DNA from: a bacterium
GTDB taxonomy: Bacteria; Patescibacteriota; Minisyncoccia; Sungbacterales; HO2-52-23
Assembly: GCA_030697525.1 (NCBI GenBank)
Contig: JAUYPW010000013.1
Location: 2,293 to 66,292, forward strand
Direction of reading: 5' to 3'
Length of the DNA stretch: 64,000 nucleotides
In this document: positions 1 to 64,000 of the stretch, one piece after another
How the letters are laid out: each line of letters opens with the position of its first letter
Numbering within the stretch: position 1 is the first letter of the stretch
Notes under the pieces: model-generated
Told to the model about the DNA's origin: nothing
Databases searched by the model: none
Seen by the model: the letters and a program-made list of their open reading frames with translations, nothing else
Translations under genes and position numbers: made by a program

Positions 1-158
1 GGCCGGTGGCAAGATGTATGGGTACGAGGTAAAAGGTGAATGGTACGATTGTGGCGACAAGCTTGGATATATGAAAGCCATGGTGAACTATGGAATTAAG
101 CACCCCGAACTAGGGGAAGGATTTAAAGAATACCTAAAAGGGTTTAGGGTTTAAAAGC
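1..158 (+). CDS. galU: UTP-glucose-1-phosphate uridylyltransferase (GalU), 3' partial
   Basis: Frame-1 translation ...YDCGDKLGYMKAMVNYGIKHPELGEGFKEYLKGFRV* matches the conserved GalU C-terminus (YDCG.KLGY..A.V.YG..H). It is followed by a rho-independent terminator. Confidence 0.6.
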
Positions 159-180
159 TTAAACACCCGAAGGATCTATC

Positions 181-210
181 AAAAAATCGAGCTGAATTGG
201 CTCGATTTTT
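181..210. terminator. palindromic rho-independent terminator (stem TCGAGC/GCTCGA with flanking A and T tracts); bidirectional
   Basis: AAAAAATCGAGC-tgaattg-GCTCGATTTTT lies directly after the galU stop. Confidence 0.6.
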
Positions 211-783
211 AGTTATCCACATTTGTAATACTTGCTTGACTGGCGAAGGTGTTTATAATAGGGTGTAGTTTGTTATATTTAGATAAATTTAAAAGGTCTA
301 GCGTTTTTCTGTGGATAACTGTCCCTTGCGGGCAGTTTGTGTAGAAGTATAATGAGTTGTAACGACGAGAGAAAGCCAGCTTTTTGGTTGCTTTGGTGCT
401 TAAGTAATGGGTATTGCAAGTCAGGTTCCAGTCTGTTATGTTTAATGGACTGAAATCTGCATTCCAATAATCATTCACTGAACCGAAAGAACTTTAAAAA
501 TTAAATAAAAACGCAAGAAATACGAGTTACTTTCGGTTTTGTTAAACTTTAATTCTTACTAAAGAAAAAGAATCGTTAAATTGTTAATTATAAAAACACT
601 TAAATTTTTACTTGTGGAAGGCCGGGCGACTGGCCAATAAAGTCGACAAGTTACCCCTAAAAAGGAAATGACCCGACTGGCGTCGGATCATAAAAAAATA
701 AGTGTCCCCAGTGGAAACTTCTCTTTACTTCTAAAACAATACGAAGTTAGGGTGGGTTTCCAAAACAATAATTATTAGACATT

Positions 784-3700
784 ATGATGAAAATTAAACT
801 AGAAGGTGGAGTAGGGTTGAAAGCCAAGCTTTTGACCGTTGCTACCACCATCGCTTTATCAGGAGTAGTTGCTTTTGTGCCTATGGCGGCGGTAGCCCAG
901 AGTTCATCTGATACTATCGCTCAACTGCAAGCACAGATTGCGGCTCTCAGCGCACAACTAGTTGCTTTATCTGGAGGCTCGGCAGCACCAGTGGTAGCTA
1001 GCGGCGCAAAATGTAGTTTCACCCGAAACCTAAAAGTAGGGGTCAAGGGTGATGATGTAAAATGCTTACAGCAATATCTAAACGGTGCTGGCTATGCCGT
1101 ATCGGCTAGCGGAGCAGGATCCCCCGGAAAAGAATCAACATATTTCGGAAACGCAACCAAAATGGCAGTATCAAAGTGGCAAGCGGCTATGAGTGTTAGC
1201 CCAGCAGTTGGATTCTTCGGCGCTCTTTCCAGAGCAAAGTTTGATTCAACAGTTGTGGCGGCTCCAGTAGCCCCTGCGGCTCCGGCAGTTCCCGGCACTC
1301 CTGCGGTAGCAGTACCAGCAGGATCCGGACTCACAGTAACGACAGTTGCTGATCAGCCAGCGGCGCAATTGGCTCCATTGAAAGCATCAAGACTTCCTTT
1401 CGTGAAAGCTATCTTTACAGCTTCTTCAGACGGAGACGTGACTGTTAAGTCGGTTACGGTAGAAAGACAGGGTATGGCTGACGATGATGCTTTTGATAGC
1501 ATCGTATTGCTTGATGAAGGCAATGTGCAGATCGGACTTTCCAAGACCTTAAATACCTTGCACCAAGTATTGCTTAACGAATCTTTTGTGGTAAAGGCAG
1601 GAACTTCAAAGGTTATGACAATCGGAGCAAACATGCTTTCTGCTGCCGGAACTACAAACTCTGGACAAGTAGCAAAATTATCGATTGTAAAAGTTGATGC
1701 CGGTACTACAGCAGTAAATGGCGCATTCCCAATAGTGGGTAACGGCATGACTATAAACGAAAGCTTGGACATTGGCGCGTTGGCATCTCCTTCCCGAGGC
1801 ACACTTGACCCAGGTTCTGCGAGAAGCTCTCTGGAGGTTGGTACCAAAGCATTCTATGCTTCTGGTGGCCGATGGTCAGTTGGTTCCCAAGAGCCGGTAT
1901 TGCTAGACCAAATGAGATGGTATCAATCAGGCTCGGCAGGATCTGGTGATCTTAAGAATGTAATGGTGGTAGTAAAAGACAAAGACTACCCAACAGAAGT
2001 TTCCTCGGACGGCAAATTCTATACAGCCAAATTTAATCCCGCGATTGAATTTGACAAAGGAGCTACCATGGAAATCTCTATCAAGACTGATATTGAGTCT
2101 GGTTCCGACCGAACCGTTGACTTTGATGTTCAGAAGAGGACCGATATAGTAGTTAAGGGCAAAACCTTCGGTTACTATATAATCGCAGCAAACGGAACTT
2201 CTGACCCAACGGATGACACCGGAGCATTCTCTAATGTAGAGCCTTACTACGACGCATATCAGCACACTATTTCCAAGGGTTCTCTACGATTTGAGAAAAA
2301 CAACGCAGTATCAGCTGGAAACGTTCCTATAGATGTAAATGGTGTAGAACTTGGCGCTTTTGGTCTTGAGGCCAAAGGAGAAGCGGTTCAGATTTCATCC
2401 TTTAAAGTTACCTTTACTCTGTCTGCAGGCGAGGATGGAACTCAGATGGATAATGTGGCTATCTATGATAGCAAAGGAGCCGTTGTCGCTGGTCCAAAAG
2501 ATGTTGGATCAGATGAAACAGTAACCTTTACTGACACTTGGACCGTACCGATTGGATACAACATATATAAACTCAAAGGTAAGCTGACAACTGATTTTGA
2601 GGATGCAGATACTTTGTCCGGAGCAGTTGATCCTGACGGCGATATAACAGCCAAGGGAGAGACAACCGGATTAACTCTGACAGCAAGCCCAGCCACCTCA
2701 CAGTCTATGAATACCATGACCGTAAGAGGTGCTAGCTTGAAAGTATCGGTTGCCGGAACACCATCATCCCAGAACGTAGTGCGTGGAATCACTGGATTTA
2801 CCTTTGCTAAAATTCAGTATGACGCTACTAACTCTGGTGAAGACGTGAAAGTAACTTCACAGGAATTGACAACTAGCGCCGGTAACTTAGCTATTGGTAA
2901 TAACCTAAACACTTGTCAGATGTTTGATGGAGCTACGGCTCTAAACACTGGTTCAAACATCGTAAACTTCGCGGGTACCGATTCAGACGCGGCGGATGAG
3001 GATGCGGAAGATACCTTTACTCTTGACAACAACCTCATCATTCCGAAAGGAACAGTTAAGACTGTAGATGTAAAATGTAATATAGGATCTAACGCTGTTG
3101 GTAGCGGCACATATGTAATCATGTTGTCCGACCACGATACGACCACAACCGCGTCAGCTGACACTGTAACAACCGGTAAAGATACGGGAGTAAGCATCAC
3201 TGAAACTGTAGTGGCAAGCGCTGGTCCTGTGATGACTATTCAGACCGGTGGCGAGTTGCGAGTTTCTAAAGATATTTCCAGCCCTACTGCACGACACGGA
3301 ATTGCTGGAAAGACTGATGTTGTACTGGCTATATTGAAACTTGAGTCTGATTATGAAGCTCTAAAACTTGATAGACTCGCTTTAACCTTGTCTTCCTCTA
3401 CGGCTTCCACAACCGACCTTTCCAAGGTTACGTTGTGGGACGGAGCAACTAAGGTTGGAGAGGCAGTATTTACCGGAACAGACACTAGAGCAACCTCAAC
3501 TCTTACCGCTGACTTCATAGTTCCGAAAGATTCTTACAAATTGCTCACCATTAAAGGTGACTTGGCAACACTAGGTCTAAACTTGCCAGGCACCAGAGGC
3601 GCTTTGGTAGGGGTAAACTATGACGGTGAAGCAACCACTACTACCAGAGCCACAGGTCAGGCATCAGGTATACAGGTCAATCCGGCAAATGGGAAAGATA

Positions 3701-4440
3701 CAGTGGCAGATGGAGTACGATTAGTAAGAACCCTGCCTACCCTTGAAAGACTTGCTGTTCCGTCAAATACCCTGTCCAACGGTACTATGACTATGTTTCG
3801 CTTCAAGGTAACGGCTGATGCCGCAGGCGATGTAGGGCTCTACAAATTCACGTTTATTGTATCGTCGTCATCACTGACAGGAACATCATCAAACTTCAGT
3901 TTGTATGGCTACTCTGATTCATCCTTCTCGGTAAACGCATACGCCTCCAACCCGCTAAACTCCAATGATGTTGACTGCGTAGGATCATCTTCGGTTGAGC
4001 TTGGTTCAGATACGAACGATACTTGTACGGCAGACAATCAGACAAGCACCCTAACGAGTCAGTCGGCCTCTACATCAGAGGTAGTTATCTACTTTGACCC
4101 GGTTAAGAACACAGGAGCAAATCCAACAGCAGAGGCGATAAACATTCCCGCTGGACAATCCAGATACTTTGAGCTCCGTGGTATATTCTCCTCTACTGTG
4201 GCTGGAGAATCTATCTCTGTGAACCTTGGCGGTGACGCCGGTCTAGATGTAGATACCAATCTTGTTGGAAGAGTAACAGCTGATACGGTTGATAAAGATG
4301 TTGCAACGAACTATGACAACTTCATCTGGTCGCCTAACACCACCACCACGGTTGCAACAACAACCAATGACTGGATAAACGGCTACCTGCTACCTGGACT
4401 ACCAACAACCGGAATGTCCTCACAGACCTTCTCGAAGTAA
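784..4440 (+). CDS. very large secreted surface (S-layer-like) protein with signal peptide, N-terminal coiled coil and a PG_binding_1-like domain, then about 1000 aa of Thr/Ser/Val/Ala/Gly-rich beta-rich sequence
   Basis: 1218-aa ORF. It has an N-terminal hydrophobic segment (LLTVATTIALSGVVAFVPMAAVA) and a coiled coil (IAQLQAQIAALSAQLVAL). The PG-binding-like motif is CLQQYLNGAGY...GNATKMAVSKWQ. The rest is a low-Cys, T/S/G-rich body. Terminators flank it on both sides. Confidence 0.8.
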   Translation: MMKIKLEGGVGLKAKLLTVATTIALSGVVAFVPMAAVAQSSSDTIAQLQAQIAALSAQLVALSGGSAAPVVASGAKCSFTRNLKVGVKGDDVKCLQQYLNGAGYAVSASGAGSPGKESTYFGNATKMAVSKWQAAMSVSPAVGFFGALSRAKFDSTVVAAPVAPAAPAVPGTPAVAVPAGSGLTVTTVADQPAAQLAPLKASRLPFVKAIFTASSDGDVTVKSVTVERQGMADDDAFDSIVLLDEGNVQIGLSKTLNTLHQVLLNESFVVKAGTSKVMTIGANMLSAAGTTNSGQVAKLSIVKVDAGTTAVNGAFPIVGNGMTINESLDIGALASPSRGTLDPGSARSSLEVGTKAFYASGGRWSVGSQEPVLLDQMRWYQSGSAGSGDLKNVMVVVKDKDYPTEVSSDGKFYTAKFNPAIEFDKGATMEISIKTDIESGSDRTVDFDVQKRTDIVVKGKTFGYYIIAANGTSDPTDDTGAFSNVEPYYDAYQHTISKGSLRFEKNNAVSAGNVPIDVNGVELGAFGLEAKGEAVQISSFKVTFTLSAGEDGTQMDNVAIYDSKGAVVAGPKDVGSDETVTFTDTWTVPIGYNIYKLKGKLTTDFEDADTLSGAVDPDGDITAKGETTGLTLTASPATSQSMNTMTVRGASLKVSVAGTPSSQNVVRGITGFTFAKIQYDATNSGEDVKVTSQELTTSAGNLAIGNNLNTCQMFDGATALNTGSNIVNFAGTDSDAADEDAEDTFTLDNNLIIPKGTVKTVDVKCNIGSNAVGSGTYVIMLSDHDTTTTASADTVTTGKDTGVSITETVVASAGPVMTIQTGGELRVSKDISSPTARHGIAGKTDVVLAILKLESDYEALKLDRLALTLSSSTASTTDLSKVTLWDGATKVGEAVFTGTDTRATSTLTADFIVPKDSYKLLTIKGDLATLGLNLPGTRGALVGVNYDGEATTTTRATGQASGIQVNPANGKDTVADGVRLVRTLPTLERLAVPSNTLSNGTMTMFRFKVTADAAGDVGLYKFTFIVSSSSLTGTSSNFSLYGYSDSSFSVNAYASNPLNSNDVDCVGSSSVELGSDTNDTCTADNQTSTLTSQSASTSEVVIYFDPVKNTGANPTAEAINIPAGQSRYFELRGIFSSTVAGESISVNLGGDAGLDVDTNLVGRVTADTVDKDVATNYDNFIWSPNTTTTVATTTNDWINGYLLPGLPTTGMSSQTFSK

Positions 4441-4464
4441 TAAGAATCATCCTTGTGGATTCGC

Positions 4465-4496
4465 AAAAGCCCCGTTTGAACGGGGCTTTTGTTTTG
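4465..4496. terminator. rho-independent terminator after the large surface protein gene
   Basis: AAAAGCCCCG-tttgaa-CGGGGCTTTTGTTTT. Confidence 0.7.
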
Positions 4497-4512
4497 ATAT
4501 TAGATGGTATTT

Positions 4513-4554
4513 ATAAACTTAAAATCCGGCATAGTGCCGGATTTTAAGTTATCC
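4513..4554. terminator. long palindromic bidirectional terminator element (conserved A/T arms ATAAACTTAAAA / TTTTAAGTTATCC)
   Basis: AACTTAAAATCCGGCA-tag-TGCCGGATTTTAAGTT is a perfect palindrome. A DnaA-box-like TTATCCCCA lies at 4549-4557. Confidence 0.55.
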
Positions 4555-4662
4555 CCAGCGTCGCAACAGCTCAACCAAGTGGACTCGCTGTTGCTCCCTA
4601 AAACCCCTCGGTTTTAGTATTTCCGCCACGGAAAACTCCCGTTTTCCGACCCTTTCCCAAAC

Positions 4663-4712
4663 CTGCAGATAACTTAAAACCCCGAATATTCGGGGTTTTA
4701 AGTTATCCACAG
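4663..4712. terminator. long palindromic bidirectional terminator element, 40-nt perfect palindrome
   Basis: GATAACTTAAAACCCCGAAT|ATTCGGGGTTTTAAGTTATC spans 4668-4707. A perfect DnaA box TTATCCACA lies at 4703-4711. Confidence 0.55.
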
Positions 4713-4854
4713 CTACTCCACTTTACTATTTGTAAGAGTAATATAGAATTGAAGTAAATAAAAAAACTTATCCACTGTAGTTACTAAAAACTACTGTGGC
4801 AATACAAATATGGTCATGTTTGTATTCGCTTAATTAATAATAAAAACAATATTT

Positions 4855-5808
4855 ATGAAAAAAAGGTTTCTATCAAGTCATTTTTCTTTTTTCTTGGCTT
4901 TGGTAATCGGTTTGGCATTAGCGGTGGGAGCGTCGGTTTGGGCTACCACTATCGGAACTAACATTTCCGGTACAGGCACTTTAGATATAACTGGCGCTAC
5001 AACCCTTAATGGAGCTGTAACTATAGGAGATGCGGCGGCGGATGCATTTACTATTAATAGCAATAGCGTGACTTTTGCTAATGCTGGTACTAGTACTATT
5101 CCATCAGCAAGCGCCGTTTCTTGGGCAATAGCAACCTCATCAGCAGACATGCCGTTCTTTAGATTTGATACTTCTAACACCAAAATCGGTATTGCAAGTG
5201 GTACGCCAATAGTTACCTTTTCTGTGGGCGGTGCTGGCAATATTTATGCAGCAGGAGGTTTAGGTGTCGGACAAGCAACTACTACCGCAGGTGTTATTGA
5301 AAATACTGGTAATGTTCTTTTTGGTGATGCCGCAGGAGACATAGTTAGGCTTAACTCTGCCAGTCTTATATTCAACAATGCAGGAACCACAACTATTCCT
5401 GCTGCCAGTGGCCCGAGTTGGGCAATTGCTACGTCGTCAGCAAATATTCCACTTGTTAGATATGATACCTCCAATAGCCGAATTGGTATCGCAAGTGGCA
5501 CGCCAATAACTACCCTTTCTATTGGCGGTGCCGGCAATGTTTATGCGGCAGGAGGTTTGGGTGTTGGGCAGGCTACAACAACAGCAGGAGTTATAGAGAC
5601 ATCTTCGGGACCATCACTTTTTGGTGGGGATGCGTTTGTTGTTGGCTCGTCAGGTACAACTACAATGAGAGTAGAATCAACAGCGAACGGCAGGGGAGGA
5701 TGTATTCAGATTGAGTCTCCCGGTGCTCTTGCTGGGGCTGGTTCATACTTTCATATGTACGCAACAACTACGGGTGCGGCCTACTGGCAGACAGGCGCTT
5801 GTAAATAA
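4855..5808 (+). CDS. secreted Gly/Thr/Ala-rich repeat protein (two ~101-aa internal tandem repeats; C-terminal Cys pair)
   Basis: It has a signal peptide/TM (FFLALVIGLALAVGASVWA). The repeat unit ...NAGT.TIP.AS..SWAIATSSA..P..R.DTSN..IGIASGTPI.T.S.GGAGN.YAAGGLGVGQATTTAGVIE... occurs twice, at about nt 5026-5328 and 5329-5635. The protein ends ...GGCIQIE...YWQTGACK. Confidence 0.7.
   Translation: MKKRFLSSHFSFFLALVIGLALAVGASVWATTIGTNISGTGTLDITGATTLNGAVTIGDAAADAFTINSNSVTFANAGTSTIPSASAVSWAIATSSADMPFFRFDTSNTKIGIASGTPIVTFSVGGAGNIYAAGGLGVGQATTTAGVIENTGNVLFGDAAGDIVRLNSASLIFNNAGTTTIPAASGPSWAIATSSANIPLVRYDTSNSRIGIASGTPITTLSIGGAGNVYAAGGLGVGQATTTAGVIETSSGPSLFGGDAFVVGSSGTTTMRVESTANGRGGCIQIESPGALAGAGSYFHMYATTTGAAYWQTGACK
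5026..5635 (+). repeat. in-frame ~303-nt tandem duplication (2 copies, ~80% nt identity) inside the 4855..5808 CDS
   Basis: GGAGGTTTAGGTGTCGGACAAGCAACTACTACCGCAGGTGTTATTGAAA (5255-5303) matches GGAGGTTTGGGTGTTGGGCAGGCTACAACAACAGCAGGAGTTATAGAGA (5552-5600). Confidence 0.6.
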
Positions 5809-5834
5809 TTCTCTTACTTAATTGTATTTAATTT

Positions 5835-6824
5835 ATGAAACGAATACTCACGTTTCTTATAACCGCCTTTTTACCCCTTACAGCTATGGCGGCAAATGAG
5901 GTAAGCTTAACTTCCAATGTAACTCTGGTACTGCCTTCAGATAGTTCGGAATACACTCTTTTAAATGGGAGCACGTTTGATTCTTTAATAGTCAATAATA
6001 CCAATTTCACTTTTGGAATGTCGGCTGGATCCAGCGTTGAGATAACGTCAGCCGATAAGAAGAAGCTTACTAACTCCTTATTAGCAACTATTCAATGTGA
6101 AAGTACTCAATCGAGAATATTTATGTCTAAGCCCTCGGGTGCTACGACTGAAGATATAACCGTTACCCCTTCTGGTACCTGTTCTTCGACCGGTGGAAGT
6201 GGCGGTGGTGGAGCTTCAAGCGGAGGTAGCAGTGGTAGTAGTGGAGGTGGGAGTAGTAGTGGCGGTAGTAGTGCGCCCGCGCCTTTGCCGGCCACGGAAA
6301 CAGTGGATAAGGTTGCCCAATTAAAAGCCCAAATAGCGAGCGTCCAGGCCGCTATAGCCCAAAAGCTTGCCCAAAAAGGAGTTCAAACAAAATATGTAGC
6401 GCCAGCCTTTGGTGTATTTGCCCGGAGTTTAGCTCCCGGGCAGAGGGATGATGAAATAAAAAGATTGCAAGAACTTCTGGCTACGGATAAAAGTATCTAT
6501 CCCGAAGGTAAGGTTACTGGATATTATGGGCCAGCCACACTCAATGCAGTTAAAAGATTTCAGAAGAAATATGGTATTTCTCAAGTTGGGAAAGTTGGAC
6601 CGCAGACCATTTCTAAACTAAACGAAGTTTTTGGGGGAACTATTCCAGTTGTTGTTCCCGAAACAAAACCAGCAACACAAGCTTCCGTTATTTCATCTCC
6701 AGCTTCCGCGGCGGTGAGCACTCAAGTCCAACAAATCCAAGAACAAATTAAAGCAATCCAGGCCAAACTGATTCAGGAGCAAATTAAACAAATTCAAGAA
6801 AAAATTAAATCCCTACAAAAATAA
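5835..6824 (+). CDS. secreted protein: signal peptide, N-terminal domain, Gly/Ser-rich linker, coiled coil, PG_binding_1 domain, C-terminal QEQIK coiled-coil motif
   Basis: The signal peptide is MKRILTFLITAFLPLTAMAA. A (GGS)n low-complexity linker lies at nt ~6175-6290. The PG-binding motif is DDEIKRLQELLA...VTGYYGPATLNAVKRFQKKYGI. The protein ends QQIQEQIKAIQAKLIQEQIKQIQEKIKSLQK*. Confidence 0.75.
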   Translation: MKRILTFLITAFLPLTAMAANEVSLTSNVTLVLPSDSSEYTLLNGSTFDSLIVNNTNFTFGMSAGSSVEITSADKKKLTNSLLATIQCESTQSRIFMSKPSGATTEDITVTPSGTCSSTGGSGGGGASSGGSSGSSGGGSSSGGSSAPAPLPATETVDKVAQLKAQIASVQAAIAQKLAQKGVQTKYVAPAFGVFARSLAPGQRDDEIKRLQELLATDKSIYPEGKVTGYYGPATLNAVKRFQKKYGISQVGKVGPQTISKLNEVFGGTIPVVVPETKPATQASVISSPASAAVSTQVQQIQEQIKAIQAKLIQEQIKQIQEKIKSLQK

Positions 6825-7516
6825 TGTCAAAAAAACTTTTAATGGTTTTGGGGGTCATAGTGGTGCTGGGGTTTGTTTCTTTTGCTACCGGACTTGCCAG
6901 CATATCTTCTATTCAGGAGCAATTAAAATCAGTACAAGTTAAACTGATAGGTGAGCAGATAAAGCTGTTGCAAGAAAAAATACTAGGTGTGGGTAAAGAA
7001 AAGCCCAAACCTGTGGTGGTGGAGGCCGAACCGGTAAAAAGCAAAGAAGAGCTGTCTAAAAGCCTGGAGGAGCAGATAAAACAGCTGGAGGGGGTAGTCA
7101 GAGCCTTGCGGCCAAAAGCTATGGACGAAGAGGTGCTAAGACTTGAGAAAAAAATCACAGAAATAAGTTTGGCCATCGGAGCCGCCGAGGGTGAAAAACT
7201 GGTGGATTTGCAGAAGGAATTTAACAAAGCGGTTACAGATTACAATAAGCTTAGTTCGGAAGTCAGAAAAGCCCTAGATGAGAACATAAAGGCTAAACAG
7301 GCAGACGCCATAAGGGAACAAATTAGGACTTTGAAGGAAAAAGTCAGCTTATTGCCAACACCCGGGTCTTATGACAAAGCGGCTGTAGCGAAAGATGAAA
7401 GCAAAAAGGCCAGCTTACAGATACTGCAAGAACAAATCAAATCTGTAAAAGCAAAACTACTAGCCGAACAGATTAAGGCAGTTCAGGAGAAAATAGATCA
7501 GTTGAAAACAAAGTAA
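6824..7516 (+). CDS. membrane-anchored coiled-coil protein sharing the QEQIK...EQIK..QEKI motif at both termini
   Basis: The start is coupled to the upstream stop as TAATG. The protein has an N-terminal TM (LLMVLGVIVVLGFVSFATGL) and is highly charged with heptad periodicity. The N-terminal motif is IQEQLKSVQVKLIGEQIKLLQEKI and the C-terminal motif is ILQEQIKSVKAKLLAEQIKAVQEKIDQLKTK*. A terminator follows. Confidence 0.7.
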   Translation: MSKKLLMVLGVIVVLGFVSFATGLASISSIQEQLKSVQVKLIGEQIKLLQEKILGVGKEKPKPVVVEAEPVKSKEELSKSLEEQIKQLEGVVRALRPKAMDEEVLRLEKKITEISLAIGAAEGEKLVDLQKEFNKAVTDYNKLSSEVRKALDENIKAKQADAIREQIRTLKEKVSLLPTPGSYDKAAVAKDESKKASLQILQEQIKSVKAKLLAEQIKAVQEKIDQLKTK

Positions 7517-7523
7517 TTTCTTT

Positions 7524-7550
7524 CAACACCCCGCCATCGGGGTGTTTTGG
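7524..7550 (+). terminator. rho-independent terminator
   Basis: AACACCCCG-ccatc-GGGGTGTTTTGG lies immediately after the 6824..7516 stop. Confidence 0.7.
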
Positions 7551-7573
7551 TATTGTAGTGATTTGTATTAAAG

Positions 7574-8611
7574 TTGTATAATGGTGATATGAGTAAAAAT
7601 CTGTTTAAGTTTTTATGTATAATTGCTGTATTATTTATCATACCATCAGTAAGTTTTGGGTTTTTCGAACGCGATCTCTATTTCGGACTCAAAAACAGCT
7701 CGGAGGTAAGTGGCCTGCAGGAATTTTTACAAAAACAGGGAGTTTATTCGGGGCCTGTCAATGGCAATTTCTTTTCTCTTACTCGTGAAGGGGTTAAAAA
7801 ATTTCAGATTAAGGAAAGCATAAAACCAGCCCTTGGTTATTTTGGGTCTATGACCCGAGCGGCTGCTAATCGCCTCGTTGTTGGGACGGGTGAGGCTACA
7901 AAAAAAGCTGATTTGATTGCTACGCTGCAAGTGCAGATCAAAGCCCTGAACGATCAATTACAGCAACTTCAGAAGCAACAGCAAAAAGAAAAGGAGGAGG
8001 AATTGGCAAAAACATCGGAGATTCCTGCCGTACCAGAAACACCTTCTCTCGCACCAGTTCCTCCACCACCAGCTTTGGAAATTAGCGGAGAAAAAAACCA
8101 GACCTTTCCTACTAGTTATACAAGTCCTCTTAAAATAGGCGATTTTACCATTGCAAATCGCACTGGCAATGATATCCTCTTTGCCCAGATTAAAATTAAG
8201 ATTACTGACCAGATGGATTCTTTTCTTAACCGCAACAAAGAAATACAGATTCTATTGAGAAAAGGTTCTTGGTTCTCCGACACCTTAATCTCAAAAACAG
8301 CGCATACTTTTAGTTCTTTGGTGGTTCCAGAAGGCTCATCGCATATCCAATTTGCGAACCTGTCTTATCCCATCTTAATAAAAAACGGAGAAGAAGTGAC
8401 CACTGGCCTGTGGATTGAAAATTTTGATTATGTTACCAGAGGTTCTCTTAAGTTTGAATTCTACGAAGCGCAAGCCACTACTGCTATAAGTCCTAAGGGA
8501 GGGTTTAACTTTACTTTGAGCAGGGTAAACACTACCGCATTAGGGGTGGTAAATAATTTAAGCAGTATACTGGGCTCACTTAATTCCTTACTTAAGCAGT
8601 TAGAAAAATGA
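7574..8611 (+). CDS. secreted protein with PG_binding_1-like domain, coiled coil, Pro-rich linker and C-terminal beta-rich domain
   Basis: It has a signal/TM segment (LFKFLCIIAVLFIIPSVSFG). The PG-binding-like motif is LQEFLQKQGVYSGPVNGNFFSLTREGVKKFQ. The coiled coil is ATLQVQIKALNDQLQQLQKQQQKEKEE, followed by the Pro-rich PAVPETPSLAPVPPPPA. Confidence 0.7.
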   Translation: MYNGDMSKNLFKFLCIIAVLFIIPSVSFGFFERDLYFGLKNSSEVSGLQEFLQKQGVYSGPVNGNFFSLTREGVKKFQIKESIKPALGYFGSMTRAAANRLVVGTGEATKKADLIATLQVQIKALNDQLQQLQKQQQKEKEEELAKTSEIPAVPETPSLAPVPPPPALEISGEKNQTFPTSYTSPLKIGDFTIANRTGNDILFAQIKIKITDQMDSFLNRNKEIQILLRKGSWFSDTLISKTAHTFSSLVVPEGSSHIQFANLSYPILIKNGEEVTTGLWIENFDYVTRGSLKFEFYEAQATTAISPKGGFNFTLSRVNTTALGVVNNLSSILGSLNSLLKQLEK

Positions 8612-8675
8612 TCTTCTCTTTGGAATTAAGGACCTATACTTGAAAAGTGTAGCCTTTTAGGCTAGTATAGTTTTT

Positions 8676-9476
8676 ATGGAAAAACTGAAGAATAGAAACA
8701 TCTTAATACTCCTTGGGGTAATCGTTGTTGCTGGCTTAGTTATACTGTTATTTAAGAAAAAAGAAGCTCTGGATACTACCCCGACCGTTGTCAATACCCC
8801 TGTAATTACTTCAACTGATTCAGTGCCCAAAAAACAGGACACAGTTACTGCCAGTGGCGCTTCTAATAATCCTAAGTATACTGGCCGTGATCCGGAAGAA
8901 GTTCATCCTAATCCTGACGATGTTAAAATTTTTTCTGAAAAAAGAAAAGAAGAAATTTATAGCGGTATTACCGTGCATGGGCGAAACGTAAAAGAAAATC
9001 CAGATTTTTTAAATGGCTGGTTGGAGCTTGGTATATTGAAAAAAGTGATTGGCGACTATGAAGGAGCACGGGACGCATGGGAATATGCAAATATTATAAG
9101 ACCGGGAAATTCAATTTCATTTTCCAATCTAGGGGAGCTTTATTGGCGATATCTGCCTAATTACACCAAGTCAGAAGCAAATTTTAAAACCTCTATTAAA
9201 AACAAATCAGACGATCCTTCTGTTTATATCTCCTTGTCCGACCTGTATTTCTACTCCTATGCGGAAAAAAAAGACTTTGCGGATGATATTCTTTTAGAAG
9301 GTACAAAAGCCAATCCCGAAGACACCAACCTTGTCCGAGCTTTAGCCGCTTTGTATGAGCGGCAAAAAGAATATACGAAAGCAAAAGAGTGGTGGACTAA
9401 GCTTCTGGAAAAAGAACCAAATGATGCGGAAATCACTGCCCACATCAAAGGGTTAGGGGAAAAGATTAATCCCTAG
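8676..9476 (+). CDS. membrane-anchored TPR-repeat protein
   Basis: It has an N-terminal TM (ILILLGVIVVAGLVILLF). The C-terminal half carries TPR-like helices (NGWLELGILKKVIGDYEGARDAWEYA...; LVRALAALYERQKEYTKAKEWWTKLLEKEPNDAE). Confidence 0.65.
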   Translation: MEKLKNRNILILLGVIVVAGLVILLFKKKEALDTTPTVVNTPVITSTDSVPKKQDTVTASGASNNPKYTGRDPEEVHPNPDDVKIFSEKRKEEIYSGITVHGRNVKENPDFLNGWLELGILKKVIGDYEGARDAWEYANIIRPGNSISFSNLGELYWRYLPNYTKSEANFKTSIKNKSDDPSVYISLSDLYFYSYAEKKDFADDILLEGTKANPEDTNLVRALAALYERQKEYTKAKEWWTKLLEKEPNDAEITAHIKGLGEKINP

Positions 9477-9477
9477 T

Positions 9478-10875
9478 ATGTCATATTATCGATTCTTGTT
9501 GCTGTTACCATTCCTCCTGCTTCCGGCAGGAGGAATTTTTGCGTCTGGCAACATACAGTTCAGTGAGGTTGTGTGGATGGGTATGTTGCCACGCGAGGGC
9601 GAATCAAGCCAGGCCGCGTCTAATAATGAATGGATAGAATTATATAATCCCACAGATCAGGAAATAAACTTGACCGGCTGGAAAATAACTTCGTCCGATG
9701 GATCACCAAATATCATTTTATCTGGCAGTATAAAGTCTCAAAGCTATTTTTTACTTGAAAGGGGAAATGACGATGTTTTGCCAAATTTCAAAGCTGATCA
9801 GATATACTCTTTTACAAACAATGCTCTTTCTAATTCTGGCGAGCACCTTTTCTTAAAAGATGCCGCTAGTAGCACGGTAGATGAAATAAATGCTTCATCC
9901 GGATGGCTGGCGGGTGATAACACCACTAAAGAGACTATGCAGAAATCCGGCAGTAATTGGGTGACGGCTCTAGCTACTCCAAAGTCGGGATGGGTTAACG
10001 CGATAACCAATTCTGAAAACAGCAGCACATCTCAAACCGCATCTACGCAATCTACTATCTCCCAGTCGTCTACTATCTACCCATCTATAAAAGCCTCCGC
10101 CGGAGAAGATAAAATAACAATTGCCGGATCGGAAGTTGATTTTGTTGGGCAGGCATGGAACTCAAACAAAGAACCCCTGGAAGATACCAGATTTTGGTGG
10201 AATTTTGGAGACGGAGAATCAAAAGAGGGGAAATCCATATCTCATATTTTCCAAATCCCAGGTAGATATACGGTTGGTTTGCATATCTCCAACGGTTCTT
10301 ATGCGGCTTCCGATTATGCTTATATAGAAGTAATAGCAAACAAGCTTAAGATTATAGACGTTTTACTAGGTGAGAAGGGTTATTTTAAACTGTATAACCC
10401 TTCTGATTTTCTCTTGGATATTGGCGGGTGGTTGGTGGAATCTGGGTCCGGAAAGCAGTTTGTAATTCCTACAAAAACCAAAATAGGACCAATGGCCGAA
10501 ATCGCTTTGGCCAATTCTCTTACCAAGATTTTTCTGGAAGAAAAAACGTTGGAAGCCAAAATGCGTTACCCCAATGGGCTTCTTGCTCTTGAATGGAAAA
10601 CAAATAATACGCCAGTTCAACATCCAGCCGGTACTATTATTCAAACTCCGGCGATCTATAATCAAACACCCAAAATTTCTAAAATTATCAGAGACGAATC
10701 TCTTCCCGAAGCTTATTTAACCCGAGTTGTATCAACTACTTCTGAAATTGCAGAGATAAATAAAACTACACCAGGAAAACTAAAGATATCTCCGTTTTGG
10801 TTGGCCGGAATTTTAAGTTTAATAACAGCTGTCGGATATATATTAGTAAGCAAATGGAAAAACCAAAAGTTATAA
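9478..10875 (+). CDS. surface protein with two lamin-tail (LTD) domains flanking a PKD-like domain; C-terminal TM anchor
   Basis: LTD signatures are SEVVWMG...NEWIELYNPTDQEINLTGWKITSSDG...YFLLERG and KGYFKLYNPSDFLLDIGGWLVESG. The PKD-like segment is FWWNFGDGESKEGKSISHIFQIPGRYTVGLHISNG. The C-terminal TM is ISPFWLAGILSLITAVGYILV. Confidence 0.7.
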   Translation: MSYYRFLLLLPFLLLPAGGIFASGNIQFSEVVWMGMLPREGESSQAASNNEWIELYNPTDQEINLTGWKITSSDGSPNIILSGSIKSQSYFLLERGNDDVLPNFKADQIYSFTNNALSNSGEHLFLKDAASSTVDEINASSGWLAGDNTTKETMQKSGSNWVTALATPKSGWVNAITNSENSSTSQTASTQSTISQSSTIYPSIKASAGEDKITIAGSEVDFVGQAWNSNKEPLEDTRFWWNFGDGESKEGKSISHIFQIPGRYTVGLHISNGSYAASDYAYIEVIANKLKIIDVLLGEKGYFKLYNPSDFLLDIGGWLVESGSGKQFVIPTKTKIGPMAEIALANSLTKIFLEEKTLEAKMRYPNGLLALEWKTNNTPVQHPAGTIIQTPAIYNQTPKISKIIRDESLPEAYLTRVVSTTSEIAEINKTTPGKLKISPFWLAGILSLITAVGYILVSKWKNQKL

Positions 10876-13100
10876 TATTTACCACGGCTTATTTTCCGTT
10901 TATTGGCGGAGCGGAAATAGCAATACAGGAGATTACAAAGCGGCTGAAGGACCGCTTTGATTTTTATATTATTACATCCCGCTTACGCCGTGATTTACCC
11001 CCAAAAGAAGTCAGACCAGAAGGTACTATCGTCAGAATTGGTTTTGGAACCAGATTTGATAAATGGTTACTTCCTTTTGCCCCTCTTTATTATAAAAATT
11101 CAGCCTCGATTATGTTGGGCGTGGATATATCTCAGGGGTCTCTGGCCGCCGCTTTTTATAAGTTGTTACATCCTAAATGTAAGTTTGTTTTTAATATTCA
11201 ATACGGATATGGAGAAGAAAGGCTAAGGAAAGGAAGGTTGGGCATGTTGGCTTTGGCTTTTCGTATTATTTTGAGGCAAGCAGACTGTGTCACTGCTATA
11301 TCCAAGCACCTGTCAGATGTTGCAAGAGAGTATAATTATAAAAGATCAATGGAAGTCATACCGAATGGGGTGGATTTTAACAGATTCCAAAACCCAAATT
11401 ACAAATTACAAATAAATTCCAATCCGCCAACTGGCGGACCGAATCCCAAAATAATTATAACCACCTCACGATTAGTACAAAAAAATGGAATTGATATCTT
11501 AATTAAAGCCATCGCTGAAATAAAAAAAGAAATTTCTGATGTCCAATGCTGGATTATTGGAGATGGGCCAGAGCGCAAGGCGCTCGAGCTACAAGCTACA
11601 AGCTACAAGCTACAAGCTAATATAAAATTCTTCGGAGAAATCCCGCATGAAAAGATCCCCGAACATCTTCACCAAGCCGATATATTTGTTCGTCCATCAA
11701 GGTCAGAGGGTATGGGTAATTCTTTTGTAGAGGCCCTATCCGCGGGACTTCCGATCATAGGCACTCCAGTAGGAGGTATCACGGATATTATTAAGGACAC
11801 GAAAACAGGTCTTTTTGCCCGCGCGGGCGACTCCAGTGATCTGGCTCAAAAAATAAAACTATTGTTGGCCAATGAAGAACTTAGGCAGACTATTGTTAAA
11901 AATGGGTATCAACTGATCAAAGAACATTTTGCTTGGGAGAAAATTTCTGGAGGATATGGAATAATTTTTGATGAACTGCAAACAAAAGAAAAACTGTGCT
12001 TGGTCATAGCTACTGGTTTGTTTCCTCCGGACATTGGCGGTCCGGCTACCTACAGCAAAACGCTTTCCGAAGAACTTCCCAAACGCGGATTTGATGTGAA
12101 GGTGGTTAGTTTTGGCTTGGTGCGACATCTCCCTAAATTCATCAGGCATTTGGCCTATTTTTTAAAAATCTGCAGAGCGGCATGGAAAAGTGATATAATT
12201 TTTGCCCAAGATCCTGTAAGTGTGGGTCTGCCGGCCATGCTAGCTGCTAAAATTTTGCGAAAGAAATTTATATTAAAAATAGTGGGGGATTATGCGTGGG
12301 AACAACATCAGACAACAAATACAAAAGTTATGTCTTTGGAGGAATTTCAAGAAAAGAAACTTGATTTTATCACTGAACTTCGGCGTTGGATAGAATTTTT
12401 AGTAGCCCGTCAGGCCAAGATTATTATAACTCCGAGCAATTATCTGAAAAAAATTGTATCTGGATGGGGTATTAAAGAAAACATCATAAAAGTTATTTAT
12501 AATTCATTTGATATTCCTCAAGTGGTTGAATCCAGAGAGGAGGCGAGAAAGAAATTAAATTTATCCGGTTTTGTAATAATTTCTGCCGGAAGATTGGTAC
12601 CCTGGAAAGGATTTGAAACAGTTATGGACGTTATACCGGAGGTACTCAGAGAAATACCGCAATTAAAACTCATTATTGTAGGATCCGGGCCAGACGAGAA
12701 AAAGTTAGAAGAAAGGATAAAAGAGCTAAAGCTAGAAAAGATAATTACCATGGTCGGCAGGATTAGTCACGATCAACTACTTACCTATCTTAGGGGAGGT
12801 GATGTATTTCTACTAAATACGGCCTATGAAGGTTTTTCGCACACTATACTGGAAGCTATGGCTGTAGAAATACCGGTAATTACTACGCGAGTCGGGGGTA
12901 ATCCAGAAGTTATTACTGACGGGTTATCTGGCTTGCTAATAGAGTATAATGAAAAAGAGGGAATGAGGACTGCCATATTGAGAATATACAATAATCCCGA
13001 ACTGCGTCTCCGTGTAAGCCAACATGCCTTACTTAAGGCAAGGGAATTTAATCAAGATAGAATGTTGAGCCAAGTAGCATCTGTTTTACAGCAGCTATGA
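10854..13100 (+). CDS. bifunctional glycosyltransferase, two tandem GT4 (GT-B) modules in one polypeptide
   Basis: I chose the ATG at 10854 (MEKPKVIIFTTAYFPFIGGAE) over the upstream in-frame ATG at 10797, which overlaps the previous gene by 79 nt. Module 1 has the EX7E region SRSEGMGNSFVEALSAGLPIIGTPVGG. Module 2 starts ~aa 400 (KLCLVIATGLFPPDIGGPATY) and has its own EX7E region YEGFSHTILEAMAVEIPVITTRVGG. Confidence 0.8.
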   Translation: MEKPKVIIFTTAYFPFIGGAEIAIQEITKRLKDRFDFYIITSRLRRDLPPKEVRPEGTIVRIGFGTRFDKWLLPFAPLYYKNSASIMLGVDISQGSLAAAFYKLLHPKCKFVFNIQYGYGEERLRKGRLGMLALAFRIILRQADCVTAISKHLSDVAREYNYKRSMEVIPNGVDFNRFQNPNYKLQINSNPPTGGPNPKIIITTSRLVQKNGIDILIKAIAEIKKEISDVQCWIIGDGPERKALELQATSYKLQANIKFFGEIPHEKIPEHLHQADIFVRPSRSEGMGNSFVEALSAGLPIIGTPVGGITDIIKDTKTGLFARAGDSSDLAQKIKLLLANEELRQTIVKNGYQLIKEHFAWEKISGGYGIIFDELQTKEKLCLVIATGLFPPDIGGPATYSKTLSEELPKRGFDVKVVSFGLVRHLPKFIRHLAYFLKICRAAWKSDIIFAQDPVSVGLPAMLAAKILRKKFILKIVGDYAWEQHQTTNTKVMSLEEFQEKKLDFITELRRWIEFLVARQAKIIITPSNYLKKIVSGWGIKENIIKVIYNSFDIPQVVESREEARKKLNLSGFVIISAGRLVPWKGFETVMDVIPEVLREIPQLKLIIVGSGPDEKKLEERIKELKLEKIITMVGRISHDQLLTYLRGGDVFLLNTAYEGFSHTILEAMAVEIPVITTRVGGNPEVITDGLSGLLIEYNEKEGMRTAILRIYNNPELRLRVSQHALLKAREFNQDRMLSQVASVLQQL
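11587..11621 (+). repeat. heptanucleotide tandem repeat (AGCTACA)x4 plus a degenerate fifth unit, inside the coding sequence of GT4 module 1
   Basis: The sequence reads cgctcg|agctaca|agctaca|agctaca|agctaca|agctaat. It translates in frame to ELQATSYKLQAN. Confidence 0.85.
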
Positions 13101-14215
13101 GAGTATTAATGATTAGCGAAGATTCGAATATTGCTTTCCAGGATTCTGAAGCGAGGGTGAGAATGAACGAGTATGCAGGGCTCTTTGAGGAGCTTCATAT
13201 TGTCGTGCCTTTTTCCAAGAAAATAAATGACGAGCAGATGGGCAATCTTTTTATTTATTATGCTCAGTCTTCGCATAAAATCTGGCAAAAACTAAAATTA
13301 TTTTTTAAGAGCAAAGATATCGCTAAAAAAATAAAGCCCGATGTTTTAACCGTGCAGAATCCAGCCGAACTAGGGGTCATGGGTTTACTACTCGCCAGAG
13401 TCTACAATATTCCTCTAGTGGTGCAGGTTCACACAGATGTATTCAGTCCTTGGTATCGCCACTCCTTCTTCACAGACCGTATTAGATATTGGTTAGCGCT
13501 TTTGATTATACCGCGCGCTAGTCGGACACGAGTTGTTTCGGATAGAATCAAAAAATCTATCGTTACTCGTGGACTTCTGCCTGCCGAGAAAATCACGGTT
13601 TTACCAATTTATACTGATATCTCCAAGTTTCTCAACACTATCAGTGATATACAAACAGAAGAACTATTTGGGCAACATTCTTTAAAAATGATTGCTGTTG
13701 GCCGTTTTGTGGACAAAGAAAAAAATTTCAGCATGCTGATTGAGGTAATGAAGGAATTGATAAAAACAAATCCGGAGGCAGTTTTAGTTATAGTAGGAGA
13801 TGGGCTGGATAAAGATAGTTACAAGCGACAAGTGACAAGATACAAGTTGGAGAAGAATGTAATTTTAGAACCATGGAGAAATGACCTGCCAAGTTTCTTA
13901 AAATCTTTTGATCTTTTTGTAATGCCTTCCAATTACGAAGGGTGGGGAAGGGTAGTAATAGAAGCTATGGCTTCTGGTCTGCCTATATTAATGACTGACG
14001 TGGGGGTTGCCGGAGAAATTGTGGGCCACGATCGAGAAGGTATAGTGGTTCCCGTCCAAGACAAAAAGGCCCTGTTAAGAGCGATAAAGGACTTGTATAA
14101 TAATAGAGGCAAACTGGAAAGAATGGGTGAGGCAGCTAAAAATAAAGTTATAGGACTAAACCCAAAGACCAAAAAGGAGTATTTAGAATTGTACAAAAAA
14201 AGTTTAGATATATGA
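13097..14215 (+). CDS. GT4 family glycosyltransferase
   Basis: The ATGA overlaps the upstream stop. The GT4 C-terminal motif is PSNYEGWGRVVIEAMASGLPILMTDVGVAGEIV. Confidence 0.8.
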   Translation: MRVLMISEDSNIAFQDSEARVRMNEYAGLFEELHIVVPFSKKINDEQMGNLFIYYAQSSHKIWQKLKLFFKSKDIAKKIKPDVLTVQNPAELGVMGLLLARVYNIPLVVQVHTDVFSPWYRHSFFTDRIRYWLALLIIPRASRTRVVSDRIKKSIVTRGLLPAEKITVLPIYTDISKFLNTISDIQTEELFGQHSLKMIAVGRFVDKEKNFSMLIEVMKELIKTNPEAVLVIVGDGLDKDSYKRQVTRYKLEKNVILEPWRNDLPSFLKSFDLFVMPSNYEGWGRVVIEAMASGLPILMTDVGVAGEIVGHDREGIVVPVQDKKALLRAIKDLYNNRGKLERMGEAAKNKVIGLNPKTKKEYLELYKKSLDI

Positions 14216-15294
14216 AATTGTTAATAGTAACTCAAAAGATAGACCACGCCGATGAAAATCTAGGCTTTTTTTGCAAATGGCTAGAGGAATTAAAAAATAA
14301 TTTTAGCGAGGTACGAGTCATAACTTCCTATTTAAATGAGAAAAATAAGCCTGATGGAATAAAAATTTTCTCTTTAGGCAAAGAGAGAGGTACGGGAAAG
14401 ACGAAGAGGGTTTGGAACTTCTGGAGTCTTTTTTCAGAGCACTATATTGATGCCGACGCTGTTTTTTTTCATATGGCGCCGGAGTTTGTAGTCGCTGCTT
14501 GGCCTTTTCTGTGGTCATTGAAAAAACCAACAGCTTTATGGTACACCCACAGAGTTGTTAATCCATACTTAAAAGTTGCTGAAAAAATAGTAGATAACAT
14601 TTTTACCGCCTCCGAATTAAGTTTTAGGCTGCCATCGCAAAAGGTATTGGTGATAGGACATGCCATTGATACAAACTATTTCAGACCAGTATTAGAAGAG
14701 TCTGCAAAACCAAAAGGAAATAAGACTATTAAATTACTTACTCTCGGCAGAATTTCGCCCATCAAAGACATAGAGACGATTTTATGGGCTAGCGAAATAT
14801 TAAAAAACCGCTGGAAAAGACCCTGGAAACTTTCCATCGTTGGCGGACCTCTATTACCCAGAGATCATAAATATCTACAAACCCTGAAAGATTTTGTAAA
14901 AGAGAAAGGTCTGGAGAATAAGGTTGATTTTATAGGTCCGGTTGACCATACAAAAGTGGCTGAAATTTATAACAACCATGATGTTTTTATCTCTATGTCC
15001 GGTACCGGCTCGATAGATAAATCTGTGTTGGAAGCCATGGCTTCTGGTCTTACGGTCATTACTTCCAACGAAGCTTTCAAAGACGCTCTTCCACCCCAAT
15101 ATTTTTTGGCAGAGAAGTCCGCGGACATACTTGCCGAACGCATAGAAATTCTAGCTGGGGAAACTTGTCCCAATTTGTCTCTTCGTCAAAGAGTGGTTGA
15201 TAAACATAGTCTTAAGACAACTATCGGTAAAATAAGCCAAAATCTTTTAAAAAATACTCATGACCTCGCACATCTACAAACTTCTAAGAGATAA
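14212..15294 (+). CDS. GT4 family glycosyltransferase
   Basis: ATGA start/stop overlap. The N-terminus is typical of GT4 (MKLLIVTQKIDHADENLGFF). The C-terminal motif is SMSGTGSIDKSVLEAMASGLTVITS. Confidence 0.8.
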   Translation: MKLLIVTQKIDHADENLGFFCKWLEELKNNFSEVRVITSYLNEKNKPDGIKIFSLGKERGTGKTKRVWNFWSLFSEHYIDADAVFFHMAPEFVVAAWPFLWSLKKPTALWYTHRVVNPYLKVAEKIVDNIFTASELSFRLPSQKVLVIGHAIDTNYFRPVLEESAKPKGNKTIKLLTLGRISPIKDIETILWASEILKNRWKRPWKLSIVGGPLLPRDHKYLQTLKDFVKEKGLENKVDFIGPVDHTKVAEIYNNHDVFISMSGTGSIDKSVLEAMASGLTVITSNEAFKDALPPQYFLAEKSADILAERIEILAGETCPNLSLRQRVVDKHSLKTTIGKISQNLLKNTHDLAHLQTSKR

Positions 15295-15730
15295 GACTGA
15301 AGGTTTTTTATTAGTAAACATTCCTTTTCTTCATAGACGTCTTCATCGTCACCGGCTAGGTTTAAAATATATTATAGCCGGCTCAACCGCGGCTGGGGTA
15401 GACCTGATCCTTCTTTTTCTTTTAACAGATATGGTGGGTATGTGGTATTTTTATTCAGCAATTATAGCCTATATATGCTCTTTTTTCACCAGCTTTTTTC
15501 TGCAAAAGTTCTGGACTTTTAGAGACAATGACCGGAGTAGAATAAAAAAGCAATTGGCTATATACATAGCTACTGCCGGAGTGAGCCTGACATTAAATTC
15601 ATTTTTTATGTTTGTTTTTGTGAGCTTCTTTCAAATCTGGTATCTGACGGCCCAGTTTATAACCTCTGCTCTGCTAGCTTTTGGCAGTTTTATACTCAAC
15701 AAAACAGTTACATTTAAAAAATTATCATAA
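15260..15730 (+). CDS. GtrA-like small polytopic membrane protein (putative polyprenyl-phosphate-sugar flippase)
   Basis: The GtrA signature is LKYIIAGSTAAGVDLILLFLLTDMVGMWYFYSAIIAYICSFFTSFFLQKFWTFRD, with four predicted TM segments. The only in-frame ATG (15260) overlaps the upstream GT by 35 nt, so the true start may be a non-ATG codon further downstream. Confidence 0.55.
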   Translation: MTSHIYKLLRDKTEGFLLVNIPFLHRRLHRHRLGLKYIIAGSTAAGVDLILLFLLTDMVGMWYFYSAIIAYICSFFTSFFLQKFWTFRDNDRSRIKKQLAIYIATAGVSLTLNSFFMFVFVSFFQIWYLTAQFITSALLAFGSFILNKTVTFKKLS

Positions 15731-17577
15731 TGTGTGGTATAAACGGATTCAATTTTTCAGACCAGGAATTAATCGGGCACATGAATAGTTCGGTAGCTCA
15801 TAGGGGTCCGGATAGTTTTGGTATATTTACGGAAGAAGGCATATCCCTAGGACACCGCCGACTTTCTATCTTAGATTTAAGCCCGGAGGCTAACCAGCCG
15901 ATGTATAGCCAAGACAAACGGTTGGTTATTGTTTTCAACGGCGAAATTTATAATTTCCGAGAGCTGCGAGACGAACTTAGTTTGTCTTACGACTTTAAAA
16001 CCAAAGGCGATACCGAAATTATCTTAGCGGCCTATCAAAAATGGGGAGAGACTTGCGTTAAAAAATTCAACGGTATTTTTGCTTTTGCTATCTGGGATAG
16101 GGATAAAAAAAAATTGTTTTTAACGCGCGATCACTTAGGAGTAAAGCCCCTCTATTATTACCACAATGGAGAAAAACTAATTTTTTCATCAGAAATTAAA
16201 AGTATTCTGGCTCATAATTTTTCAAAGAAGATTGATGAAGGAGCGGTTGGTTTATATTTTTATCTTTTGCATGTACCCGAACCGCTTACGATGGTGCGGA
16301 ATATTTACAAGTTGCCTCCGGCCCACTATGCTATTTTAAAAAATAATAAACTATCCCTACATCGTTATTGGAGTATTGATTCTTTTGATACGATTTCGGA
16401 TAAGAATGAGGCTAGGAGTAAAATCAAAAGCACTCTTAAGAGTGCGGTTAAAAAACAACTTATTTCTGATCGTCCGGTAGGCCTTTATTTAAGCGGAGGT
16501 ATAGACTCCACCGTGCTTCTGGGAATTATGTCTGAACTGACCAGTCATCCCGTACGTACATTCAGTGTTGGTTTTGATGTAAAAGAGCAGGCCGAAAAAT
16601 TCAATGCGGATTTTAATTTAGCCCAAAAGACAAGCCAATATTTTGGAAGTATACATGAAAAGGTTATTTTGTCTCCAAAAGATGTATTGAATAATTTTGA
16701 GAAAATTATCTGGCACGGAGATGATTTGGTGGCAAACCACACTCAACCGGCAATGTATGTGCTATCTGAATTGGCCAAGAAAAAAGTGGCTGTGGTTTTA
16801 GCCGGAGACGGAGGTGACGAACTCTTTGCTGGCTACGATAGATATTACCTGAACAGACAATTGGACCGGATTCAGATGATCCCTAATTTTTTACGTAGCA
16901 GTAATCTTCTCAGGCATTTTTTAGGCACAGACTTGTACAACAAGATTAATACAAAATCTGTTCTTGACCGCTGGCTCTCTTTTATGTCTCAAAAAGAAAA
17001 TGTAGTGAGCCGGTTTCTTAAGCCAGATTTTAATCATAAAAATACTGCTTTCGAATTTCTGAATCATAGACTTGCCGAAAGAAATTTTCCTGCTCTGAAT
17101 AAGGCAAGCTCTACCAAACTTTTCCAGTATTTAGACTTGCAAACTTGGCTTGTGGACGATGCGTTAAATAGGGTAGACCGGATGAGTATGGCGCACGGGA
17201 TTGAGGAGAGGGTTCCTATCTTGGATAAGGACTTGGTGGAGCTTGCTATGTCGGTACCCGCTGAATATAATCTGGATACGAGAATAGGAGGTAAGAAAGT
17301 TTTTAAAGAGGCTCTTAGAGAATATATACCGTCGCATGTGTATGATCAGCCCAAAAGGGGGTGGTTCTCACCTATGTCCAAGTGGTTGAGAGGAGATTTA
17401 AAAGACTGGGCTTATGACATTCTATCTCCTTCGTATAACCCAGACATGGCCGACTGGTTTGATTTCAAAGAAATAAATAATATTTTAGATAAACATATTA
17501 GTGGAGAAAAATATGCGCTAAATACGATTTGGTCTCTAATAAGTTTCCAAGTATGGAAGAAAAAAATGAAAATTTAA
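15730..17577 (+). CDS. asnB: asparagine synthetase B-like glutamine amidotransferase (class II GATase N-terminal Cys plus PP-loop synthetase)
   Basis: It has the N-terminal MCGI nucleophile and the PP-loop motif LSGGIDS. The overall AsnB architecture is about 615 aa. Confidence 0.85.
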   Translation: MCGINGFNFSDQELIGHMNSSVAHRGPDSFGIFTEEGISLGHRRLSILDLSPEANQPMYSQDKRLVIVFNGEIYNFRELRDELSLSYDFKTKGDTEIILAAYQKWGETCVKKFNGIFAFAIWDRDKKKLFLTRDHLGVKPLYYYHNGEKLIFSSEIKSILAHNFSKKIDEGAVGLYFYLLHVPEPLTMVRNIYKLPPAHYAILKNNKLSLHRYWSIDSFDTISDKNEARSKIKSTLKSAVKKQLISDRPVGLYLSGGIDSTVLLGIMSELTSHPVRTFSVGFDVKEQAEKFNADFNLAQKTSQYFGSIHEKVILSPKDVLNNFEKIIWHGDDLVANHTQPAMYVLSELAKKKVAVVLAGDGGDELFAGYDRYYLNRQLDRIQMIPNFLRSSNLLRHFLGTDLYNKINTKSVLDRWLSFMSQKENVVSRFLKPDFNHKNTAFEFLNHRLAERNFPALNKASSTKLFQYLDLQTWLVDDALNRVDRMSMAHGIEERVPILDKDLVELAMSVPAEYNLDTRIGGKKVFKEALREYIPSHVYDQPKRGWFSPMSKWLRGDLKDWAYDILSPSYNPDMADWFDFKEINNILDKHISGEKYALNTIWSLISFQVWKKKMKI

Positions 17578-18404
17578 ATAAGAAGGTTGCTGCTTGGTGG
17601 GATGATAATCCGTTTGTCTACAGCTTTGAGAAAAAAGAAGTTGCTCCGAATGTCGACTTTTTCAGAGAAGTTGATCGAAAGTTTATAAAGTGGACTCCGT
17701 GGGGACAAAGGGATATGCGGCCGCTGTCCGGGATGATTGATTATAATAAATTGCGGGATAAAAAGGTGCTGGATATTGCGGTGGGAACTGGATGGAGTAC
17801 GGAGCAGTTCGCAAGACACGGAGCTACAACCACAGCTATAGATATAAGTCCTAAAGCAATTGATCTTACTAAAAAAAGATTTAAGACTTTTGATTTGCCT
17901 GAACCGGAGGCTTTGGTGGCTGATGCGCAAAATATGCCTTTTGCGGACGGTACTTTTGATTTTGTTCTAGCCTGGGGGTGTCTTATGCATATGCCGGATA
18001 CAGAAAAAGCTATAAGAGAAATACACAGAGTGCTGAAACCAGGAGGCAGAATGGCGGCAATGATGTATAACAAGAATTCTCTTCATTGGTGGTATTACAT
18101 TTGGTTGAGCAAAGGAATTTTGAGAGGGAAACTGTTATCTATGAGTGCCCAACAATTAGCTAATCGCTATACTGACGGAGTTTATCAGGGAGGTAATCAA
18201 CTAACCAAGTTTTATAGCCGAAAAGACATTAAAAAAATGTTCTCAATGTTTAATTCTTGCAAAGTGCGGGTTTATGACACCACGACGCCGATTGATCACC
18301 TGCCACACCGCCGTGTTCCGATGGGGAGTATTTTGCCAATTAGATTTAAAAATTATTTAACTAAAAAACTGGGTCAAAGTTTATGGATAGAAGTTCAGAA
18401 ATAA
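17553..18404 (+). CDS. class I SAM-dependent methyltransferase
   Basis: Motif I is VLDIAVGTGWSTEQFARHG. Post-I is AIDISP. The VLKPGGRMAA motif is present. I chose the start at MEEKNENL (17553); the upstream in-frame ATG at 17529 is an alternative. Confidence 0.7.
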   Translation: MEEKNENLNKKVAAWWDDNPFVYSFEKKEVAPNVDFFREVDRKFIKWTPWGQRDMRPLSGMIDYNKLRDKKVLDIAVGTGWSTEQFARHGATTTAIDISPKAIDLTKKRFKTFDLPEPEALVADAQNMPFADGTFDFVLAWGCLMHMPDTEKAIREIHRVLKPGGRMAAMMYNKNSLHWWYYIWLSKGILRGKLLSMSAQQLANRYTDGVYQGGNQLTKFYSRKDIKKMFSMFNSCKVRVYDTTTPIDHLPHRRVPMGSILPIRFKNYLTKKLGQSLWIEVQK

Positions 18405-19171
18405 AACAAGCTCTCTTAGGGGCTTATAAATTATTGGAGCCTTGGTCAAAACCTCACCTACATGAGCGTAATTATTATGAAAAAGTAATGCGCTACGCGG
18501 TGGGTTGCTGTCCGGACAGAGATGGTTATATTGCTGATCTGGGAAGCGGGGTTGGTGTGCTTCCGCTTGCCCTAAGACTTATGGGATATAAGGTGGACGG
18601 TTTTGAAAAATATGTTTTTTCGGATGCCGAAAGCCCAATGTTCAAAGTTGCTGATGTCACCAGTCTTAAAGAAGTATGGAACAAAAATGGGCTGGAGGTA
18701 TTTGATTGTGATGTCTTGGCCGTTCCGGGAGAAAATCTTAAAAATAAATATAATGTGGTTATAAACACAGCCTTGATTGAACACGTGAAGAACCCAAAAT
18801 TGCTGCTAGGCAATATGCGGCTGCTTCTTAAAGATGGCGGGCATATAATTACCATGACCCCCAATTTGGCGGTATTTTATAAAAGACTTAGGTTTTTATT
18901 AGGTTTGTCTCCGCACTGGAATGTGGCCGATTTTTTTAATTTAGGAGAGCTTGGTTTTACAGGACATTGGCGGGAATATACATCAAAGGAGTTATGCTGG
19001 GTTCATAAACAGGCCGGTTTTGAAATAATTAAAGCCAACAATTGTGATATTTTTCCTCTAACTGATAAGAAAAACCTACGCAACTTTATACACCTTTTCG
19101 CTCGTTATATATCATATCCAATAGCCAATAGTCGGGAAGCCAATATTGTTATTGGTAAGAAAAATGGATGA
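18383..19171 (+). CDS. class I SAM-dependent methyltransferase
   Basis: Motif I is IADLGSGVGVLPLALRLMGYKVDGFE. The LLKDGGHIIT motif is present. Confidence 0.65.
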   Translation: MDRSSEIKQALLGAYKLLEPWSKPHLHERNYYEKVMRYAVGCCPDRDGYIADLGSGVGVLPLALRLMGYKVDGFEKYVFSDAESPMFKVADVTSLKEVWNKNGLEVFDCDVLAVPGENLKNKYNVVINTALIEHVKNPKLLLGNMRLLLKDGGHIITMTPNLAVFYKRLRFLLGLSPHWNVADFFNLGELGFTGHWREYTSKELCWVHKQAGFEIIKANNCDIFPLTDKKNLRNFIHLFARYISYPIANSREANIVIGKKNG

Positions 19172-20309
19172 AAAACTAAACATACTATATGTCGCCAATA
19201 GCAGAATTCCAACCGAAAAAGCCCATGGCAAACAAATAGCCGAAACTTGCCAGGCCCTAGCAGACAAAGGCTGTAATATACTTTTACTATTGCCGGCAAG
19301 AAAAAATTATATCACGGAGAATATTTTTGATTTTTATGGACTGCGTAGAAATTTCGCTGTTAAAAAGTTAACCTGCCTAGATCTTTTATTTTTACCTTTC
19401 GGTAAGTCCCTTTTCTTCTTTATCCAATCTGTGACATTCGCCCTGTCGACAATCTTTTTTTGTTTATGGACAAATAAAAAGTTCGACATCGTCTATACCA
19501 GAGATTTACTTTTGGCAGGTCTCCTTTCCTTTGGTAGGAGGGCAATCTTTGTTGAGATACACGATTTTCCGGCTAAATCAACTTTTATTCATCACATGAT
19601 GTGGCGAAAAGTAAAAGGCATAATTGTTATTAGCCAGGGCCTTAAAGAAGAGTTGGTTAAGCAGGGTATTACTGATGAAAAAATTCTGGTTGCCCGAGAC
19701 GGGGTAAGATTAGAGGAATTTGATATTGATATATCAAGAAAAGAGGCACGATTACGGCTTAACCTCGATCTTTATAAAAAGATTGTTCTATACACGGGCC
19801 ACCTTTATGACTGGAAGGGGGCTGATCTGCTTGCTGAGGCAGCCACAAATATGTCGCTGGATGTCCGGATTTATATTGTAGGAGGCACGGCTGAAGATGT
19901 TACTAATTTTAAAAGAAAATTTAAGGCCCCAAACTTATTTATTGTTGGCCACAGACCTCCTCAAGAAATTCCCATATGGCTCAAGGCAGCTGACTTGCTT
20001 GTACTTCCAAACAGGGCTGACAAAAAAATATCTTCTCACTATACTTCCCCACTCAAGCTTTTTGAATATATGGCGTCAGACACGCCAATGATTGTGTCTG
20101 ATCTGCCTTCTCTGCGAGAGGTTGTAGGTGACAATGAGGCTGTTTTTTTTACACCCGGCAACAAGAACGATTTGACACAAAAGATTATAACCGGCATAAA
20201 TAATAAAGAATCCTTGACGGCCGGCGCGCGCTTGGTGCAAACTACGGTTAGGCAATACAGTTGGGAAAACCGAAGCAAACTTATAAAGAAATTTATATTA
20301 GATCAATAA
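19164..20309 (+). CDS. GT4 family glycosyltransferase
   Basis: The N-terminus is GT4-like (MDEKLNILYVANSRIPTEKAHGKQIAE). The C-terminal region is YTSPLKLFEYMASDTPMIVSDLPSLREVV. Confidence 0.75.
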   Translation: MDEKLNILYVANSRIPTEKAHGKQIAETCQALADKGCNILLLLPARKNYITENIFDFYGLRRNFAVKKLTCLDLLFLPFGKSLFFFIQSVTFALSTIFFCLWTNKKFDIVYTRDLLLAGLLSFGRRAIFVEIHDFPAKSTFIHHMMWRKVKGIIVISQGLKEELVKQGITDEKILVARDGVRLEEFDIDISRKEARLRLNLDLYKKIVLYTGHLYDWKGADLLAEAATNMSLDVRIYIVGGTAEDVTNFKRKFKAPNLFIVGHRPPQEIPIWLKAADLLVLPNRADKKISSHYTSPLKLFEYMASDTPMIVSDLPSLREVVGDNEAVFFTPGNKNDLTQKIITGINNKESLTAGARLVQTTVRQYSWENRSKLIKKFILDQ

Positions 20310-20310
20310 C

Positions 20311-21027
20311 ATGCTATCATCTGTTTATCCAATCTCACGCGAGAAAGAAGATACTTATTGGTATTCTGCCGGTATGCGAAAACACATGAGTAGATTCTGT
20401 GGTAGATATGTTCGTGGCAAGATACTAGAAATTGGCTGCGGTACTGGGGGAAACATCCCGCTTTTAAAACAATACGGGCAGTATTACGGTGTGGATATAA
20501 ATATGGATGCGGTGGAACTGGCGCGTGGACGAGACTACAGTCTTACTATTACACAGGGTAATGTTGCCAGTCTGCCATACCCCGATCAATTTTTTGACAC
20601 GGTGTATTGCACCGATGTTTTATATCATCAATGGGTAAACAGTCCGGCCGTAGCGTTGCAAGAAATAAAACGAGTCCTAAAAAGCGGCGGTTTATTTGTT
20701 GTACGCGAAGCTGCCTATAATTGGTTGCGCTCCCGACACGATGATGCGGTTATGACCGGACGAAGATTTACTAAACAGTCGCTTGTTCGTCAGTTGGAGA
20801 AAGCCGATTTTTTTGTTTTGGAAGAAAGATATTTAAATTCGTTTATCTTGCCATTTGCTATTGCCGAGAGATTATTGCACAAATGGTATCAGGGAGATTC
20901 GGCAAAGGGCTTTATGGACACAACGCCATTTGATAGGTTGTTTGTGTTACTAATGACCTTGGAAAGGAAATTAGGCATTAAAATGCCTTTTGGTTTAGCT
21001 GTGGTGGCGGTGGCGAAAACAAAATAA
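20311..21027 (+). CDS. class I SAM-dependent methyltransferase
   Basis: Motif I is KILEIGCGTGGNIPLLKQYGQYYGVDIN. The VLKSGGLFVVRE motif is present. Confidence 0.75.
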   Translation: MLSSVYPISREKEDTYWYSAGMRKHMSRFCGRYVRGKILEIGCGTGGNIPLLKQYGQYYGVDINMDAVELARGRDYSLTITQGNVASLPYPDQFFDTVYCTDVLYHQWVNSPAVALQEIKRVLKSGGLFVVREAAYNWLRSRHDDAVMTGRRFTKQSLVRQLEKADFFVLEERYLNSFILPFAIAERLLHKWYQGDSAKGFMDTTPFDRLFVLLMTLERKLGIKMPFGLAVVAVAKTK

Positions 21028-21051
21028 TAACTTTTGTTTTTATAAAAAAAT

Positions 21052-21114
21052 AGTGACAAGTTTAGTACAAATAGAGTATTATATATATGGTGTGTGTTGA
21101 ATAACAACAATTTC
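21052..21114 (+). promoter_or_regulatory. sigma70-like promoter (TGACAA - 17 nt - TATTAT) with a conserved extended spacer; followed by a degenerate copy of the gmhA 5' end and the RBS AAGGAGG
   Basis: AGTGACAAGTTTAGTACAAATAGAGTATTATATATATGG...TTGAATAACAACAATTTCTAA is near-identical to the sequence at 22750-22800, which is the promoter plus start of the gmhA-like gene. Confidence 0.45.
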
Positions 21115-21150
21115 TAAAATCTTGTCAGTGCTAGAGAAAAGGAGGTAGTT

Positions 21151-22710
21151 ATGCGGACACCGAAAGTTCTTTTTATTTACCCACCGATACAGCTTACGGA
21201 TATAGAAACCCCTCGTCCTGATGGGTCACTAGGACCTCTTTACTTGGCTGGAGCTTTGCGAGAAATAGGAATTGAAGCAGACATAATAGACGCCAGCGTC
21301 GGCACTCCGGAAGATGATGTAAAAGATACTTTCCATAGAAGCGTATCACAGGAAAACGGTTTGATCCGTATTGGTATGTCTTGGGAACGTATAGAAGAGG
21401 TTCTGGGACAAAGGAATTATGATATTATAGGTATACATTCCAATTTTACTCCCCAGACCCGAATGGTTCTGAAGGTTGCCGAAATAGCCAAAAAAATCAA
21501 CCCGGAGACTTTAGTTATATCTGGCGGAGTAAACGCCCGTGCTATACCTAAATATCTTTTCCGCGATGGACTCGTGGATCTTGTCTGCACCACGGAAGGT
21601 GAAAAAGTAATGGTAGATATCGTTAATGGATGGACGAGAGACCAATCCATTAAAGGGTTGCAGGGAATACCCGGAACAATTTGCAGAAAAAGCGAAAGAA
21701 AGAATGCCGAAATTTTAGCTACTCCTCTGGGACTAAACACCGTGACTTCTGATTTGGATAAACTTCCCATTCCGGCTTGGGATAAACTGCCGTTTGAAAA
21801 GTACGATCAAATATCCGCAACCCCAGGAATATCCTTGATTGGCCATAACTTGCGCCACGCATCCATGATGACTTCCCGCGGTTGCCCTTTCCGCTGTCTT
21901 TATTGCCACATCTCCAGAGAAAAAGGAGATGGACTGGAAGATACTGGCGACATCGGTTCTTATCGCGTAAAATCGGTTGATAGGGTGTTTAAAGAAATAG
22001 AAATTCTTAAACATCTGGGGGTAAAAAGAGTTTTTCTAGAAGACGATAGTTTGCTTGCCAAGAAAAGCAGAGTGAAAGAAATTTTTAACGGCCTGCTGGG
22101 TGCTGGTCTTACCATGTTGGGAATAAATGGAGTAAATCTTGTACATTTTTTCCAAAGAAATAATGTAGGCAAGCTTGTGCCGGATGAAGACTATATGCAG
22201 CTCCTACAATCTTCCGGCTTTGGCCAAATTGTCTTTCCAATTGAGTCGGGTTCCCAAAGGATTCTGGATAAGTATGCTACCGCCAAATTAAAACTACCCA
22301 TAATGGATGTGGTGGGGCTAGTACAAGTCGCCAAGAAGGTTGGGATAGTCTGTCCCATAAATATGATGATTGGATTTCCGGATGAGAGCGAAGAGGAGAT
22401 GCTAATGTCAGTTGATCTTGCGCGTAAGTTGATTGATGCCGGAGCTCCTTACGTTACTTTCTTCATTCCTATCCCTTTCCCCGGATGCGATCTTTATGAT
22501 ATTGCTCTTGCGGGAGGGTATCTTAATCAAGAGTTTGACCCGGATATTTTCAATTGGAAGAAGCCGGTTATGGAAAACACCGTTGTCGCTCCGCAAAGGA
22601 TAGAAGAAATACGCGAGTGGGCTCAAGGAACTGTAAACACCAAAGAACACGTTGCCAATAGAATAAAAGAAAGCGCTGGAGCCAGAAGATGGGACTCCAA
22701 CGATTTATAA
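21151..22710 (+). CDS. B12-binding (cobalamin-dependent) radical SAM enzyme, class B radical SAM methyltransferase-like
   Basis: The N-terminal B12-binding Rossmann region is KVLFIYPP...LYLAGALREIGIEADIIDA...IIGIHSNF. The radical SAM CX3CX2C motif is MMTSRGCPFRCLYCH. A strong SD, AAGGAGGT, sits 6 nt upstream. Confidence 0.8.
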   Translation: MRTPKVLFIYPPIQLTDIETPRPDGSLGPLYLAGALREIGIEADIIDASVGTPEDDVKDTFHRSVSQENGLIRIGMSWERIEEVLGQRNYDIIGIHSNFTPQTRMVLKVAEIAKKINPETLVISGGVNARAIPKYLFRDGLVDLVCTTEGEKVMVDIVNGWTRDQSIKGLQGIPGTICRKSERKNAEILATPLGLNTVTSDLDKLPIPAWDKLPFEKYDQISATPGISLIGHNLRHASMMTSRGCPFRCLYCHISREKGDGLEDTGDIGSYRVKSVDRVFKEIEILKHLGVKRVFLEDDSLLAKKSRVKEIFNGLLGAGLTMLGINGVNLVHFFQRNNVGKLVPDEDYMQLLQSSGFGQIVFPIESGSQRILDKYATAKLKLPIMDVVGLVQVAKKVGIVCPINMMIGFPDESEEEMLMSVDLARKLIDAGAPYVTFFIPIPFPGCDLYDIALAGGYLNQEFDPDIFNWKKPVMENTVVAPQRIEEIREWAQGTVNTKEHVANRIKESAGARRWDSNDL

Positions 22711-22713
22711 CCC

Positions 22714-22739
22714 AATGAGGACCTCGGTCCTCATTTTTT
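22714..22739 (+). terminator. rho-independent terminator
   Basis: AATGAGGACC-tc-GGTCCTCATTTTTT. Confidence 0.7.
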
Positions 22740-22750
22740 AAAAGAAAACA

Positions 22751-22785
22751 GTGACAAGTTTAGCATAAACTAGGTAGTATATATT
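22751..22785 (+). promoter_or_regulatory. sigma70-like promoter (TGACAA - 17 nt - TAGTAT) ending about 6 nt before the ATG, which implies a leaderless or near-leaderless transcript
   Basis: GTGACAAGTTTAGCATAAACTAGGTAGTATATATT|ATG has no SD sequence. It is the same extended motif as at 21052 and 59269. Confidence 0.45.
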
Positions 22786-23421
22786 ATGAATAACAATAAT
22801 TCCTATGCTGAATCGTTTCTCCAGCAAATAAACGAGATTAGCACAGTTTTGAAGGTCTTATATGGCGCTAAGCTGGATCAGGCTGTAAACCTGCTTTTTG
22901 ATGCTTGGCGAGATGGTAGGTGGGTGTATATCATGGGTAACGGCGGTTCGGCCTCAACGGCCACGCATTTTGCCTCGGATTTGGCTAAAACGATTTGTGA
23001 TACCCCACAAGATTCAGGGCTAAAAGCCCTAGCTTTGGTTGATAATATTCCTCTGGTTAGCGCCCTGACCAATGATTGGGGTTGGGACAATCTTTATCTC
23101 AATCAATTAAAAAATTTTTATGTCCCCGGGGGCGTAGGTATTGGTATTAGTGTTCATGGGGGAAGCGGCAAAGAAATTGCTGGCCAGTGGTCGCAAAATC
23201 TGTTACGAGGACTGCAATTTATAAAAGACAAAGGCGGCAAGACCATAGGGTTAAGTGGTTTTGACGGCGGACCGATGAAAGATTTGGTAGATATCGGTAT
23301 TGTGGTGCCAGCCAATTCAACCCCGGTTGTAGAGGGCATGCATGTTGTTTTACACCACCTGCTAGTATTTGGCCTTAAAGAAAAAATTAATGAACACAAG
23401 AAAAATAGCCCTATTTATTGA
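22786..23421 (+). CDS. gmhA: D-sedoheptulose-7-phosphate isomerase (SIS domain), GmhA-like
   Basis: The SIS-domain motif is VYIMGNGGSASTATHFASDL. The length is ~210 aa, with about 50 aa before the GNGGS motif as in GmhA. Confidence 0.75.
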   Translation: MNNNNSYAESFLQQINEISTVLKVLYGAKLDQAVNLLFDAWRDGRWVYIMGNGGSASTATHFASDLAKTICDTPQDSGLKALALVDNIPLVSALTNDWGWDNLYLNQLKNFYVPGGVGIGISVHGGSGKEIAGQWSQNLLRGLQFIKDKGGKTIGLSGFDGGPMKDLVDIGIVVPANSTPVVEGMHVVLHHLLVFGLKEKINEHKKNSPIY

Positions 23422-23944
23422 CCGAGACGGGGTAATCAATGATACGGTTGATAGAGGCGAAGTTTTTTTTGTAAAAGGAAAGAAAGTGCGCTGGACAGCT
23501 CCTTTTAATCGCGAAGAATTTAAATTTAAACCCGGCGTGCATAATGCTCTGGCGGCAACAAAATCCTTAGGCTATATGAATATTTTAGTTACCAACCAGC
23601 CCGACGTTGGCTATGGCAATATGACCGTAGAAGAACATGACCACATGATGTTTCTGGTCAGACAACTGCCCTTGGATGATATTTATATATGTCTGCATAC
23701 CAGGTTTGATACTTGCGGTTGTAAAAAACCACTGCCGGGCATGATCACGGAAGCTGCTATAAAATGGGATATTGATTTGCCGCGCTCATTTGTGGTGGGG
23801 GATACCGCAAATGATGTGGGCGCTGGTAAGGCTGCTGGTTGCCGGACTATAATTTTAGATCATCCGTATAATCAAGATGTTGCGACTGATGTTAGATTAT
23901 TTGATTTGCAAGAGCTAGTAAGGTTTTTATCCAGAACACGCTAA
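23390..23944 (+). CDS. gmhB: HAD-IIIA phosphatase, D-glycero-D-manno-heptose-1,7-bisphosphate phosphatase GmhB-like
   Basis: The HAD motif I is IALFIDRDGVIN. It is followed by VTNQPDVGYG... and a Cys cluster CxxxxxC..C. The start is taken at MNTRK; an upstream in-frame ATG at 23369 is an alternative. Confidence 0.7.
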   Translation: MNTRKIALFIDRDGVINDTVDRGEVFFVKGKKVRWTAPFNREEFKFKPGVHNALAATKSLGYMNILVTNQPDVGYGNMTVEEHDHMMFLVRQLPLDDIYICLHTRFDTCGCKKPLPGMITEAAIKWDIDLPRSFVVGDTANDVGAGKAAGCRTIILDHPYNQDVATDVRLFDLQELVRFLSRTR

Positions 23945-23950
23945 TTAAAA

Positions 23951-23987
23951 AGCCAATCTTTACCACAGAGATTGGTCCTGTTTTTTA
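23951..23987 (+). terminator. rho-independent terminator
   Basis: CCAATCT-ttaccacag-AGATTGG followed by TTTTTT. Confidence 0.55.
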
Positions 23988-24044
23988 TCATAAGGTCGCT
24001 ATAAAAATGTACAAAATTGTTATAAATTGTTTAATAAAAAAATT

Positions 24045-24779
24045 ATGAAAATTTTTATTGATAGCGCCAATTTAACCGATATAGAAGAAGGTCTCAAACG
24101 CGGTTTTGCTCAAGGAGTGACCACCAACCCCTCGCTTCTGGCCAAAGAACCCAAATCCTCGTTTGAGGAACATGTAAAAAAGATAGTTGAACTGATAAAT
24201 CGATATCAGCCCGGGATGAGTTTAAGCATAGAAGTATTTTCAAAAGATCCGTCAGAAATACTTTCCCAAGCTCAGAGATTTGTAAAAGATTTTTCTTATC
24301 CCCAGCTAAGCATAAAAGTTCAGATCGGCTGGAACGAATTAGAAACTATAGCTAAGTTAAGCAAAATGGGAATTTCTGTTAATTGTACGGCGTGTATGAG
24401 CGTGACTCAAGCAGTAATGGCGGCGCGCGCCGGCGCCAAATATGTCAGTATTTTTTGGGGGCGTATACGGGACGGGGGTACAGAGCTGGAAACTGCTGCC
24501 CAACGAAATCATTTAAAAAGCAAAAAAACCTTTGATGATAAAGATTTTGACCCCGAATTTGTTGTCAACTCAACCAGAAAAATATTGGATAACGACAAGG
24601 TAGAGTCAGAAATAATAGTCGGCAGCATAAGAAGCCTTACGGATATCAGAGACGCGGGGATAGCCGGGGCTCATATAGTTACCATACCACCCAAGTTTTT
24701 CCCGGATATGACAAGTCATTTCAAAACCGACCAGGTGGTTAACCAATTTTTAAATGACTTTAAGAGCTGGCTAAGCTAA
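24045..24779 (+). CDS. transaldolase / fructose-6-phosphate aldolase family (TalC/FSA-type), plausible sedoheptulose-7-P supplier
   Basis: MKIFIDSANLTDIEEGLKRGFAQGVTTNPSLLAKE matches the short transaldolase N-terminus (FxDTAN...GVTTNPSL). Confidence 0.75.
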   Translation: MKIFIDSANLTDIEEGLKRGFAQGVTTNPSLLAKEPKSSFEEHVKKIVELINRYQPGMSLSIEVFSKDPSEILSQAQRFVKDFSYPQLSIKVQIGWNELETIAKLSKMGISVNCTACMSVTQAVMAARAGAKYVSIFWGRIRDGGTELETAAQRNHLKSKKTFDDKDFDPEFVVNSTRKILDNDKVESEIIVGSIRSLTDIRDAGIAGAHIVTIPPKFFPDMTSHFKTDQVVNQFLNDFKSWLS

Positions 24780-24793
24780 AATTTATAAAGCTG

Positions 24794-25903
24794 TTGATGA
24801 AAATTGAATTAGTGAATTTAAAAAGGCAATACAACCTGCATCGGAAAAAAATATCTTCTGCTGTTTTGAGAGTTCTTGGCAGTGGGAGATATATTCTGGG
24901 TTCTGAAGTAGAAAAATTTGAACGCGAGTTTGCTGATTTCTGTAGGGCCAAACATTGTATAGGTGTTGCTTCCGGCACAGACGCCCTGCACTTATCGCTA
25001 AAAGCTCTGGGAATCAAAAATGGCGATGAGATTATAACCGTCCCAAACTCTTTTGTCGCCACTGCTATGAGCATTTCCATGGTTGGCGCAAAACCTGTTT
25101 TTGTTGATATAGATCCAGAAACCTGCAATATGGATGTGAAGAAGATTACGGACAAGATTACGGCTAAAACCAAAGCTATTATCCCTGTACATCTTTACGG
25201 ACAGCCGGCGGATATGGACTCTATTTTAAAAATAGCGCGCAGACATAATCTGAAGATTATAGAAGACGCATGTCAAGCGCATGGCGCGCTATATAAAGGA
25301 AGGCGCGTAGGAACCCTAGGCGATATAGGAGCCTTTAGTTTTTATCCCAGTAAAAATTTGGGAGGATACGGGGATGGTGGTGCAGTAGTGACCAACAATG
25401 ATGAACTGGCAAAAAAAATCTTTTTATACAGAGTTTATGGCGGAAAGGATAGACATACTTATTTAGCACAGGGGTTGAATTCCAGGCTGGATGCCGTACA
25501 GGCCGCTGTCTTAAGGATCAAATTGAAGCATCTTGACCGATGGAACAAGCAAAGAGCGGCCAAGGTAAAAATGTATGATACTTTGCTCAAAAAAATGCCA
25601 ATAAAGACCATCTCGACCCAGCCTTATACACAATCAGTTCATCACCTCTACGTAATAAGAACCGCACACAGAGACAGCTTGAGAGAATATCTTGCGCATA
25701 AGGGAATTAGCACAGAAATCCATTATCCGGTTCCAATTCATCTTCAACCGTTATATAAAAATCTGGGGTATAGAATAGGAAATTTACCTGTTGCTGAAAC
25801 TGCCGCCAACGAGATTATATCTTTGCCCATATTTCCTGAGATGGAAAATAAAGAAATCAAATATATTACCGATATAATTAGAGAATTTTTCCAAAAACCA
25901 TGA
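24794..25903 (+). CDS. DegT/DnrJ/EryC1/StrS-family PLP-dependent sugar aminotransferase
   Basis: It has the characteristic N-terminus (..LKRQY....I..A...VL.SG.YILG.EVEKFE.EFA.F). The overall length is ~370 aa and it ends ...ISLPIFPEM. Confidence 0.8.
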   Translation: MMKIELVNLKRQYNLHRKKISSAVLRVLGSGRYILGSEVEKFEREFADFCRAKHCIGVASGTDALHLSLKALGIKNGDEIITVPNSFVATAMSISMVGAKPVFVDIDPETCNMDVKKITDKITAKTKAIIPVHLYGQPADMDSILKIARRHNLKIIEDACQAHGALYKGRRVGTLGDIGAFSFYPSKNLGGYGDGGAVVTNNDELAKKIFLYRVYGGKDRHTYLAQGLNSRLDAVQAAVLRIKLKHLDRWNKQRAAKVKMYDTLLKKMPIKTISTQPYTQSVHHLYVIRTAHRDSLREYLAHKGISTEIHYPVPIHLQPLYKNLGYRIGNLPVAETAANEIISLPIFPEMENKEIKYITDIIREFFQKP

Positions 25904-26577
25904 AAGCCGTAATTTTAGCTGCAGGGAGGGGAAAAAGAATGGGTCCTCTTACTCGTCACACCCCCAAACCCTTATTAGCCGTTGAGGGTAAACCTTTATT
26001 GGATTGTATTTTAAGCACACTTCCTTTGGATATAGATGAAGTTATTATTGTTGTGGGTTATTTGGGAGAGAAGATAATTAAACGGTATGGGGAACTTTAT
26101 TTTGGCAAAAAAATATCTTATGTGTATCAGAAAAAATTAAACGGAACTGCCCAAGCCCTTTTTCTAACCAAAAGATTTTTTAACAAAAACAAAGAACGTT
26201 TCGCCGTGATTTATGGAGATGAATTGCCAACCAAACGGCAAATGGAAAAATGCTTGTCATATAAATACAGCTGGTTGTGTCGGAAAACAAAAGACCCAAG
26301 CCAATCCGGCATAGCTACCTTGTCCAATAAGGGATACATAATAGACGCAGTGGAGAAACCAAAACACAGTAAGACCAACCTGGCGGTTGCCGGTCTTATG
26401 GTTATAGACACAGACATATTTAATTATAAAATGACCAAACACGAAAACAGTGAATATTATCTCGCCTCAGTTATGCAGGGGTTCGTAAAAGAACACAAAG
26501 TTTATCCTGTAAAAGGAGACCATTATGTTGATTTTGGTTCACCCGAAGATTTAAAAAGGAGTAATAACAATAAATAA
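25900..26577 (+). CDS. sugar-phosphate nucleotidyltransferase, HddC-like (heptose-1-P guanylyltransferase candidate)
   Basis: The NTP-transferase N-terminus is MKAVILAAGRGKRMGPLTRHTPKPLL. The protein is 225 aa. ATGA start/stop overlap. Confidence 0.7.
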   Translation: MKAVILAAGRGKRMGPLTRHTPKPLLAVEGKPLLDCILSTLPLDIDEVIIVVGYLGEKIIKRYGELYFGKKISYVYQKKLNGTAQALFLTKRFFNKNKERFAVIYGDELPTKRQMEKCLSYKYSWLCRKTKDPSQSGIATLSNKGYIIDAVEKPKHSKTNLAVAGLMVIDTDIFNYKMTKHENSEYYLASVMQGFVKEHKVYPVKGDHYVDFGSPEDLKRSNNNK

Positions 26578-26578
26578 C

Positions 26579-27517
26579 ATGATATCTATTGTAATACCCG
26601 TTTATAACGAAGAAGCGACTCTAAGAGAACTACACCAGCGCGTAGTGGAAGTCATGCTGAAACAAAATGACAGCTACGAAATAATTTTTATAAACGACGG
26701 TTCGACAGACAGAACTTATGAAGTGGCTAAAGATTTACGGCCTCTTAAAATGATTACACTGCAGAGGAATTACGGAGATACGCCAGCCCTCGATGTGGGC
26801 ATACAGGAGGCAAAAGGAGATATTATAATTTTTATGGATGCGGATCTGCAAGATGATCCGGGAGAATTGATTAAAATGCTACATAAACTTTCTGAAGGTT
26901 GTGACGTAATAGTCAGCTGGCGCAGAAAAAGGTATGATAGACCGTCTCGTATTATTTTTTCTCGTTTTGCCAATATGATTGTAAGTTATGTTCTCGGAGT
27001 AAATATACATGACTTTGGCTGCGGTTTAAAAATATATAAAAGTAAATTTATAAAAGATTTTAGATTATGGGGTGAGGCTCAGGTTTTTTTACCAGCTATT
27101 GCCAAAGAAAGAGGGGCAAGGATATGCGAGGTTGAAATAAGCCACTATCCGAGAAAGTACGGTAGTTCAAAGATCAAGATATCCAAAATGATAAAAGGAG
27201 GTTTCGATTTAATCAGTGTGGCTTTTTTTATAAAATATTTTTCTAAACCACTTAGATTTTTCGGGGGATGGGGCTTGTTCTCAATTGTTCTGTCGTTCAC
27301 TGCCTTTATTTCCTCTCTTTTGTTGCGTATATATAATACGCCCCTTACTACGACTCCTCTTCCTACAGTAGGCACCCTTTTTGCCTTAACCGGCGTTATA
27401 CTTTTTATGTTAGGCTTATTGGCGGAGATCGTGCTAAGGAACTATTACGCGGTAGTAGGTCGGTCCCCTTATTTTATTCGCGAAATCATAGACAATGGTC
27501 GGAGTGTTAAAGAATAA
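26579..27517 (+). CDS. GT2 polyprenyl-phosphate glycosyltransferase (GtrB/DPM1-like) with two C-terminal TM helices
   Basis: MISIVIPVYNEE...FINDGSTDRT...DADLQDDP carries the DxD motif. The C-terminal TM segments are WGLFSIVLSFTAFISSLLL and LFALTGVILFMLGLLAEIV. Confidence 0.8.
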   Translation: MISIVIPVYNEEATLRELHQRVVEVMLKQNDSYEIIFINDGSTDRTYEVAKDLRPLKMITLQRNYGDTPALDVGIQEAKGDIIIFMDADLQDDPGELIKMLHKLSEGCDVIVSWRRKRYDRPSRIIFSRFANMIVSYVLGVNIHDFGCGLKIYKSKFIKDFRLWGEAQVFLPAIAKERGARICEVEISHYPRKYGSSKIKISKMIKGGFDLISVAFFIKYFSKPLRFFGGWGLFSIVLSFTAFISSLLLRIYNTPLTTTPLPTVGTLFALTGVILFMLGLLAEIVLRNYYAVVGRSPYFIREIIDNGRSVKE

Positions 27518-28640
27518 AAAAAAATTGAGAATAGGAATCATAGGCGGTGGTATATTTGGGACCACCTGCGCTTTAGTTCTTGGAAAGAAGCACTCGGTAG
27601 TTTTATACGAACGCCATTCCGATATACTGACCGAGGCTTCTTATGCTAATCAATATAGACACCATATGGGTTATCACTATCCACGAAGTCCTGAAACAAT
27701 CGAGGAAATAAAAAGTTCCACAAAAGAATTCGAGACTTTTTATATAGATATGGTAGAAAACATACCCGCTTATTATTGTGTTTCCAAAAGTGATAGTCTT
27801 GTATCCTCTGACAAGTTCTTGCAAATATGCAACAGCAAAGACCTGCCCCACAAGAAGGAGTTTCCAGAAAGGTCTTTGTTAAATTCTTACAATATTTCTA
27901 TTTGTGTAAAAACACCGGAGGGAGTATATGATTATGAAAAATTGAAAAAAAATATTTGGCTAAGGCTCAAGCAAGAAAAAGGCATAAAATTAAAGCTGGG
28001 ATATAGTGTTATGGGTGGTAAGTTGGATGCTAAGGGGAAGAAACTTATTGTGGCCAGAAGTCCAAAAAACAGCCTCAGTGAAGAAATGTTTGACTGTGTA
28101 ATAAATGCCACCTATGCTAACTATAACAATTTTTGCGGCTGGTTTAATTTTAAAAAAAAACCGATTGATTTAAGGTTAAAGGAGGTCATTGTTTTAAAGA
28201 TCAAAAGTAGAAAGAAGTGCGCTATTACCATTGTGGACGGGCCATTTGCTACGCTTGTCCCTATTAGTGGCAGCGGAGATTTGTATACTTTCGGAGATGT
28301 TCCTCTCTCTGTACACCGCCATTTAGGTCTTGCTGAAAACATATCTATATATGATAACGCAGGCAATCTTCCATATTCAAAATGGGAATCAATGCGAGAA
28401 AGATGTGTCAAGTGGTTCCCTATCCTCCGGAAAGCTGAATATATAAAATCTATGTTTGTTATCCTGCCGGTTGAACTAGAAAACATAAAAAATGACGCCA
28501 GACCCACTGATATCACAGGCCATGGATCTGGTTGCTGGTCAATTTTGAGTGGTAAGATTATAACGTGTGTGTCTGCGGCCATGACCATACTTAAAGAAGT
28601 AGAGAGCTACACACAAACAAATGAAAAAAAAGATAACTAG
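27495..28640 (+). CDS. FAD/NAD(P)-binding oxidoreductase, function unknown
   Basis: The N-terminal Rossmann dinucleotide fold is KLRIGIIGGGIFGTTCALVLGKKHSVVLYER. No confident family assignment. Confidence 0.5.
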   Translation: MVGVLKNKKKLRIGIIGGGIFGTTCALVLGKKHSVVLYERHSDILTEASYANQYRHHMGYHYPRSPETIEEIKSSTKEFETFYIDMVENIPAYYCVSKSDSLVSSDKFLQICNSKDLPHKKEFPERSLLNSYNISICVKTPEGVYDYEKLKKNIWLRLKQEKGIKLKLGYSVMGGKLDAKGKKLIVARSPKNSLSEEMFDCVINATYANYNNFCGWFNFKKKPIDLRLKEVIVLKIKSRKKCAITIVDGPFATLVPISGSGDLYTFGDVPLSVHRHLGLAENISIYDNAGNLPYSKWESMRERCVKWFPILRKAEYIKSMFVILPVELENIKNDARPTDITGHGSGCWSILSGKIITCVSAAMTILKEVESYTQTNEKKDN

Positions 28641-28641
28641 A

Positions 28642-29619
28642 ATGATTATATTGAGTAAAACACCTTTTCGTCTGCCTCTGGGGGGCGGTTCTACAGACAT
28701 GCCGTCATATTACGAAAAATACAGCGGTTTTATATTTTCTGTAACAATAAATATGTATATGGATATTTTTATCAAGGAGCCAATTACAGACGACTTAGTT
28801 CATATGCACTATATGAGATATGAAGCTGAAGATTCTTCAGACAAAATTAAACACACACTGGGGAAGGAGGCATTAAAGATGATGAATATAAAAAACAAAA
28901 TTCTAGTTTCTTTTAATGCTGATACTCCGGCTGGGACAGGGCTCGGATCTTCCGGGGCTTGCGCGGTTGGTCTGCTCAAGGGCCTGGCTTTATATAAAGG
29001 GGGGACTCTAAGCAATATTGAGGCGGCGGAGAGATCTTTTATTATAACCCAAAATCTCGGATTGCCAGACGGCAAGCAAGATCCATATGTCTGCGCCTTA
29101 GGCGGTTTTGTGGTCTTGGAAATAGATAAAAATGGTAAAGTCAAAGTTACCAAACCAGCAATATCTAAAAATACCGCTGACCGATTTATAAACAATAGTC
29201 TTTTCTTTTACACAGGGATAAAACGTGATAGCGAACCCATTTTATCTGCTCAAAATACCTCCCAAGTCCTTGAGTTAAAACACCGGACCAAAGAGATTGG
29301 TAAAGAAATATATAAATGTTTTTTGAAGGGGGATCTTGATAAATTCGGAAAATTGCTAGATGAGCACTGGAGGGTAAAAAAAATGATGTCCGGCAGTATA
29401 AGTAACACTTGGCTGGATGAAATTTACCTGGTAGCCCAAAAAGCAGGGGCCCTGGGAGGTAAAATTATGGGTGCCGGAGGTGGAGGGTATTTTATGTTTT
29501 ACTGTCCTTCAGAAAAAATAAAGGCTAAGGTTAGAAAGACGTTGCAAAGGTTTAAACTTAGAGAGATGAATTTTGCTATTGATGAACATGGTGCTCGAGC
29601 CGACGCGGTTTATTTATAA
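28642..29619 (+). CDS. GHMP-family sugar kinase, HddA-like (D-glycero-D-manno-heptose 7-phosphate kinase candidate)
   Basis: The GHMP ATP-binding motif is PAGTGLGSSGACAVGLLKGL. The N-terminus is MIILSKTPFRLPLGGGSTD. The C-terminal segment KIMGAGGGGYFMFY is present. Confidence 0.7.
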   Translation: MIILSKTPFRLPLGGGSTDMPSYYEKYSGFIFSVTINMYMDIFIKEPITDDLVHMHYMRYEAEDSSDKIKHTLGKEALKMMNIKNKILVSFNADTPAGTGLGSSGACAVGLLKGLALYKGGTLSNIEAAERSFIITQNLGLPDGKQDPYVCALGGFVVLEIDKNGKVKVTKPAISKNTADRFINNSLFFYTGIKRDSEPILSAQNTSQVLELKHRTKEIGKEIYKCFLKGDLDKFGKLLDEHWRVKKMMSGSISNTWLDEIYLVAQKAGALGGKIMGAGGGGYFMFYCPSEKIKAKVRKTLQRFKLREMNFAIDEHGARADAVYL

Positions 29620-29628
29620 TTTGTAAAA

Positions 29629-30480
29629 ATGTCTAATAACAACATAGGCTACATATTAAGTTGCCCAAATTGTAAATCTAGACTTCTAATTGAGAAAGAT
29701 TTTTGTAAATGTAGCCAATGCGGCGCTTTGTATAAACACGAAAGCGGGATATTTTTTTTCCATGACTCGGGGGAATATAATACTGGTGCTGATAAATCCG
29801 ACAATCTTATTTTTCAAATAAAGTCTCTCATTAAGAAATCCCCTAAACTATTTTATTTTCTTAATCATACACTGGGTATTCATGCTGGAAAATCAGTCAA
29901 AGATTTCCTAAGAAATATACCAAAAGGAGCACTAATCATAAACTTAGGTTCCGGATCTAATATTATAAGAGATGACGTCATAAATCTTGATTCTTATCCT
30001 TACCCTGGAGTTAAGATAGTGTCGGATGTGCACAAGTTGCCCTTTAAGGACGCATCTGTAGACGTGGTCGTAGCCGAATCCTTGCTTGAGCATGTTAAGA
30101 ATCCGGAGGCAGTGGTAAAAGAGATTTATCGGGTATTGAAGCCCGGAGGAACAATCTATATTACGACCCCCTTCATCATAGGGTTCCATTCTTCTCCGGA
30201 TGATTATTATCGTTGGACCTACTCGGGCCTTAGGATTTTATTTAAAGATTTTAAAGAAATAGAATTGGGGTCAGCGGTAGGGCCTACTGTAGCCTTTACT
30301 TATATTCTAAGGGAATGGTTAGCGGTGTTTTTTTCTTTCAATTCGGCCTATATCTACCAATTGGTAACCCTATTCCTGATGTTCATCTTGGCCCCTCTTA
30401 ATTTATTAGATTTTATACTCATTAAATATAAAATTTCTAAAAACATAGCCCATATCTTCTATTTTGTCGGTAAAAAATAA
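29629..30480 (+). CDS. SAM-dependent methyltransferase with N-terminal Trm112-like zinc ribbon and C-terminal hydrophobic tail
   Basis: The zinc ribbon is CPNCKSRL...CKCSQCG. The MTase motifs are INLGSGSN, VVVAESLLEHV and VLKPGGTIYITTP. A TM-like C-terminus is present. Confidence 0.65.
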   Translation: MSNNNIGYILSCPNCKSRLLIEKDFCKCSQCGALYKHESGIFFFHDSGEYNTGADKSDNLIFQIKSLIKKSPKLFYFLNHTLGIHAGKSVKDFLRNIPKGALIINLGSGSNIIRDDVINLDSYPYPGVKIVSDVHKLPFKDASVDVVVAESLLEHVKNPEAVVKEIYRVLKPGGTIYITTPFIIGFHSSPDDYYRWTYSGLRILFKDFKEIELGSAVGPTVAFTYILREWLAVFFSFNSAYIYQLVTLFLMFILAPLNLLDFILIKYKISKNIAHIFYFVGKK

Positions 30481-30496
30481 CCTTCCTTGTTTTATT

Positions 30497-32314
30497 ATGT
30501 TTAGACGTCACTATATATGTATTGTTTGTGCGGTGCTAGTCGGGCTTATATATGTTTTGCCTAACCTTATTTTTATTAATTCTCTGGGCGAGGAATATAA
30601 AGGCATACCCATGTTGCAGACAGCCAATGAAGACGCTTATTTGGCTAGGATAAGAGAGATTGTAGATGGGCATTGGCTGGTTGGATCCTTTACCTCTTTT
30701 GAATATAAAAATTATTTGCCGCTAACTCCCCCGACTGGGGAATTTTTCTACGCTATTCCAAGCCTGCTATTCAATATTTCTCCAGTTAATACCCTGATCG
30801 CCAGCAAGCTATTTTTCCCAGCCATTTTATTTGTTTTGGTGTATTATTTGATTTATTTATTGATAGAATCAGGTGGTTCTGTATGGCAAAGAAAACTTAG
30901 TTCTTTAGCAGGAGCCTTTGTTGTAACTCTGGGTTACGACCTGGTAGATTATCGTAATTTGTGGGGCTTTCTTTCCGGTAAAATTGATTTGACGGACCAA
31001 TTTCTTCTATGGGCCAGACCAGTCAATCCTATCTTGGGGGCCATATTTTTATTTAGCTTCCTAATTATATTATGGGGGATACTTACAAAATCTGAAAATT
31101 CCTGTATAAGAATACTCACGGCGGGAATGTTTCTTGCTCTAATGATGGGTAGCTATTTTTTTAGCTGGGGAATAGCGGTTTCTATTTTAGGAACAGTAGT
31201 ACTAATATATCTTTCCCAAAAAAACTTTAAAATCGTCAAAAGGTTGGTCGGAGTTGTGTTGGTTGCTCTGGTTTTGTCGTCTCCATACTGGTACATGTCT
31301 TGGTTGGCCTCACAAAATCCGTGGTACAAGGACTCTATATTGAGAAGTGGCATTTTTTATACACACCACCCTATTTTAAATAAGTTTATTTTAGCATCTC
31401 TAGTTTTTTATTTCATCCTTATCTTTATAGACGCGTTTAAATTTCTTGGTGGCCATTTTCGATTGAGAGAGATAGCGTCCTTTCTCAAAAAAGAACAACT
31501 TAATGAACGGAATATTTTCTGTCTGGCTACTCTCCTTGGTTCTCTTTGGGCCTATAATCAACAGGTTGTAACCGGAGTGACCCTATGGCCTTATCACTTT
31601 GTCCAGTACTCTATCCCGCTGGTTTTTGTTTTTTTTATTACCCTGCTTCATAATATAATAAAAAAATGGTCAAAATTGATTTGGTTTTTTGTGGTATTTT
31701 TGATTATAATTTCATCTCTGGCATTTGGCATATACACACAGACAAGTGTTTTTTATAAACACTTTGGAGATTATAAAAAATTACAATTATATGATTCAGT
31801 TATATCCTGGCTCAACAATAAAGAAAAAGACTGTGTGGTGCTGATAAGCAATGATTCTGATTCAGCAATAAAGATAGAAAACTTGATACCATCCTTTACC
31901 CACTGCAACCTATATATTTCTAATGCCTTTTTGTCTCTAATGCCAAGCGATAGGATATATCATAACTATTTGATCTATTTGAGACTAAAAGGAATTTCTG
32001 CTAAGAGTATAGATAAATATCTAAATGAACACAAACCCGAAATCAGAAAATTTCTGCTCAATAATTGGAAAGAAGTATACCAAGTAAAGAACTTTCCAGA
32101 CTTCACCTATTCTAAATCAGAAAGCAGAATAGCTAACATAGCCAAAGATTATAAAGATTTTTCAACTCGCGATTTTCGATCAGAACTTAGCAGATATAAA
32201 CTTGATTTTATTCTTTCGGTTGGTGAACTTGACAAAAACATTCTAAAGCAATTACCCGGCACCAAATTAGATTTCAAGTCTGATAATACCTTTATCTATA
32301 AGTTCGCCAAATAA
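30497..32314 (+). CDS. large polytopic integral membrane protein (GT-C-like / polymerase-like candidate) with C-terminal soluble domain
   Basis: There are ≥10 predicted TM helices in the first ~420 aa and a ~190-aa hydrophilic C-terminal domain. No recognisable catalytic motif. The start is taken at MFRRHY; 30464 is an alternative. Confidence 0.55.
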   Translation: MFRRHYICIVCAVLVGLIYVLPNLIFINSLGEEYKGIPMLQTANEDAYLARIREIVDGHWLVGSFTSFEYKNYLPLTPPTGEFFYAIPSLLFNISPVNTLIASKLFFPAILFVLVYYLIYLLIESGGSVWQRKLSSLAGAFVVTLGYDLVDYRNLWGFLSGKIDLTDQFLLWARPVNPILGAIFLFSFLIILWGILTKSENSCIRILTAGMFLALMMGSYFFSWGIAVSILGTVVLIYLSQKNFKIVKRLVGVVLVALVLSSPYWYMSWLASQNPWYKDSILRSGIFYTHHPILNKFILASLVFYFILIFIDAFKFLGGHFRLREIASFLKKEQLNERNIFCLATLLGSLWAYNQQVVTGVTLWPYHFVQYSIPLVFVFFITLLHNIIKKWSKLIWFFVVFLIIISSLAFGIYTQTSVFYKHFGDYKKLQLYDSVISWLNNKEKDCVVLISNDSDSAIKIENLIPSFTHCNLYISNAFLSLMPSDRIYHNYLIYLRLKGISAKSIDKYLNEHKPEIRKFLLNNWKEVYQVKNFPDFTYSKSESRIANIAKDYKDFSTRDFRSELSRYKLDFILSVGELDKNILKQLPGTKLDFKSDNTFIYKFAK

Positions 32315-32399
32315 TTATAGGAATGTTTAAAAAATATCGGAAACAAACTCAAACAATAAGGTGTTATAAAACTATAAAAGCTTATTAAGTCAAACACTA

Positions 32400-33476
32400 A
32401 TGTCCAAAAAAGCATTAATAACTGGGGTAACCGGACAGGATGGCTCTTACCTTGCAGAGCTTTTGTTAAAAAAAGGTTACCGGGTATATGGTTTGCAAAG
32501 AGGGGCCAGTGTGCCCAACACTGCCCGGGTGGATCATTTAAACGGAGGATCCTCCCCAGCCAACTTTTTTATGGCCTATGCTGATTTATCCGACAGCTCC
32601 AGTTTAACAAACATTATAAACAGAATTAAGCCGGACGAAATTTATAATCTAGGCGCACAGAGCCATGTACAAATAAGTTTTGATATACCAGAATATACTG
32701 CCAATGTAGATGCGCTGGGCCCTCTGAGGATTTTAGAAATAATTCGTGGCCTGAATTTGCCCACTAGATATTATCAGGCTAGTTCGTCGGAGATGTTTGG
32801 AAAAGTTCTTGCCACACCGCAAAATGAAAAAACTCCTCTTAATCCGCAGTCTCCTTATGGACTCTCAAAGGTTTTTGCTTTCCATATCACTAAAATTTAC
32901 CGCGAAGGATACGGAATATTTGCATCTAATGGTATGCTCTTCAATCACGAATCTCCGCGGCGCGGATTGAATTTTGTAACTAGAAAAATTACCGTGGGCA
33001 TGGCCCGCATAAAACTTGGCCTGCAAAAAACGCTACAACTGGGCAATCTTGAATCCAAACGTGATTGGGGATATGCCAAGGATTATGCGGAAGCTGTTTG
33101 GATGATTCTTCAGCACAAGGAGCCGGATGATTTTGTAATAGCTACCGGTGAGACACACACAGTCCGTGAATTTGTCCAAGAAGTCGCTGGTCATTTGGAT
33201 TTTGACTTGGTTTGGAGAGGAAAGGGTCTTAAGGAGCACGGAATTGATAGAAAAAGCGGCAAAGTAATAATAGAAATAAGCCCGAAATATTTTCGTCCTA
33301 AAGAAGTAGATACCCTGATAGGTGATGCTTCAAAAGCTCGCAGGATTCTAGGGTGGAAACCAAAAACAAAATTTGTCCAATTAGCTAAACTTATGGCTTT
33401 AGCGGATCTTGAAAATGTTAAACGTGGGCAAGAATTGGGCCTTGCTATGGAGACATCCAGCAATAGAAATTCTTAA
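32400..33476 (+). CDS. gmd: GDP-mannose 4,6-dehydratase family (Gmd; possibly a GDP-heptose 4,6-dehydratase in this context)
   Basis: [37 protein letters not shown] is near-canonical for Gmd. The catalytic S..Y...K region is intact. Confidence 0.9.
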
Positions 33477-33515
33477 ACGATTCTCTAGACCCTTTTCCAC
33501 TATTATATATTCTAA

Positions 33516-34706
33516 ATGAGGATATATTTTATTACTACAAAACTAAACTTTGTTAATGCTGGCGGATCAGTCAGAGATATTGACCTGCGCGCTAAAGCCC
33601 TAGTAGAAATGGGGCATACGGTGACCGTTATAAGCGCCTTCCCCGAATCAAATATTATCACCGAATCTTTGCCATATCAGGTCAAAGAAGAATTTATTCG
33701 CTCGCGGGGCTTGTTAGGTATTCAAATAGGCGCCCACCGCATTATAAAAAAATATGAACAAAAAGCCGATGTTTTCCACGTTGATGGCCAAGTGTTTTTA
33801 TATGCTGCTGGTTGGTACCGTCTGATGGGTGGTCGCGTGCCGGTTCTAAGTCTTTTCAATCACTGGCTTAATGCCTGGGCGGACGAAACCCAAGCTGACG
33901 TCAAACCAGTTAAACCCTACTGGTGGTGGGCCAAATGGCTGAAGAAAAAACTGCGTTTTTTCTTGGAACGAAGGCTGGGAGTATTTATTGCCAACCGGGC
34001 CGATGCTTTTATTTTTGATACCCCACAGATAGAAAAAAAATTTATTAGTCTTGGTTTCAACGCACACAAGGGATTTGTTTTGCCAGATTTTGTTGATACT
34101 CAAGGATCGCTTGCAGGGGAGTCTATGACGATGGATAAGATTATATCCCATCAGCAACCACGCCGAGGTATAGTTACCATACTACTGACCGGCAGAATGT
34201 TGCCGGAGAAGGGTTTTGATATGGCAATTAAAGCTTTTGTCTCCCTACCCAATAAAGAGAATTATCGTGTTATTATGAGCGGTACTGGTCCGGAATTAAA
34301 TAATCTCCAGCGCCAAGTCTCCGAACTAAAGTTGCAGGATTTTTTTTATTTTCCTGGTTGGGTGGATAGGGAAGAATTGTTAAGTTTTTTCCAGCAAGCG
34401 CAGATTTTTATTTTTCCGAATTGGTGGCCAGAATATGGTTCAGTGACGTTTGAAGAGGCTATGTCTTTTGGATTAGCAAGTATTATACCAGACGGAGGGG
34501 CTTTAGAGTGGTTGTCGGGCGGTACGGCCTTCACGTTTAAAAGTAATAACGTAGCTGACCTTTCCCGTGCTATGCAGCAATTAGGCGAGGATACTAATCT
34601 CAGAATTAAGATAGCACAAAAAAGCTTGGAGCATATCGTCAAGCTCGATTATCGAATAGTCGGCAGAGAATTGGAAAGAATACTCAAATCTATTGTCCAG
34701 ATTTAA
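33516..34706 (+). CDS. GT4 family glycosyltransferase
   Basis: The GT-B C-terminal region is PNWWPEYGSVTFEEAMSFGLASIIPDGG. The N-terminus is MRIYFITTKLNFVNAGGS. Confidence 0.7.
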   Translation: MRIYFITTKLNFVNAGGSVRDIDLRAKALVEMGHTVTVISAFPESNIITESLPYQVKEEFIRSRGLLGIQIGAHRIIKKYEQKADVFHVDGQVFLYAAGWYRLMGGRVPVLSLFNHWLNAWADETQADVKPVKPYWWWAKWLKKKLRFFLERRLGVFIANRADAFIFDTPQIEKKFISLGFNAHKGFVLPDFVDTQGSLAGESMTMDKIISHQQPRRGIVTILLTGRMLPEKGFDMAIKAFVSLPNKENYRVIMSGTGPELNNLQRQVSELKLQDFFYFPGWVDREELLSFFQQAQIFIFPNWWPEYGSVTFEEAMSFGLASIIPDGGALEWLSGGTAFTFKSNNVADLSRAMQQLGEDTNLRIKIAQKSLEHIVKLDYRIVGRELERILKSIVQI

Positions 34707-36204
34707 TTTTTCGAAATATTAAGTCTGCTAAGTCTGTGAGTTGTTTTTTATTTTTTTCCTTGTTAACTTGTCTGCCATACTGCAATTGCCAGATACTTAC
34801 CATATCAACATCGGCACTCTCTTTATAAACAGCCGCAATAAGATCAAGTAACGCCTGCTCGTCGTGTGCGAAGTTTTCTAATTGTTCTTTAATTAAATAC
34901 GGCAGGTCTTCAATCGCCCGACAGTGCTTGACCATAGGCAGAATGTTATAGAAAACCCGACCGAAAGTAATTACCGGTTTTTTAAATAAAATTGCTTCCC
35001 AGCCAGCCGTACCGGTTGTAGTCACCACTAATTTAGCATTTTTTAATAATTCCGTACTGACCACTGAAGGATTAATAAGTTTAGCATTAGGTATTTTTTT
35101 AATTTGTTTGTAAAAATAACGTGGGCGAAAACCGAACATGGCTGGATGTTCTTTGATGTATAATTTATACCCGACAGGCAAAGAGCGCGCGATCTGTTTG
35201 ATAAGATAAAGCTGGTCTGTGTAAAAAGGAGCAAAAAGCAAACTGGCTATTTCCGGCTCAAGCTGTAAAGCGTAGAAAGCAAAGTTTTCTTGAAAATCAA
35301 CTTTGTCATAGAGGTCGTCAAAACCGATTAAAACTCGCAGTTTTCTCTTTAATTTATCCCAAACATGATGCCATGGTTTGATGTTGGAATAGTCATCTTT
35401 GTTTTTATCTTTAAGATATCTCCACCAACTGCGTCCCAGCCAACCTAGAGAACGAAAAATATGCCTAGGTGATAAGAATCTAAATTGTTTCTCCCTGTTG
35501 GTCGGTCTGTTTTGAGGCAGATCTATTGAGGAGGGCGGGAGCGGGTTGGAACGAAAACGGTTTAAGAATGCTTGTGAGGCAAGCACGTCCACATCATCAG
35601 ATCGGTGATTGACCCGTATCTTTTTATATGTTTTTTCTACGTCAGTAAGGGTATTATAGTCATCGGTAACGGAATATTTATGCTCAACTCGTGTTGACAT
35701 AATAACAAACGTTTTGATATTTCTTTTTTTAGCAATTTGGTAAAGGAGTAAACCGCCAAGTGGCCCGGCAACCACGAAAATAACAAAATCCGGTTTTTCT
35801 TTATCCAGGAAATTGATAATAGCCTTGGCGTTTACTTGCAATATCTTCAGCATCTCCTCATGGGTATAAGGTGGTGTGTTGTAAGGATACTCACGCAAAA
35901 ACATGCCGTGTCTTATAATGCGGTCAACTTCTATGTATGGCCATAGGTTTGGTAAGCCATATTCCATCTCAAGGTTTTTTAGATAAGCCATATCAAGAGC
36001 TTCACTTTTGTATCTTTTTTGCACATCCTCATCCAATAATAAAGAAGAATATTCTATCTCTTTTTGGTTTTTGAGAAACTCATAACTGTCCCGTGTCTGC
36101 ACATAGCCGCAGAAATCACGGATTCCATATTTTTTTTTCAAAATCACGGCCAATTCATGGCCGACGTAGGCAAAGCTTCTATGTAAAAAAAGGCCTATTT
36201 TCAT
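34690..36204 (-). CDS. capsule polysaccharide biosynthesis protein, Capsule_synth (KpsS/KpsC/LpsZ) family, putative ulosonic-acid (Kdo-like) transferase
   Basis: The motifs KLYIKEHPAMF and LVVTTTGTAGWEAILFKKPVITFG resemble the conserved HP and ...ST.GlEAl..gkPV... motifs of PF05159. Confidence 0.55.
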   Translation of the reverse strand: MKIGLFLHRSFAYVGHELAVILKKKYGIRDFCGYVQTRDSYEFLKNQKEIEYSSLLLDEDVQKRYKSEALDMAYLKNLEMEYGLPNLWPYIEVDRIIRHGMFLREYPYNTPPYTHEEMLKILQVNAKAIINFLDKEKPDFVIFVVAGPLGGLLLYQIAKKRNIKTFVIMSTRVEHKYSVTDDYNTLTDVEKTYKKIRVNHRSDDVDVLASQAFLNRFRSNPLPPSSIDLPQNRPTNREKQFRFLSPRHIFRSLGWLGRSWWRYLKDKNKDDYSNIKPWHHVWDKLKRKLRVLIGFDDLYDKVDFQENFAFYALQLEPEIASLLFAPFYTDQLYLIKQIARSLPVGYKLYIKEHPAMFGFRPRYFYKQIKKIPNAKLINPSVVSTELLKNAKLVVTTTGTAGWEAILFKKPVITFGRVFYNILPMVKHCRAIEDLPYLIKEQLENFAHDEQALLDLIAAVYKESADVDMVSIWQLQYGRQVNKEKNKKQLTDLADLIFRKIKSGQ

Positions 36205-37106
36205 AGCTTCTGCAAGAGAAGATTATAATATCCTGTTTTATACAATTTTCCTTCAGAAAGTTTATCTAAGGATTTAATCTCTCCATTTTCGGCTATCACA
36301 TTTATCATCAACCCAAAGCCCCTTAGTTTTTCAAGAAATAATTGGGGGTCTTCACCGGTTTTCTCCAAAACGCCAGGAAGAAACTCCATAATTACAGAAA
36401 TATCTTTTTGTTTTTGGAGGAACTCCAGCATTCCTCTAAAAGCTAGGGGTTCGCCACCCTCTATGTCTATTTTTAAGAAGTTAACTGCTGGCATACCGAC
36501 CTGTCTTAAGAAATGATCTATCGTAGTCGACTCAGTCGCTGTTTTCTTTGCTTCGACAGAAGCAAATATACTGTGGGATCCAGTACTGCCCGGAAGTATA
36601 AAAAAATCTATAGAGCCGATCTTGTCACTTACTGCCTTGTTGCATAGAGTAACGTTTCTAAGATGGTGGGTATTCTTTTTAAGAAGTTCAAAGTTTTCAA
36701 TATTGGGTTCAAATGCATATACTCTCCCTTCTTGCCCCACAAGCTTTGAAAATATTCTTGTATAGTATCCAATATGGGCTCCGATATCCATTACTACCAT
36801 TTTGGGCTTGATCAATTTTTTGCATATATGCACAGAGTCTCTTTCATATTTTTCCATTAACATTTCCAGCTTCCATTCCCAGTTGAATTTTTTTGGGAAA
36901 TAGAATCTATTCAATCTTGACAAAAATTGTGCGTAGATATCTAAAAACAAAACCACCCCCCTTTTTATAGGTATTGGAAGAATAGATGACGCTTTTTTAA
37001 TTCTGTCTAAAACTTCAGTGGTTTGAGCCATTGCAAAAATTGACCTTTCTCTTTCTTTCGCCTTCCAACTTGATATAAGTAACCTCCTTTTATAATAAAA
37101 CCCCAT
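36201..37106 (-). CDS. FkbM-family methyltransferase
   Basis: VVMDIGAHIGYYTRIFSKLVGQEGRVYAFEPNIENFELLKKN and NFLKIDIEGGEPLAF are FkbM hallmarks. The true start may be the internal Met at 37031 (MAQTTEV). Confidence 0.7.
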   Translation of the reverse strand: MGFYYKRRLLISSWKAKERERSIFAMAQTTEVLDRIKKASSILPIPIKRGVVLFLDIYAQFLSRLNRFYFPKKFNWEWKLEMLMEKYERDSVHICKKLIKPKMVVMDIGAHIGYYTRIFSKLVGQEGRVYAFEPNIENFELLKKNTHHLRNVTLCNKAVSDKIGSIDFFILPGSTGSHSIFASVEAKKTATESTTIDHFLRQVGMPAVNFLKIDIEGGEPLAFRGMLEFLQKQKDISVIMEFLPGVLEKTGEDPQLFLEKLRGFGLMINVIAENGEIKSLDKLSEGKLYKTGYYNLLLQKL

Positions 37107-37175
37107 TTTCTATACAGTATACATTATAAAACATCTAAGTAAGCCGTTTTGTTATAAGAAGGTATAGCCATTTTT

Positions 37176-39971
37176 ATGAATAAACCAAAGACAAAAATAA
37201 TAGTTACTTTGGGTCCTTCCACCAAAGAAGAGAACGATCTTCAAAGACTTAAAGACCGGGAAGTTGATTTTGTCAGAGTCAATATGTCCCACTCTAGTCT
37301 AGAAGATCTTTCTTATTTTTTGAAGTTGGCTAAAAAGGTTGGAATTCCTTTTATAATAGATACCGAGGGTTCGCAGATACGTAGCGGAGATTTGGCAGAG
37401 GACAATCTTTATATACCAGAAAATAAAACTATACAAATACATGCCGAACCGATAATAGGTGATGTAGAAAAAATATGTTTGCGCCCAGGAATTGTTGTAC
37501 AGCAACTTGAACCCGGAGATTTAATTTACATTGATTTTGATACGCTTATTTTGCGGGTGACAGACACTTCAACCTTGGCATCCGGCTTTATCACCGCCAA
37601 AGCCCTTGCTGGAGGATCGCTGGGAAGAAATAAGGGGGTAATTGTGGACTCTTCTTTGGGTAAAAAATTGGATCTTCCCACTCTATCTCCTAAAGACTAT
37701 CAATCAATTGAGCTTGGTTTGCAAGAGGGGGTTGAACATATTGCCGCCTCATTTATGAGGTCTGGGGAATCTGTAGAAGAAGTTCGCATAGCTACCCAGA
37801 ACAAGATGAAAATAATTTCTAAGATAGAATGTCTGGACTCTCTGAAAAATCTAGACAGTATTATTGAAAAATCTGACTATTTACTGATAGACAGAGGAGA
37901 TTTGAGCAAGGAAATCCCAATTGAAAAAATTCCGCTAACGCAAAAAATAATTCTTGCTAAGGCCAAGGAAAGAAATAAGGGAGTTTTTGTTGCCACTAAT
38001 TTACTGGAAACTATGGTTGGTAAGAAAAAGCCTACTAGGGCGGAAGCTCATGATGTAATAGCTACCATTCTTGATGGGGCGTCGGGTGTGGCTCTTTCTG
38101 CGGAAACAGCCATTGGTAAGTATCCATTGGAATGCGTGAATATGATGCACAAACTAATTAATCAAGCCTCACTTATTGAGTCGGATGGGTTGTTGGAAAA
38201 ACCCTCCTCACAAATTCTAAACCGTTTAAACCCAGAAAAATATTGGTTTGAAGGAAGCGCTTCATATTTGAACGACCCCCATGGGGGTGTTTTGGTGGAT
38301 AGGACTACCACAAAAAACTACTCTAAAGATTATCTCGCCTCTTTACCGGGAATACTTTTAAGCAATGAACTTCAAATGGATGTTGAGCAGATAGGAATAG
38401 GTACATACAGCCCACTGGAGGGATTTATGCTTGAAAAGGACTTTCTATCAGTACTAAACTCCATGAGGATCGCCAATGGTGTTATTTGGCCGTTACCGAT
38501 TATCCTTGGGGTTTCTCAAGAATTGGCCAATCAATTGACGGAGGGTGGGGACGTCTCCTTGCTTGATGCCAAAGGAGAAGTAATATCTATTTTACATCTA
38601 GAACAAAAATACACATTCAGTTGGCAGAATACCTGTTTGAAGTTGTATGGCACTATTGATCAAGAGCATCCGGGGGTCAGAATGATAAAGGACACGCCTC
38701 CGGTATTATTGGGCGGTAAAATTACTCTTCTGCGAAGAAGAAATTCTCCCACAAGTTCTTATGAACTAACTCCTCGCCAAGCCAGGCGCATTTTTGATGA
38801 GCGGGGCTGGAAAAGAGTGGTCGGTTTTCATACCAGAAATGTGTTGCACCGAAGTCACGAATATATACAAATGAAAGCGTTGGAGGATAGCAGGAGCGAT
38901 GGTCTTTTTGTTCATCCTGTTGTAGGCAAGAAAAAAATAGGCGACTTCAATGCCGAATACATTATGAAAGCCTACGAGATTATGAGCGAACTATTTTATC
39001 CTGAAAATAAAGTGGTGCTAGGAGCTTTCGCTACGTACTCCCGCTATGCGGGACCGCGGGAGGCTGTATTTACGGCTCTGTGCCGGAAAAATTTCGGCTG
39101 TACACATTTTATCGTAGGACGAGATCATACTGGGGTTGGAACATTTTATCATCCGCAGGCATCCCATGATATTTTTGATAGCCTTCCTAATCTCGGCATA
39201 TCCATAATAAAGTTTGATGAAATAATTTATTCTAAAAAGTACAATTCCCATTTATCTGACAGAGAGAGCAGTGATCACTCCGAGGAAGAGAAACTAAGAC
39301 TAAGCGGGACGGAAGCGAGGAAAATGCTTGAAAGAAATGTAGCCCCTCCCGAGTGGTTTATGAGAAAGGAGATATCACAGATGCTTATTGAAGCTCTGCA
39401 AAAGGGGGAAGAAGTTTTTGTAAAAGAAAAGTATGAACTAAAAAATTCAGGCAAAGTAATTTGGTTTACCGGTTTGAGCGGTTCAGGAAAGACGACACTT
39501 GCCGGGCTATTACAGAAATCTTTGGAAGCTTCCGGGAAAAAAGTTAAGGCCATCGATGGGGATGAAATACGCAACACTGTCGCCAAAAATTTAGGTTTTA
39601 CCAGGGAAGACATCAGGACCAATAACCGCCTAATTGCCGAACTTGCCAAAAAGGAAGGGGTTATCCATGACTATGTCTTGGTGTCAGTAATTTCTCCATT
39701 TGCGGAAGATAGGAGGCTCGCCCGTTCTATTGTTGGTGATAATTTTTTAGAGGTATATGTGAACTGTCCTCTACAGAAGTGTATGGATCGGGACCCTAAG
39801 GGTATTTATAAAAAAGCTCTGGCTGGAGAGCGAGAAAAACTCATTGGTATGCCAGATGCCCTACCTTATGAGATACCTACCTCTTCAGAGATAGAGGTGA
39901 AAACAGCGGAGTCGGGCATATATCAGAATTTAGGGATTATATTGGATTTCTTAAATAGTAAGAGTTATTAA
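37176..39971 (+). CDS. trifunctional fusion: pyruvate-kinase-like barrel domain + ATP sulfurylase (PUA-like and catalytic domains) + APS kinase; a PAPS synthase with an N-terminal PK-like domain
   Basis: aa 1-330 are PK-like (KTKIIVTLGPST...VRVNMSHSS...IDTEGSQIRSG; DRGDLSKEIPIEKIPLTQK; NLLETMV; DGASGVALSAETAIGKYPLE). aa ~360-700 are ATP sulfurylase (VVGFHTRNVLHRSHEYIQ; IVGRDHTGVG). aa ~760-931 are APS kinase (VIWFTGLSGSGKTTLAGLL). Confidence 0.85.
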   Translation: MNKPKTKIIVTLGPSTKEENDLQRLKDREVDFVRVNMSHSSLEDLSYFLKLAKKVGIPFIIDTEGSQIRSGDLAEDNLYIPENKTIQIHAEPIIGDVEKICLRPGIVVQQLEPGDLIYIDFDTLILRVTDTSTLASGFITAKALAGGSLGRNKGVIVDSSLGKKLDLPTLSPKDYQSIELGLQEGVEHIAASFMRSGESVEEVRIATQNKMKIISKIECLDSLKNLDSIIEKSDYLLIDRGDLSKEIPIEKIPLTQKIILAKAKERNKGVFVATNLLETMVGKKKPTRAEAHDVIATILDGASGVALSAETAIGKYPLECVNMMHKLINQASLIESDGLLEKPSSQILNRLNPEKYWFEGSASYLNDPHGGVLVDRTTTKNYSKDYLASLPGILLSNELQMDVEQIGIGTYSPLEGFMLEKDFLSVLNSMRIANGVIWPLPIILGVSQELANQLTEGGDVSLLDAKGEVISILHLEQKYTFSWQNTCLKLYGTIDQEHPGVRMIKDTPPVLLGGKITLLRRRNSPTSSYELTPRQARRIFDERGWKRVVGFHTRNVLHRSHEYIQMKALEDSRSDGLFVHPVVGKKKIGDFNAEYIMKAYEIMSELFYPENKVVLGAFATYSRYAGPREAVFTALCRKNFGCTHFIVGRDHTGVGTFYHPQASHDIFDSLPNLGISIIKFDEIIYSKKYNSHLSDRESSDHSEEEKLRLSGTEARKMLERNVAPPEWFMRKEISQMLIEALQKGEEVFVKEKYELKNSGKVIWFTGLSGSGKTTLAGLLQKSLEASGKKVKAIDGDEIRNTVAKNLGFTREDIRTNNRLIAELAKKEGVIHDYVLVSVISPFAEDRRLARSIVGDNFLEVYVNCPLQKCMDRDPKGIYKKALAGEREKLIGMPDALPYEIPTSSEIEVKTAESGIYQNLGIILDFLNSKSY

Positions 39972-39973
39972 AT

Positions 39974-40951
39974 ATGTCAAAAATTTCAGTCGGGAAGAGA
40001 AAATACTTGGTAGAGAATTTGCTTCTGCTTGATGGTATAACCAGATCGGGCAAATTTCTGCTCGCTAATATCATTTCATCTTTCTCAAATATTGAACCAG
40101 TCCAATATTATGGGCTGCTTGAACATATTCCTTTTTTTGAGAAATTCGGTTTGATGGATAAGGATACTTCTAAAGAACTACTACAATGTGAGATAGACTT
40201 TCATTGCTACGAAACGCTGATCGGTAGAAATCTCAATCACCGAAAAACAGACAAATCCTCCATCTATCATAATCCCCAGAGTCAGTCATATATACAAAGA
40301 TCGGGAGAGAAAAATATAGATCTACTCTTGAAAAATTTCCATAATAAAAAGCCATACAGTTTTTTCATAACCCACGAAATTCTGCCGCATATAAATATCT
40401 ATCTAGAAGCATTTCCTAAAATAAAAATTATCGTAATTGAGCGAAATGCCATAGATCTTGTTTATTCGTGGTGGAGGAGGGGTATTGGAACAAGAATTGG
40501 GAATGATCCTATTATGTTCCAAATACCACTTCGCAATAATAATGGTCCGGCAGCGCCTTGGTACGCGCAATCATGGGGTAAAAAATATCATTCGCTTTCA
40601 GAGGTAGACCGCATTATATTTTCTATCAAAACACTCAAAGAGTTATACCAAAAGGCTTATCGCAAATTGACTAGTGAACAAAGAAAAAAGATTTTATTTA
40701 TTGATTACGACAATTTACTTATAAATCCGGATAAGGTTACTGAGGCAATATCCAGTTTTTTACAATTGAAAAAAAGTTCGACAGAAATAAAAAATGTTCT
40801 AAAAAAAGAACATTTGCCCAATTCCGGATCAATTAAGACAAGATCGGCTAGAACCGAAGAGTTAAGGACCGTAGCATCAAAAAAATATCTCCTGTATCTA
40901 CTAAAATTAGAAAAGGAAAACGCTTCTTTGGAAAAATTTTATAATTTTTAG
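39974..40951 (+). CDS. putative PAPS-dependent sulfotransferase
   Basis: The 5'-PSB-like P-loop is LDGITRSGKFLLANII and the 3'-PB-like motif is IIVIERNAIDLVYSWW, comparable to sulfotransferase PKSGTT and RNP.D..VS motifs. It sits immediately after the PAPS synthase, 2 nt apart. Confidence 0.55.
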   Translation: MSKISVGKRKYLVENLLLLDGITRSGKFLLANIISSFSNIEPVQYYGLLEHIPFFEKFGLMDKDTSKELLQCEIDFHCYETLIGRNLNHRKTDKSSIYHNPQSQSYIQRSGEKNIDLLLKNFHNKKPYSFFITHEILPHINIYLEAFPKIKIIVIERNAIDLVYSWWRRGIGTRIGNDPIMFQIPLRNNNGPAAPWYAQSWGKKYHSLSEVDRIIFSIKTLKELYQKAYRKLTSEQRKKILFIDYDNLLINPDKVTEAISSFLQLKKSSTEIKNVLKKEHLPNSGSIKTRSARTEELRTVASKKYLLYLLKLEKENASLEKFYNF

Positions 40952-43503
40952 TTTTCCACCCAGTAAGGATTCTCTACCTGCTTGTTATTTAAGAGTTTTT
41001 TGGCAGATATCCTGCCTTGTTCTAGTAAAGATGGGTAGCTGAATTCAATCAAGTTTTTTCCGGCAGGTACTAGGACAGCCTGATACAAATAATTGGCGGT
41101 GTAGAGATTGGTTTCTTTGCCATTTATCGATGCGCGCCAAAACGGATATTTATTCTCGCTAAACACCACGAAACGGGCATTTTTGGTAACGGTCTCAACC
41201 CGCAATCTCCCCGCTGTGTAGTTTAAAAGTTTAAGAGAGTCGTTTTTATCCCCCTTTCCGTATTGTACTGGCAAGACATCATCTTTTTTCCTTTCTAGAA
41301 GAGTGGTCTCATTGAAATCATCAACAGTCTTAATTACATCCAGAGCTAATTTTTCATCCGACTCGGTCCATATTATTTCTTTGGCGAAATACCACCGAGG
41401 CATAAAATCCGGATTTTGATATATATAGATAGGAACCTTCCCGTCCAATATATGGGTAGTAAATATTTTCTTCCATTTGCCAGTGAGCTCAAAAGGGGAC
41501 AGAACATATTTTACATTTAGCATACCCAGAATAGTAGTTCCTTTTTCGCTGAAGTTTTTTATGTAAGCAGTGAATGGGGTAGTGAGAGTAAAATCTTGTT
41601 TTGTTTCAACACTTTGCTGGCGGGCCGTGTAGTATAGATTGATCATGCGGCGCAAGGCGAGGGCTTGATGATTATAAAAAGCATCGAGATCGTATAAGAC
41701 ATTAAGGTTGTCATCCATCATCTCATAATAAAACCACTGTTTATTATTCGGGTTTACAATGTCTGTATTATATTTTTCAGCAATCTCGGCAACATATTGG
41801 TCCGGAGTATAGAGAAATATTCTATAGGGTTGGATTGCTTGAGCGGTATACTGTGTTAGAGGTAGAGAATTGCTTCGATATGATTCTGTGGCATGGAGAA
41901 ATCTGGCAGTAGCCGGAGGATTCTTTATGAATTCCACAGGGGGACCCTTAAGAATATCTTTCCAGACCACAATCGAGCCGAGGAATGTGATAAATATAGA
42001 ACCCCACAGCCATTTTTGCCAAGAAATTAATCCATATTTTCCCAAGGTAAGAAATAGAATGGTTACTATCCAAAGAGTAAAAATAAAAATAGTTTGAGGT
42101 TCTGTAAAAGAGAATTTACTCACCACGCTTGTGGCAATGTTTTTTACAAGCCCTTTATAATAGATATCCGATCTCAAGAAAACCCTATCCGGGGTATTTT
42201 TAAAGTGTTCTACTCCATATTCAGTTAAAGCTGTAGTTATGGATTGCTGGTAAATAGTTACCACAACACTTGTTATGGTTATAGTGATAAGTACCCCCCA
42301 GAGAATTTTAAGCAAAACGGCGCTTCTCTTGGCTCGAAAAAATATTTTTATGTAATCCAGGGAGTGGGCCGCTGTAAGTGATAAGGAAAAAACAATTACA
42401 AAAGACCATTTCCATTGGCCGCCAAACCAGTTTAGTACTGGCAGTTGGTGAAGTAGCCAGAAAAGAGGTGAATATTTTATGGCAATAAGTAGGAACATTA
42501 CCCCCAGCCAAAAGAAGAATCTAAAAACCCCTTTATTTTTACGATAAGTAAAAATACTGACCAAAACCAATAGAAATGGCAGCGTACCGATATATAGCAC
42601 TATATCTTGATCGCCAAGCGCCAAAAAAGGCATAGTCTCGCCATAGTACACAAAAGAGTTGGGATGGATCATACGTAGGAAGTGAGAAAGAGTTATCGGC
42701 ATCATGGCCGCGTTTGATATACCCCCACTTCGGGCGGAGTAGGATATAAAATTCAATATAGAGAGGAACCATGGAAGGAGTATTACTATACTCATAATGA
42801 CCCCGCCTAGCAGGAGCAGTAAGTTTTTTAGTTTTTTCTTGGTTGCACCTCCGCTAAACAAGAGATACAGGGTGAATGATCCTGTTGCCACAAGAGCATA
42901 AACGGCCATCTCTGACCACCCCCCAACCCACACATAGAGCATTAAGGGTAACCACAACCAAAACCATCTTCTTCGGCCCTCCATTATTTTTTTACAAATC
43001 AAAAAAGAGAGCGGCAAAAAAGGCATGAGCGCGGCGATGCCTGTGACATCTAGGTATTTGATGGATACGCCGCTGAATGAATAGGCTAGGGTTCCGACCA
43101 AACTAGCTGGTTTACTTAGTCCCAGATTCCGAGCCAGAAAATAAAAACTTCCCGCGTTAGCCAAAAAGAAAAATAAAATAAGAAGGTTGTTGGCGGTGAA
43201 AGGATTTAAGAATCCGATAGTCGCGAGAAAAAGCGGATTTAAGAATCCATCCAAGGTAAGAGCAATTGGATAACCGGAGTTAAATGCTGGCCACCAATTT
43301 GGGAGTATGCCCAGATCATAGAAAAAAAATCGCATTACTTTAAGATATCCGTAGTGATAAGCGCCGATAAACTGCAAAGGAAAAATGTGTTTTCCGGAGA
43401 GTATTGGCCAAAACAAAAATAAAGCCCCAGTCGTTATAATAAGCGCTGGGCCAGCCTTAATTACAAAGTTTTTTATTCTATCTTTTACCACAATGTGCAT
43501 CAT
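40948..43503 (-). CDS. large polytopic membrane protein, YfhO-like (GT-C superfamily candidate; extracytoplasmic glycosyltransferase)
   Basis: It is 851 aa, with an N-terminal ~500 aa of multiple TM helices and a C-terminal ~300-aa soluble domain. The size and topology match the YfhO family; there is no direct motif proof. Confidence 0.5.
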   Translation of the reverse strand: MMHIVVKDRIKNFVIKAGPALIITTGALFLFWPILSGKHIFPLQFIGAYHYGYLKVMRFFFYDLGILPNWWPAFNSGYPIALTLDGFLNPLFLATIGFLNPFTANNLLILFFFLANAGSFYFLARNLGLSKPASLVGTLAYSFSGVSIKYLDVTGIAALMPFLPLSFLICKKIMEGRRRWFWLWLPLMLYVWVGGWSEMAVYALVATGSFTLYLLFSGGATKKKLKNLLLLLGGVIMSIVILLPWFLSILNFISYSARSGGISNAAMMPITLSHFLRMIHPNSFVYYGETMPFLALGDQDIVLYIGTLPFLLVLVSIFTYRKNKGVFRFFFWLGVMFLLIAIKYSPLFWLLHQLPVLNWFGGQWKWSFVIVFSLSLTAAHSLDYIKIFFRAKRSAVLLKILWGVLITITITSVVVTIYQQSITTALTEYGVEHFKNTPDRVFLRSDIYYKGLVKNIATSVVSKFSFTEPQTIFIFTLWIVTILFLTLGKYGLISWQKWLWGSIFITFLGSIVVWKDILKGPPVEFIKNPPATARFLHATESYRSNSLPLTQYTAQAIQPYRIFLYTPDQYVAEIAEKYNTDIVNPNNKQWFYYEMMDDNLNVLYDLDAFYNHQALALRRMINLYYTARQQSVETKQDFTLTTPFTAYIKNFSEKGTTILGMLNVKYVLSPFELTGKWKKIFTTHILDGKVPIYIYQNPDFMPRWYFAKEIIWTESDEKLALDVIKTVDDFNETTLLERKKDDVLPVQYGKGDKNDSLKLLNYTAGRLRVETVTKNARFVVFSENKYPFWRASINGKETNLYTANYLYQAVLVPAGKNLIEFSYPSLLEQGRISAKKLLNNKQVENPYWVEN

Positions 43504-43511
43504 ATACTAGT

Positions 43512-44300
43512 ATGCCCAAAAAACATTTACATGACAAGTTTTCAAATAAAAGAATTATCGCGCGACTGGACATAAAAGGTGGGAATGTAGTAAAGCCCGT
43601 GCATACCGAAGCCTTACGTATTGTTGGAAAACCTAGAGAACGAGCAGAACTTTACTATAAGCAAGGTATTGATGAGATTGTGTATATGGATATAGTGGCG
43701 AGTCTCTACGGTCGCAATCTGGATTTTGATCTTCTGCGGTCAGTGGCAGAAAATATTTTTGTTCCCCTAACGGTGGGAGGCGGTATAAGAACTATCAAAG
43801 ATATCAATGAAGCTCTTAGGTCTGGGGCGGATAAGGTAGCGATAAATACTTACGCCATTGGCAACCCGAATTTTTTAGAAAAGGCTATCCACGAGTTTGG
43901 CTCGCAATGCATTGTTCTATCTATCGAGGCAAAGAAACAGGCAAACGGGCATTGGGAGGCGTATACAGATGGTGGACGCGAAAGGACGGGTGTAGATGTG
44001 GTGGAATGGGCCAGGCAGGGAATAAAAAGGGGGGTGGGTGAATTACTCATAACTTCCATTGATCGTGATGGCACAAGACAGGGATACGACCTAGATTTGA
44101 TAAAACGCATATCTTCCCTTTCTCCTATTCCAGTTATCGCTTATGGAGGTGCCGGAAAGCCTGAAGATATGGGGGAAGTAATAAAAAAAGCTAGGGCTGA
44201 TGCGGTGGCTGCAGCTTCAATTTTTCATTATGATTTATGTTCTGTGCGGGAGATAAAGAAACATTTAAATAGTATTGGAGTATATACCAGGACCTTATGA
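43512..44300 (+). CDS. HisF-like cyclase subunit of imidazole-glycerol-phosphate-synthase family (WbuZ-type, glycan amidation-associated)
   Basis: IIARLDIKGGNVVKPVHTEAL...GIDEIVYMDIVAS...PLTVGGGIRT is HisF-like. It is adjacent to a HisH-like gene and a WbuX-like gene. Confidence 0.8.
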   Translation: MPKKHLHDKFSNKRIIARLDIKGGNVVKPVHTEALRIVGKPRERAELYYKQGIDEIVYMDIVASLYGRNLDFDLLRSVAENIFVPLTVGGGIRTIKDINEALRSGADKVAINTYAIGNPNFLEKAIHEFGSQCIVLSIEAKKQANGHWEAYTDGGRERTGVDVVEWARQGIKRGVGELLITSIDRDGTRQGYDLDLIKRISSLSPIPVIAYGGAGKPEDMGEVIKKARADAVAAASIFHYDLCSVREIKKHLNSIGVYTRTL

Positions 44301-44944
44301 GCAAAAAAAAAATATCTCCCAATATAGTAATCGTAGACTATGGTGTGGGTAATTTGCATAGTCTGTGTCAGGCTTTTAAGCATTCGGGTATTGTGCCGTT
44401 AGTTACATACGACCCAGAGACCATAAAAAGATCTGATGCCGTAGTGCTTCCGGGTGTTGGTTCATTTGAGGCTGGTATGTGTGGTTTAAAAAAACGAAAA
44501 CTAATCGATACAATTGTAACTGCGAGCATTAATCAAAAACCAATTTTGGGTATATGTCTTGGGGCTCAGGTAATGCTGGATGTAGGTTACGAGTTCGGAA
44601 CTTTTAATGGCCTTGGTCTTATACCCGGCAAAGTGATCCGTTTCCCAAAACTAAATAGTGAGAAGATACCTCATGTGGGATGGAATTCTGTATATAAACC
44701 CACTCACATCTCTTGGAAAGGTACTATATTGCAGGGACTGAAAAATGAATTCGAAACATATTTCGTACATTCTTATGTCCTGGTCCCTAGTGATAAAAAG
44801 TATATTTATGGACTGACTTCCTATGGCGGTCATGAATTTTGTTCTGTCATCAAAAAAGGCAACACATATGGCTGCCAATTCCATCCTGAAAAGAGCGGTC
44901 CTATGGGTCTATCCATCATTGATAGGTTTATTAAAAGTATCTAA
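44297..44944 (+). CDS. HisH-like class I glutamine amidotransferase (WbuY-type)
   Basis: IVIVDYGVGNLHSLCQAF...LPGVGSF...ILGICLGAQ contains the catalytic Cys and a downstream His. ATGA start/stop overlap. Confidence 0.8.
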   Translation: MSKKKISPNIVIVDYGVGNLHSLCQAFKHSGIVPLVTYDPETIKRSDAVVLPGVGSFEAGMCGLKKRKLIDTIVTASINQKPILGICLGAQVMLDVGYEFGTFNGLGLIPGKVIRFPKLNSEKIPHVGWNSVYKPTHISWKGTILQGLKNEFETYFVHSYVLVPSDKKYIYGLTSYGGHEFCSVIKKGNTYGCQFHPEKSGPMGLSIIDRFIKSI

Positions 44945-44954
44945 AAATATTTAA

Positions 44955-46139
44955 ATGATTAAAACCTTAGATAAACAACTAATCAGTCAACCGACCGATG
45001 TTCGTTTTTGCACAAAATGCGTTGTCTCCAATCAGAGACCAAGAATTACGTTTAACAAAGATGGAGTTTGCAGCGCTTGTGATTATGCTCATCGCAAGCA
45101 TTATGTAATTGATTGGAAAAAACGGGAGAAAGAACTGTCGGCACTTTGCGCAAGATACCGTTCCAAAAACGGCGAGTTTGATGTGGTGGTGCCTGGTAGC
45201 GGGGGTAAGGACAGTAGTTACACGGCTCATATATTGAAGACTAAGTACAATATGCATCCGCTTGTTGTTACTTGGGCTCCCTTTGCCTATACCGATATTG
45301 GTTGGAAAAATTTTGAGAATTTCATAAAGTCTGGATTCACGGTTTTAAATTGTTTTCCGGACGGCAAACTACACAGAAAACTTGCTCGGATTGCCTTTGA
45401 GCTCAAGGGTGATGCATGGGAACCATTTGCGTTTGGTCAAAAGGCATACGCATTTCATATAGCAGTAAAATGGGGTATTCCTTTGATTTTTTATGGAGAA
45501 AACGGCGAGGTGGAATATGGAGGATCTTTGAAAAATGCTGATGTACCCCATGAGTCTGTGTATGATTGGGATAAATTATATTATAAAGGTGCGGGTGTCG
45601 ACAGACTTCTTATGGAAGGAAAGAAAATGGGACTGATTACCCCCAAGGAGGTTAAAGATAGGTCTTTTGATTTTTATCGCCCGCCATCCAAAAAAGAGAT
45701 AGAAAAATTGGGCGTTCAGATGCATTGGTTATCATATTATAGAAAGTGGGTGCCACAAGAAAATTTTTATTATGCTCAAAAACACACCGGTTTTACTGCC
45801 AACGAGGAGGGCCGATCTGAAGGTACTTATTCCAAATATGCCAGTCTTGATGATCAGACCGATGGCTTTCATTTTTATATGGCCTTTATTAAGTTTGGTA
45901 TTGGACGGGCAACCTCTGACGCTGCTCACGAAATAAGAGATGGTCATATAACCAGAGAGGAGGGTGTTTCTTTGGTCAAAAGATATGATGGCGAATTTCC
46001 TAAAAAATATTTTAGAGAATTTCTTGCTTATCTAAATATCACTGAAAATCATTTCTGGAAGATGGTTGATTCGTATCGCAAACCTCATTTGTGGAAAAAG
46101 GTTGGTGGAGAATGGAAATTAAAGCACGGAATCAATTAA
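44955..46139 (+). CDS. N-acetyl sugar amidotransferase (WbuX/PseA-like, PP-loop ATP pyrophosphatase)
   Basis: The N-terminal zinc ribbon is CTKCVVSNQRP...CSACDY. The PP-loop is VVVPGSGGKDSSY. Confidence 0.75.
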   Translation: MIKTLDKQLISQPTDVRFCTKCVVSNQRPRITFNKDGVCSACDYAHRKHYVIDWKKREKELSALCARYRSKNGEFDVVVPGSGGKDSSYTAHILKTKYNMHPLVVTWAPFAYTDIGWKNFENFIKSGFTVLNCFPDGKLHRKLARIAFELKGDAWEPFAFGQKAYAFHIAVKWGIPLIFYGENGEVEYGGSLKNADVPHESVYDWDKLYYKGAGVDRLLMEGKKMGLITPKEVKDRSFDFYRPPSKKEIEKLGVQMHWLSYYRKWVPQENFYYAQKHTGFTANEEGRSEGTYSKYASLDDQTDGFHFYMAFIKFGIGRATSDAAHEIRDGHITREEGVSLVKRYDGEFPKKYFREFLAYLNITENHFWKMVDSYRKPHLWKKVGGEWKLKHGIN

Positions 46140-46868
46140 ATGAAAAAATTTACCCAAAAAGGTCTAGTCATAATTCCAGCTCGGGGCGGATCCAAAAGGA
46201 TAAAAAATAAAAATATAAAAAATTTTCTTGGCGATCCTCTTATTGCTTACACAATCAAGCAGGCAAAACAATTAAAAATGGCTGATAGGGTTATTGTTGA
46301 CACTGATTCACCCCAAATAGCCAAGGTAGCTAGGCGTTATGGTGCGGAAGTGCCATTTTTACGTCCGGCGAATCTTGCCCAAGATAATTCTTTAGTGATT
46401 AATAGTGTTATTTATATCCTGCAGAGATTAAAGAAAGAGGAAAATTATATACCAGATTATATTATTATACTTCAAACAACCTCACCACTTCGAGAGATGA
46501 AAGATATTGAGAGTTGTTGGAAATTATTTAAAGATACGGACGCAACGACAGTGCTTACGGTTTGCGAAACTCATCCGAGATCTTATCGGCTTACTCGCGA
46601 AAATAATTTAATTTTACTTAACGGCTCTGAGAAGTATTCCACCAATGTACAAGCTTGGAATAAGCGCTATATTCTCAACGGTTGTTTCGTATATTTTGTA
46701 GAAACAGCAGCTTTACTAAGAGAGAAGGTTATCATAACCAGAAAAACTAAGGCTGTTGTATGCGACAAGTGGCGTTCGGTTGATCTAGATAATCCGGAAG
46801 ATTGGGTAATCGCGGAATTGCTTTATAGAGAGAGAAAGTCTGTTACTAAGAAGATAAAATCCATATGA
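46140..46868 (+). CDS. CMP-nonulosonic acid synthetase (acylneuraminate cytidylyltransferase family; NeuA/LegF/PseF-like)
   Basis: LVIIPARGGSKRIKNKNIKNFLGDPLIAYTI matches the CMP-NeuAc synthetase N-terminal motif. Confidence 0.75.
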   Translation: MKKFTQKGLVIIPARGGSKRIKNKNIKNFLGDPLIAYTIKQAKQLKMADRVIVDTDSPQIAKVARRYGAEVPFLRPANLAQDNSLVINSVIYILQRLKKEENYIPDYIIILQTTSPLREMKDIESCWKLFKDTDATTVLTVCETHPRSYRLTRENNLILLNGSEKYSTNVQAWNKRYILNGCFVYFVETAALLREKVIITRKTKAVVCDKWRSVDLDNPEDWVIAELLYRERKSVTKKIKSI

Positions 46869-47842
46869 ATTTAAGATTTTTAATTGTCGGCCTCGGTTCT
46901 ATGGGAAAGCGGCGTATTCGTAACCTGCTTTTTAATGGTGAGAGTGCTATTACTGGTTTTGATATTTTGCCGGAAAGGTGTCATGAGGCAGAAAAAAAAT
47001 ATGGAATAAAAATAATAAACAGGTTTAAAAACATAGCACCAAAGGACTTTGATGTCATGATAATTTCTACATCCCCAGAATTCCACGGAAACTATATTCG
47101 GTACGCTCTTAAGCACAAAAAACATTTTTTTGTTGAGCATCCCACCAACGCTGATGGTTATAAAAATATTTTTGGAAACAAAGATTCTGATACGGTAAAA
47201 GCTCCTTCGTGCACTCTACGATTCTACCGACCTATTTTGGCGATAAAAAAAATAATTGAGGAAGGGAAGATCGGAAAAATATTATCATTCCAATATCACA
47301 TGGGGCAATATCTTCCCGATTGGCATCCGTGGGAAGATTATCGAAAAGTTTATTTCTCTAAGAAAGAAACTGGTGCGTGTCGTGAGATGCTTCCTTTCGA
47401 ATTAATTTGGCTGAATTGGGTTTTGGGTTCCAAAGTAAAAGAAGCTCGCGGTTTTATACGGAAAGTATCAGAGCTAGATATGAAAGCGGAAGATGTGGTG
47501 ACCGCCAGTGTGCTTTACGAAAATAACATAACAGGGAATATCATGATTGATGTTGTTTCCAGAAAACCTTTCAGAACCTTACGAATTATGGGTTCCAAAG
47601 GGGTTTTGGATTGGGAAAAATTTGATTCAAACTTAAGACTATACGATGCCAAATCCCAAGAAACCAAAACCATATCAGTGCCCAAAGGTCATCCCGAAAC
47701 AGGCTATGTAAATGAGGAGGAAATGTACCAAAAAGAGATAAAGGCTTTTCTTGACGCTGTTTACGGCAAGGCAAAATATCCTTTTACTTTTGAGGAAAAC
47801 TTATTGAATCTTAAGGTGCTTTTTGGGCTTCTGCGCAAGTAG
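46865..47842 (+). CDS. Gfo/Idh/MocA-family NAD(P)-dependent oxidoreductase
   Basis: The N-terminal Rossmann region is LRFLIVGLGSMGKRRIRNLL. The protein is 325 aa. Confidence 0.65.
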   Translation: MNLRFLIVGLGSMGKRRIRNLLFNGESAITGFDILPERCHEAEKKYGIKIINRFKNIAPKDFDVMIISTSPEFHGNYIRYALKHKKHFFVEHPTNADGYKNIFGNKDSDTVKAPSCTLRFYRPILAIKKIIEEGKIGKILSFQYHMGQYLPDWHPWEDYRKVYFSKKETGACREMLPFELIWLNWVLGSKVKEARGFIRKVSELDMKAEDVVTASVLYENNITGNIMIDVVSRKPFRTLRIMGSKGVLDWEKFDSNLRLYDAKSQETKTISVPKGHPETGYVNEEEMYQKEIKAFLDAVYGKAKYPFTFEENLLNLKVLFGLLRK

Positions 47843-47873
47843 TTACTTCCATTTTTAAGCAGGGGTTATAATA

Positions 47874-48145
47874 GGAGACCAGGATTCGAACTAACATCAA
47901 TTTAGTGAATCAATTCCCGTCCCAGATTCAAGGCGCGAGAAGCGAAGTGTATCTTTAGATACACGAGCGACGAGAAACGCAGAAGATGGGCGGGAATTGA
48001 TTCACCCGAAGGGAAGAGAGAATTTGGCCAATTTCTTCGTCACTCCTCGGAGAGGTGCTGGTCAGCACGATCTCCTTGTCGTTCCTAGAACTTGGCTCAA
48101 ATTCTCTCTTCTAAACTCTGATGCTAGTTCGAATCCTGGTCTCCA
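47874..48145. repeat. 272-nt nested perfect-palindrome element (22-bp terminal inverted repeats plus at least five internal perfect hairpins) directly abutting the neuB-like start codon
   Basis: The terminal inverted repeats are GGAGACCAGGATTCGAACTAAC and GCTAGTTCGAATCCTGGTCTCC. Internal perfect pairs are GTGAATCAATTCCCG/CGGGAATTGATTCAC, GTGTATCT-tt-AGATACAC, GAAGAGAGAATTTG/CAAATTCTCTCTTC, CCTC-gga-GAGG and GTGCTG-gt-CAGCAC. Confidence 0.6.
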
Positions 48146-48151
48146 AAGTAT

Positions 48152-49207
48152 ATGGCGCAAAGAGTCTTAAAGATAGGAAGAAAATTGGTTGGTTCAGGCC
48201 AGCCCGTTTTTATAATCGCCGAGGCTGGAGTAAATCACAACGGCAGATTGGATTTGGCTTTGCGGCTTGTAGATGCTGCGGCTGGTGCCGGAGCCGATGC
48301 TATAAAATTCCAGACCTTCAAAGCGGAGGGGGTTGTCACTAAAGGCGGAGAATTAGTTGCCTATCAAAAAAATAATATAAGAAAATTCAAAAATCAGCTT
48401 GACATGCTTAGAAGTTTGGAAATAAAAGAATCGTTCTACAAATCTATTATCAAGCGATGCGAGAAAAAAAATATAATTTTTTTATCTACACCGCACGGTG
48501 GTTTCCAGAGCGTTGATTTTTTAGAAAAGTTTAAGGTATCAGCATTCAAATTCGGATCAGGCGATATTACCAATCTTCCTCTTTTGGCGTATGCCGCGCA
48601 TTTTAAAAAACCGATAATATTGGGAACCGGTATGTCTAATATGCAGGAGGTGAGAGATGCCATCCGGTGCATCAAGAAAGCTGGTAATGACAAAATTGTA
48701 GTTCTACACTGTACCACCAGCTATCCCTGCCCACATGATGAAGTTAATCTTGCGGCTATGAGAAGTATGGCAAAAGAGCTGGATGTTCTGATCGGCTATT
48801 CAGATCACACCCATGGTATCCAGGCGGCGGTTATGGCTACTACCCTAGGCGCTAGTGTAATTGAAAAACATCTCACTTTGGATAAAAATTTTTCTGGACC
48901 TGATCATAAAGCCTCTGTTGAGCCAAAAGAATTTAAAGAGATGGTTGAATGGTTGCGTAATATACCAATCGTCTTGGGAAGTTCTTCTAAGAAGCCCACA
49001 GAACAGGAGTTGCTACACCGTCATCTGGTTAGAAAGAGTTTGGTTGCAGATAAAGATATTATGAAAGGAGAAATTTTTACGGAAAATAATTTAGCCATAA
49101 AACGTCCCGGAACAGGTATGATGCCGGAGCGATATTTTTCAATCATCGGTAAAAGGGCAAAAAGAAATATAAGTAAAGATACAATATTGAGACAAAATGA
49201 TTATTGA
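48152..49207 (+). CDS. N-acylneuraminate-9-phosphate / nonulosonic acid synthase (NeuB/LegI/PseI family) with C-terminal SAF domain
   Basis: VFIIAEAGVNHNGRLDLALRLVDAAAGAGADAIKFQTF is canonical NeuB. The C-terminal SAF/antifreeze-like domain is present. Confidence 0.85.
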   Translation: MAQRVLKIGRKLVGSGQPVFIIAEAGVNHNGRLDLALRLVDAAAGAGADAIKFQTFKAEGVVTKGGELVAYQKNNIRKFKNQLDMLRSLEIKESFYKSIIKRCEKKNIIFLSTPHGGFQSVDFLEKFKVSAFKFGSGDITNLPLLAYAAHFKKPIILGTGMSNMQEVRDAIRCIKKAGNDKIVVLHCTTSYPCPHDEVNLAAMRSMAKELDVLIGYSDHTHGIQAAVMATTLGASVIEKHLTLDKNFSGPDHKASVEPKEFKEMVEWLRNIPIVLGSSSKKPTEQELLHRHLVRKSLVADKDIMKGEIFTENNLAIKRPGTGMMPERYFSIIGKRAKRNISKDTILRQNDY

Positions 49208-50345
49208 TAAACAAAATAAAAAAAATATCGCCTATATCTCTGGCAGCAGGGCGGATTTTGGAATTATGACCCCCGTGCTACGTGCCATAAAAAATAGTAA
49301 AAAGTTAAATCTTCAACTATATGCTACCGGTATGCATCTTATGAATGATTTTGGCGGGACGATAAATGAAATAAAGAAAGAATTCAGTGGGGTAGTTCCG
49401 ATTAAAACTTGGTTTAAAGGAAATGAAAGAAAATATACAGCTCGTTTTATGGGTTCTTTCTTGGAGAAAGTGGTCACGGTATTAGAAAAATATAAACCCG
49501 ACTTTCTGCTTGTAATGGGGGATCGCCCGGAGATGTTTTGTGTTGCCTTAGCGGGTCTTTACATGGGGATTCCTGTGGCTCATGTCCATGGAGGGGAGCG
49601 CACTACAACTGTTGATGAGAGCGCTCGTCATGCCATAACTAGACTAGCGCATCTACATTTTCCCGCCACCAAAGAATCGGCAGAAAGAATTAGAAAAATG
49701 GGGGAGGAAAAGTGGAGGATAACAACAGTTGGGGCTCCTGCGCTGGATACCATCATAAAGGAAAAGCTACCGACACGTGACGAATTATTTAGGTCATTAA
49801 ATATAAACCCGGCAGAAAAAATTGCGTTAGTTACTTTTCATCCGGTTAGTGAAAAGTGGCGTCTGTCCGGTCAGCAAATGGGAGAAATTATGGCCGCAAT
49901 CAAAGGTCTAAATATGGTTACTGTGATTATCTATCCCAATACTGATGCGGGTAGTCATTTTATCATCAATGAAATAGAAAAAGAAAAAAATAACCCCAGA
50001 TTTAGAATATATAAAAACTTGCCGTACAAACATTTTCTTGCTCTGGAGCGGGAAGCAAGTGTTTGGATTGGTAACAGCAGTGCTGCCATGATAGAATCCG
50101 CTTACTTTGGCACCCCAGTTGTAAATGTGGGTGACCGCCAGCGCAACCGAGAAAGGGGTGATAATGTGATAGATGTAAGGTGTATAAAAAAAGATGTTGT
50201 TTCAGCAATTAGGAAAAGTATTTTCAAAGAAAAAAGATACGGTAAAAAAATATGGGGAGATGGACGGGCCAGTAAGCGCATCGTCAAAATCCTAGAGGAT
50301 CTAAAAATTACAAATCGTTTATTAGAAAAACAAATAACTTATTAA
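49197..50345 (+). CDS. hydrolysing UDP/GDP-N-acetylhexosamine 2-epimerase (NeuC/LegG family)
   Basis: AYISGSRADFGIMTPVL, GDRPEMF and HVHGGERTT are conserved motifs of the UDP-GlcNAc 2-epimerase family. Confidence 0.8.
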   Translation: MIIDKQNKKNIAYISGSRADFGIMTPVLRAIKNSKKLNLQLYATGMHLMNDFGGTINEIKKEFSGVVPIKTWFKGNERKYTARFMGSFLEKVVTVLEKYKPDFLLVMGDRPEMFCVALAGLYMGIPVAHVHGGERTTTVDESARHAITRLAHLHFPATKESAERIRKMGEEKWRITTVGAPALDTIIKEKLPTRDELFRSLNINPAEKIALVTFHPVSEKWRLSGQQMGEIMAAIKGLNMVTVIIYPNTDAGSHFIINEIEKEKNNPRFRIYKNLPYKHFLALEREASVWIGNSSAAMIESAYFGTPVVNVGDRQRNRERGDNVIDVRCIKKDVVSAIRKSIFKEKRYGKKIWGDGRASKRIVKILEDLKITNRLLEKQITY

Positions 50346-50350
50346 GTTAT

Positions 50351-50962
50351 ATGAAAGAAGTAATTATTATTGGGGCTGGGCAAAATGGTCAGGTCGTAAA
50401 AAATATTATTTCTCTGGATAAAAATACCAAAGTAATTGGTTTTCTTGATGATGCTAAACATGGCCGGGAAATTGTTGGCCTGGTGGCTGATTTTTTAAAG
50501 TTTAAAAAAAGAGGATGTGAATTTTTTATCTCCGTTGGGGATAACGAAGTAAGATCAAAAATTTTCCTAAAACTGCAAAAAAATAATGTAAAGTTTATAA
50601 ACGCAATTCATCCCTCTTCTTGTATAGAATCGTCAGCCAGCTTGGGCAGAAATATTATGATTGGCGCCTTTTCGTACCTTAATGTCAACTGCGTAGTGGG
50701 TGACAATACATTCATAAATAATGGTTGTATTATAGAGCACGATGTTAACATTGGGGCACATTGTCATCTAGCACCCGGGGTGGTTACGGCGGGCGAGACA
50801 GTAATTGGAGATAGGGTTTTTGTGGGTATAGGCGCTATGTTGCGGGATAGGATTAGAATTGGAAATAATTCTGTTATTGGTGCTGGTTCCAATGTTGTGT
50901 CTGATACTAAGGCCGGTGCAATGTATTATGGTAATCCGGCAAAATTTGTAAAAAAATTATGA
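50351..50962 (+). CDS. hexapeptide-repeat sugar N-acetyltransferase (NeuD/PglD/LegH-like)
   Basis: The N-terminal Rossmann-like region is VIIIGAGQNGQVVKNII...VIGFLDD, followed by LbH repeats (IGDRVFVGIGAMLRDRIRIGNNSVIGAGSNV). Confidence 0.7.
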   Translation: MKEVIIIGAGQNGQVVKNIISLDKNTKVIGFLDDAKHGREIVGLVADFLKFKKRGCEFFISVGDNEVRSKIFLKLQKNNVKFINAIHPSSCIESSASLGRNIMIGAFSYLNVNCVVGDNTFINNGCIIEHDVNIGAHCHLAPGVVTAGETVIGDRVFVGIGAMLRDRIRIGNNSVIGAGSNVVSDTKAGAMYYGNPAKFVKKL

Positions 50963-51456
50963 AGTACAAATATTGCTCGCTGTGCGGGAACACCCTGCGT
51001 CAGCGAAAAGACGGAAGGTTAGCCTGCACTAAATGCGATTTTGTTAATTATCAAAATCCTCGCCCGACAGTAACTGTTGTGGTTCTGCATAACAACAAAC
51101 TGCTTCTTACCAAAAGAGCCAGAGAGCCTTTCCAAGACTGGTGGGATTTGCCGGGTGGTTTTATTGAAAAGGGGGAGAGGCCGGAGGAAGCGGCATGTAG
51201 GGAATTGTGGGAAGAGACTCGACTCAAAATAAAAATAAAAAGTTTGTTTGGAATATACCCTGGAGTTTATCCCTCTAAGAAAGAACCTTTTTCAGTTTTA
51301 AGTATTGTTTATATCGCAGAGTGTAAAACCGCGAACTTAAAAGCTTTGGACGATGTTGCTGAAGGTAAATGGTTTGAGAAAGAAAAGATTCCCACAAAAA
51401 TTGCTTTTGACAGTAACCAAAAGGTTATTAAAGAATTCCTACGTTTATGGAAATAA
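50959..51456 (+). CDS. NUDIX hydrolase with N-terminal zinc ribbon
   Basis: The zinc ribbon is CSLCGN...CTKCDF. The Nudix box is GGFIEKGERPEEAACRELWEETRL. Confidence 0.7.
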   Translation: MKYKYCSLCGNTLRQRKDGRLACTKCDFVNYQNPRPTVTVVVLHNNKLLLTKRAREPFQDWWDLPGGFIEKGERPEEAACRELWEETRLKIKIKSLFGIYPGVYPSKKEPFSVLSIVYIAECKTANLKALDDVAEGKWFEKEKIPTKIAFDSNQKVIKEFLRLWK

Positions 51457-52124
51457 AGGATTTTGACTATTATTTTGACTTAAGTAAATTTGCGCATAAA
51501 AATCTTTTCGCTAACTGCGAATATGTATTTGATTTCTTAAAACATCTCGAAGGTTATATAAGGGCCAACCTGAATTCTGCCGTTTTGGGCAAGGTTTTAT
51601 CTGGAGCTATTGTTGAGGATAATGTGTATATAGGCAGGAACAGCGTGGTTCAACCCGGAGCTTGGGTACGAGGACCTTCTATAATTGGAGACAATTGTGA
51701 AATACGACATGGGGCTTATGTTGGGTCCAATACACTCACCGGTAACGGGGTTATTATTGGACACGCCTCGGAAGTGAGCAACTCTGTTTTTTTGGATAAT
51801 GCTCGGGCTCCGCATTTTGCGTTTGTGGGGCATAGTATATTGGGTAATCGAGTAAACTTAGGAGCTGGTACCAAGCTATCTAATCTTAAAATTACTGCAA
51901 AAGAAATAGAACTAGATAATATTAAAACCGGCCTTCTGAAGCTAGGAGCAATAATAGGGGACGACAGTTCTTTGGGGTGCAACACTGTTACCCAACCAGC
52001 GACGTTTCTTGGGAAAAAAGTTTTCAGTTATCCCGAAACTTTACTGCGAGGCTTTATCCCCTCCAGCACTATTATCAAACTTAGGCAGCAGCAGGAAATC
52101 ACACCATTTAATGAAAAGATCTAA
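51447..52124 (+). CDS. left-handed beta-helix (hexapeptide-repeat) protein, acyl/acetyltransferase-like
   Basis: Repeated [LIV]-G-x-x-x-x-[LIV] hexapeptides run through VYIGRNSVVQPGAWVRGPSIIGDNCEIRHGAYVGSNTLTGNGVIIGHASEV. There is no NTP-transferase domain. Confidence 0.5.
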   Translation: MEIKDFDYYFDLSKFAHKNLFANCEYVFDFLKHLEGYIRANLNSAVLGKVLSGAIVEDNVYIGRNSVVQPGAWVRGPSIIGDNCEIRHGAYVGSNTLTGNGVIIGHASEVSNSVFLDNARAPHFAFVGHSILGNRVNLGAGTKLSNLKITAKEIELDNIKTGLLKLGAIIGDDSSLGCNTVTQPATFLGKKVFSYPETLLRGFIPSSTIIKLRQQQEITPFNEKI

Positions 52125-53259
52125 TGGCAATAAAAAATATCCTCTGGCAAAGCCAAACATCGGCCGAGAAGAAATTGCCAATGTTACAAAAGTATTACAT
52201 TCCGGGATATTGAGTCTCGGAAATTTTGCAAAAAGATTTGAAAATGAATTTGCGAGAAAGATAGGAACCAAACATGCCTGTGCGGTGTCCAGCGGTACCG
52301 CCGGGTTACATTTGGCGCTACTTGCGGCAGGAATTAAAGATGGAGATGAAGTCATAACTACTCCTTTTTCTTTTGTGGCATCTGCCAATAGCATTCTCTA
52401 TGTTGGAGCAAAACCGGTGTTTGTGGATATTGAACCAGATACTTATAATATTGATCCTGAAAAAATTGAGAAAGTAATTACTCCAAAAACCAAAGCCATC
52501 TTGGTGGTTCATATATTTGGACAGGCCTGTAACATGACCCCCATACTAAGGATTGCCCAAAAACATAAACTGAAAATTATTGAAGATGCGTGTGAATCTT
52601 TGCTAGCTGAATACAAAAATAAAAAGACGGGTACTTTTGGGGAATCGGCTGTATTTGCTTTTTATCCTAATAAGCAAATTACCACCGGTGAGGGTGGCAT
52701 GATTATCACCAATAATCAATCAATAAACGCTCTGTGCCGATCTTTAAGAAACCAAGGCCGTTCTCCGGATATGAAGTGGCTAAACCACGAAAGATTGGGT
52801 TATAACTATAGGATGGACGAGATGAGCGCAGCTTTGGGACTTGCCCAGCTTGGCAAGGTGGACAAGATACTCAAAGAGCGAGCCAATGTAGCATACTTAT
52901 ATCACAAGCACCTGCTTCCGTATAAAAGTATTCTGTCAATTCCGAAAATTGCCGCACATAATACTCATACCTGGTTTGTATATGTGGTAAGAATATTAAA
53001 TCGCGATGTAGATAGGGATAAGGTGATTACTGATTTAGAAAAAATTGGTATAGAGACAAAACCATATTTACCATCTATACACCTGTTCAGTTTTTATAAA
53101 AATAAGTTTGGGTATAAAAAAGGCGATTTTCCGATAGCAGAGGAAGTAAGCCAGAATACCTTAGCGCTACCTTTTTATATAGGGATTAAAGAAAAGGATA
53201 TAATTAAAATAGTTGTAGCTTTGATTAAGGTTATCGAAAAAAATGGAAAAGGAATTTAA
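52111..53259 (+). CDS. DegT-family PLP-dependent aminotransferase (LegC/PglE/PseC-like)
   Basis: From MKRSNGNKKYPLAKPNIGREEIANVTKVLHSGILSLG.F...FE.EFA it shows typical aminotransferase class-V/DegT features. The ATG at 52111 overlaps the upstream stop by 14 nt. The longer ORF from 52009 is rejected because it lies wholly inside the upstream gene. Confidence 0.8.
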   Translation: MKRSNGNKKYPLAKPNIGREEIANVTKVLHSGILSLGNFAKRFENEFARKIGTKHACAVSSGTAGLHLALLAAGIKDGDEVITTPFSFVASANSILYVGAKPVFVDIEPDTYNIDPEKIEKVITPKTKAILVVHIFGQACNMTPILRIAQKHKLKIIEDACESLLAEYKNKKTGTFGESAVFAFYPNKQITTGEGGMIITNNQSINALCRSLRNQGRSPDMKWLNHERLGYNYRMDEMSAALGLAQLGKVDKILKERANVAYLYHKHLLPYKSILSIPKIAAHNTHTWFVYVVRILNRDVDRDKVITDLEKIGIETKPYLPSIHLFSFYKNKFGYKKGDFPIAEEVSQNTLALPFYIGIKEKDIIKIVVALIKVIEKNGKGI

Positions 53260-54262
53260 AGGAAAAAGAATTTTAGTCACCGGAGGAACGGGCTCTATTG
53301 GCTCGGCAATTGTAAAAGAGCTTTTGAGATATAAACCCTATCAAATTAGGGTTTATAGCCGTGACGAGACCAAACAGTTTGAGTTAAGCCACGAATTGGA
53401 TCCTAAAGCTCCAGTCAATTTTTTGATAGGCGATATTCGGGATAAAGAGCGTCTTAATATGGCTATGGAAAATATTGACATAGTCTTTCATGCCGCGGCC
53501 ATGAAGCATGTGGCTGCCTGCGAGAAAAATCCCTTTGAGGCGGTAAAGACCAATATCCAAGGTACGCAAAACGTCATTGATTGCGCTTTTACTAATGGGG
53601 TAGATAAAGTTATAGGTATTTCAACCGACAAGGCGGCCGATCCGACAAATGTCATGGGGTGTACTAAGTTACTAGCGGAGAAAATAATGTTGGCTACTTA
53701 TTTTTACAAAGGCAAGAAGAAAACTAGGTTTTGTTTCGTTCGTTTTGGCAATGTATTGGGATCACGGGGGTCGGTTGTGCCGCTTTTTATAAAGCAGGCA
53801 AAAAGTGGTGGGCCGGTAACAATTACTGACCCTGCCATGACCAGATTTTTTATGTCTGTGTCACAGGCCGTAAACCTGATTTTCAAGGCAACCAAACTAA
53901 TGAAAGATCGGGAAATTTTTGTTTTAAAAATGCCAGTAGCCAATATAAAAGATTTAGCTCTGGTAGTGGTGGATTCAATAAAAGCCAAAAATAATAGCGT
54001 AGACAAGAGAATAGAAATTAAGGTGATTGGTAAAAAAAACGGGGAGAGAGTGCATGAGAAGCTACTAACGAGAGAAGAATCGGAAGTTGCTTTAGAAACG
54101 GACGAAATGTTTGTAATAACCCCAGATTTAAGCGTGGAAAAAAACAGCGCAGGACACAATTCTTATTATAAATCAAAAAAAGCTAAAGTAAGGGAGTATT
54201 CTTCTAAAGATCAATCGCTTCTTTCTCCAGAGGCTATTAAAAAAATACTTCTTGAAATATGA
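53243..54262 (+). CDS. nucleotide-sugar (UDP/GDP-GlcNAc) 4,6-dehydratase, short PseB/LegB/CapD-like SDR
   Basis: KRILVTGGTGSIGSAIVKELLRY is the Gly-rich NAD(P) motif. The protein is ~340 aa, CapD/FlaA1-like. Confidence 0.8.
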   Translation: MEKEFKGKRILVTGGTGSIGSAIVKELLRYKPYQIRVYSRDETKQFELSHELDPKAPVNFLIGDIRDKERLNMAMENIDIVFHAAAMKHVAACEKNPFEAVKTNIQGTQNVIDCAFTNGVDKVIGISTDKAADPTNVMGCTKLLAEKIMLATYFYKGKKKTRFCFVRFGNVLGSRGSVVPLFIKQAKSGGPVTITDPAMTRFFMSVSQAVNLIFKATKLMKDREIFVLKMPVANIKDLALVVVDSIKAKNNSVDKRIEIKVIGKKNGERVHEKLLTREESEVALETDEMFVITPDLSVEKNSAGHNSYYKSKKAKVREYSSKDQSLLSPEAIKKILLEI

Positions 54263-55758
54263 ATGATCGGGTAGCTGACAACAAGGGCGCTTTAGCCAAA
54301 GCGATACACAGTGGCAAATGGATGTTATACGGCACAGCCACACAAAAAATCCTTAGTGTGGCCACTTTTTTTATATTGGCGCGTATTCTCACTCCAGAAC
54401 ACTACGGAATCATTGCTGTGGTATTGATGATTACCTCAACCACCAACCTAATGACTAGCCACGGGCTAGAGATGGCCATCGCTCAACGAGGTGTAGATGT
54501 AGAAAAATATTTGGACTCAATCTGGACCCTCAATATACTACGAGCTCTTGCGCTGGCCATTTTAATCTTTATATTGTCTAAGCCGTTGAGTATTTTTTTC
54601 CATATCCCGACCGCTGTAAATATTCTGCGAGTTGGTGGCCTGTTGTTAATTGCCATCCATTTGATTAATGTTCGTCAGATACACTTTGTTATAAATCTTG
54701 ATTTTAAAAAACTTTTTTGGAGAGATTTTGCCGGACAAATAGCTTACACAATTTCCGCCTTAAGCTGGGCTTTGTTTGTCCAGGCATCAGCCTGGGCGCT
54801 CTTGGTGGGGCATATGGCGCGCCAGATAGTGTCCGATGTGGTTACTTATATTGAATATCCTTGTTGGCCGCGGCTATCTTTCAAATTCCGCCCCCTTTTA
54901 AATTTTATAGGTTATAGCAAGTGGATTAGCGGCCAAGTTGTGCTGGACTACATAACTAATTTTATAGACCCAATTTTTGTGGGCCGTATGCTAGGACCGA
55001 GTAATTTGGGCTTGTACTCCAAAGCCAATGAGCTGGCTTCTACCGCTACCGCTACCCTTTTAAGCATTATGCGCAAAATAAGTTTTTACGCTTATAATAC
55101 TGTCCAGTCTGATCTGCAGAAAATTCAAAAAGGTTTTATCAAGAGTTTAGATGTTATCGGCTTAATAATGTTCCCGTTCAGTTTTTTAATTTTTATAGAA
55201 GGGGAGGCCATAGTCTCTATGTTATTGGGGCAAAGATGGTTATTGCTGGTTGTTCCGCTTAAAATTTTGGCTATAGCTAATTTTTTAGACTCAATATCAG
55301 GCATATTTAACCCAGTCTTTAATATTCTAGGAAAGCCAAAGATTAATGCTTATGCCACACTATTGAGATTAATATCGTCGTTGGCGCTTTTATATTTTGC
55401 CGCTAAATGGTGGGGCATGACGGGGGTTGCCGTAGCCATTCTGATTATGGCTTTTCTGGTTTTGTTGTATAATATTTGGGAATCAATGGCGCTCTTAAAG
55501 CTGGGGTGGCGAAAAGTAATGCCAAGTATTTTACAACCAGTGGTATCTCTCGTGCCGTTGTTTGTTTTATTTTTATTCCTACAAGAATCGATACACAAAA
55601 TAGAAAACGCTTATCTCACTGTTGTTTGGCTGATATTACTTCTTGCGATATACGCGATATCTTTTCTTTTATTGAGTAGATTTTTCAAGCAAGGGCCTCG
55701 TAACACAATAATAGATATACTGGCTGAATTTAAACACAAAGGAGATCTTATATCTTAA
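54259..55758 (+). CDS. wzx: Wzx-like oligosaccharide flippase (MOP superfamily polysaccharide biosynthesis protein)
   Basis: It has 12-14 predicted TM helices. The N-terminus (K..L...SGKWMLYGTATQKILSVATFFILARILTPEHYGIIAV) is typical of PF01943 flippases. Confidence 0.7.
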   Translation: MNDRVADNKGALAKAIHSGKWMLYGTATQKILSVATFFILARILTPEHYGIIAVVLMITSTTNLMTSHGLEMAIAQRGVDVEKYLDSIWTLNILRALALAILIFILSKPLSIFFHIPTAVNILRVGGLLLIAIHLINVRQIHFVINLDFKKLFWRDFAGQIAYTISALSWALFVQASAWALLVGHMARQIVSDVVTYIEYPCWPRLSFKFRPLLNFIGYSKWISGQVVLDYITNFIDPIFVGRMLGPSNLGLYSKANELASTATATLLSIMRKISFYAYNTVQSDLQKIQKGFIKSLDVIGLIMFPFSFLIFIEGEAIVSMLLGQRWLLLVVPLKILAIANFLDSISGIFNPVFNILGKPKINAYATLLRLISSLALLYFAAKWWGMTGVAVAILIMAFLVLLYNIWESMALLKLGWRKVMPSILQPVVSLVPLFVLFLFLQESIHKIENAYLTVVWLILLLAIYAISFLLLSRFFKQGPRNTIIDILAEFKHKGDLIS

Positions 55759-57182
55759 ACCGTAGTCACGTGTTTTTTAATCCGTAGCAAAGCATAGCCG
55801 GCCATTATAAGAACTAAAGAGTTTATAGGCTGCCGTACTCGGCCGGTAAGACCAATGCCCATAGTTGCTGCAGCGATTGAAAAATATACTACCACCAGCA
55901 AAATAAGCAGAATTTTTGCGTCGAGTTTGTTTTTAACCACATATTTAATTACTCCGCCAAGGGCCAGAACAGCAGCCGCTATCCACAGCAGACGGCTTAG
56001 AACTATAATTATGGCCGGACTGGCAAGATAAGAAACGATATGAGGTAGGTAGGAAAGTTTGGGGTGTGTGAGCATGGTAAATAGGGGAGGAGTGGGAAGT
56101 TTCAGGGTCTCGTAATCAGTTAGATAGCCGAGAAACTGCACAACCGTAATATAATTATCGTGGGTCCAGAATTGAAATACTCCTCCCAGCACGCTTAATA
56201 AAAATCCTTTCGGATGTTCTTTGATAGTTTGCCAAAGAATTCTGTTGTACTCCTTTTCCTTAGTTATATCTATATACGGCTGGGAGCCGTCGGGGGTTAT
56301 TTCTTTGAATAATTCGGTTTGGGCTTCGGCATAGGTGATATTTTTTCCCAGTGAAATTATAGAAGGAGCCCAGACAACAACACCTAAACCTGACCTGGCT
56401 GAAGTAAAACCCCAAACACCAAAAGTCTTATAGTTGCGGTAAATCCACGGCAAAATTGTTATATAGAATATGCTAGCCACTATAAATACCTGCACTATAA
56501 AAGTTTTCAAGGACAGATTCTTTGTTATTTTTTTCCATAAGGCAAACGCACAAAAAGCGTAAGGCAAATAAATAGTTATTGGTCTGACTAGCGTCGCCAG
56601 ACCAATAAACAACCCCAGCAATGCCAGTTGCCAAAAACTAGTTGATTTCTGCTCCCCATAATCAAGTAATTTTATAAACACAATTAAAAATAAGATGGTA
56701 AACAATGTTTCAGTGACCAGCTGGATTGATAAGAGAATAGATAGGGGTTCTAGAGCCAAAACAGTTCCTACGCCATAGGCTAATTTTTTATTTTGAGGAA
56801 ATAATTTAAGGCTTAGGAAATAGCTTAAAATTGGTATTATACTGCTGGCCAGTACCTGGATGAATAGAAATAATCCGATCGAATTACTAGCTATAAAAGG
56901 AGCCATTAACAGAGAATAACCCGGAGCCCTAAAACCATCATCCGAATAGATGTTGGTATCTTCGTCATAATGCGGCAAATCAAGCCCTTTAGCAAAATAT
57001 ATAGCTGACCTATAATAATCATCCAAGGCAATATTTTGGAGAAGATTATTTCCATAGTGAGCGTACGAAGCATAAAGAAAAACCAGCCGTAAAACTACGG
57101 CAATAATAAAGATTAAGACAAGCCATTTGTTTTTCAGTAAAGACTTTATTTTAATAAACATATTATTACTATAATATAACAT
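55755..57182 (-). CDS. GT-C fold membrane glycosyltransferase, ArnT/PMT (GT39/GT83)-like
   Basis: The N-terminal TM segment (WLVLIFIIAVVLRLVFLYASYAHYG) is followed by a periplasmic loop. A D-D-like loop is present (YDEDTNIYSDDGFRAPG). There are about 11 predicted TM helices. Confidence 0.55.
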   Translation of the reverse strand: MLYYSNNMFIKIKSLLKNKWLVLIFIIAVVLRLVFLYASYAHYGNNLLQNIALDDYYRSAIYFAKGLDLPHYDEDTNIYSDDGFRAPGYSLLMAPFIASNSIGLFLFIQVLASSIIPILSYFLSLKLFPQNKKLAYGVGTVLALEPLSILLSIQLVTETLFTILFLIVFIKLLDYGEQKSTSFWQLALLGLFIGLATLVRPITIYLPYAFCAFALWKKITKNLSLKTFIVQVFIVASIFYITILPWIYRNYKTFGVWGFTSARSGLGVVVWAPSIISLGKNITYAEAQTELFKEITPDGSQPYIDITKEKEYNRILWQTIKEHPKGFLLSVLGGVFQFWTHDNYITVVQFLGYLTDYETLKLPTPPLFTMLTHPKLSYLPHIVSYLASPAIIIVLSRLLWIAAAVLALGGVIKYVVKNKLDAKILLILLVVVYFSIAAATMGIGLTGRVRQPINSLVLIMAGYALLRIKKHVTTV

Positions 57183-57215
57183 TTCGCAAGGTGTTCAAGT
57201 TTTTTGTGGAAAATA

Positions 57216-57258
57216 AAAGCGATGCTAACCCCATAAGGTCACATCGCTTTTGTTTTTT
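57216..57258 (-). terminator. rho-independent terminator for the minus-strand TPP-enzyme operon
   Basis: On the minus strand: AAAAGCGATG-tgaccttatggggttag-CATCGCTTTTATTTT. Confidence 0.55.
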
Positions 57259-57271
57259 TAAAATTATTCTA

Positions 57272-58240
57272 TTAAGCCATCATGGCTCTGACCTCTTCTA
57301 TTATCTGCTCGGTGCTGGGGTGATAATTTTTTAGCAAATAAGGTGTGGCCGGAGCCGGAACTTCTGGAAGGGCGATTCGTTGGGGCTTTCTATCTAAATA
57401 CAGATTCTCGCATACCAGAGCAATGACTTCCGCAGAGACCCCGAAAGACCGCCACCCGGTATCGGCTACTATTAGCCGTCTTGTTTTAGCTACGGACTCA
57501 AGAATTACTCGACTATCCAAAGGACGAATAGAGCAGAGATCTATTACCTCAACACTTACTTCGTTTTCAAGTTGCTCGGCAACCTCCAATGCGTTTTGGA
57601 GCACAGCCGATACGGCAACGATAGTAATGTCACTTCCGACCCACGCCACCCTTGCTTGACCTAATGGAATCTCATAAAGCTCTTCTGGAACATGATCCTT
57701 TTGTTCAAACAAGGCTCGATGGTAAAGAACAATCACCGGATCGTCGTCGGCAATGGCTGAAAGCAACAATCCCTTCGCGTCGTAGGGCGTGGCTGGCATT
57801 ACTACCTTTAGACCCGGGATATGGGCAAATAAGGACTGAAGACTCTGGGAGTGCTGGGCTCCTTCGCCGGGTTTTCTAGCTATAAAACTCACCACAGTTA
57901 AAGGCACTTTATGGACACCAGCTGAAATATATCTGAATTTTGCCGCATTATTTACCAGCTGGTCCATGGTCAGCAACATAAAGTCATTACGCTGATGAAA
58001 AAGCACTGGGCGAAGACCGTCCATGGCAGCGCCTATGGCAATGCCGGTAAGCCCGTTTTCCGAAAGGGGGGTGTCAATCACCCTTTGGGGGCCAAAACGC
58101 TTAAAGGAAGGCAAGATCGTGCCATATATGCCGGTTATGTTATCAACCCCTTCACCCATAAGAAGTACTCTTGGGTCTTCCATGGCTTGGACCAGTCCAT
58201 CGGCTATGGCCTGAACGTAAGTCAATTGGCGATCTACCAT
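57272..58240 (-). CDS. thiamine-diphosphate enzyme beta subunit (transketolase C-terminal / 2-oxoacid dehydrogenase E1-beta-like)
   Basis: QLTYVQAIADGLVQAMEDPRVLLMGEGVD...RVIDTPLSENGLTGIAIGAAMDGLRPV is the typical E1-beta / transketolase Pyr domain. Confidence 0.8.
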   Translation of the reverse strand: MVDRQLTYVQAIADGLVQAMEDPRVLLMGEGVDNITGIYGTILPSFKRFGPQRVIDTPLSENGLTGIAIGAAMDGLRPVLFHQRNDFMLLTMDQLVNNAAKFRYISAGVHKVPLTVVSFIARKPGEGAQHSQSLQSLFAHIPGLKVVMPATPYDAKGLLLSAIADDDPVIVLYHRALFEQKDHVPEELYEIPLGQARVAWVGSDITIVAVSAVLQNALEVAEQLENEVSVEVIDLCSIRPLDSRVILESVAKTRRLIVADTGWRSFGVSAEVIALVCENLYLDRKPQRIALPEVPAPATPYLLKNYHPSTEQIIEEVRAMMA

Positions 58241-59184
58241 TGGTACAACTCCTTTTCTTCGGGCTCCGGGCTCGATTTAGCAAAATCAACCGCTTCCGCA
58301 ATTTCCGCGTTAATTTGTTCCGTCATCAGCGCAAAGTTTTTTTGGTTGATTAGGGCGCCTCCGAGCCTGTCGCTCAAACGCAGCAAAGGACATTTTTTTC
58401 GCCACATATCCCCTTCTGCTTCCCAGCGGTAGCCCAGATGCCAATCCTCTCCGGGTCCCCAATGTTCTTTTAGCCGGTAAGTCTTAGCTTCTAAAAACGA
58501 TGGTCCTTGGCCAGAAAGAGATCGGCCGATCATCTTCAAAGTCATCTCATATACACTCTCCACATCGTTTCCATCCACTGTCTCGGCGTAGACACCGTAA
58601 CCGGACAGGCGAGAAGCAATTTGGTCATTGGGTTGTCTTTTAATAATGTGAGAATGAGTTGCGTATAAATTATTCTCACACACAAAAATAACCGGCAGAT
58701 GATGTACTTGAGAAAAGTTTAGACTTTCCCAAAAAACACCTTCTTCAACTGCGCCATCTCCAAAGAAAGCAACAGTCACTCGTCTGATTCCTTTCAGTTG
58801 CGCGGAGAAAGCGGTACCCACAGCAATCGGAATACTTCCGGCAACTATAGGCAGAGACAAGAAAACGCCAGCAGAAGGTTCAAAAAGATGCATTGAACCG
58901 CCCTTTCCCCTGGAACAGCCACCTACTTTGCCCGCCAATTCGGCGTACATTTTCTTGAGACTTCCGCCCTTAGCCAGATAATGTGCGTGGCACCTGTGGG
59001 TTGAAACTATCAAGTCTTCTTCGGCCAGCGCCTGGCATACTCCCACAGCCACAGCTTCCTGACCGGTGGAGAGATGCATCAGCGAGCGTATTTCATTCGC
59101 GTGCCAAAGTTCAATCAATTTTTCTTCCGCTAGTCTGATTCGCAACATTTCGCGGTAAAACTGGCTAAGTAATTCTTCTGTCAT
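58234..59184 (-). CDS. thiamine-diphosphate enzyme alpha subunit (E1-alpha / transketolase N-terminal-like, TPP-binding)
   Basis: The TPP-binding region is HLSTGQEAVAVG...STHRCHAHYLAKGG...GKGGSMHLF, with GDGAVEEG. It overlaps the beta-subunit gene by 7 nt. Confidence 0.8.
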   Translation of the reverse strand: MTEELLSQFYREMLRIRLAEEKLIELWHANEIRSLMHLSTGQEAVAVGVCQALAEEDLIVSTHRCHAHYLAKGGSLKKMYAELAGKVGGCSRGKGGSMHLFEPSAGVFLSLPIVAGSIPIAVGTAFSAQLKGIRRVTVAFFGDGAVEEGVFWESLNFSQVHHLPVIFVCENNLYATHSHIIKRQPNDQIASRLSGYGVYAETVDGNDVESVYEMTLKMIGRSLSGQGPSFLEAKTYRLKEHWGPGEDWHLGYRWEAEGDMWRKKCPLLRLSDRLGGALINQKNFALMTEQINAEIAEAVDFAKSSPEPEEKELYQW

Positions 59185-59268
59185 AACCTTCTCCTTTCTC
59201 GCAGATTGTCAAAAAACCACCCCAATTATAGTTTTCTTAGAATACATTTTTTATCAAAATTTGTAAAC

Positions 59269-59297
59269 TTGACAACAATAGCATAAGCTAGTAGATT
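59269..59297 (+). promoter_or_regulatory. sigma70-like promoter TTGACA - 17 nt - TAGATT, third member of the extended promoter family
   Basis: TTGACAACAATAGCATAAGCTAGTAGATT matches TGACAAGTTTAGCATAAACTAGGTAGTAT (22752) at 22 of 29 positions. The SD GAAAGGAG lies ~50 nt downstream, before the ATG at 59358. Confidence 0.45.
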
Positions 59298-59357
59298 ATA
59301 AACAGGTCTAAGTAATTAAATATTGAGGGTTAATCCACCACTCTCTTAGAAAGGAGA

Positions 59358-59867
59358 TTGGTTATGGCACGAGAAGGGTTCTGGCAGGAAGTTGAGCAGG
59401 CTATCATTCTACAGGACTATGCTATTGCCCTAGAAGGGCAGCAAAAGATCGATGAGGTTGTGAAGAACAAGGCAGATGTGTGGCGCAAGGTTTTAATTGA
59501 ATTAATTCCAGAGATTCGAGATGGTCATACTAAGGTTTCTTCATATAAATTCGGTGAAGGATCGGAAGGGGATAGTGTAACATATGGCTATAAAATTCTT
59601 TCCAAAAATTACCGTTTTTATATCGAATGTTTTTATCCCCCAGGTAACTCGAAAGAACTTAGGCGTTTCAGCGTACATGTAAAAAGTGGTTTTTGGGGTT
59701 TATTCAGTAGGTGTATTGTGCGTTTTGATATCAACAAGCTTATTTGTTCGGGTCAGAAACTTAGCTCATTAGCCCAGATGCCAAACGCTTGCGTGCAGGT
59801 TCATAACATTCTTGATCAAATGTCCGCCAACAAAGAGGTAAATCAGATGTTCACTAGAAAGAGCTAG
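59358..59867 (+). CDS. hypothetical protein (169 aa), no recognisable domain
   Basis: It has a strong SD (AAAGGAGATTGGTT-ATG), a predicted promoter upstream and a bidirectional terminator downstream. Confidence 0.5.
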   Translation: MVMAREGFWQEVEQAIILQDYAIALEGQQKIDEVVKNKADVWRKVLIELIPEIRDGHTKVSSYKFGEGSEGDSVTYGYKILSKNYRFYIECFYPPGNSKELRRFSVHVKSGFWGLFSRCIVRFDINKLICSGQKLSSLAQMPNACVQVHNILDQMSANKEVNQMFTRKS

Positions 59868-59897
59868 ATGAAACTATAAAGTTAGAAAACTAAAAAA

Positions 59898-59932
59898 TAA
59901 ATCCACCAGCCTAGTGCCGGTGGATTTTTGTT
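59898..59932. terminator. bidirectional rho-independent terminator between convergent genes
   Basis: AAAAAATAAATCCACC-agcctagtgcc-GGTGGATTTTTGTTT. Confidence 0.7.
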
Positions 59933-59938
59933 TGAAAA

Positions 59939-61147
59939 TCAAATCACATTACCCCGATGAGGAAAGGGAAGAGTCTCCAATGTTACTAACTCGGCCTGTT
60001 GCTCCTCGGGAGACATTTGCTGGAATTTGAGGAGATACCTGTTTTCCTTGTCCGGATGGCAAGTCTTCCGGCAAACACTGATGTCAAAATCCTTCATAAA
60101 CTCCAGATGCTGACGACGTCGTTCCCCGAACCAAATTTCATTTATAGTTTGGGTGTTGATATTTCCTAGATGAAAGTCTGCGTTTGTCCAATGAGCTGAA
60201 CAGCTGATCCAAACTCCATCTGCCTGCACATACGACCAAAGGGTCGGTGTGGCCAAACATCTGGCGTAACCACGATCAGTTTCTTCATACTCTTTGAAAC
60301 GACTGAAGCGAAATATTACTTCAAAATCATCTGTTTGGTACCGATCTCGGAGCATGTCTCCGGTATCCATAATTTCGTCCATCATACCGGCATAGCTCAT
60401 GTCGCCATACAACTTCATGGTCTCGGTGCTATACGGATGCTGGCTATAGGGCTTGAAAGAAACATAATCAAGCCCCGTATCCCTGGCTTTCTGGGCGAGA
60501 TCTTCAACATTTGGCCAGTTGGGGGGAATACGTTTACCATCTTCAAGAACAGCTTCCTTGACCAAGATGGTCATGTTTGCGCCAATTTGGCAAGTGCTTC
60601 CCGACTCTCTTTTGATTCTGACCAGGTTTGCCAGATTCTTCCACAAACGTTCCCAATCGTGAGTGCCGGTTTTATGTATCAGAGCATAGCTTTCGGCAGT
60701 TCCTGCATTTATACTTATTTGGATATACACGTTGGTAAACGGCAATATTTCGTGAATACGTTTCTCTGTAAGTGCGACACCATTGCTCAACATGGCCACA
60801 TCAATTCCTGCCGATCGAGCATACCCAAATATTTTACCAAGTTTTGGGTGAAGCATGGGCTCGCCCTCACCGGCAAACTGAATGCTTTTAATTCCCAAAC
60901 CATCCGGATCTTTTTCGCGAAGCTCTTTTATTTCGGCAAATCGTTCGGCCAAAATAGAGTCTTTGAGATAGTTGGTTTTGTAGCCCAGCATTTCTGGCGC
61001 GCAGAAGGTGCATCGATGGTTGCACGCGCCGGCCGGTGACATTTCTATGTAAACAGGTGGCACTGAAAATGGATCATCATTCCAACGTTTGATCCAAACA
61101 GGGTGATACTTTATCTTTGCGCTTTCAATCCAGTCTCGGATTCTCAT
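59939..61147 (-). CDS. radical SAM enzyme with C-terminal Cys-rich (SPASM/twitch-like) extension
   Basis: The CX3CX2C motif is SPAGACNHRCTFCAPE and the GGEP-like SAM motif is IQFAGEGEPMLHP. C-terminal cysteines lie in ...WISCSAHW...DISVCRKTCHPD. Confidence 0.75.
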   Translation of the reverse strand: MRIRDWIESAKIKYHPVWIKRWNDDPFSVPPVYIEMSPAGACNHRCTFCAPEMLGYKTNYLKDSILAERFAEIKELREKDPDGLGIKSIQFAGEGEPMLHPKLGKIFGYARSAGIDVAMLSNGVALTEKRIHEILPFTNVYIQISINAGTAESYALIHKTGTHDWERLWKNLANLVRIKRESGSTCQIGANMTILVKEAVLEDGKRIPPNWPNVEDLAQKARDTGLDYVSFKPYSQHPYSTETMKLYGDMSYAGMMDEIMDTGDMLRDRYQTDDFEVIFRFSRFKEYEETDRGYARCLATPTLWSYVQADGVWISCSAHWTNADFHLGNINTQTINEIWFGERRRQHLEFMKDFDISVCRKTCHPDKENRYLLKFQQMSPEEQQAELVTLETLPFPHRGNVI

Positions 61148-61279
61148 AACAAGAACTCACTCCCTTTTCGGTTAGATTGTGGTTGTCAAATAGCAATCAA
61201 CTTGGAGAACCCACTCTCCTATAATTTTAACCAACAAAAACCGGAATAAGTTACTTATAACTGATTTAGGTAACCAACC

Positions 61280-62086
61280 CTATTTTTTAATTCTAAATAT
61301 GACGCTTGCTCTCCCCCCAACTTCTCTCTGCCAGTAGACAACATCCAAGACGGTACCAAAAAGATTTAGTAATTCATTTGGTCCACCTCGTAAACGTGAC
61401 ACCTTGTTAATTGGTTCGGATTTTTCAATTGGCGGGGGGATGCTGAATCCTATGGCAACAAGAGCGCCGTTTTTTGCAACTCGTATTATCTCAGAGATTG
61501 CCTTATCCAGGTTATAACAGTATGTTAAAACCCACGCGCAAATTATCGTATCAAAACTGTTATCTTCAAAAGACATACAATGAATATCCATAACTAAAAT
61601 TTTAGGACTATAAGAAAAAAGATCAATACCTACAGTATTTTTTAGTTTAAATCCATGCATCCACAACAGCAATAATTCTCCCTCGTTTCTTGGCCCGACA
61701 GAAAGCGTCCGACCTTCAAGTTTTGCTGGTATGATTTTTAATATGTAAATTAGGAATTCTATTCTATGTCTAGCAAAATTAAAAATATTGAGTTTTTTCC
61801 ACAAATTATGATTTATAACAAGAGTATTATGCCGACTCGTAGGGTTTATTTCAATCTGCTTACATCTGAACCCTTTCTTTGAAAGAAAATAGAACGCTCT
61901 CACCATCATCAATGAATAAATAAACCACCGCGAAAGTTTTATATATTCCCATAAGGTGCGGACAAAAAGAGGCCGGTGCGGATACAAAGCATATTGGGGC
62001 GGAAAATTATTTTTTAAATACCTAAAAATGTGAATCTTCGGTTGAGAAGAGATATCTTTTTCGGTTTTTTTTATACCATGTGGCAT
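61280..62086 (-). CDS. putative class I SAM-dependent methyltransferase
   Basis: It has the Rossmann-fold MTase-like core (TLSVGPRNEGELLLLWMHGF...FEDNSFDTIICAWVLTY...AKNGALVAIG). The motifs are degenerate. Confidence 0.5.
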   Translation of the reverse strand: MPHGIKKTEKDISSQPKIHIFRYLKNNFPPQYALYPHRPLFVRTLWEYIKLSRWFIYSLMMVRAFYFLSKKGFRCKQIEINPTSRHNTLVINHNLWKKLNIFNFARHRIEFLIYILKIIPAKLEGRTLSVGPRNEGELLLLWMHGFKLKNTVGIDLFSYSPKILVMDIHCMSFEDNSFDTIICAWVLTYCYNLDKAISEIIRVAKNGALVAIGFSIPPPIEKSEPINKVSRLRGGPNELLNLFGTVLDVVYWQREVGGRASVIFRIKK

Positions 62087-62091
62087 TTTAT

Positions 62092-62838
62092 CTATTTAAA
62101 TAATTCAAAATGGATATTTCTTTTAGGAATTTTCTTTCTTGATAAGAAAGCGGACATATCATGAACAAAATGTGAACCGCCACAGAGATAAAAATCAGCA
62201 GTTTTGTCAAAATTTACCTTGTTTAGGTGTGAGGCAAACTCTGAAGTAATGCCGGTTCCTGTTTCAGACTCCTTTAAGAAAATGGAGTAGTTAAAATTAT
62301 TATAGATCTTTCTTAGTGTAACTAACTCATCCTTTAAAAATAATTCTTTTTTGTTTTGGACAAAAAAGAAACACCATAGTTTCGTGCTAACTTTTTTTAC
62401 TTCAAGTAAATCATAGATCATTGACCTCAAAGGAGCAATTCCAGTACCGGAAGTTAAGAAAAAAATTGTGTGAGACAAAGTTTTTATCCTAAAAGAGCCC
62501 TTTGGGCCACAAAATTGAATTGGTGAGCCCAACTCTACTCGTTCAAAAAAATCTGAGGCTACACCACCGGCGGTTATTTTAACCAATAATTCTAAAAAAT
62601 AGGGTTCCTTTGGGGAAGAGGCTATAGAAAAAGGGCGGTCAACAAATATACTGCCAGCTGGGATTTTCAAAACAATATACTGCCCAGCACGAAAATTAAT
62701 TTTCTTACGATCGGCAAGATGTAAGCGTACTATAAGTACAGTTGGAGTAAGATGCCTTTTTTTTTCAATAATCGCGGTGAAATAACGTGTCCTCATAGCC
62801 CCCGTTTTAATCTCCTGAAAACATCTCTTATTAACCAC
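62092..62838 (-). CDS. ferredoxin-NADP+ reductase-like FAD/NAD(P)-binding oxidoreductase (no Fe-S domain)
   Basis: The FAD-binding motif is RPFSIASSP (RxYS-type) and the NAD(P) motif is LTSGTGIAPLRSM. It ends with CGGSHFV, an FNR-fold C-terminus. Confidence 0.7.
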   Translation of the reverse strand: MVNKRCFQEIKTGAMRTRYFTAIIEKKRHLTPTVLIVRLHLADRKKINFRAGQYIVLKIPAGSIFVDRPFSIASSPKEPYFLELLVKITAGGVASDFFERVELGSPIQFCGPKGSFRIKTLSHTIFFLTSGTGIAPLRSMIYDLLEVKKVSTKLWCFFFVQNKKELFLKDELVTLRKIYNNFNYSIFLKESETGTGITSEFASHLNKVNFDKTADFYLCGGSHFVHDMSAFLSRKKIPKRNIHFELFK

Positions 62839-63761
62839 ACAACATATAAGCCCGGAATCTTTGAGGCAAAAAAGTTAAACCAGTAGCGATTAGTGGCATA
62901 ACCTTTGGTAATACTTGCGGGTGGATTGGTATGTGTTCCAATAAGAATATCTCGTGATTTCCGATGGCAATGAAAAAACAGCGTGGGAAATGTATGACCG
63001 CGGTGATGTACTACTACACATCCACGGCTATCAGTTTCTTGTAGTAGTCTTACGCCGCGCTCTCCAAATATCTCATCAACATCAATAACAAATGTACCAT
63101 ATGGTCCCACTGATATCTCCGAACCAGGTACGCTTTTTCCACGCAAGTTGCGCAACTGCGGCCTAAGAGTAACCACATCGGCGTAGCCAGGCTCTGAAGA
63201 ATGATTGAAAAAGGTAATCAGGGTTTTTTTCTCCGGTGTGCTAATAACCGCGGGACAGTACATAAGATATTGCTGATTTTCTTTGCGACCACCCACATTG
63301 AGAATTTTTAACGCGCCCAATCCAATATGACAAGCGCTTTTTGTCACTGACGACGACCAGATACTGACGAAATCTCTCTGAGAGAGATCTTCGGTCATGA
63401 TGTCTATAGGATGGACGACGCAGAAGACGCTTCCTCGGAACTGAAAAATTCCAATTTTTTGAAGTTCACTCTTGACATTAAGTCTAACCGATTGACCCGG
63501 AGCTAGGGTATGTATCTCGGGTACAAAATTTGGCACCTCTTTTCCATCAAGATGAAACATAAGAAGAAGCACCTCTTCACGTCCCACGCTGGGATTCTGA
63601 TAAATAAATTCACAGTCCTGGTAGGGTTTTTCAAGGTGGACATAACTGGAGAATAAACATTTATGTTCTTGTTTGAGAAGAGGATCCAGCAACTGTTTAT
63701 AGTTAGAGTAACTCATAAATTCTTTAATTATTACCAAGAACTTGTCTCTAAAGATGTTCAC
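62793..63761 (-). CDS. hypothetical protein (322 aa), His/Cys-rich C-terminal segment
   Basis: It has no recognisable family. It overlaps the FNR-like gene by 46 nt, in the same operon as the radical SAM and MTase genes. Confidence 0.4.
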   Translation of the reverse strand: MNIFRDKFLVIIKEFMSYSNYKQLLDPLLKQEHKCLFSSYVHLEKPYQDCEFIYQNPSVGREEVLLLMFHLDGKEVPNFVPEIHTLAPGQSVRLNVKSELQKIGIFQFRGSVFCVVHPIDIMTEDLSQRDFVSIWSSSVTKSACHIGLGALKILNVGGRKENQQYLMYCPAVISTPEKKTLITFFNHSSEPGYADVVTLRPQLRNLRGKSVPGSEISVGPYGTFVIDVDEIFGERGVRLLQETDSRGCVVVHHRGHTFPTLFFHCHRKSRDILIGTHTNPPASITKGYATNRYWFNFFASKIPGLYVVWLIRDVFRRLKRGL

Positions 63762-63993
63762 CCATAATAGCCTCCCCGTTCGAAAATATTATAAACGGCT
63801 TAGAAAGAAAATTTTCTCCAACAACTTTAAGGCCAAATGGTTTATCTTGAATATGGTCTGCAAGAGAGGGGTAACTATCAAATAAATCAAGTAGGTGACA
63901 CTGTCCCGGCCTCATTGAGGGTACTTGATAAACCCGTTCATTATTTTCAAAATTGATAAACGTCAACGATGCCTTTGCACAGGAAGGGTGCAA
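63748..63993 (-). CDS. hypothetical protein; window-truncated ORF, no start within window
   Basis: The ORF continues to the window edge and overlaps the downstream gene by 14 nt. It could be a separate gene or the N-terminal part of the 62793..63761 protein (frameshift). Confidence 0.25.
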   Translation of the reverse strand: MHPSCAKASLTFINFENNERVYQVPSMRPGQCHLLDLFDSYPSLADHIQDKPFGLKVVGENFLSKPFIIFSNGEAIMGEHL

Positions 63994-64000
63994 GAAAGAA

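Follow-up and report, generated by a model that had tools for sequence, protein, structure and literature searches.

Known systems and organization of the locus

In Bacillus subtilis, genetic evidence places SpsM at the start of a UDP-linked legionaminic acid (Leg) pathway (PMC7439481). From genomes, the presence of LegG together with the absence of PseG is the logic used in the literature for calling Leg (PMC5378307), and Leg/Pse calls made from genomes alone are considered ambiguous in the current literature (bioRxiv 10.64898/2026.04.20.719630). A WbuX/HisF2/HisH trio is found in a polysaccharide cluster of Sphingomonas where no nonulosonate genes are listed (PMC11340318).

The locus described here is a real, complete operon for a sialic-acid-like nine-carbon sugar. 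It occupies positions 43512-55758 of the window (the whole 64,000-nucleotide stretch of DNA analysed) and consists of thirteen genes, all on the + strand and mostly overlapping or near-abutting (Table 1); neighbouring genes share 4-17 nt or stand 0-10 nt apart at every junction except for a 309-nt gap at 47843-48151. Families were assigned by Pfam and NCBIfam profile searches of the window ORFs, using the NCBIfam curated cut-offs for equivalog assignment; these were exceeded by the WbuX, NeuB_NnaB, NeuC_NnaA and NeuD models, and the six core enzymes (6/6) lie in one gene string on a single strand. Every gene listed in an earlier note on this DNA was recovered by the same searches where the note had placed it, on the + strand, whereas the end that it gave for the cluster including Wzx (54262) falls short of the end of the flippase gene. 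The cluster belongs to a glycan island of 47 kb.

We read the locus, with a probability of roughly 0.78, as a two-part operon whose product is a CMP-activated legionaminic-type sugar, a 5,7-diamino-3,5,7,9-tetradeoxy-nonulosonic acid made by a UDP-linked route; it probably carries an acetamidino group. The Leg type is proposed because the Pse cut-offs are missed, a hydrolysing 2-epimerase is present and the dehydratase has the SpsM motif, and the complete Leg-type toolkit claimed earlier is borne out by the same features together with the six core enzymes.

Table 1 Features of the locus and a candidate transferase gene in the window
Feature	Position	Strand	Support
HisF/WbuZ-like (beta/alpha)8 barrel	43512-44300	+	PF00977, 223.8 bits
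HisH/WbuY-like class-I glutaminase, ammonia donor	44297-44944	+	PF00117; TIGR01855 201.7 bits (cut-off 105.4)
WbuX PP-loop amidotransferase	44955-46139	+	TIGR03573, 365.3 bits (cut-off 203.2)
CMP-nonulosonate synthetase (NeuA/LegF-like, CTP_transf_3)	46140-46868	+	PF02348, 87.5 bits
Gfo/Idh/MocA oxidoreductase	46865-47842	+	PF01408, PF22725, PF02894
Nested inverted-repeat element	47874-48144	.	lies in the one sizeable gap between genes of the string
NeuB-family nonulosonate synthase (LegI-like)	48152-49207	+	TIGR03569, 432.7 bits (cut-off 399.65)
NeuC/LegG-type hydrolysing NDP-sugar 2-epimerase	49197-50345	+	TIGR03568, 388.3 bits (cut-off 235.9)
PglD/NeuD-family LbH N-acetyltransferase (LegH-like, on 4-amino group)	50351-50962	+	TIGR03570, 197.6 bits (cut-off 160.8)
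Nudix pyrophosphatase with N-terminal zinc ribbon, first half of pair	50959-51456	+	PF00293, 82.9 bits
Stand-alone GlmU-type LbH acetyltransferase, second half of pair	51447-52124	+	TIGR03992 positions 218-392, 134.8 bits
DegT-family sugar 4-aminotransferase (LegC/PglE role)	52111-53259	+	PF01041, 413 bits
Soluble UDP-GlcNAc 4,6-dehydratase, SpsM/CapE (Met) type	53243-54262	+	PF02719, 354.5 bits
Wzx/MOP flippase	54259-55758	+	PF13440, 210 bits; MOP flippase NF007773, 152.7 bits
PF05159 (KpsS/KpsC-like) protein, candidate nonulosonate transferase	34690-36204	-	PF05159, 45.9 bits

Nonulosonate synthase and 2-epimerase

The locus was compared with 80 related NeuB-anchored loci. NeuC and DegT are found in each of the twelve CPR loci whose NeuB is nearest (56-62% identity), and eleven have the dehydratase in the same order. 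The order NeuB-NeuC-(acyltransferase)-DegT-dehydratase is seen in 12 CPR genomes and also in DPANN and Thermoplasmatales archaea, so the juxtaposition in the window is not due to chance. The nearest homologues agree with the uncultivated CPR-type genome suspected earlier, NeuB, Nudix and LbH each falling into CPR-specific clades. In a neighbour-joining tree with three labelled references only (SpsE, PseI and N. meningitidis NeuB), the NeuB of the window groups with the sequences of the twelve loci in a CPR-only clade, the branching among SpsE, NeuB and the large clade being unresolved. Among solved structures it is nearest to B. subtilis SpsE (228.6 bits, 40% identity), with 34% identity to PseI and 34% to N. 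meningitidis NeuB, and it scores 292.2 bits with the PseI model, under the cut-off of 340.25.

An unlikely alternative is that the locus makes two products. NeuC, NeuB and the cytidylyltransferase would form CMP-Neu5Ac from UDP-GlcNAc, and separately the dehydratase, DegT and acetyltransferase would supply UDP-diNAc-bacillosamine or a related 4-amino-6-deoxy-hexosamine, which would be amidinated by WbuXYZ and enter the glycan as such. A comparable combination is found in E. coli O145, whose cluster has wbuXYZ and an FnlA-type dehydratase besides the genes for Neu5Ac. Consistent with such a split, NeuB and NeuC exceed the cut-offs of TIGR03569 ('N-acetylneuraminate synthase') and TIGR03568, two models of which neither tells Neu from Leg; NeuC matches the epimerase domain of human GNE (195.3 bits) slightly better than the GDP/UDP-diNAcBac hydrolysing 2-epimerase 5XVS (188.7 bits); the dehydratase has a CapE/FnlA-like Met motif; and WbuX trios elsewhere work on non-nonulosonate sugars (PMC11340318). 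However, the gene order and its overlapping junctions are kept across the 12 CPR genomes, NeuB has a higher identity to the Leg synthase SpsE than to the true Neu5Ac synthase, and NeuB homologues without DegT and dehydratase nearby (e.g. in locus L025) lie outside the CPR clade. Moreover, sister loci hold, at the same positions and with the same Nudix-LbH partners, clear PseB and PseC, which are nonulosonate precursor enzymes. With the FnlA model the dehydratase reaches 271 bits (cut-off 730), and neither an FnlB-type reductase nor a non-hydrolysing FnlC epimerase was found with NCBIfam (for NeuC, the non-hydrolysing wecB model reaches only 98.6 bits).

Dehydratase, aminotransferase and the Pse models

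The legionaminic-type reading is also supported by the enzymes that would form the precursor. The dehydratase scores 330.5 bits with the PseB model (cut-off 407.75), and its PDB matches are 6BWC (289 bits), FlaA1/PseB (250), CapE (246) and PglF (166). The earlier note called it PseB/LegB-type, but it is not like the Campylobacter LegB enzyme, as TIGR04180 (C. jejuni-type LegB) gives only 65.6 bits. Its motif is STDKAADPTNVMGCTK, i.e. T-x9-M-x3-K, and the corresponding position is Met or Leu in 35 of 38 NeuC-linked loci; where NeuC is absent, it is Tyr in 8 of 13 loci. The DegT gene, which starts at TTG 52009 in the ORF list, more likely begins at ATG 52111; its product misses every equivalog cut-off, including those of the PseC model (322 bits, cut-off 423.5) and the LegC-family model (302, cut-off 420), matches GDP-perosamine synthase (295 bits) far better than PglE (179) or PseC (157) among PDB entries, and is 55-68% identical to the DegT proteins of the twelve CPR NeuB loci. 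The cytidylyltransferase, whose gene begins at the first base after the WbuX stop codon, misses every equivalog cut-off, including that of PseF (176.4 bits, cut-off 205.7).

It is very unlikely that the locus is instead a Pse cluster, or a mixed one for a C5-inverted isomer, with the PF02719 protein as an inverting PseB-like enzyme, the Nudix-LbH pair in PseG/PseH roles and NeuC as an auxiliary; the sugar would then be Pse or a different L-series isomer. The top NCBIfam model is nominally PseB for the dehydratase, PseC for DegT and PseF for the cytidylyltransferase, and the nearest solved dehydratases (6BWC, FlaA1 and CapE) belong to the C5-inverting or Pse-linked group; in addition, true Pse-type CPR loci also contain the Nudix-LbH pair, with no PseG match among the ORFs tested in those loci. 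Nevertheless, the window misses all four Pse models by 30-100 bits (PseB 330, PseC 322, PseI 292, PseF 176), whereas CPR Pse enzymes pass them: loci L104 and L107, which carry the same Nudix-LbH pair and serve as an internal control for Pse calls, reach 439 bits for PseB, 452-474 for PseC and 459-461 for PseI. With PseF, the L107 cytidylyltransferase scores 291 bits, and that of L104 gives none at E<=1e-40. Within the 9-kb flanks examined in these two loci, no homologue of NeuC was detected. In the window, NeuB is over the NeuB_NnaB cut-off and under that of PseI, and NeuC is strong, whereas the Pse route has no 2-epimerisation step (PMC5378307); the earlier view that the hydrolysing 2-epimerase points to Leg rather than Pse is upheld. 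The Met/Leu motif follows NeuC loci and the Tyr motif Pse loci, and SpsM is a case of a CapE-like Met enzyme feeding a Leg pathway (PMC7439481).

Putative acetamidino trio

The WbuZ/WbuY/WbuX-like trio reported in the earlier note is present. WbuX, well above its cut-off, carries a CxxC...CxxC motif in its N-terminal part and the PP-loop signature SGGKDS at residue 82; the HisH-like protein, whose gene overlaps that of the HisF-like protein by 4 nt, has the glutaminase motifs GICLGAQ (Cys) and FHPE (His/Glu). In an alignment with T. maritima HisF, the HisF-like protein retains the gate residues E46, K99 and E167 and the catalytic D11, with Glu in place of D130. We propose that it is the ammonia-channel subunit of the acetamidino system. 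Against this assignment, it scores 19 bits under the WbuZ cut-off (TIGR03572, 280.8 against 299.7), and the true-HisF model scores equally well (288.4, cut-off 294.55). In 17 of the 80 related loci, a WbuX homologue, with or without HisH/HisF, is found no more than 10 kb from NeuB. The acetamidino group would sit on the nonulosonate; since such trios occur in clusters with no listed nonulosonate genes, the acceptor could also be another N-acetyl sugar of the glycan island.

Acetyltransferases, Nudix-LbH pair and other genes

The simple six-step scheme accounts neither for the presence of two acetyltransferases nor for that of both NeuC and Nudix as possible nucleotide-removing enzymes. The NeuD-like protein has a PglD_N domain and matches the perosamine N-acetyltransferase PerB (110.6 bits) and PglD (84 bits) in the PDB. 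The GlmU-type LbH protein corresponds to the C-terminal half of archaeal bifunctional GlmU, its top PDB match being the ST0452 C-terminal domain, and its catalytic-His motif PHF is invariant across 81 homologues; homologues with 63-73% identity come from Buchanan-, Sung-, Taylor- and Magasanikbacteria and Parcubacteria. The Nudix protein has a canonical Nudix box (GX5EX7REUXEEX(R)U), with RE..EE invariant among 63 homologues; its homologues form a tight clade of 50-69% identity, all stand-alone, with at most 45% identity beyond it. Wherever upstream sequence exists, the immediate upstream neighbour of the LbH gene is a Nudix gene, and the overlapping pair is conserved in CPR loci of the Leg type as well as of the Pse type. 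The two genes, rightly noted earlier as embedded but called unexplained, are not random insertions.

The Gfo/Idh/MocA oxidoreductase had likewise been recognized and called unexplained. It is a routine companion of NeuB/NeuC clusters (43 homologous ORFs across the 80 loci), and its best homologues lie directly upstream of NeuB in CPR loci L007, L004 and L001. Tailoring by this enzyme, the second LbH protein and Nudix could give a Leg stereoisomer (4-epi-Leg or 8-epi-Leg) or a non-acetyl N-acyl derivative, a tentative possibility that is a refinement of the main Leg reading rather than a true alternative. The three enzymes beyond the canonical six would fit it, and field reviews caution that sequence does not allow stereoisomers to be told apart. 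In related CPR loci the acyl-transfer slot is taken by an ATP-grasp protein and an aldo-keto reductase (L081) or by a deacetylase and a formyltransferase (L105), which shows this site to be a hot spot for N-acyl variation. On the other hand, Gfo/Idh/MocA is too widespread to mark a rare isomer.

In the intergenic gap, the inverted-repeat element has outer arms of 26 nt (96% complementary) around two long hairpins, with an MFE of -142.3 kcal/mol (z = -10.4). It has no Rfam match at E<=1 and no further copy within the window or among 166 loci.

The Wzx and dehydratase genes share 4 nt, and the flippase is predicted to have about 8 TM segments. Homologues of the PF05159 protein adjoin nonulosonate genes in L104 (508 bits), L005 (447), L001 (300), L087 (two copies), L004 and L074. 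The S-layer-like proteins, previously placed next to the cluster as its probable glycosylation targets, are secreted proteins 32-43 kb away. Apart from signal peptides, they show no features other than PG_binding_1 (peptidoglycan-binding), LTD or PKD domains, and nothing observed connects them with the sugar.

Proposed pathway and comparison with known systems

In the legionaminic-type route, the SpsM-like dehydratase would convert UDP-GlcNAc to its 4-keto-6-deoxy form, DegT would aminate C4, and the NeuD-like protein, possibly also the GlmU-type one, would acetylate the amine to give UDP-diNAc-bacillosamine. NeuC would then remove UDP and invert C2, NeuB would condense its product with PEP, and the cytidylyltransferase would form the CMP-sugar. 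Ammonia released by the HisH-like glutaminase would pass through the HisF-like barrel to WbuX, which would turn one N-acetyl group into an acetamidino group, and Wzx would export the lipid-linked glycan. We infer the step order, the UDP carrier and the D-glycero-D-galacto stereochemistry (Leg as against its 4-epi or 8-epi isomers).

The UDP-linked route proposed for the window is known from Bacillus subtilis and Legionella. Its NeuB is closer to SpsE, the Leg-pathway synthase of B. subtilis, than to the Neu5Ac synthase, and its dehydratase has the Met motif in common with B. subtilis SpsM. The pathway is of an ordinary kind, and its distinctive part is the conserved, uncharacterised pair of Nudix and acetyltransferase genes.

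Gene content and layout of the operon

Thirteen genes of the ORF list form an operon on the + strand (43512-55758), joined by overlaps of 4-17 nt or gaps of 0-10 nt, with the sole exception of a 309-nt gap at 47843-48151. An earlier note had described a complete acetamidino cluster of the legionaminic acid (Leg) type at 43512-54262. Each of the gene families it listed was recovered in place by Pfam and NCBIfam; the Wzx flippase, however, lies past that end. The start of the DegT gene is most likely the ATG at 52111 rather than the TTG of the ORF list. A promoter scan was uninformative (46 matches versus 38 expected). At the upstream border (43503-43512), only 8 nt separate the annotated starts of two divergent genes, YfhO-like on the - strand and HisF-like on the + strand, so that their promoters must be located within coding sequence unless one start is mis-set.

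Features of the operon, the glycan island and neighbouring regions of the window (scores in bits, model cut-offs in brackets)
Feature	Position	Strand	Evidence
HisF/WbuZ-like	43512-44300	+	WbuZ model 280.8 (299.7)
HisH-like	44297-44944	+	TIGR01855 201.7 (105.4)
WbuX	44955-46139	+	TIGR03573 365.3 (203.2)
Cytidylyltransferase	46140-46868	+	PF02348 (CTP_transf_3) 87.5
Gfo/Idh/MocA	46865-47842	+	PF01408, PF22725, PF02894
NeuB	48152-49207	+	NeuB_NnaB 432.7 (399.65)
NeuC, hydrolysing 2-epimerase	49197-50345	+	TIGR03568 388.3 (235.9)
NeuD/PglD acetyltransferase	50351-50962	+	TIGR03570 (NeuD/PglB/VioB) 197.6 (160.8)
Nudix	50959-51456	+	PF00293 82.9
Second LbH	51447-52124	+	TIGR03992 positions 218-392, 134.8
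DegT	52111-53259	+	PF01041 413
PF02719 dehydratase	53243-54262	+	354.5
Wzx	54259-55758	+	PF13440 210
PF05159 (KpsS/KpsC-like) protein	34690-36204	-	Strong homologues beside nonulosonate genes in CPR loci
"S-layer-like" proteins	784-10875		Signal peptides or N-terminal anchors
Heptose-type module	22786-29619
NTP-transferase of the heptose-type module	25900-26577		Archaeal bifunctional GlmU model positions 1-224, 152
PAPS-synthase fusion and sulfotransferase	37176-40951
Polytopic membrane protein	30464-32314
Polytopic membrane protein (YfhO-like)	40948-43503	-
Polytopic membrane protein	55755-57182	-
2-oxoacid dehydrogenase E1 beta and alpha	57272-61147	-
Structured intergenic region, 414 nt	4441-4854		z about -12
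Nested inverted-repeat element, 271 nt	47874-48144		z = -10.4

A probable UDP-linked pathway of the legionaminic acid type

We conclude that the pathway is probably UDP-linked, 2-epimerase-dependent and of Leg type, its exact stereochemistry not being readable from sequence; calls of Leg versus pseudaminic acid (Pse) made from genomes alone are ambiguous (bioRxiv 10.64898/2026.04.20.719630). The enzymes needed for a UDP-linked Leg pathway are present. The PF02719 4,6-dehydratase carries the STDK...M...K motif as in SpsM, reading STDKAADPTNVMGCTK (T-x9-M-x3-K), and is accompanied by a DegT protein for C4 amination, a NeuD-family 4-N-acetyltransferase, a NeuB synthase that is not of PseI type and a CMP-synthetase (NCBIfam, Pfam). 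The non-hydrolysing wecB model gives NeuC only 98.6 bits, which points to a hydrolysing 2-epimerase, the step separating Leg from Pse.

The preference of the earlier note for Leg over Pse was borne out by the NCBIfam equivalog models, as four Pse cut-offs are missed, that of NeuB_NnaB is passed and a strong NeuC is present. The dehydratase scores 330.5 with PseB (cut-off 407.75), DegT 322.1 with PseC (423.5), NeuB 292.2 with PseI (340.25) and the cytidylyltransferase 176.4 with PseF (205.7). Two metagenome loci that also carry the Nudix-LbH pair, L104 and L107, served as internal controls. Their neighbouring genes exceed the cut-offs for PseB (439), PseC (452-474) and PseI (459-461), L107 reaches 291 with PseF, and no NeuC homologue was detected in either of them. 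A third locus, L081 (Buchananbacteria type), behaves like the window. No PseG-type (GT-B) or GNAT-family match was obtained with Pfam or NCBIfam for any ORF of the operon. The residue at the motif position of the dehydratase follows the same division among 51 tabulated loci: it is Met or Leu in 35 of the 38 loci with NeuC, and Tyr in 8 of the 13 without it, including every locus scored as Pse-type.

Among solved structures, the closest relative of NeuB is SpsE from the Leg pathway of Bacillus subtilis (228.6 bits, 40% identity), versus 34% for both PseI and Neisseria meningitidis NeuB. For DegT, GDP-perosamine synthase (295 bits) is a far closer relative than either PglE (179) or PseC (157), and the NeuD/PglD acetyltransferase has PerB as its closest solved relative. 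Perosamine enzymes act on a D-series sugar with an equatorial C4 amine, and this likeness would weakly fit a bacillosamine-type intermediate. The neighbour-joining tree of NeuB, with only three labelled references taken from PDB alignments, left SpsE, NeuB and a large clade unresolved; for this reason the NCBIfam cut-offs were used instead, with sister CPR loci as internal controls.

NeuC does not discriminate between Leg and sialic acid (Neu5Ac), being about as close to human GNE (195.3 bits) as to a Leg-type epimerase (188.7). A plain Neu5Ac neuABC cluster, which would use neither a 4,6-dehydratase nor a 4-aminotransferase, is nevertheless unlikely: the dehydratase and DegT genes overlap in the same gene string and are found together with NeuB and NeuC in 11-12 of the 12 nearest CPR loci. 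In these loci NeuC is found in 12/12, DegT in 12/12 and the dehydratase in 11/12, with the gene order of the window, and NeuB homologues that lack these genes around them fall outside the CPR clade. The GDP-linked Leg route of Campylobacter finds no match in the operon, the LegB model (TIGR04180) giving 65.6 bits against a cut-off of 475 and the operon having no PtmE-type gene; no NTP_transferase gene lies within 43512-55758, the nearest one belonging to the heptose-type module. A FucNAc pathway is contradicted by an FnlA score of 271 bits (cut-off 730) and by the absence of FnlB and FnlC.

The probable acetamidino trio

The three proteins encoded at the start of the operon retain residues expected for activity: WbuX has a PP-loop SGGKDS at residue 82, the Cys and His/Glu motifs are present in the HisH-like protein, and the ammonia-gate residues are kept in the HisF-like protein, as aligned to Thermotoga maritima HisF. 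The latter stays below the cut-offs of WbuZ (280.8, cut-off 299.7), AglZ/HisF2 (208.8, cut-off 310) and hisF (288.4, cut-off 294.55), scoring about as well with hisF as with WbuZ, and its position beside WbuX favours the WbuZ role. On HMM scores true histidine biosynthesis would be possible for the HisF- and HisH-like proteins, but it is unlikely because their genes lie immediately ahead of WbuX and the window contains no further his gene. WbuX homologues lie at most 10 kb from NeuB in 17 of the 80 NeuB-anchored GTDB loci, often with HisH/HisF, and the trio is again nearby in several loci fetched for the Nudix-LbH pair.

Judging from the families, the HisH-like protein would hydrolyse glutamine and the ammonia would travel through the HisF-like barrel; WbuX would activate an N-acetyl carbonyl with ATP, and ammonia would displace the activated oxygen to give the acetamidino group. 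The WbuX gene directly abuts the CMP-synthetase gene, and it is from gene adjacency only that we infer a nonulosonate as the acceptor. The annotation of a polysaccharide cluster from Sphingomonas includes such a trio and lists no nonulosonate genes (PMC11340318).

Gfo/Idh/MocA oxidoreductase and Nudix-LbH pair

The Gfo/Idh/MocA, Nudix and second LbH genes had been noted as embedded and unexplained. All three are indeed present; the first is a regular companion of such clusters and the other two are a conserved pair. Among the 80 NeuB-anchored loci we found 43 ORFs homologous to Gfo/Idh/MocA, the best of them directly upstream of NeuB in CPR genomes, which makes it a regular accessory of these clusters. 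The Nudix and LbH proteins gave only weak matches in the same loci. An insertion unique to the window was ruled out by protein and metagenome searches, which revealed the conserved pair. The LbH protein has 1,870 homologues, the top ~80 being stand-alone proteins of 225 aa, 63-73% identical, from many CPR lineages, and the Nudix homologues form a closed clade at 50-69% identity, followed by a drop to at most 45%. According to contig look-ups and a metagenome scan, the Nudix gene precedes the LbH gene wherever upstream sequence exists, usually with an overlap of 10 nt, and nearly every pair directly adjoins DegT or the PF02719 dehydratase. Loci of Leg type (the window, L081 and L105) and of Pse type (L104 and L107) both contain it, as does L084, which has no NeuB nearby. 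No fusion of the two was found among 70 Nudix homologues and 120 listed LbH homologues, and the catalytic residues are invariant in both families. A Nudix enzyme of the GDP-mannose mannosyl-hydrolase type, which would release the free sugar directly, was rejected because the Nudix box is canonical with REx2EE intact.

The LbH protein aligns with the C-terminal acetyltransferase domain of Sulfolobus ST0452, and its more distant homologues are full-length nucleotidyltransferase-LbH proteins, so the CPR protein has lost the nucleotidyltransferase half and its gene is preceded by that of a Nudix enzyme. The annotated or tested ORFs of L081 and L107 included no other recognisable acetyltransferase, suggesting that LbH can act as the 4-N-acetyltransferase. 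Moreover, the ORFs of L104 and L107 tested by Pfam, NCBIfam and PDB sequence search, which are only part of those loci, yielded no PseG, and from this comes the idea, purely hypothetical, that Nudix might perform the nucleotide-removal step. Since the window encodes NeuC as well as a PglD-like enzyme, the pair would here be redundant, a branch, or devoted to something else, for example control of the nucleotide-sugar pool.

One reading, which we consider rather unlikely (a chance of roughly one in five) and whose chemistry is pure inference, is that the two enzymes may form a module, so far undescribed, that serves nonulosonate pathways in CPR and works at the sugar-1-phosphate level as a "reverse GlmU". 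Nudix would cleave the NDP-4-amino-6-deoxy-hexosamine to NMP and sugar-1-phosphate, and the GlmU-type LbH would then N-acetylate the latter. In Pse-type CPR loci the two would stand in for PseG and PseH; in Leg-type loci, including the window, they would add either a nucleotide-swap step or a second branch that does not depend on NeuC. Such a scheme fits the conservation of the pair and of its catalytic residues, its adjacency to DegT or dehydratase, its presence in both types of loci, and the correspondence of LbH to the C-terminal half of a bifunctional enzyme whose nucleotidyltransferase half is replaced by a Nudix gene. A literature search for Nudix with Pse or Leg returned only a review of nucleotide-sugar dehydratases.

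The two halves of a bifunctional GlmU are also found as separate genes of the window, 25 kb apart: the NTP-transferase of the heptose-type module and LbH, each of 225 aa, match complementary parts of the same model (table). In addition, two related loci have alternative N-acyl tailoring sets between NeuC or CMP-synthetase on one side and the Nudix gene on the other, a PylC-like ATP-grasp protein and an aldo-keto reductase in L081 (2955-5503), and a formyltransferase and a PIG-L deacetylase in L105 (6134-7749), a sign that the N-acyl groups of the sugar have diversified among related CPR loci.

The glycan island and its neighbours

The operon is the distal part of a ~47-kb glycan island (~10.8-57.2 kb) that also encodes GT4 and GT2 transferases, an AsnB-type amidotransferase, several methyltransferases, a B12-radical SAM enzyme, a GmhA/HddA/GmhB/HddC-like heptose module, a GDP-mannose dehydratase, a PAPS-synthase fusion with a sulfotransferase, and three GT-C-like membrane proteins. 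The PF05159 protein is a candidate for adding the nonulosonate, as its homologues lie beside nonulosonate genes in CPR loci fetched for comparison (L104, 3816-5342; L005, 4675-6225; L001, 5889-7394; L087, 4840-7763). In L104, homologues of the Gmd, GT4 and PF05159 proteins of the window (381, 319 and 508 bits) are clustered within 5.4 kb, and this locus carries a Pse-type module where the window has a Leg-type one. These common genes around different modules suggest that Pse and Leg cassettes may have been swapped between similar islands.

The heptose-type module contains a GmhA-like isomerase, a GmhB-like phosphatase, a transaldolase/FSA, a second DegT, an NTP-transferase, a GT2, an FAD oxidoreductase and an HddA-like GHMP kinase, and resembles a pathway of GDP-heptose type to which an amination step has been added. 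The PAPS synthase is an unusual protein of 931 aa in which a pyruvate-kinase barrel is fused to ATP sulfurylase and APS kinase, for which a single homologue was seen (546 bits, in locus L017); the sulfotransferase gene follows directly, and together they suggest a sulfated glycan. At least 8-9 TM segments are predicted in each of the three polytopic proteins. They comprise a YfhO-like protein, a PMT_2-like (GT-C) protein and a third that matches no family, and they are possibly oligosaccharyl or glycosyl transferases acting outside the membrane. Directly after the island lie the E1 beta and alpha genes of a 2-oxoacid dehydrogenase, with no E2 or E3 partner recognised among the neighbouring ORFs scanned, and a radical SAM/SPASM protein is encoded further along the - strand, separated from them by a 169-aa + strand ORF without family. 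These genes could possibly take part in sugar side-chain chemistry.

The "S-layer-like" proteins, proposed earlier as probable glycosylation targets, gave no S-layer family match, and nothing ties them to the sugar. They carry PG_binding_1, LTD or PKD domains, and Ser and Thr make up 16-24% of the five that were meant.

Structured intergenic elements

The only real gap of the operon is occupied by a nested inverted-repeat element, in which outer arms of 26 nt surround two long hairpins (RNA MFE -142 kcal/mol) and the 3' arm is similar to the T-arm and acceptor end of tRNAs. It has no Rfam match and was not called as a tRNA by ARAGORN, is single-copy in the window, and has no copy in the 166 loci fetched for comparison. 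A MITE-like insertion and a structured RNA are both conceivable. A second highly structured region, unrelated in sequence, follows the gene of a 1218-aa surface protein and comprises a terminator-like hairpin and several palindromes with the common motif AACTTAAAA.

Probable origin in CPR bacteria and significance

The closest homologues of NeuB in GTDB (one genome per species) are from Zambryski-, Yanofsky-, Kaiser- and Magasanikbacteria and "Patescibacteria group" MAGs, at 56-62% identity, followed by Thermoplasmatales and DPANN archaea. In the neighbour-joining tree the window NeuB falls within a clade made up solely of CPR sequences, and the Nudix and LbH proteins belong to tight clades in which every named member is CPR. 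A CPR origin of the window, suspected from the outset, is therefore well supported by protein homologues rather than by a marker gene. The window itself gave no tRNA or Rfam match. Its proteins are already in GenBank under automatic names (identical records MDP3710345.1 and MDP3710346.1).

CPR are ultra-small, uncultivated and probably episymbiotic bacteria, and most discussion of sialic-acid-like sugars treats them as factors of pathogens, serving in host mimicry or on flagella. The cluster of the window and those of roughly a dozen CPR relatives indicate that Leg- and Pse-type sugars are regular in the surface-glycan repertoire of CPR, where a charged terminal sugar would be a plausible determinant of host-cell attachment and phage recognition. 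We found no open-access paper linking nonulosonic, legionaminic or pseudaminic acid with CPR/Patescibacteria. Pathway type, amidino trio and operon logic were known before, the logic of the pathway being textbook, and current knowledge is not overturned; what is new is modest, namely the recurrence of Leg- and Pse-type clusters in CPR genomes and the conserved Nudix-LbH pair embedded in them. For enzymology, the operon offers a compact UDP-linked Leg pathway with an amidino system and a conserved, uncharacterised Nudix-acetyltransferase pair.

Comparison with known systems

The sps genes of Bacillus subtilis (SpsM, C, D, G, E, F), compared by sequence for the dehydratase and synthase only, resemble the window in their UDP-linked route and in a short soluble PF02719 dehydratase with T-x9-M-x3-K. 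SpsM was shown genetically to start a UDP-linked Leg pathway, PglF can complement it whereas PseB and LegB cannot, and the sugar decorates the cell-surface layer of a non-pathogen (PMC7439481). Unlike in the window, the sps genes are split over two loci, and no acetamidino trio, Nudix-LbH pair or Gfo/Idh/MocA was noted.

For the Legionella pneumophila O-antigen, the conversion of UDP-diNAcBac to CMP-Leg via NeuC/NeuB/NeuA is described by Glaze et al. 2008, as cited in PMC6137143. The pathway is similar to the one proposed for the window in its UDP-linked precursors, its NeuC/NeuB/NeuA enzymes and an acetamidino group on the final sugar. The L. pneumophila polymer is a homopolymer of 5-acetamidino-legionaminic acid on LPS, whose locus has HisH/HisF-like genes. 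CPR bacteria are generally described as having no outer membrane, so the acceptor in the window must differ from Legionella LPS.

The CMP-Leg pathway of Campylobacter jejuni (LegB, C, H, G, I, F and PtmE) has the same six chemical steps, and WbuX is of the same family as PseA and PtmG. However, its sugars are GDP-linked, its LegB belongs to another SDR family (TIGR04180) and the operon has no PtmE-type guanylyltransferase. No HisH/HisF partners are known beside PtmG, and the target of Leg in C. jejuni is flagellin. The make-up of three proteins is that of WbuX/WbuY/WbuZ in Escherichia coli O145 and AglX/AglY/AglZ in Methanococcus maripaludis (NCBIfam TIGR03573, TIGR03572 and NF038364), although the HisF-like protein lies 19 bits below the WbuZ cut-off. 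These systems amidinate hexosamine derivatives (FucNAc, ManNAc3NAcA), whereas the acceptor in the window would, from gene adjacency, be a nonulosonate.

The Leg cluster of Halorubrum sp. PV6 has the same gene set as the window, and its NeuD homologue and GlmU-type "nucleotidyltransferase", the latter proposed as LegH, parallel the two LbH proteins (PMC6137143). The Halorubrum protein is annotated as a nucleotidyltransferase and presumed to be full-length and bifunctional, whereas that of the window is LbH only and paired with Nudix. The Halorubrum sugar is N-formylated and N-linked (PMC6137143). Finally, Tannerella forsythia shows a strain-specific swap of Pse and Leg on its S-layer O-glycan (PMC5378307), and thus resembles the window and L104 in having a nonulosonate module exchangeable within an otherwise similar glycan locus. 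Its Leg is made through the PtmE (GDP) route, unlike in the window, and S-layer glycosylation, a conjecture in the window, is demonstrated in T. forsythia.

Follow-up and report, generated by a model that had tools for sequence, protein, structure and literature searches.

Several kinds of small palindromic element have been described that resemble, in one respect or another, the one reported here. Correia elements of Neisseria (CREE or NEMIS) measure 100-155 bp, consist of one hairpin, are flanked by a duplicated TA target and number in the hundreds. REP units span about 20-40 nt and REPINs about 100 nt; they are present in tens to hundreds of copies, in genomes that hold a RAYT transposase gene. 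The T-shaped inverted terminal repeats of AAV are the telomere-like ends of linear single-stranded viral genomes, and foldback elements carry the long transposon arms known from eukaryotes. CPR/Patescibacteria have tiny genomes, in which mobile DNA is usually said to be scarce; our full-text literature search on MITEs in these bacteria returned a single paper, on an unrelated subject. For prokaryotic MITEs in general, PMC10969869 describes elements shorter than 500 bp that end in terminal repeats of about 4-30 bp, have A+T-rich intergenic targets and fold very stably when transcribed; it adds that the flanking direct repeats fade with age. For CREE, PMC2649163 describes promoters at the ends, IHF binding and cutting or protection by RNase III.

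We analysed a 64,000-nucleotide stretch of DNA, hereafter the window, from an ultra-small groundwater bacterium. An earlier note on this DNA had described an element of nested palindromes, 272 nt long, bounded by 22-bp terminal inverted repeats. The element is real and folds far better than chance (z of about -13), although comparison of copies places its end at 48144 rather than 48145, which gives a length of 271 bp (Table 1). The left boundary is also supported by a contig from the Logan assemblies, L002, which ends exactly 30 nt into the element.

Table 1. Features of the element and its neighbours, in window positions
Feature	Positions	Strand	Remarks
Gfo/Idh/MocA oxidoreductase gene	46865..47842	+	upstream neighbour
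TATAAT box, -10-like	47867..47872	+	ends 1 nt before the element; putative promoter role
Palindromic element, whole	47874..48144	.	271 bp; boundaries lie where the copies stop aligning
Left terminal inverted repeat	47874..47899	.	5' strand of closing helix P1; GGAGACCAGGATTCGAACTAACATCA
Hairpin arm P2	47905..48005	.	15-bp perfect base (47905-47919 with 47991-48005), bulge, purine-rich internal loops, apical hairpin
Purine-rich motif, copy 1	47934..47942	+	CGCGAGAAG here, CACGAGGAG in most copies; P2 5' internal loop; from alignments
P2 apical hairpin	47947..47964	.	GTGTATC TTTA GATACAC; other copies GTGTGCC AGTA GGCACAT
Purine-rich motif, copy 2	47967..47976	+	GCGACGAGAA; P2 3' internal loop
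P2/P3 junction CCGAAGG	48006..48012	.	invariant in 7/7 sequences aligned, possibly in part by ascertainment, since it adjoins the 23-mer that retrieved five loci
Hairpin arm P3	48013..48111	.	14-bp perfect base (48013-48026 with 48098-48111), pyrimidine-rich internal loops, apical hairpin
Motif copy 3, reversed	48043..48049	-	CTCCTCG; P3 5' internal loop
Motif copy 4, reversed	48072..48081	-	CTCCTTGTCG here, CTCCTCGTCG in most copies; P3 3' internal loop
Right terminal inverted repeat	48119..48144	.	3' strand of P1
NeuB-family synthase gene	48152..49207	+	downstream neighbour; ATG at 48152, 7 nt (AAAGTAT) past the element's end

The terminal repeats are 96% complementary over 26 bp, with one mismatch and a perfect outer 20 bp; the proposed 22-mers differ at position 21 (A versus G). 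Among the inner stems claimed by the earlier note, those of 15 and 14 bp are indeed perfect, whereas the stem given as 8 bp consists of 7 bp with a 4-nt loop and the small distal pair measures 5 bp each. The stem cores are free of G-U pairs and bulges, as had been said of the whole, but the complete arms are imperfect: they contain a bulged base and large internal loops, the closing stem has an A.C mismatch, and a conserved G.U pair sits at the base of the second arm. P3 resembles the reverse complement of P2, and the two halves of the element are related in the same way, with the result that the two strands adopt like folds; the orientation to neighbouring genes varies. Each half contains two of four CGACGAGGAG-like motifs, in mirror orientation and spaced by about 31 bp, or three helical turns. 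The G+C content is 48%, against 40% for the window and 29% for the flank. The element has no coding capacity: 1-nt insertions and deletions distinguish the copies, and no open reading frame is conserved among them. ARAGORN made no tRNA or tmRNA prediction in the window or in any locus that bears a copy, and no family in Rfam 15 covers the element, even at thresholds of E ≤ 10 for the window and E ≤ 5 for five other loci.

Folding calculations of the kind suggested by the earlier note gave a structure far beyond that of shuffled sequences. The minimum free energy is -141.9 kcal/mol for the plus strand (z = -13.0) and -145.1 kcal/mol for the minus strand (z = -14.5); with DNA folding parameters it is -79.3 (z = -12.3), and no shuffled sequence matched the element in any of the three calculations. 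In the alignment of copies, 98.3% of the pair cells are paired. Ten base pairs have changed on both sides, compared with 4.5 ± 1.3 in shuffles, none of which (0/500) reached ten, and sliding the pair partners abolished the compensatory changes. Four of the compensatory pairs fall in P1, and four in P2, where two belong to the base helix and two to the apical hairpin (A-U to G-C and U-A to C-G). The terminal repeats remain complementary in all four full copies. On the plus strand, G.U exceeds A.C by 19 to 5 cells, which by pair is a non-significant 10 to 4. Given this and the near symmetry of the element, no strand can be assigned to a putative RNA.

Copies elsewhere were sought in two genome scans. 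The first, for both ends spaced 220-250 nt apart, found no match; the second, for an exact interior 23-mer, found five loci, and because that 23-mer is central, the apparent invariance of the element's centre is partly a matter of ascertainment. The family as seen occupies six distinct loci in five genomes or populations of Harrisonbacteria and other Parcubacteria, beside the mutually unrelated genes for enolase, metG, pilB/pilC and a glycosyltransferase, and in mixed orientation. Full copies measure 269-271 bp: one (L008) lies 5 nt before the enolase ATG, another (L010), on the opposite strand, precedes the metG ATG by 2 nt, and a third (L009) touches the pilB stop codon. A partial copy at the same locus as L009 (L001) is ended by the contig edge, and two more copies (L007, L011) are truncated. 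Pairwise identity is 84-90%, although the proteins of the host lineages are only about 60-70% identical. The enolase and metG copies reside in one genome and have diverged; at 84% they are no closer than copies from different genomes (up to 90%), a pattern that gives no hint of a recent burst. Per genome, no more than two full copies and a remnant were seen. Viral, phage and plasmid collections contained no match, and within the window no further copy was found by pattern search, BLAST or nhmmer; the window held no extra matches to the termini either, and BLAST of the fetched loci gave no additional copy.

The pilB site also offers a view of loss. Where PilB is 93-94% identical to the L009 protein, the genomes have no element at this site, only a 13-nt remnant, GCAGACCAGAACG, which matches the element's terminus and lies at the equivalent position, and a more distant relative (L023, PilB 70% identical) has neither element nor remnant. 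Judged from these comparisons, the element was gained and then lost among these relatives. A second terminal remnant, ATCCTGGTCTCC, lies 58 nt from the enolase copy; the two remnants are 12-13 nt long. For the enolase locus itself, an empty site was sought among relatives, the closest of which are 61-63% identical and too distant for comparison. Logan contigs of the same strain as the window break inside the element, 30 nt from the left end and again at position 215. A de Bruijn graph assembled with k = 31 should interrupt a repeat in just this way, and the breaks indicate that the element is multi-copy in the source sample.

As the earlier note stated, the window copy lies between a Gfo/Idh/MocA gene and a NeuB synthase gene; the gap to the NeuB start codon, there given as 6 nt, is one base longer. 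Both junctions of the element were assembled independently in same-strain Logan contigs, and an NCBI metagenome-assembled genome holds a protein identical to the window's Gfo/Idh/MocA. Two relatives lack the element. In L004 (Gfo 83% identical) 36 nt separate the Gfo stop from the NeuB ATG, and in L005 (Gfo 73% identical) the two genes overlap by 4 nt; the neuB start codon is conserved in both. At the empty site of L004 we observed TATAGT, then 6 nt, then ATG, and a comparison of lengths suggests that the window site, with the element removed, exceeds this empty site by 2 nt. From these comparisons, the window element is an insertion into the Gfo-NeuB junction. The proposal of a MITE-like insertion at the DNA level rather than a riboswitch is thus supported by the two empty relatives, at least five other contexts and the absence of an Rfam family. 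A simple promoter scan found no full two-hexamer site and no promoter-like site inside the element. We rejected the idea that leaderless promoters are the rule in this genome, as a -10-like box stands 4-9 nt before the ATG in only 7/54 window genes; a promoter reading is proposed for particular sites alone. An intrinsic terminator was likewise discarded, for the bases after P1 form no consistent U run, and so was a pre-existing hairpin around the neuB start, which was not significant against shuffled sequence: pairing between the flanks around the AUG has z = -1.7 in the window and +1.1 at the empty site. No transposase, integrase, reverse transcriptase or recombinase is found among the 55 open reading frames of the window.

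The earlier note had expected dispersed copies with target-site duplications; dispersed copies exist, but no duplication is evident at the four complete copies, and matching flanks occur only at L010, with TAT on both sides. The junctions consist mostly of A and T, and the flanking dinucleotide is TA at 4/10 of the ends read from full and truncated copies. Five left junctions were read, and in two of them (the window and L008) an exact TATAAT ends 1 nt short of the element. A start codon lies 2-7 nt away in 3/4 full copies, and several copies are 0-7 nt from a start or stop codon. The left flanks share no fixed target of 4-5 nt, and insertion of the IS200/IS605 type was rejected. With the copy at pilB, a TTGGTC hexamer arises 16 nt ahead of a TATAAT that belongs to the site, a possible promoter arrangement. 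Separately, an unrelated small palindromic element, E2, lies between a TATAAT box and the ATG of pilC.

Set against the described systems, the element shares features with several. Like CREE it is small, non-coding and bounded by 26-bp terminal inverted repeats, lies between genes near gene starts, forms long hairpins and is probably transcribed with its neighbours, and by this analogy it may behave in a CREE-like manner. It shares no sequence with CREE, however, and differs in its CPR hosts, its length of 271 bp, its two nested arms of about 100 nt, the lack of a clear duplication and a copy number of at most 2-3 seen per genome. With generic MITEs such as QMITE2 of Coxiella, ERIC and RUP it has in common a length below 500 bp, an A+T-rich intergenic target, a stable transcript fold and terminal repeats of comparable length (23-29 bp against 26 bp; PMC10969869). 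It is, like them, non-coding and polymorphic for presence, whereas it has no visible flanking direct repeats and its nested A-B-B'-C-C'-A' palindrome layout is unusual. On the marks by which a MITE is recognized, its length and lack of coding capacity, its terminal repeats and its dispersed copies with presence/absence polymorphism all agree; as to base composition, the targets are A+T-rich, but the element, being richer in G+C than the window, is unlike typical A+T-rich MITEs.

REPINs and BIMEs are also inverted pairs of hairpin units, intergenic, without target-site duplication and with compensatory pairing, but the half-units of our element measure about 135 nt, it has true terminal inverted repeats and only 1-3 copies were seen, which sets it outside the REPINs. 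The order A-B-B'-C-C'-A', an outer stem closing two inner palindromes, is that of the AAV terminal repeats, and mirror symmetry of the whole unit is shared with eukaryotic foldback elements; in contrast to both, this is a short element in a bacterial chromosome, with no Rep or HUH-endonuclease gene nearby and no evidence of homology. Invertons, finally, have inverted repeats of about 20-30 bp around some 200 bp upstream of surface-glycan genes, as here, while our element has a mirror-symmetric, promoterless interior, is dispersed beside housekeeping genes and has no recombinase nearby, and we do not class it as one.

Four other explanations deserve consideration. The earlier note had suggested that the 3' arm sequesters the neuB initiation region and so gates translation or transcription of neuB and of the nonulosonic-acid half of the cluster. 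The element does lie within the operon, 7 nt ahead of the neuB ATG, where it separates a TATAAT box from that ATG in a putative promoter arrangement, and in a longer fold the flanks, AUG included, pair weakly around it. Yet all of the 3' arm is taken up by pairing with the 5' arm of the element, and the AUG falls beyond that helix by 7 nt, which leaves the proposed gating unsupported, and the pairing of the flanks is no better than that of shuffled sequence. Relatives have the same operon without the element, no asymmetric sensing domain or Rfam match was found, and because the same element adjoins unrelated housekeeping genes (enolase, metG), as well as pilB/pilC and a glycosyltransferase, in either orientation, there is no specific link to neuB. 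We consider this reading very improbable; the element is probably not a ligand- or signal-controlled gate. Even less credible is an inverton, in which a recombinase would flip the 219-bp segment between the 26-bp repeats and so switch a surface-glycan promoter. Inverted repeats of such a size that enclose about 200 bp ahead of surface-polysaccharide genes form the classic layout, known from Bacteroides capsule promoters, and the orientation to flanking genes differs among loci. Flipping a nearly mirror-symmetric interior would change little, however; no promoter-like site was found inside, the family also lies beside housekeeping genes, and no recombinase gene is present in the window. For the same two loci, independent assemblies agree on a single orientation, and the Logan contig stops 30 nt into the element rather than at the 26-nt repeat boundary, where coexisting orientations would presumably have broken it.

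A free-standing, trans-acting structured RNA gene family (protein-binding or sponge-like, in the manner of Y RNA or 6S RNA), at positions that differ by genome, would account for the extremely stable fold with its ten compensatory pairs, for copies that remain 84-90% identical despite far more divergent proteins, for the TATAAT just ahead of the element in the window and L008, and for the excess of G.U over A.C cells on the plus strand. That excess, though, is not significant by pair, both strands of the near-mirror structure fold alike, promoter and terminator are not conserved among copies, and Rfam holds no matching family. The element is also absent from the same site in close relatives, decays visibly into truncated copies and terminal remnants, is present as two diverged copies in one genome and, in several copies, lies within 0-7 nt of the start or stop codon of an adjoining gene, where an independent gene would hardly be expected; we think this account unlikely. 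The remaining possibility concerns the termini. The outer 18 nt of the right terminal repeat (GTTCGAATCCTGGTCTCC) resemble, in what we take by eye to be the register, tRNA positions 53-70, and those of each end can be read as a T-loop, the 3' strand of a T-stem and the first five acceptor bases. The element might then be what is left of an integrative element with tRNA 3' ends as its target, or a miniature derived from one, or else an RNA that mimics tRNA. A 10-mer such as GTTCGAATCC is unlikely by chance, and a tRNA-Glu gene lies 82 nt from the enolase copy. This tRNA, however, carries a different T-arm; the GCTAG before the supposed T-loop (TTCGAAT) cannot form a T-stem with CCTGG, the loop itself is base-paired within P1, the likeness ends 2 nt short of a full acceptor stem with no conservation in the flanks beyond, and the element's repeats are inverted, unlike integrase attachment sites, which are direct repeats. 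ARAGORN and Rfam find no tRNA in any copy, in agreement with the earlier note's remark that the T-loop lookalike does not fold as one. An origin from tRNA is therefore about as doubtful as the gating of neuB. We also rejected an intron-split tRNA gene, as the element has no D arm, anticodon arm or group I match in Rfam; the group I introns reported in Patescibacteria tRNAs interrupt position 35/36 of otherwise normal tRNAs (PMC13011429).

We therefore favour, with a probability of roughly 70%, the hypothesis that the element belongs to a previously undescribed family of non-coding, non-autonomous, MITE-like foldback elements of about 270 bp, moved in trans and carried passively. Its hosts would be Harrisonbacteria and other Parcubacteria (CPR/Patescibacteria), and each copy would represent a near-mirror pair of half-units, a terminal repeat plus one hairpin arm, so that either strand folds into the same closed Y shape. 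A transposase encoded elsewhere would recognize the 26-bp ends, and possibly the four internal motifs as well, and would insert the element into A+T-rich DNA near promoters and gene boundaries; the window copy would have landed 1 nt past the TATAAT box, in the former 36-nt spacer before neuB. From then on it is probably a passive passenger, transcribed with the Gfo-NeuB operon. Pairing between the two ends would make the insert a closed structure of its own, with the AUG outside the helix. The side effects to be expected are those of the Neisseria Correia elements, namely a long, perfect RNA duplex that RNase III may cut, and some polarity or a change in mRNA stability. Copies would decay through truncation and deletion. 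We counted the low copy number per genome and the lack of an evident target-site duplication against this hypothesis. The compensatory changes and the 84-90% identity across diverged lineages could instead reflect selection for a host or RNA function.

A variant that we hold tentatively, and regard as improbable, is a foldback element, specific to CPR bacteria, that would travel as a folded single strand and would be attracted by the melted DNA of promoters. The intermediate would be a T- or Y-shaped hairpin like a parvovirus terminal repeat, handled by an HUH-type or novel enzyme, and the target would be the stretch between -10 box and start codon. A transcript with little or no leader would thereby acquire a closed, end-paired 5' domain, a portable leader that stabilizes or insulates the mRNA. 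What keeps this version in play is the missing duplication, TATAAT at 2/5 left junctions, start-codon proximity in 3/4 full copies, the E2 element at pilC and the compensatory pairing.

For the neuB cluster itself, the effect of the element is probably minor. If the family is confirmed, its 271-bp signature would give annotators something to mask, avoiding miscalls as riboswitches or tRNA fragments, and the family would account for one way in which metagenome-assembled genomes from these bacteria are broken. Its existence would also mean that Harrisonbacteria and other Parcubacteria are indeed open to the spread of small non-autonomous repeats, and that these land within a few bases of the start and stop codons of essential genes such as enolase and metG, in which case transcription and translation in these bacteria must tolerate them.

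The 271-bp palindromic element between the Gfo/Idh/MocA gene and neuB occupies a 309-nt gap in a + strand operon that is otherwise tightly packed. The same gene pair occurs in two relatives that lack it, which marks it as an insertion: in L004 (Gfo 83% identical) 36 nt separate the Gfo stop from the NeuB ATG, and in L005 (Gfo 73% identical) there is a 4-nt overlap between the genes. Without the element, the window spacer equals the L004 spacer plus 2 nt, an excess that is consistent with a 2-bp duplication without proving one. The dispersed copies that the earlier note proposed to look for do exist: a search with a terminal 20-mer returned one metagenome contig (L001, Hainich groundwater), in which a right half-copy adjoins a flank unlike that of the window, and a search of GTDB genomes with an interior 23-mer returned five loci, in which the pattern itself forces the apparent invariance of 48013-48035. 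The window copy and the full copies are 84-90% identical in pairwise comparison, and the two from one Harrisonbacteria genome (L008 and L010) are, at 84%, no closer than between-genome pairs. The record behind L009 (CAYHZT010000006.1) is labelled 'uncultured Candidatus Saccharibacteria', a label that looks wrong: the PilB encoded there shares 94% identity with a protein of Harrisonbacteria, whose element copies are also the nearest to the L009 copy. The truncated side of the L011 copy abuts the ATG of a small opposite-strand gene, whose arrival may have cost the copy its left 96 nt.

Evidence on the left boundary and on copy number comes from two short-read Logan contigs of the window's strain, which we take to have been assembled as a de Bruijn graph at k = 31. 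In such a graph a unique flank extends k-1 bases into a repeat. Contig L002 stops at 47903, exactly 30 nt inside the element, and L003 begins at 48088, also inside it; the 30-nt break therefore sets the left boundary to 47874 and implies that more copies exist in the source sample. An inversion between the 26-nt repeats would predict a break at 26 nt rather than the 30 seen.

Repeat finding and folding bear out the sequence and nested inverted repeats described in the earlier note for 47874-48144. Its 22-bp terminal repeats are present as an inverted repeat, but the quoted 22-mers mismatch at position 21; perfect pairing free of G-U pairs and bulges holds for the stem cores and not elsewhere in the fold; and the element ends at 48144, which is 7 nt, not 6, ahead of the neuB ATG. 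The + strand RNA is predicted to form a closed Y, in which helix P1 bears two arms of about 100 nt, P2 and P3; both arms contain internal loops and are capped by a small hairpin. The minimum free energy is -141.9 kcal/mol on the + strand, against -75.9 +/- 5.1 in shuffles (z = -13.0), and -145.1 kcal/mol on the - strand (z = -14.5); with DNA parameters it is -79.3 kcal/mol (z = -12.3). Neither ARAGORN (no tRNA, as the earlier note had said) nor Rfam (threshold E <= 10) finds a match on the element, and nothing in Rfam or the phage and plasmid collections resembles it in sequence. At each end, the outermost 18 nt resemble tRNA positions 53-70 (T-loop TTCGAAT, T-stem strand CCTGG, acceptor strand TCTCC); they also contain TTCGAA, CCWGG and GGTCTC, which are palindromes or recognition sites.

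Coordinates and contexts of the element, its copies and neighbouring features (bare positions refer to the window)
Feature	Position	Strand	Detail
Gfo/Idh/MocA gene	46865-47842	+	follows cytidylyltransferase gene
NeuB gene	48152-49207	+	followed by NeuC-like epimerase, then acetyltransferases
931-aa fusion gene	37176-39971		pyruvate-kinase barrel, PUA-like domain, ATP sulfurylase, APS kinase
Sulfotransferase gene	39974-40951		directly after fusion gene
ORF, 394 aa	44955-46139		inside nonulosonic-acid gene block
ORF, 605 aa	30497-32314
ORF, 475 aa	55755-57182
P1, 26-nt terminal inverted pair	47874-47899 / 48119-48144		96% complementary, outer 20 bp perfect
P2, 18-nt inverted pair	47905-47922 / 47988-48005
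P3, 14-nt inverted pair	48013-48026 / 48098-48111		perfect
tRNA-like outer 18 nt	47874-47891, 48127-48144
CGACGAGGAG-like motif, four copies (alignment reading)	47934-47976 and 48043-48081		two forward (P2 loops), two reversed (P3 loops)
Spacer, window			...GGTTATAATA(element)AAAGTAT-ATG
Spacer, empty site	L004		...GGTTATAGTAGATAT-ATG
Full copy	L008		5 nt ahead of enolase ATG
Full copy	L010	antisense to both genes	between membrane-protein gene stop and metG, 2 nt from metG ATG
Full copy	L009 (same locus as L001)		touches pilB stop codon; 13 nt upstream of TATAAT box before pilC
3'-truncated copy	L007		upstream of glycosyltransferase gene
5'-truncated copy	L011		11 nt upstream of TATAAT-N7-ATG gene start
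Small gene	L011:1051-1425	+ (locus)	probable start MFFKFPKNDSKFAWTQHIKDKM..., begins exactly at truncation
pilB locus, state 1	L009		pilB-TAA(element)TGTTTTGATGTGCTATAAT
pilB locus, state 2	L012-L022		PilB 93-94% identical, no element; TAG-GCAGACCAGAACG-TTTTTTTGATGTGTTATAAT
pilB locus, state 3	L023		PilB 70% identical; TAA-TGTGTTACAAT..., element and remnant absent
Remnant GCAGACCAGAACG	L017:3144-3156		just after pilB stop; same in L012-L016, L018, L019, L021, L022; variant in L020
Remnant ATCCTGGTCTCC	L008:4650-4661		between tRNA-Glu gene and full copy, 58 nt left of copy
E2	L012:3252-3363		also L013-L016, L019, L021
E2 variant, 87.5% identical	L018:2901-3001
16S rRNA gene 3' end	L009:1-144
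LAGLIDADG homing-endonuclease gene	L016:1-47		one Harrisonbacteria contig; runs off locus end, upstream of pilin genes

In a seven-sequence alignment of copies, the consensus structure comprises 91 pairs with 98.3% of cells paired. Ten pairs show two-sided changes (four in P1, four in P2, two at the tip of P3), against 4.5 +/- 1.3 in shuffles, where ten was reached in 0/500, and zero in a slid-partner control. On the + strand, G.U cells outnumber A.C mismatches by 19 to 5; counted by pair (10 vs 4) the difference is not significant. When the right half is reverse-complemented, the left half resembles it well past the terminal repeat, with interior half-versus-half scores of 52-53 in L009 and L008 (shuffles about 3 +/- 8) and a fainter signal in the window copy and L010. 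The layout is A-B-B'-C-C'-A', giving the same Y from either strand, which fits the mixed orientation of copies relative to host genes. Both strands of the P2 internal loops are rich in purines (CACGAGGAG and GCGACGAG), and the P3 loops carry the complement (CTCCTCGTCG, twice). As duplex DNA, this can be read as one motif present four times, two per half in mirror orientation and about 31 bp, or three helical turns, apart. On the + strand these motifs resemble Shine-Dalgarno (GAGGAG) and anti-Shine-Dalgarno (CCUCCU) sequences; L010 has matched 1-nt insertions in them, GAGGAAG and CTTCCTC. The P2 and P3 loops could pair with each other, and their complementarity may be a mere consequence of the mirror symmetry.

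The pilB locus exists in three states, the second of which keeps a 13-nt GCAGACCAGAACG that matches the element's first 9 nt at 8/9 positions, continues with AAC and forms no convincing terminator. The simplest history is that the ancestor shared by the L009 and L012-L022 groups gained the element and that deletion later reduced it to the remnant. Comparison of junctions reveals no shared flanking sequence and no consistent target-site duplication of the kind expected of a MITE. Sequence at the junctions is rich in A+T. In the window and in L008 an exact TATAAT stops 1 nt short of the left end, and the empty site L004 reads TATAGT-N6-ATG. By arithmetic from base composition, we estimate the chance probability of TATAAT at that offset in 2/5 left junctions to be of the order of 1e-5 to 1e-4. 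The distance to a start codon is 2-7 nt in three of the four full copies; the fourth lies 0 nt from a stop codon. From this placement we infer insertion into promoter-proximal A+T-rich DNA, at times between the -10 box and the start codon; it could reflect a true target preference or simply the scarcity of non-coding DNA in these genomes. A Shine-Dalgarno-like motif (GGAG, GAGG or AGGA, 4-20 nt upstream of ATG) precedes 8/55 window genes and a -10-like box lies 4-9 nt ahead of the ATG in 7/54; together, the few Shine-Dalgarno motifs and the TATAAT-like boxes close to ATG, also seen before several operon-first genes (for example 7589, 8676 and 29629), hint at transcripts with very short leaders or none. 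An unrelated palindromic element of about 101-112 nt, E2, with 14-bp terminal repeats (CCCGTTAGAAGTGG / CCACTTCTAACGGG), separates the TATAAT box from the pilC ATG, ending 0 nt before the ATG, and is missing from L017, L020 and L009. E2 is a further example, from Harrisonbacteria, of a hairpin element that has entered the interval from a -10 box to a start codon.

The host is a CPR bacterium of Parcubacteria type; its Gfo is identical to a protein of an NCBI metagenome-assembled genome, and the closest named relatives of this Gfo come from Parcubacteria, Niyogibacteria, Harrisonbacteria and Magasanikbacteria. The window is a single large surface-glycan island, whose product the ATP sulfurylase/APS kinase fusion and adjoining sulfotransferase gene suggest to be sulfated. 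For three long ORFs in the island (394, 605 and 475 aa), Pfam gives no match at E <= 1e-3 or 1e-5.

The element is an inserted, dispersed, non-coding and decaying sequence whose ends are kept paired, in line with the MITE-like reading of the earlier note, and we put the probability that it belongs to a new MITE-like family at roughly 0.7. The element would be moved by a transposase encoded elsewhere that recognizes its 26-bp ends and perhaps also the four motifs inside it; a Pfam scan of all 55 long window ORFs found no transposase, integrase or reverse transcriptase. The element agrees with prokaryotic MITEs, as characterized in the review PMC10969869, in all but two respects, namely that it shows no clear direct repeats and has no known parent insertion sequence; the review states that MITE direct repeats fade with age. 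No account of MITEs in CPR bacteria turned up in a literature search. A more unusual mechanism, in which a single-stranded hairpin intermediate targets promoters, seems improbable to us. The earlier note had also proposed that the element gates neuB by sequestering its start. The window copy would be co-transcribed with the operon, but P1 would seal the insert on itself, leaving the AUG 7 nt beyond the helix and hence unsequestered, and extra pairing between the flanks is no better than chance; gating by this route is not upheld.

In architecture, this MITE-like element comes closest to REPINs, foldback elements and the T-shaped AAV terminal repeat; in function, its nearest analogue is the Correia element, for which PMC2649163 describes RNase III cleavage, changes in mRNA stability and hybrid promoters formed at the ends. 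By analogy, cleavage of the 26-bp duplex by RNase III, changed mRNA stability and hybrid promoters at its ends are plausible side effects here. Since it is tolerated directly ahead of enolase and metG, the element cannot block expression, and its truncated copies and terminal remnants point to a dispensable, decaying sequence. Because Logan contigs of the window's strain break inside it, the element is a likely cause of fragmented assemblies in such genomes.
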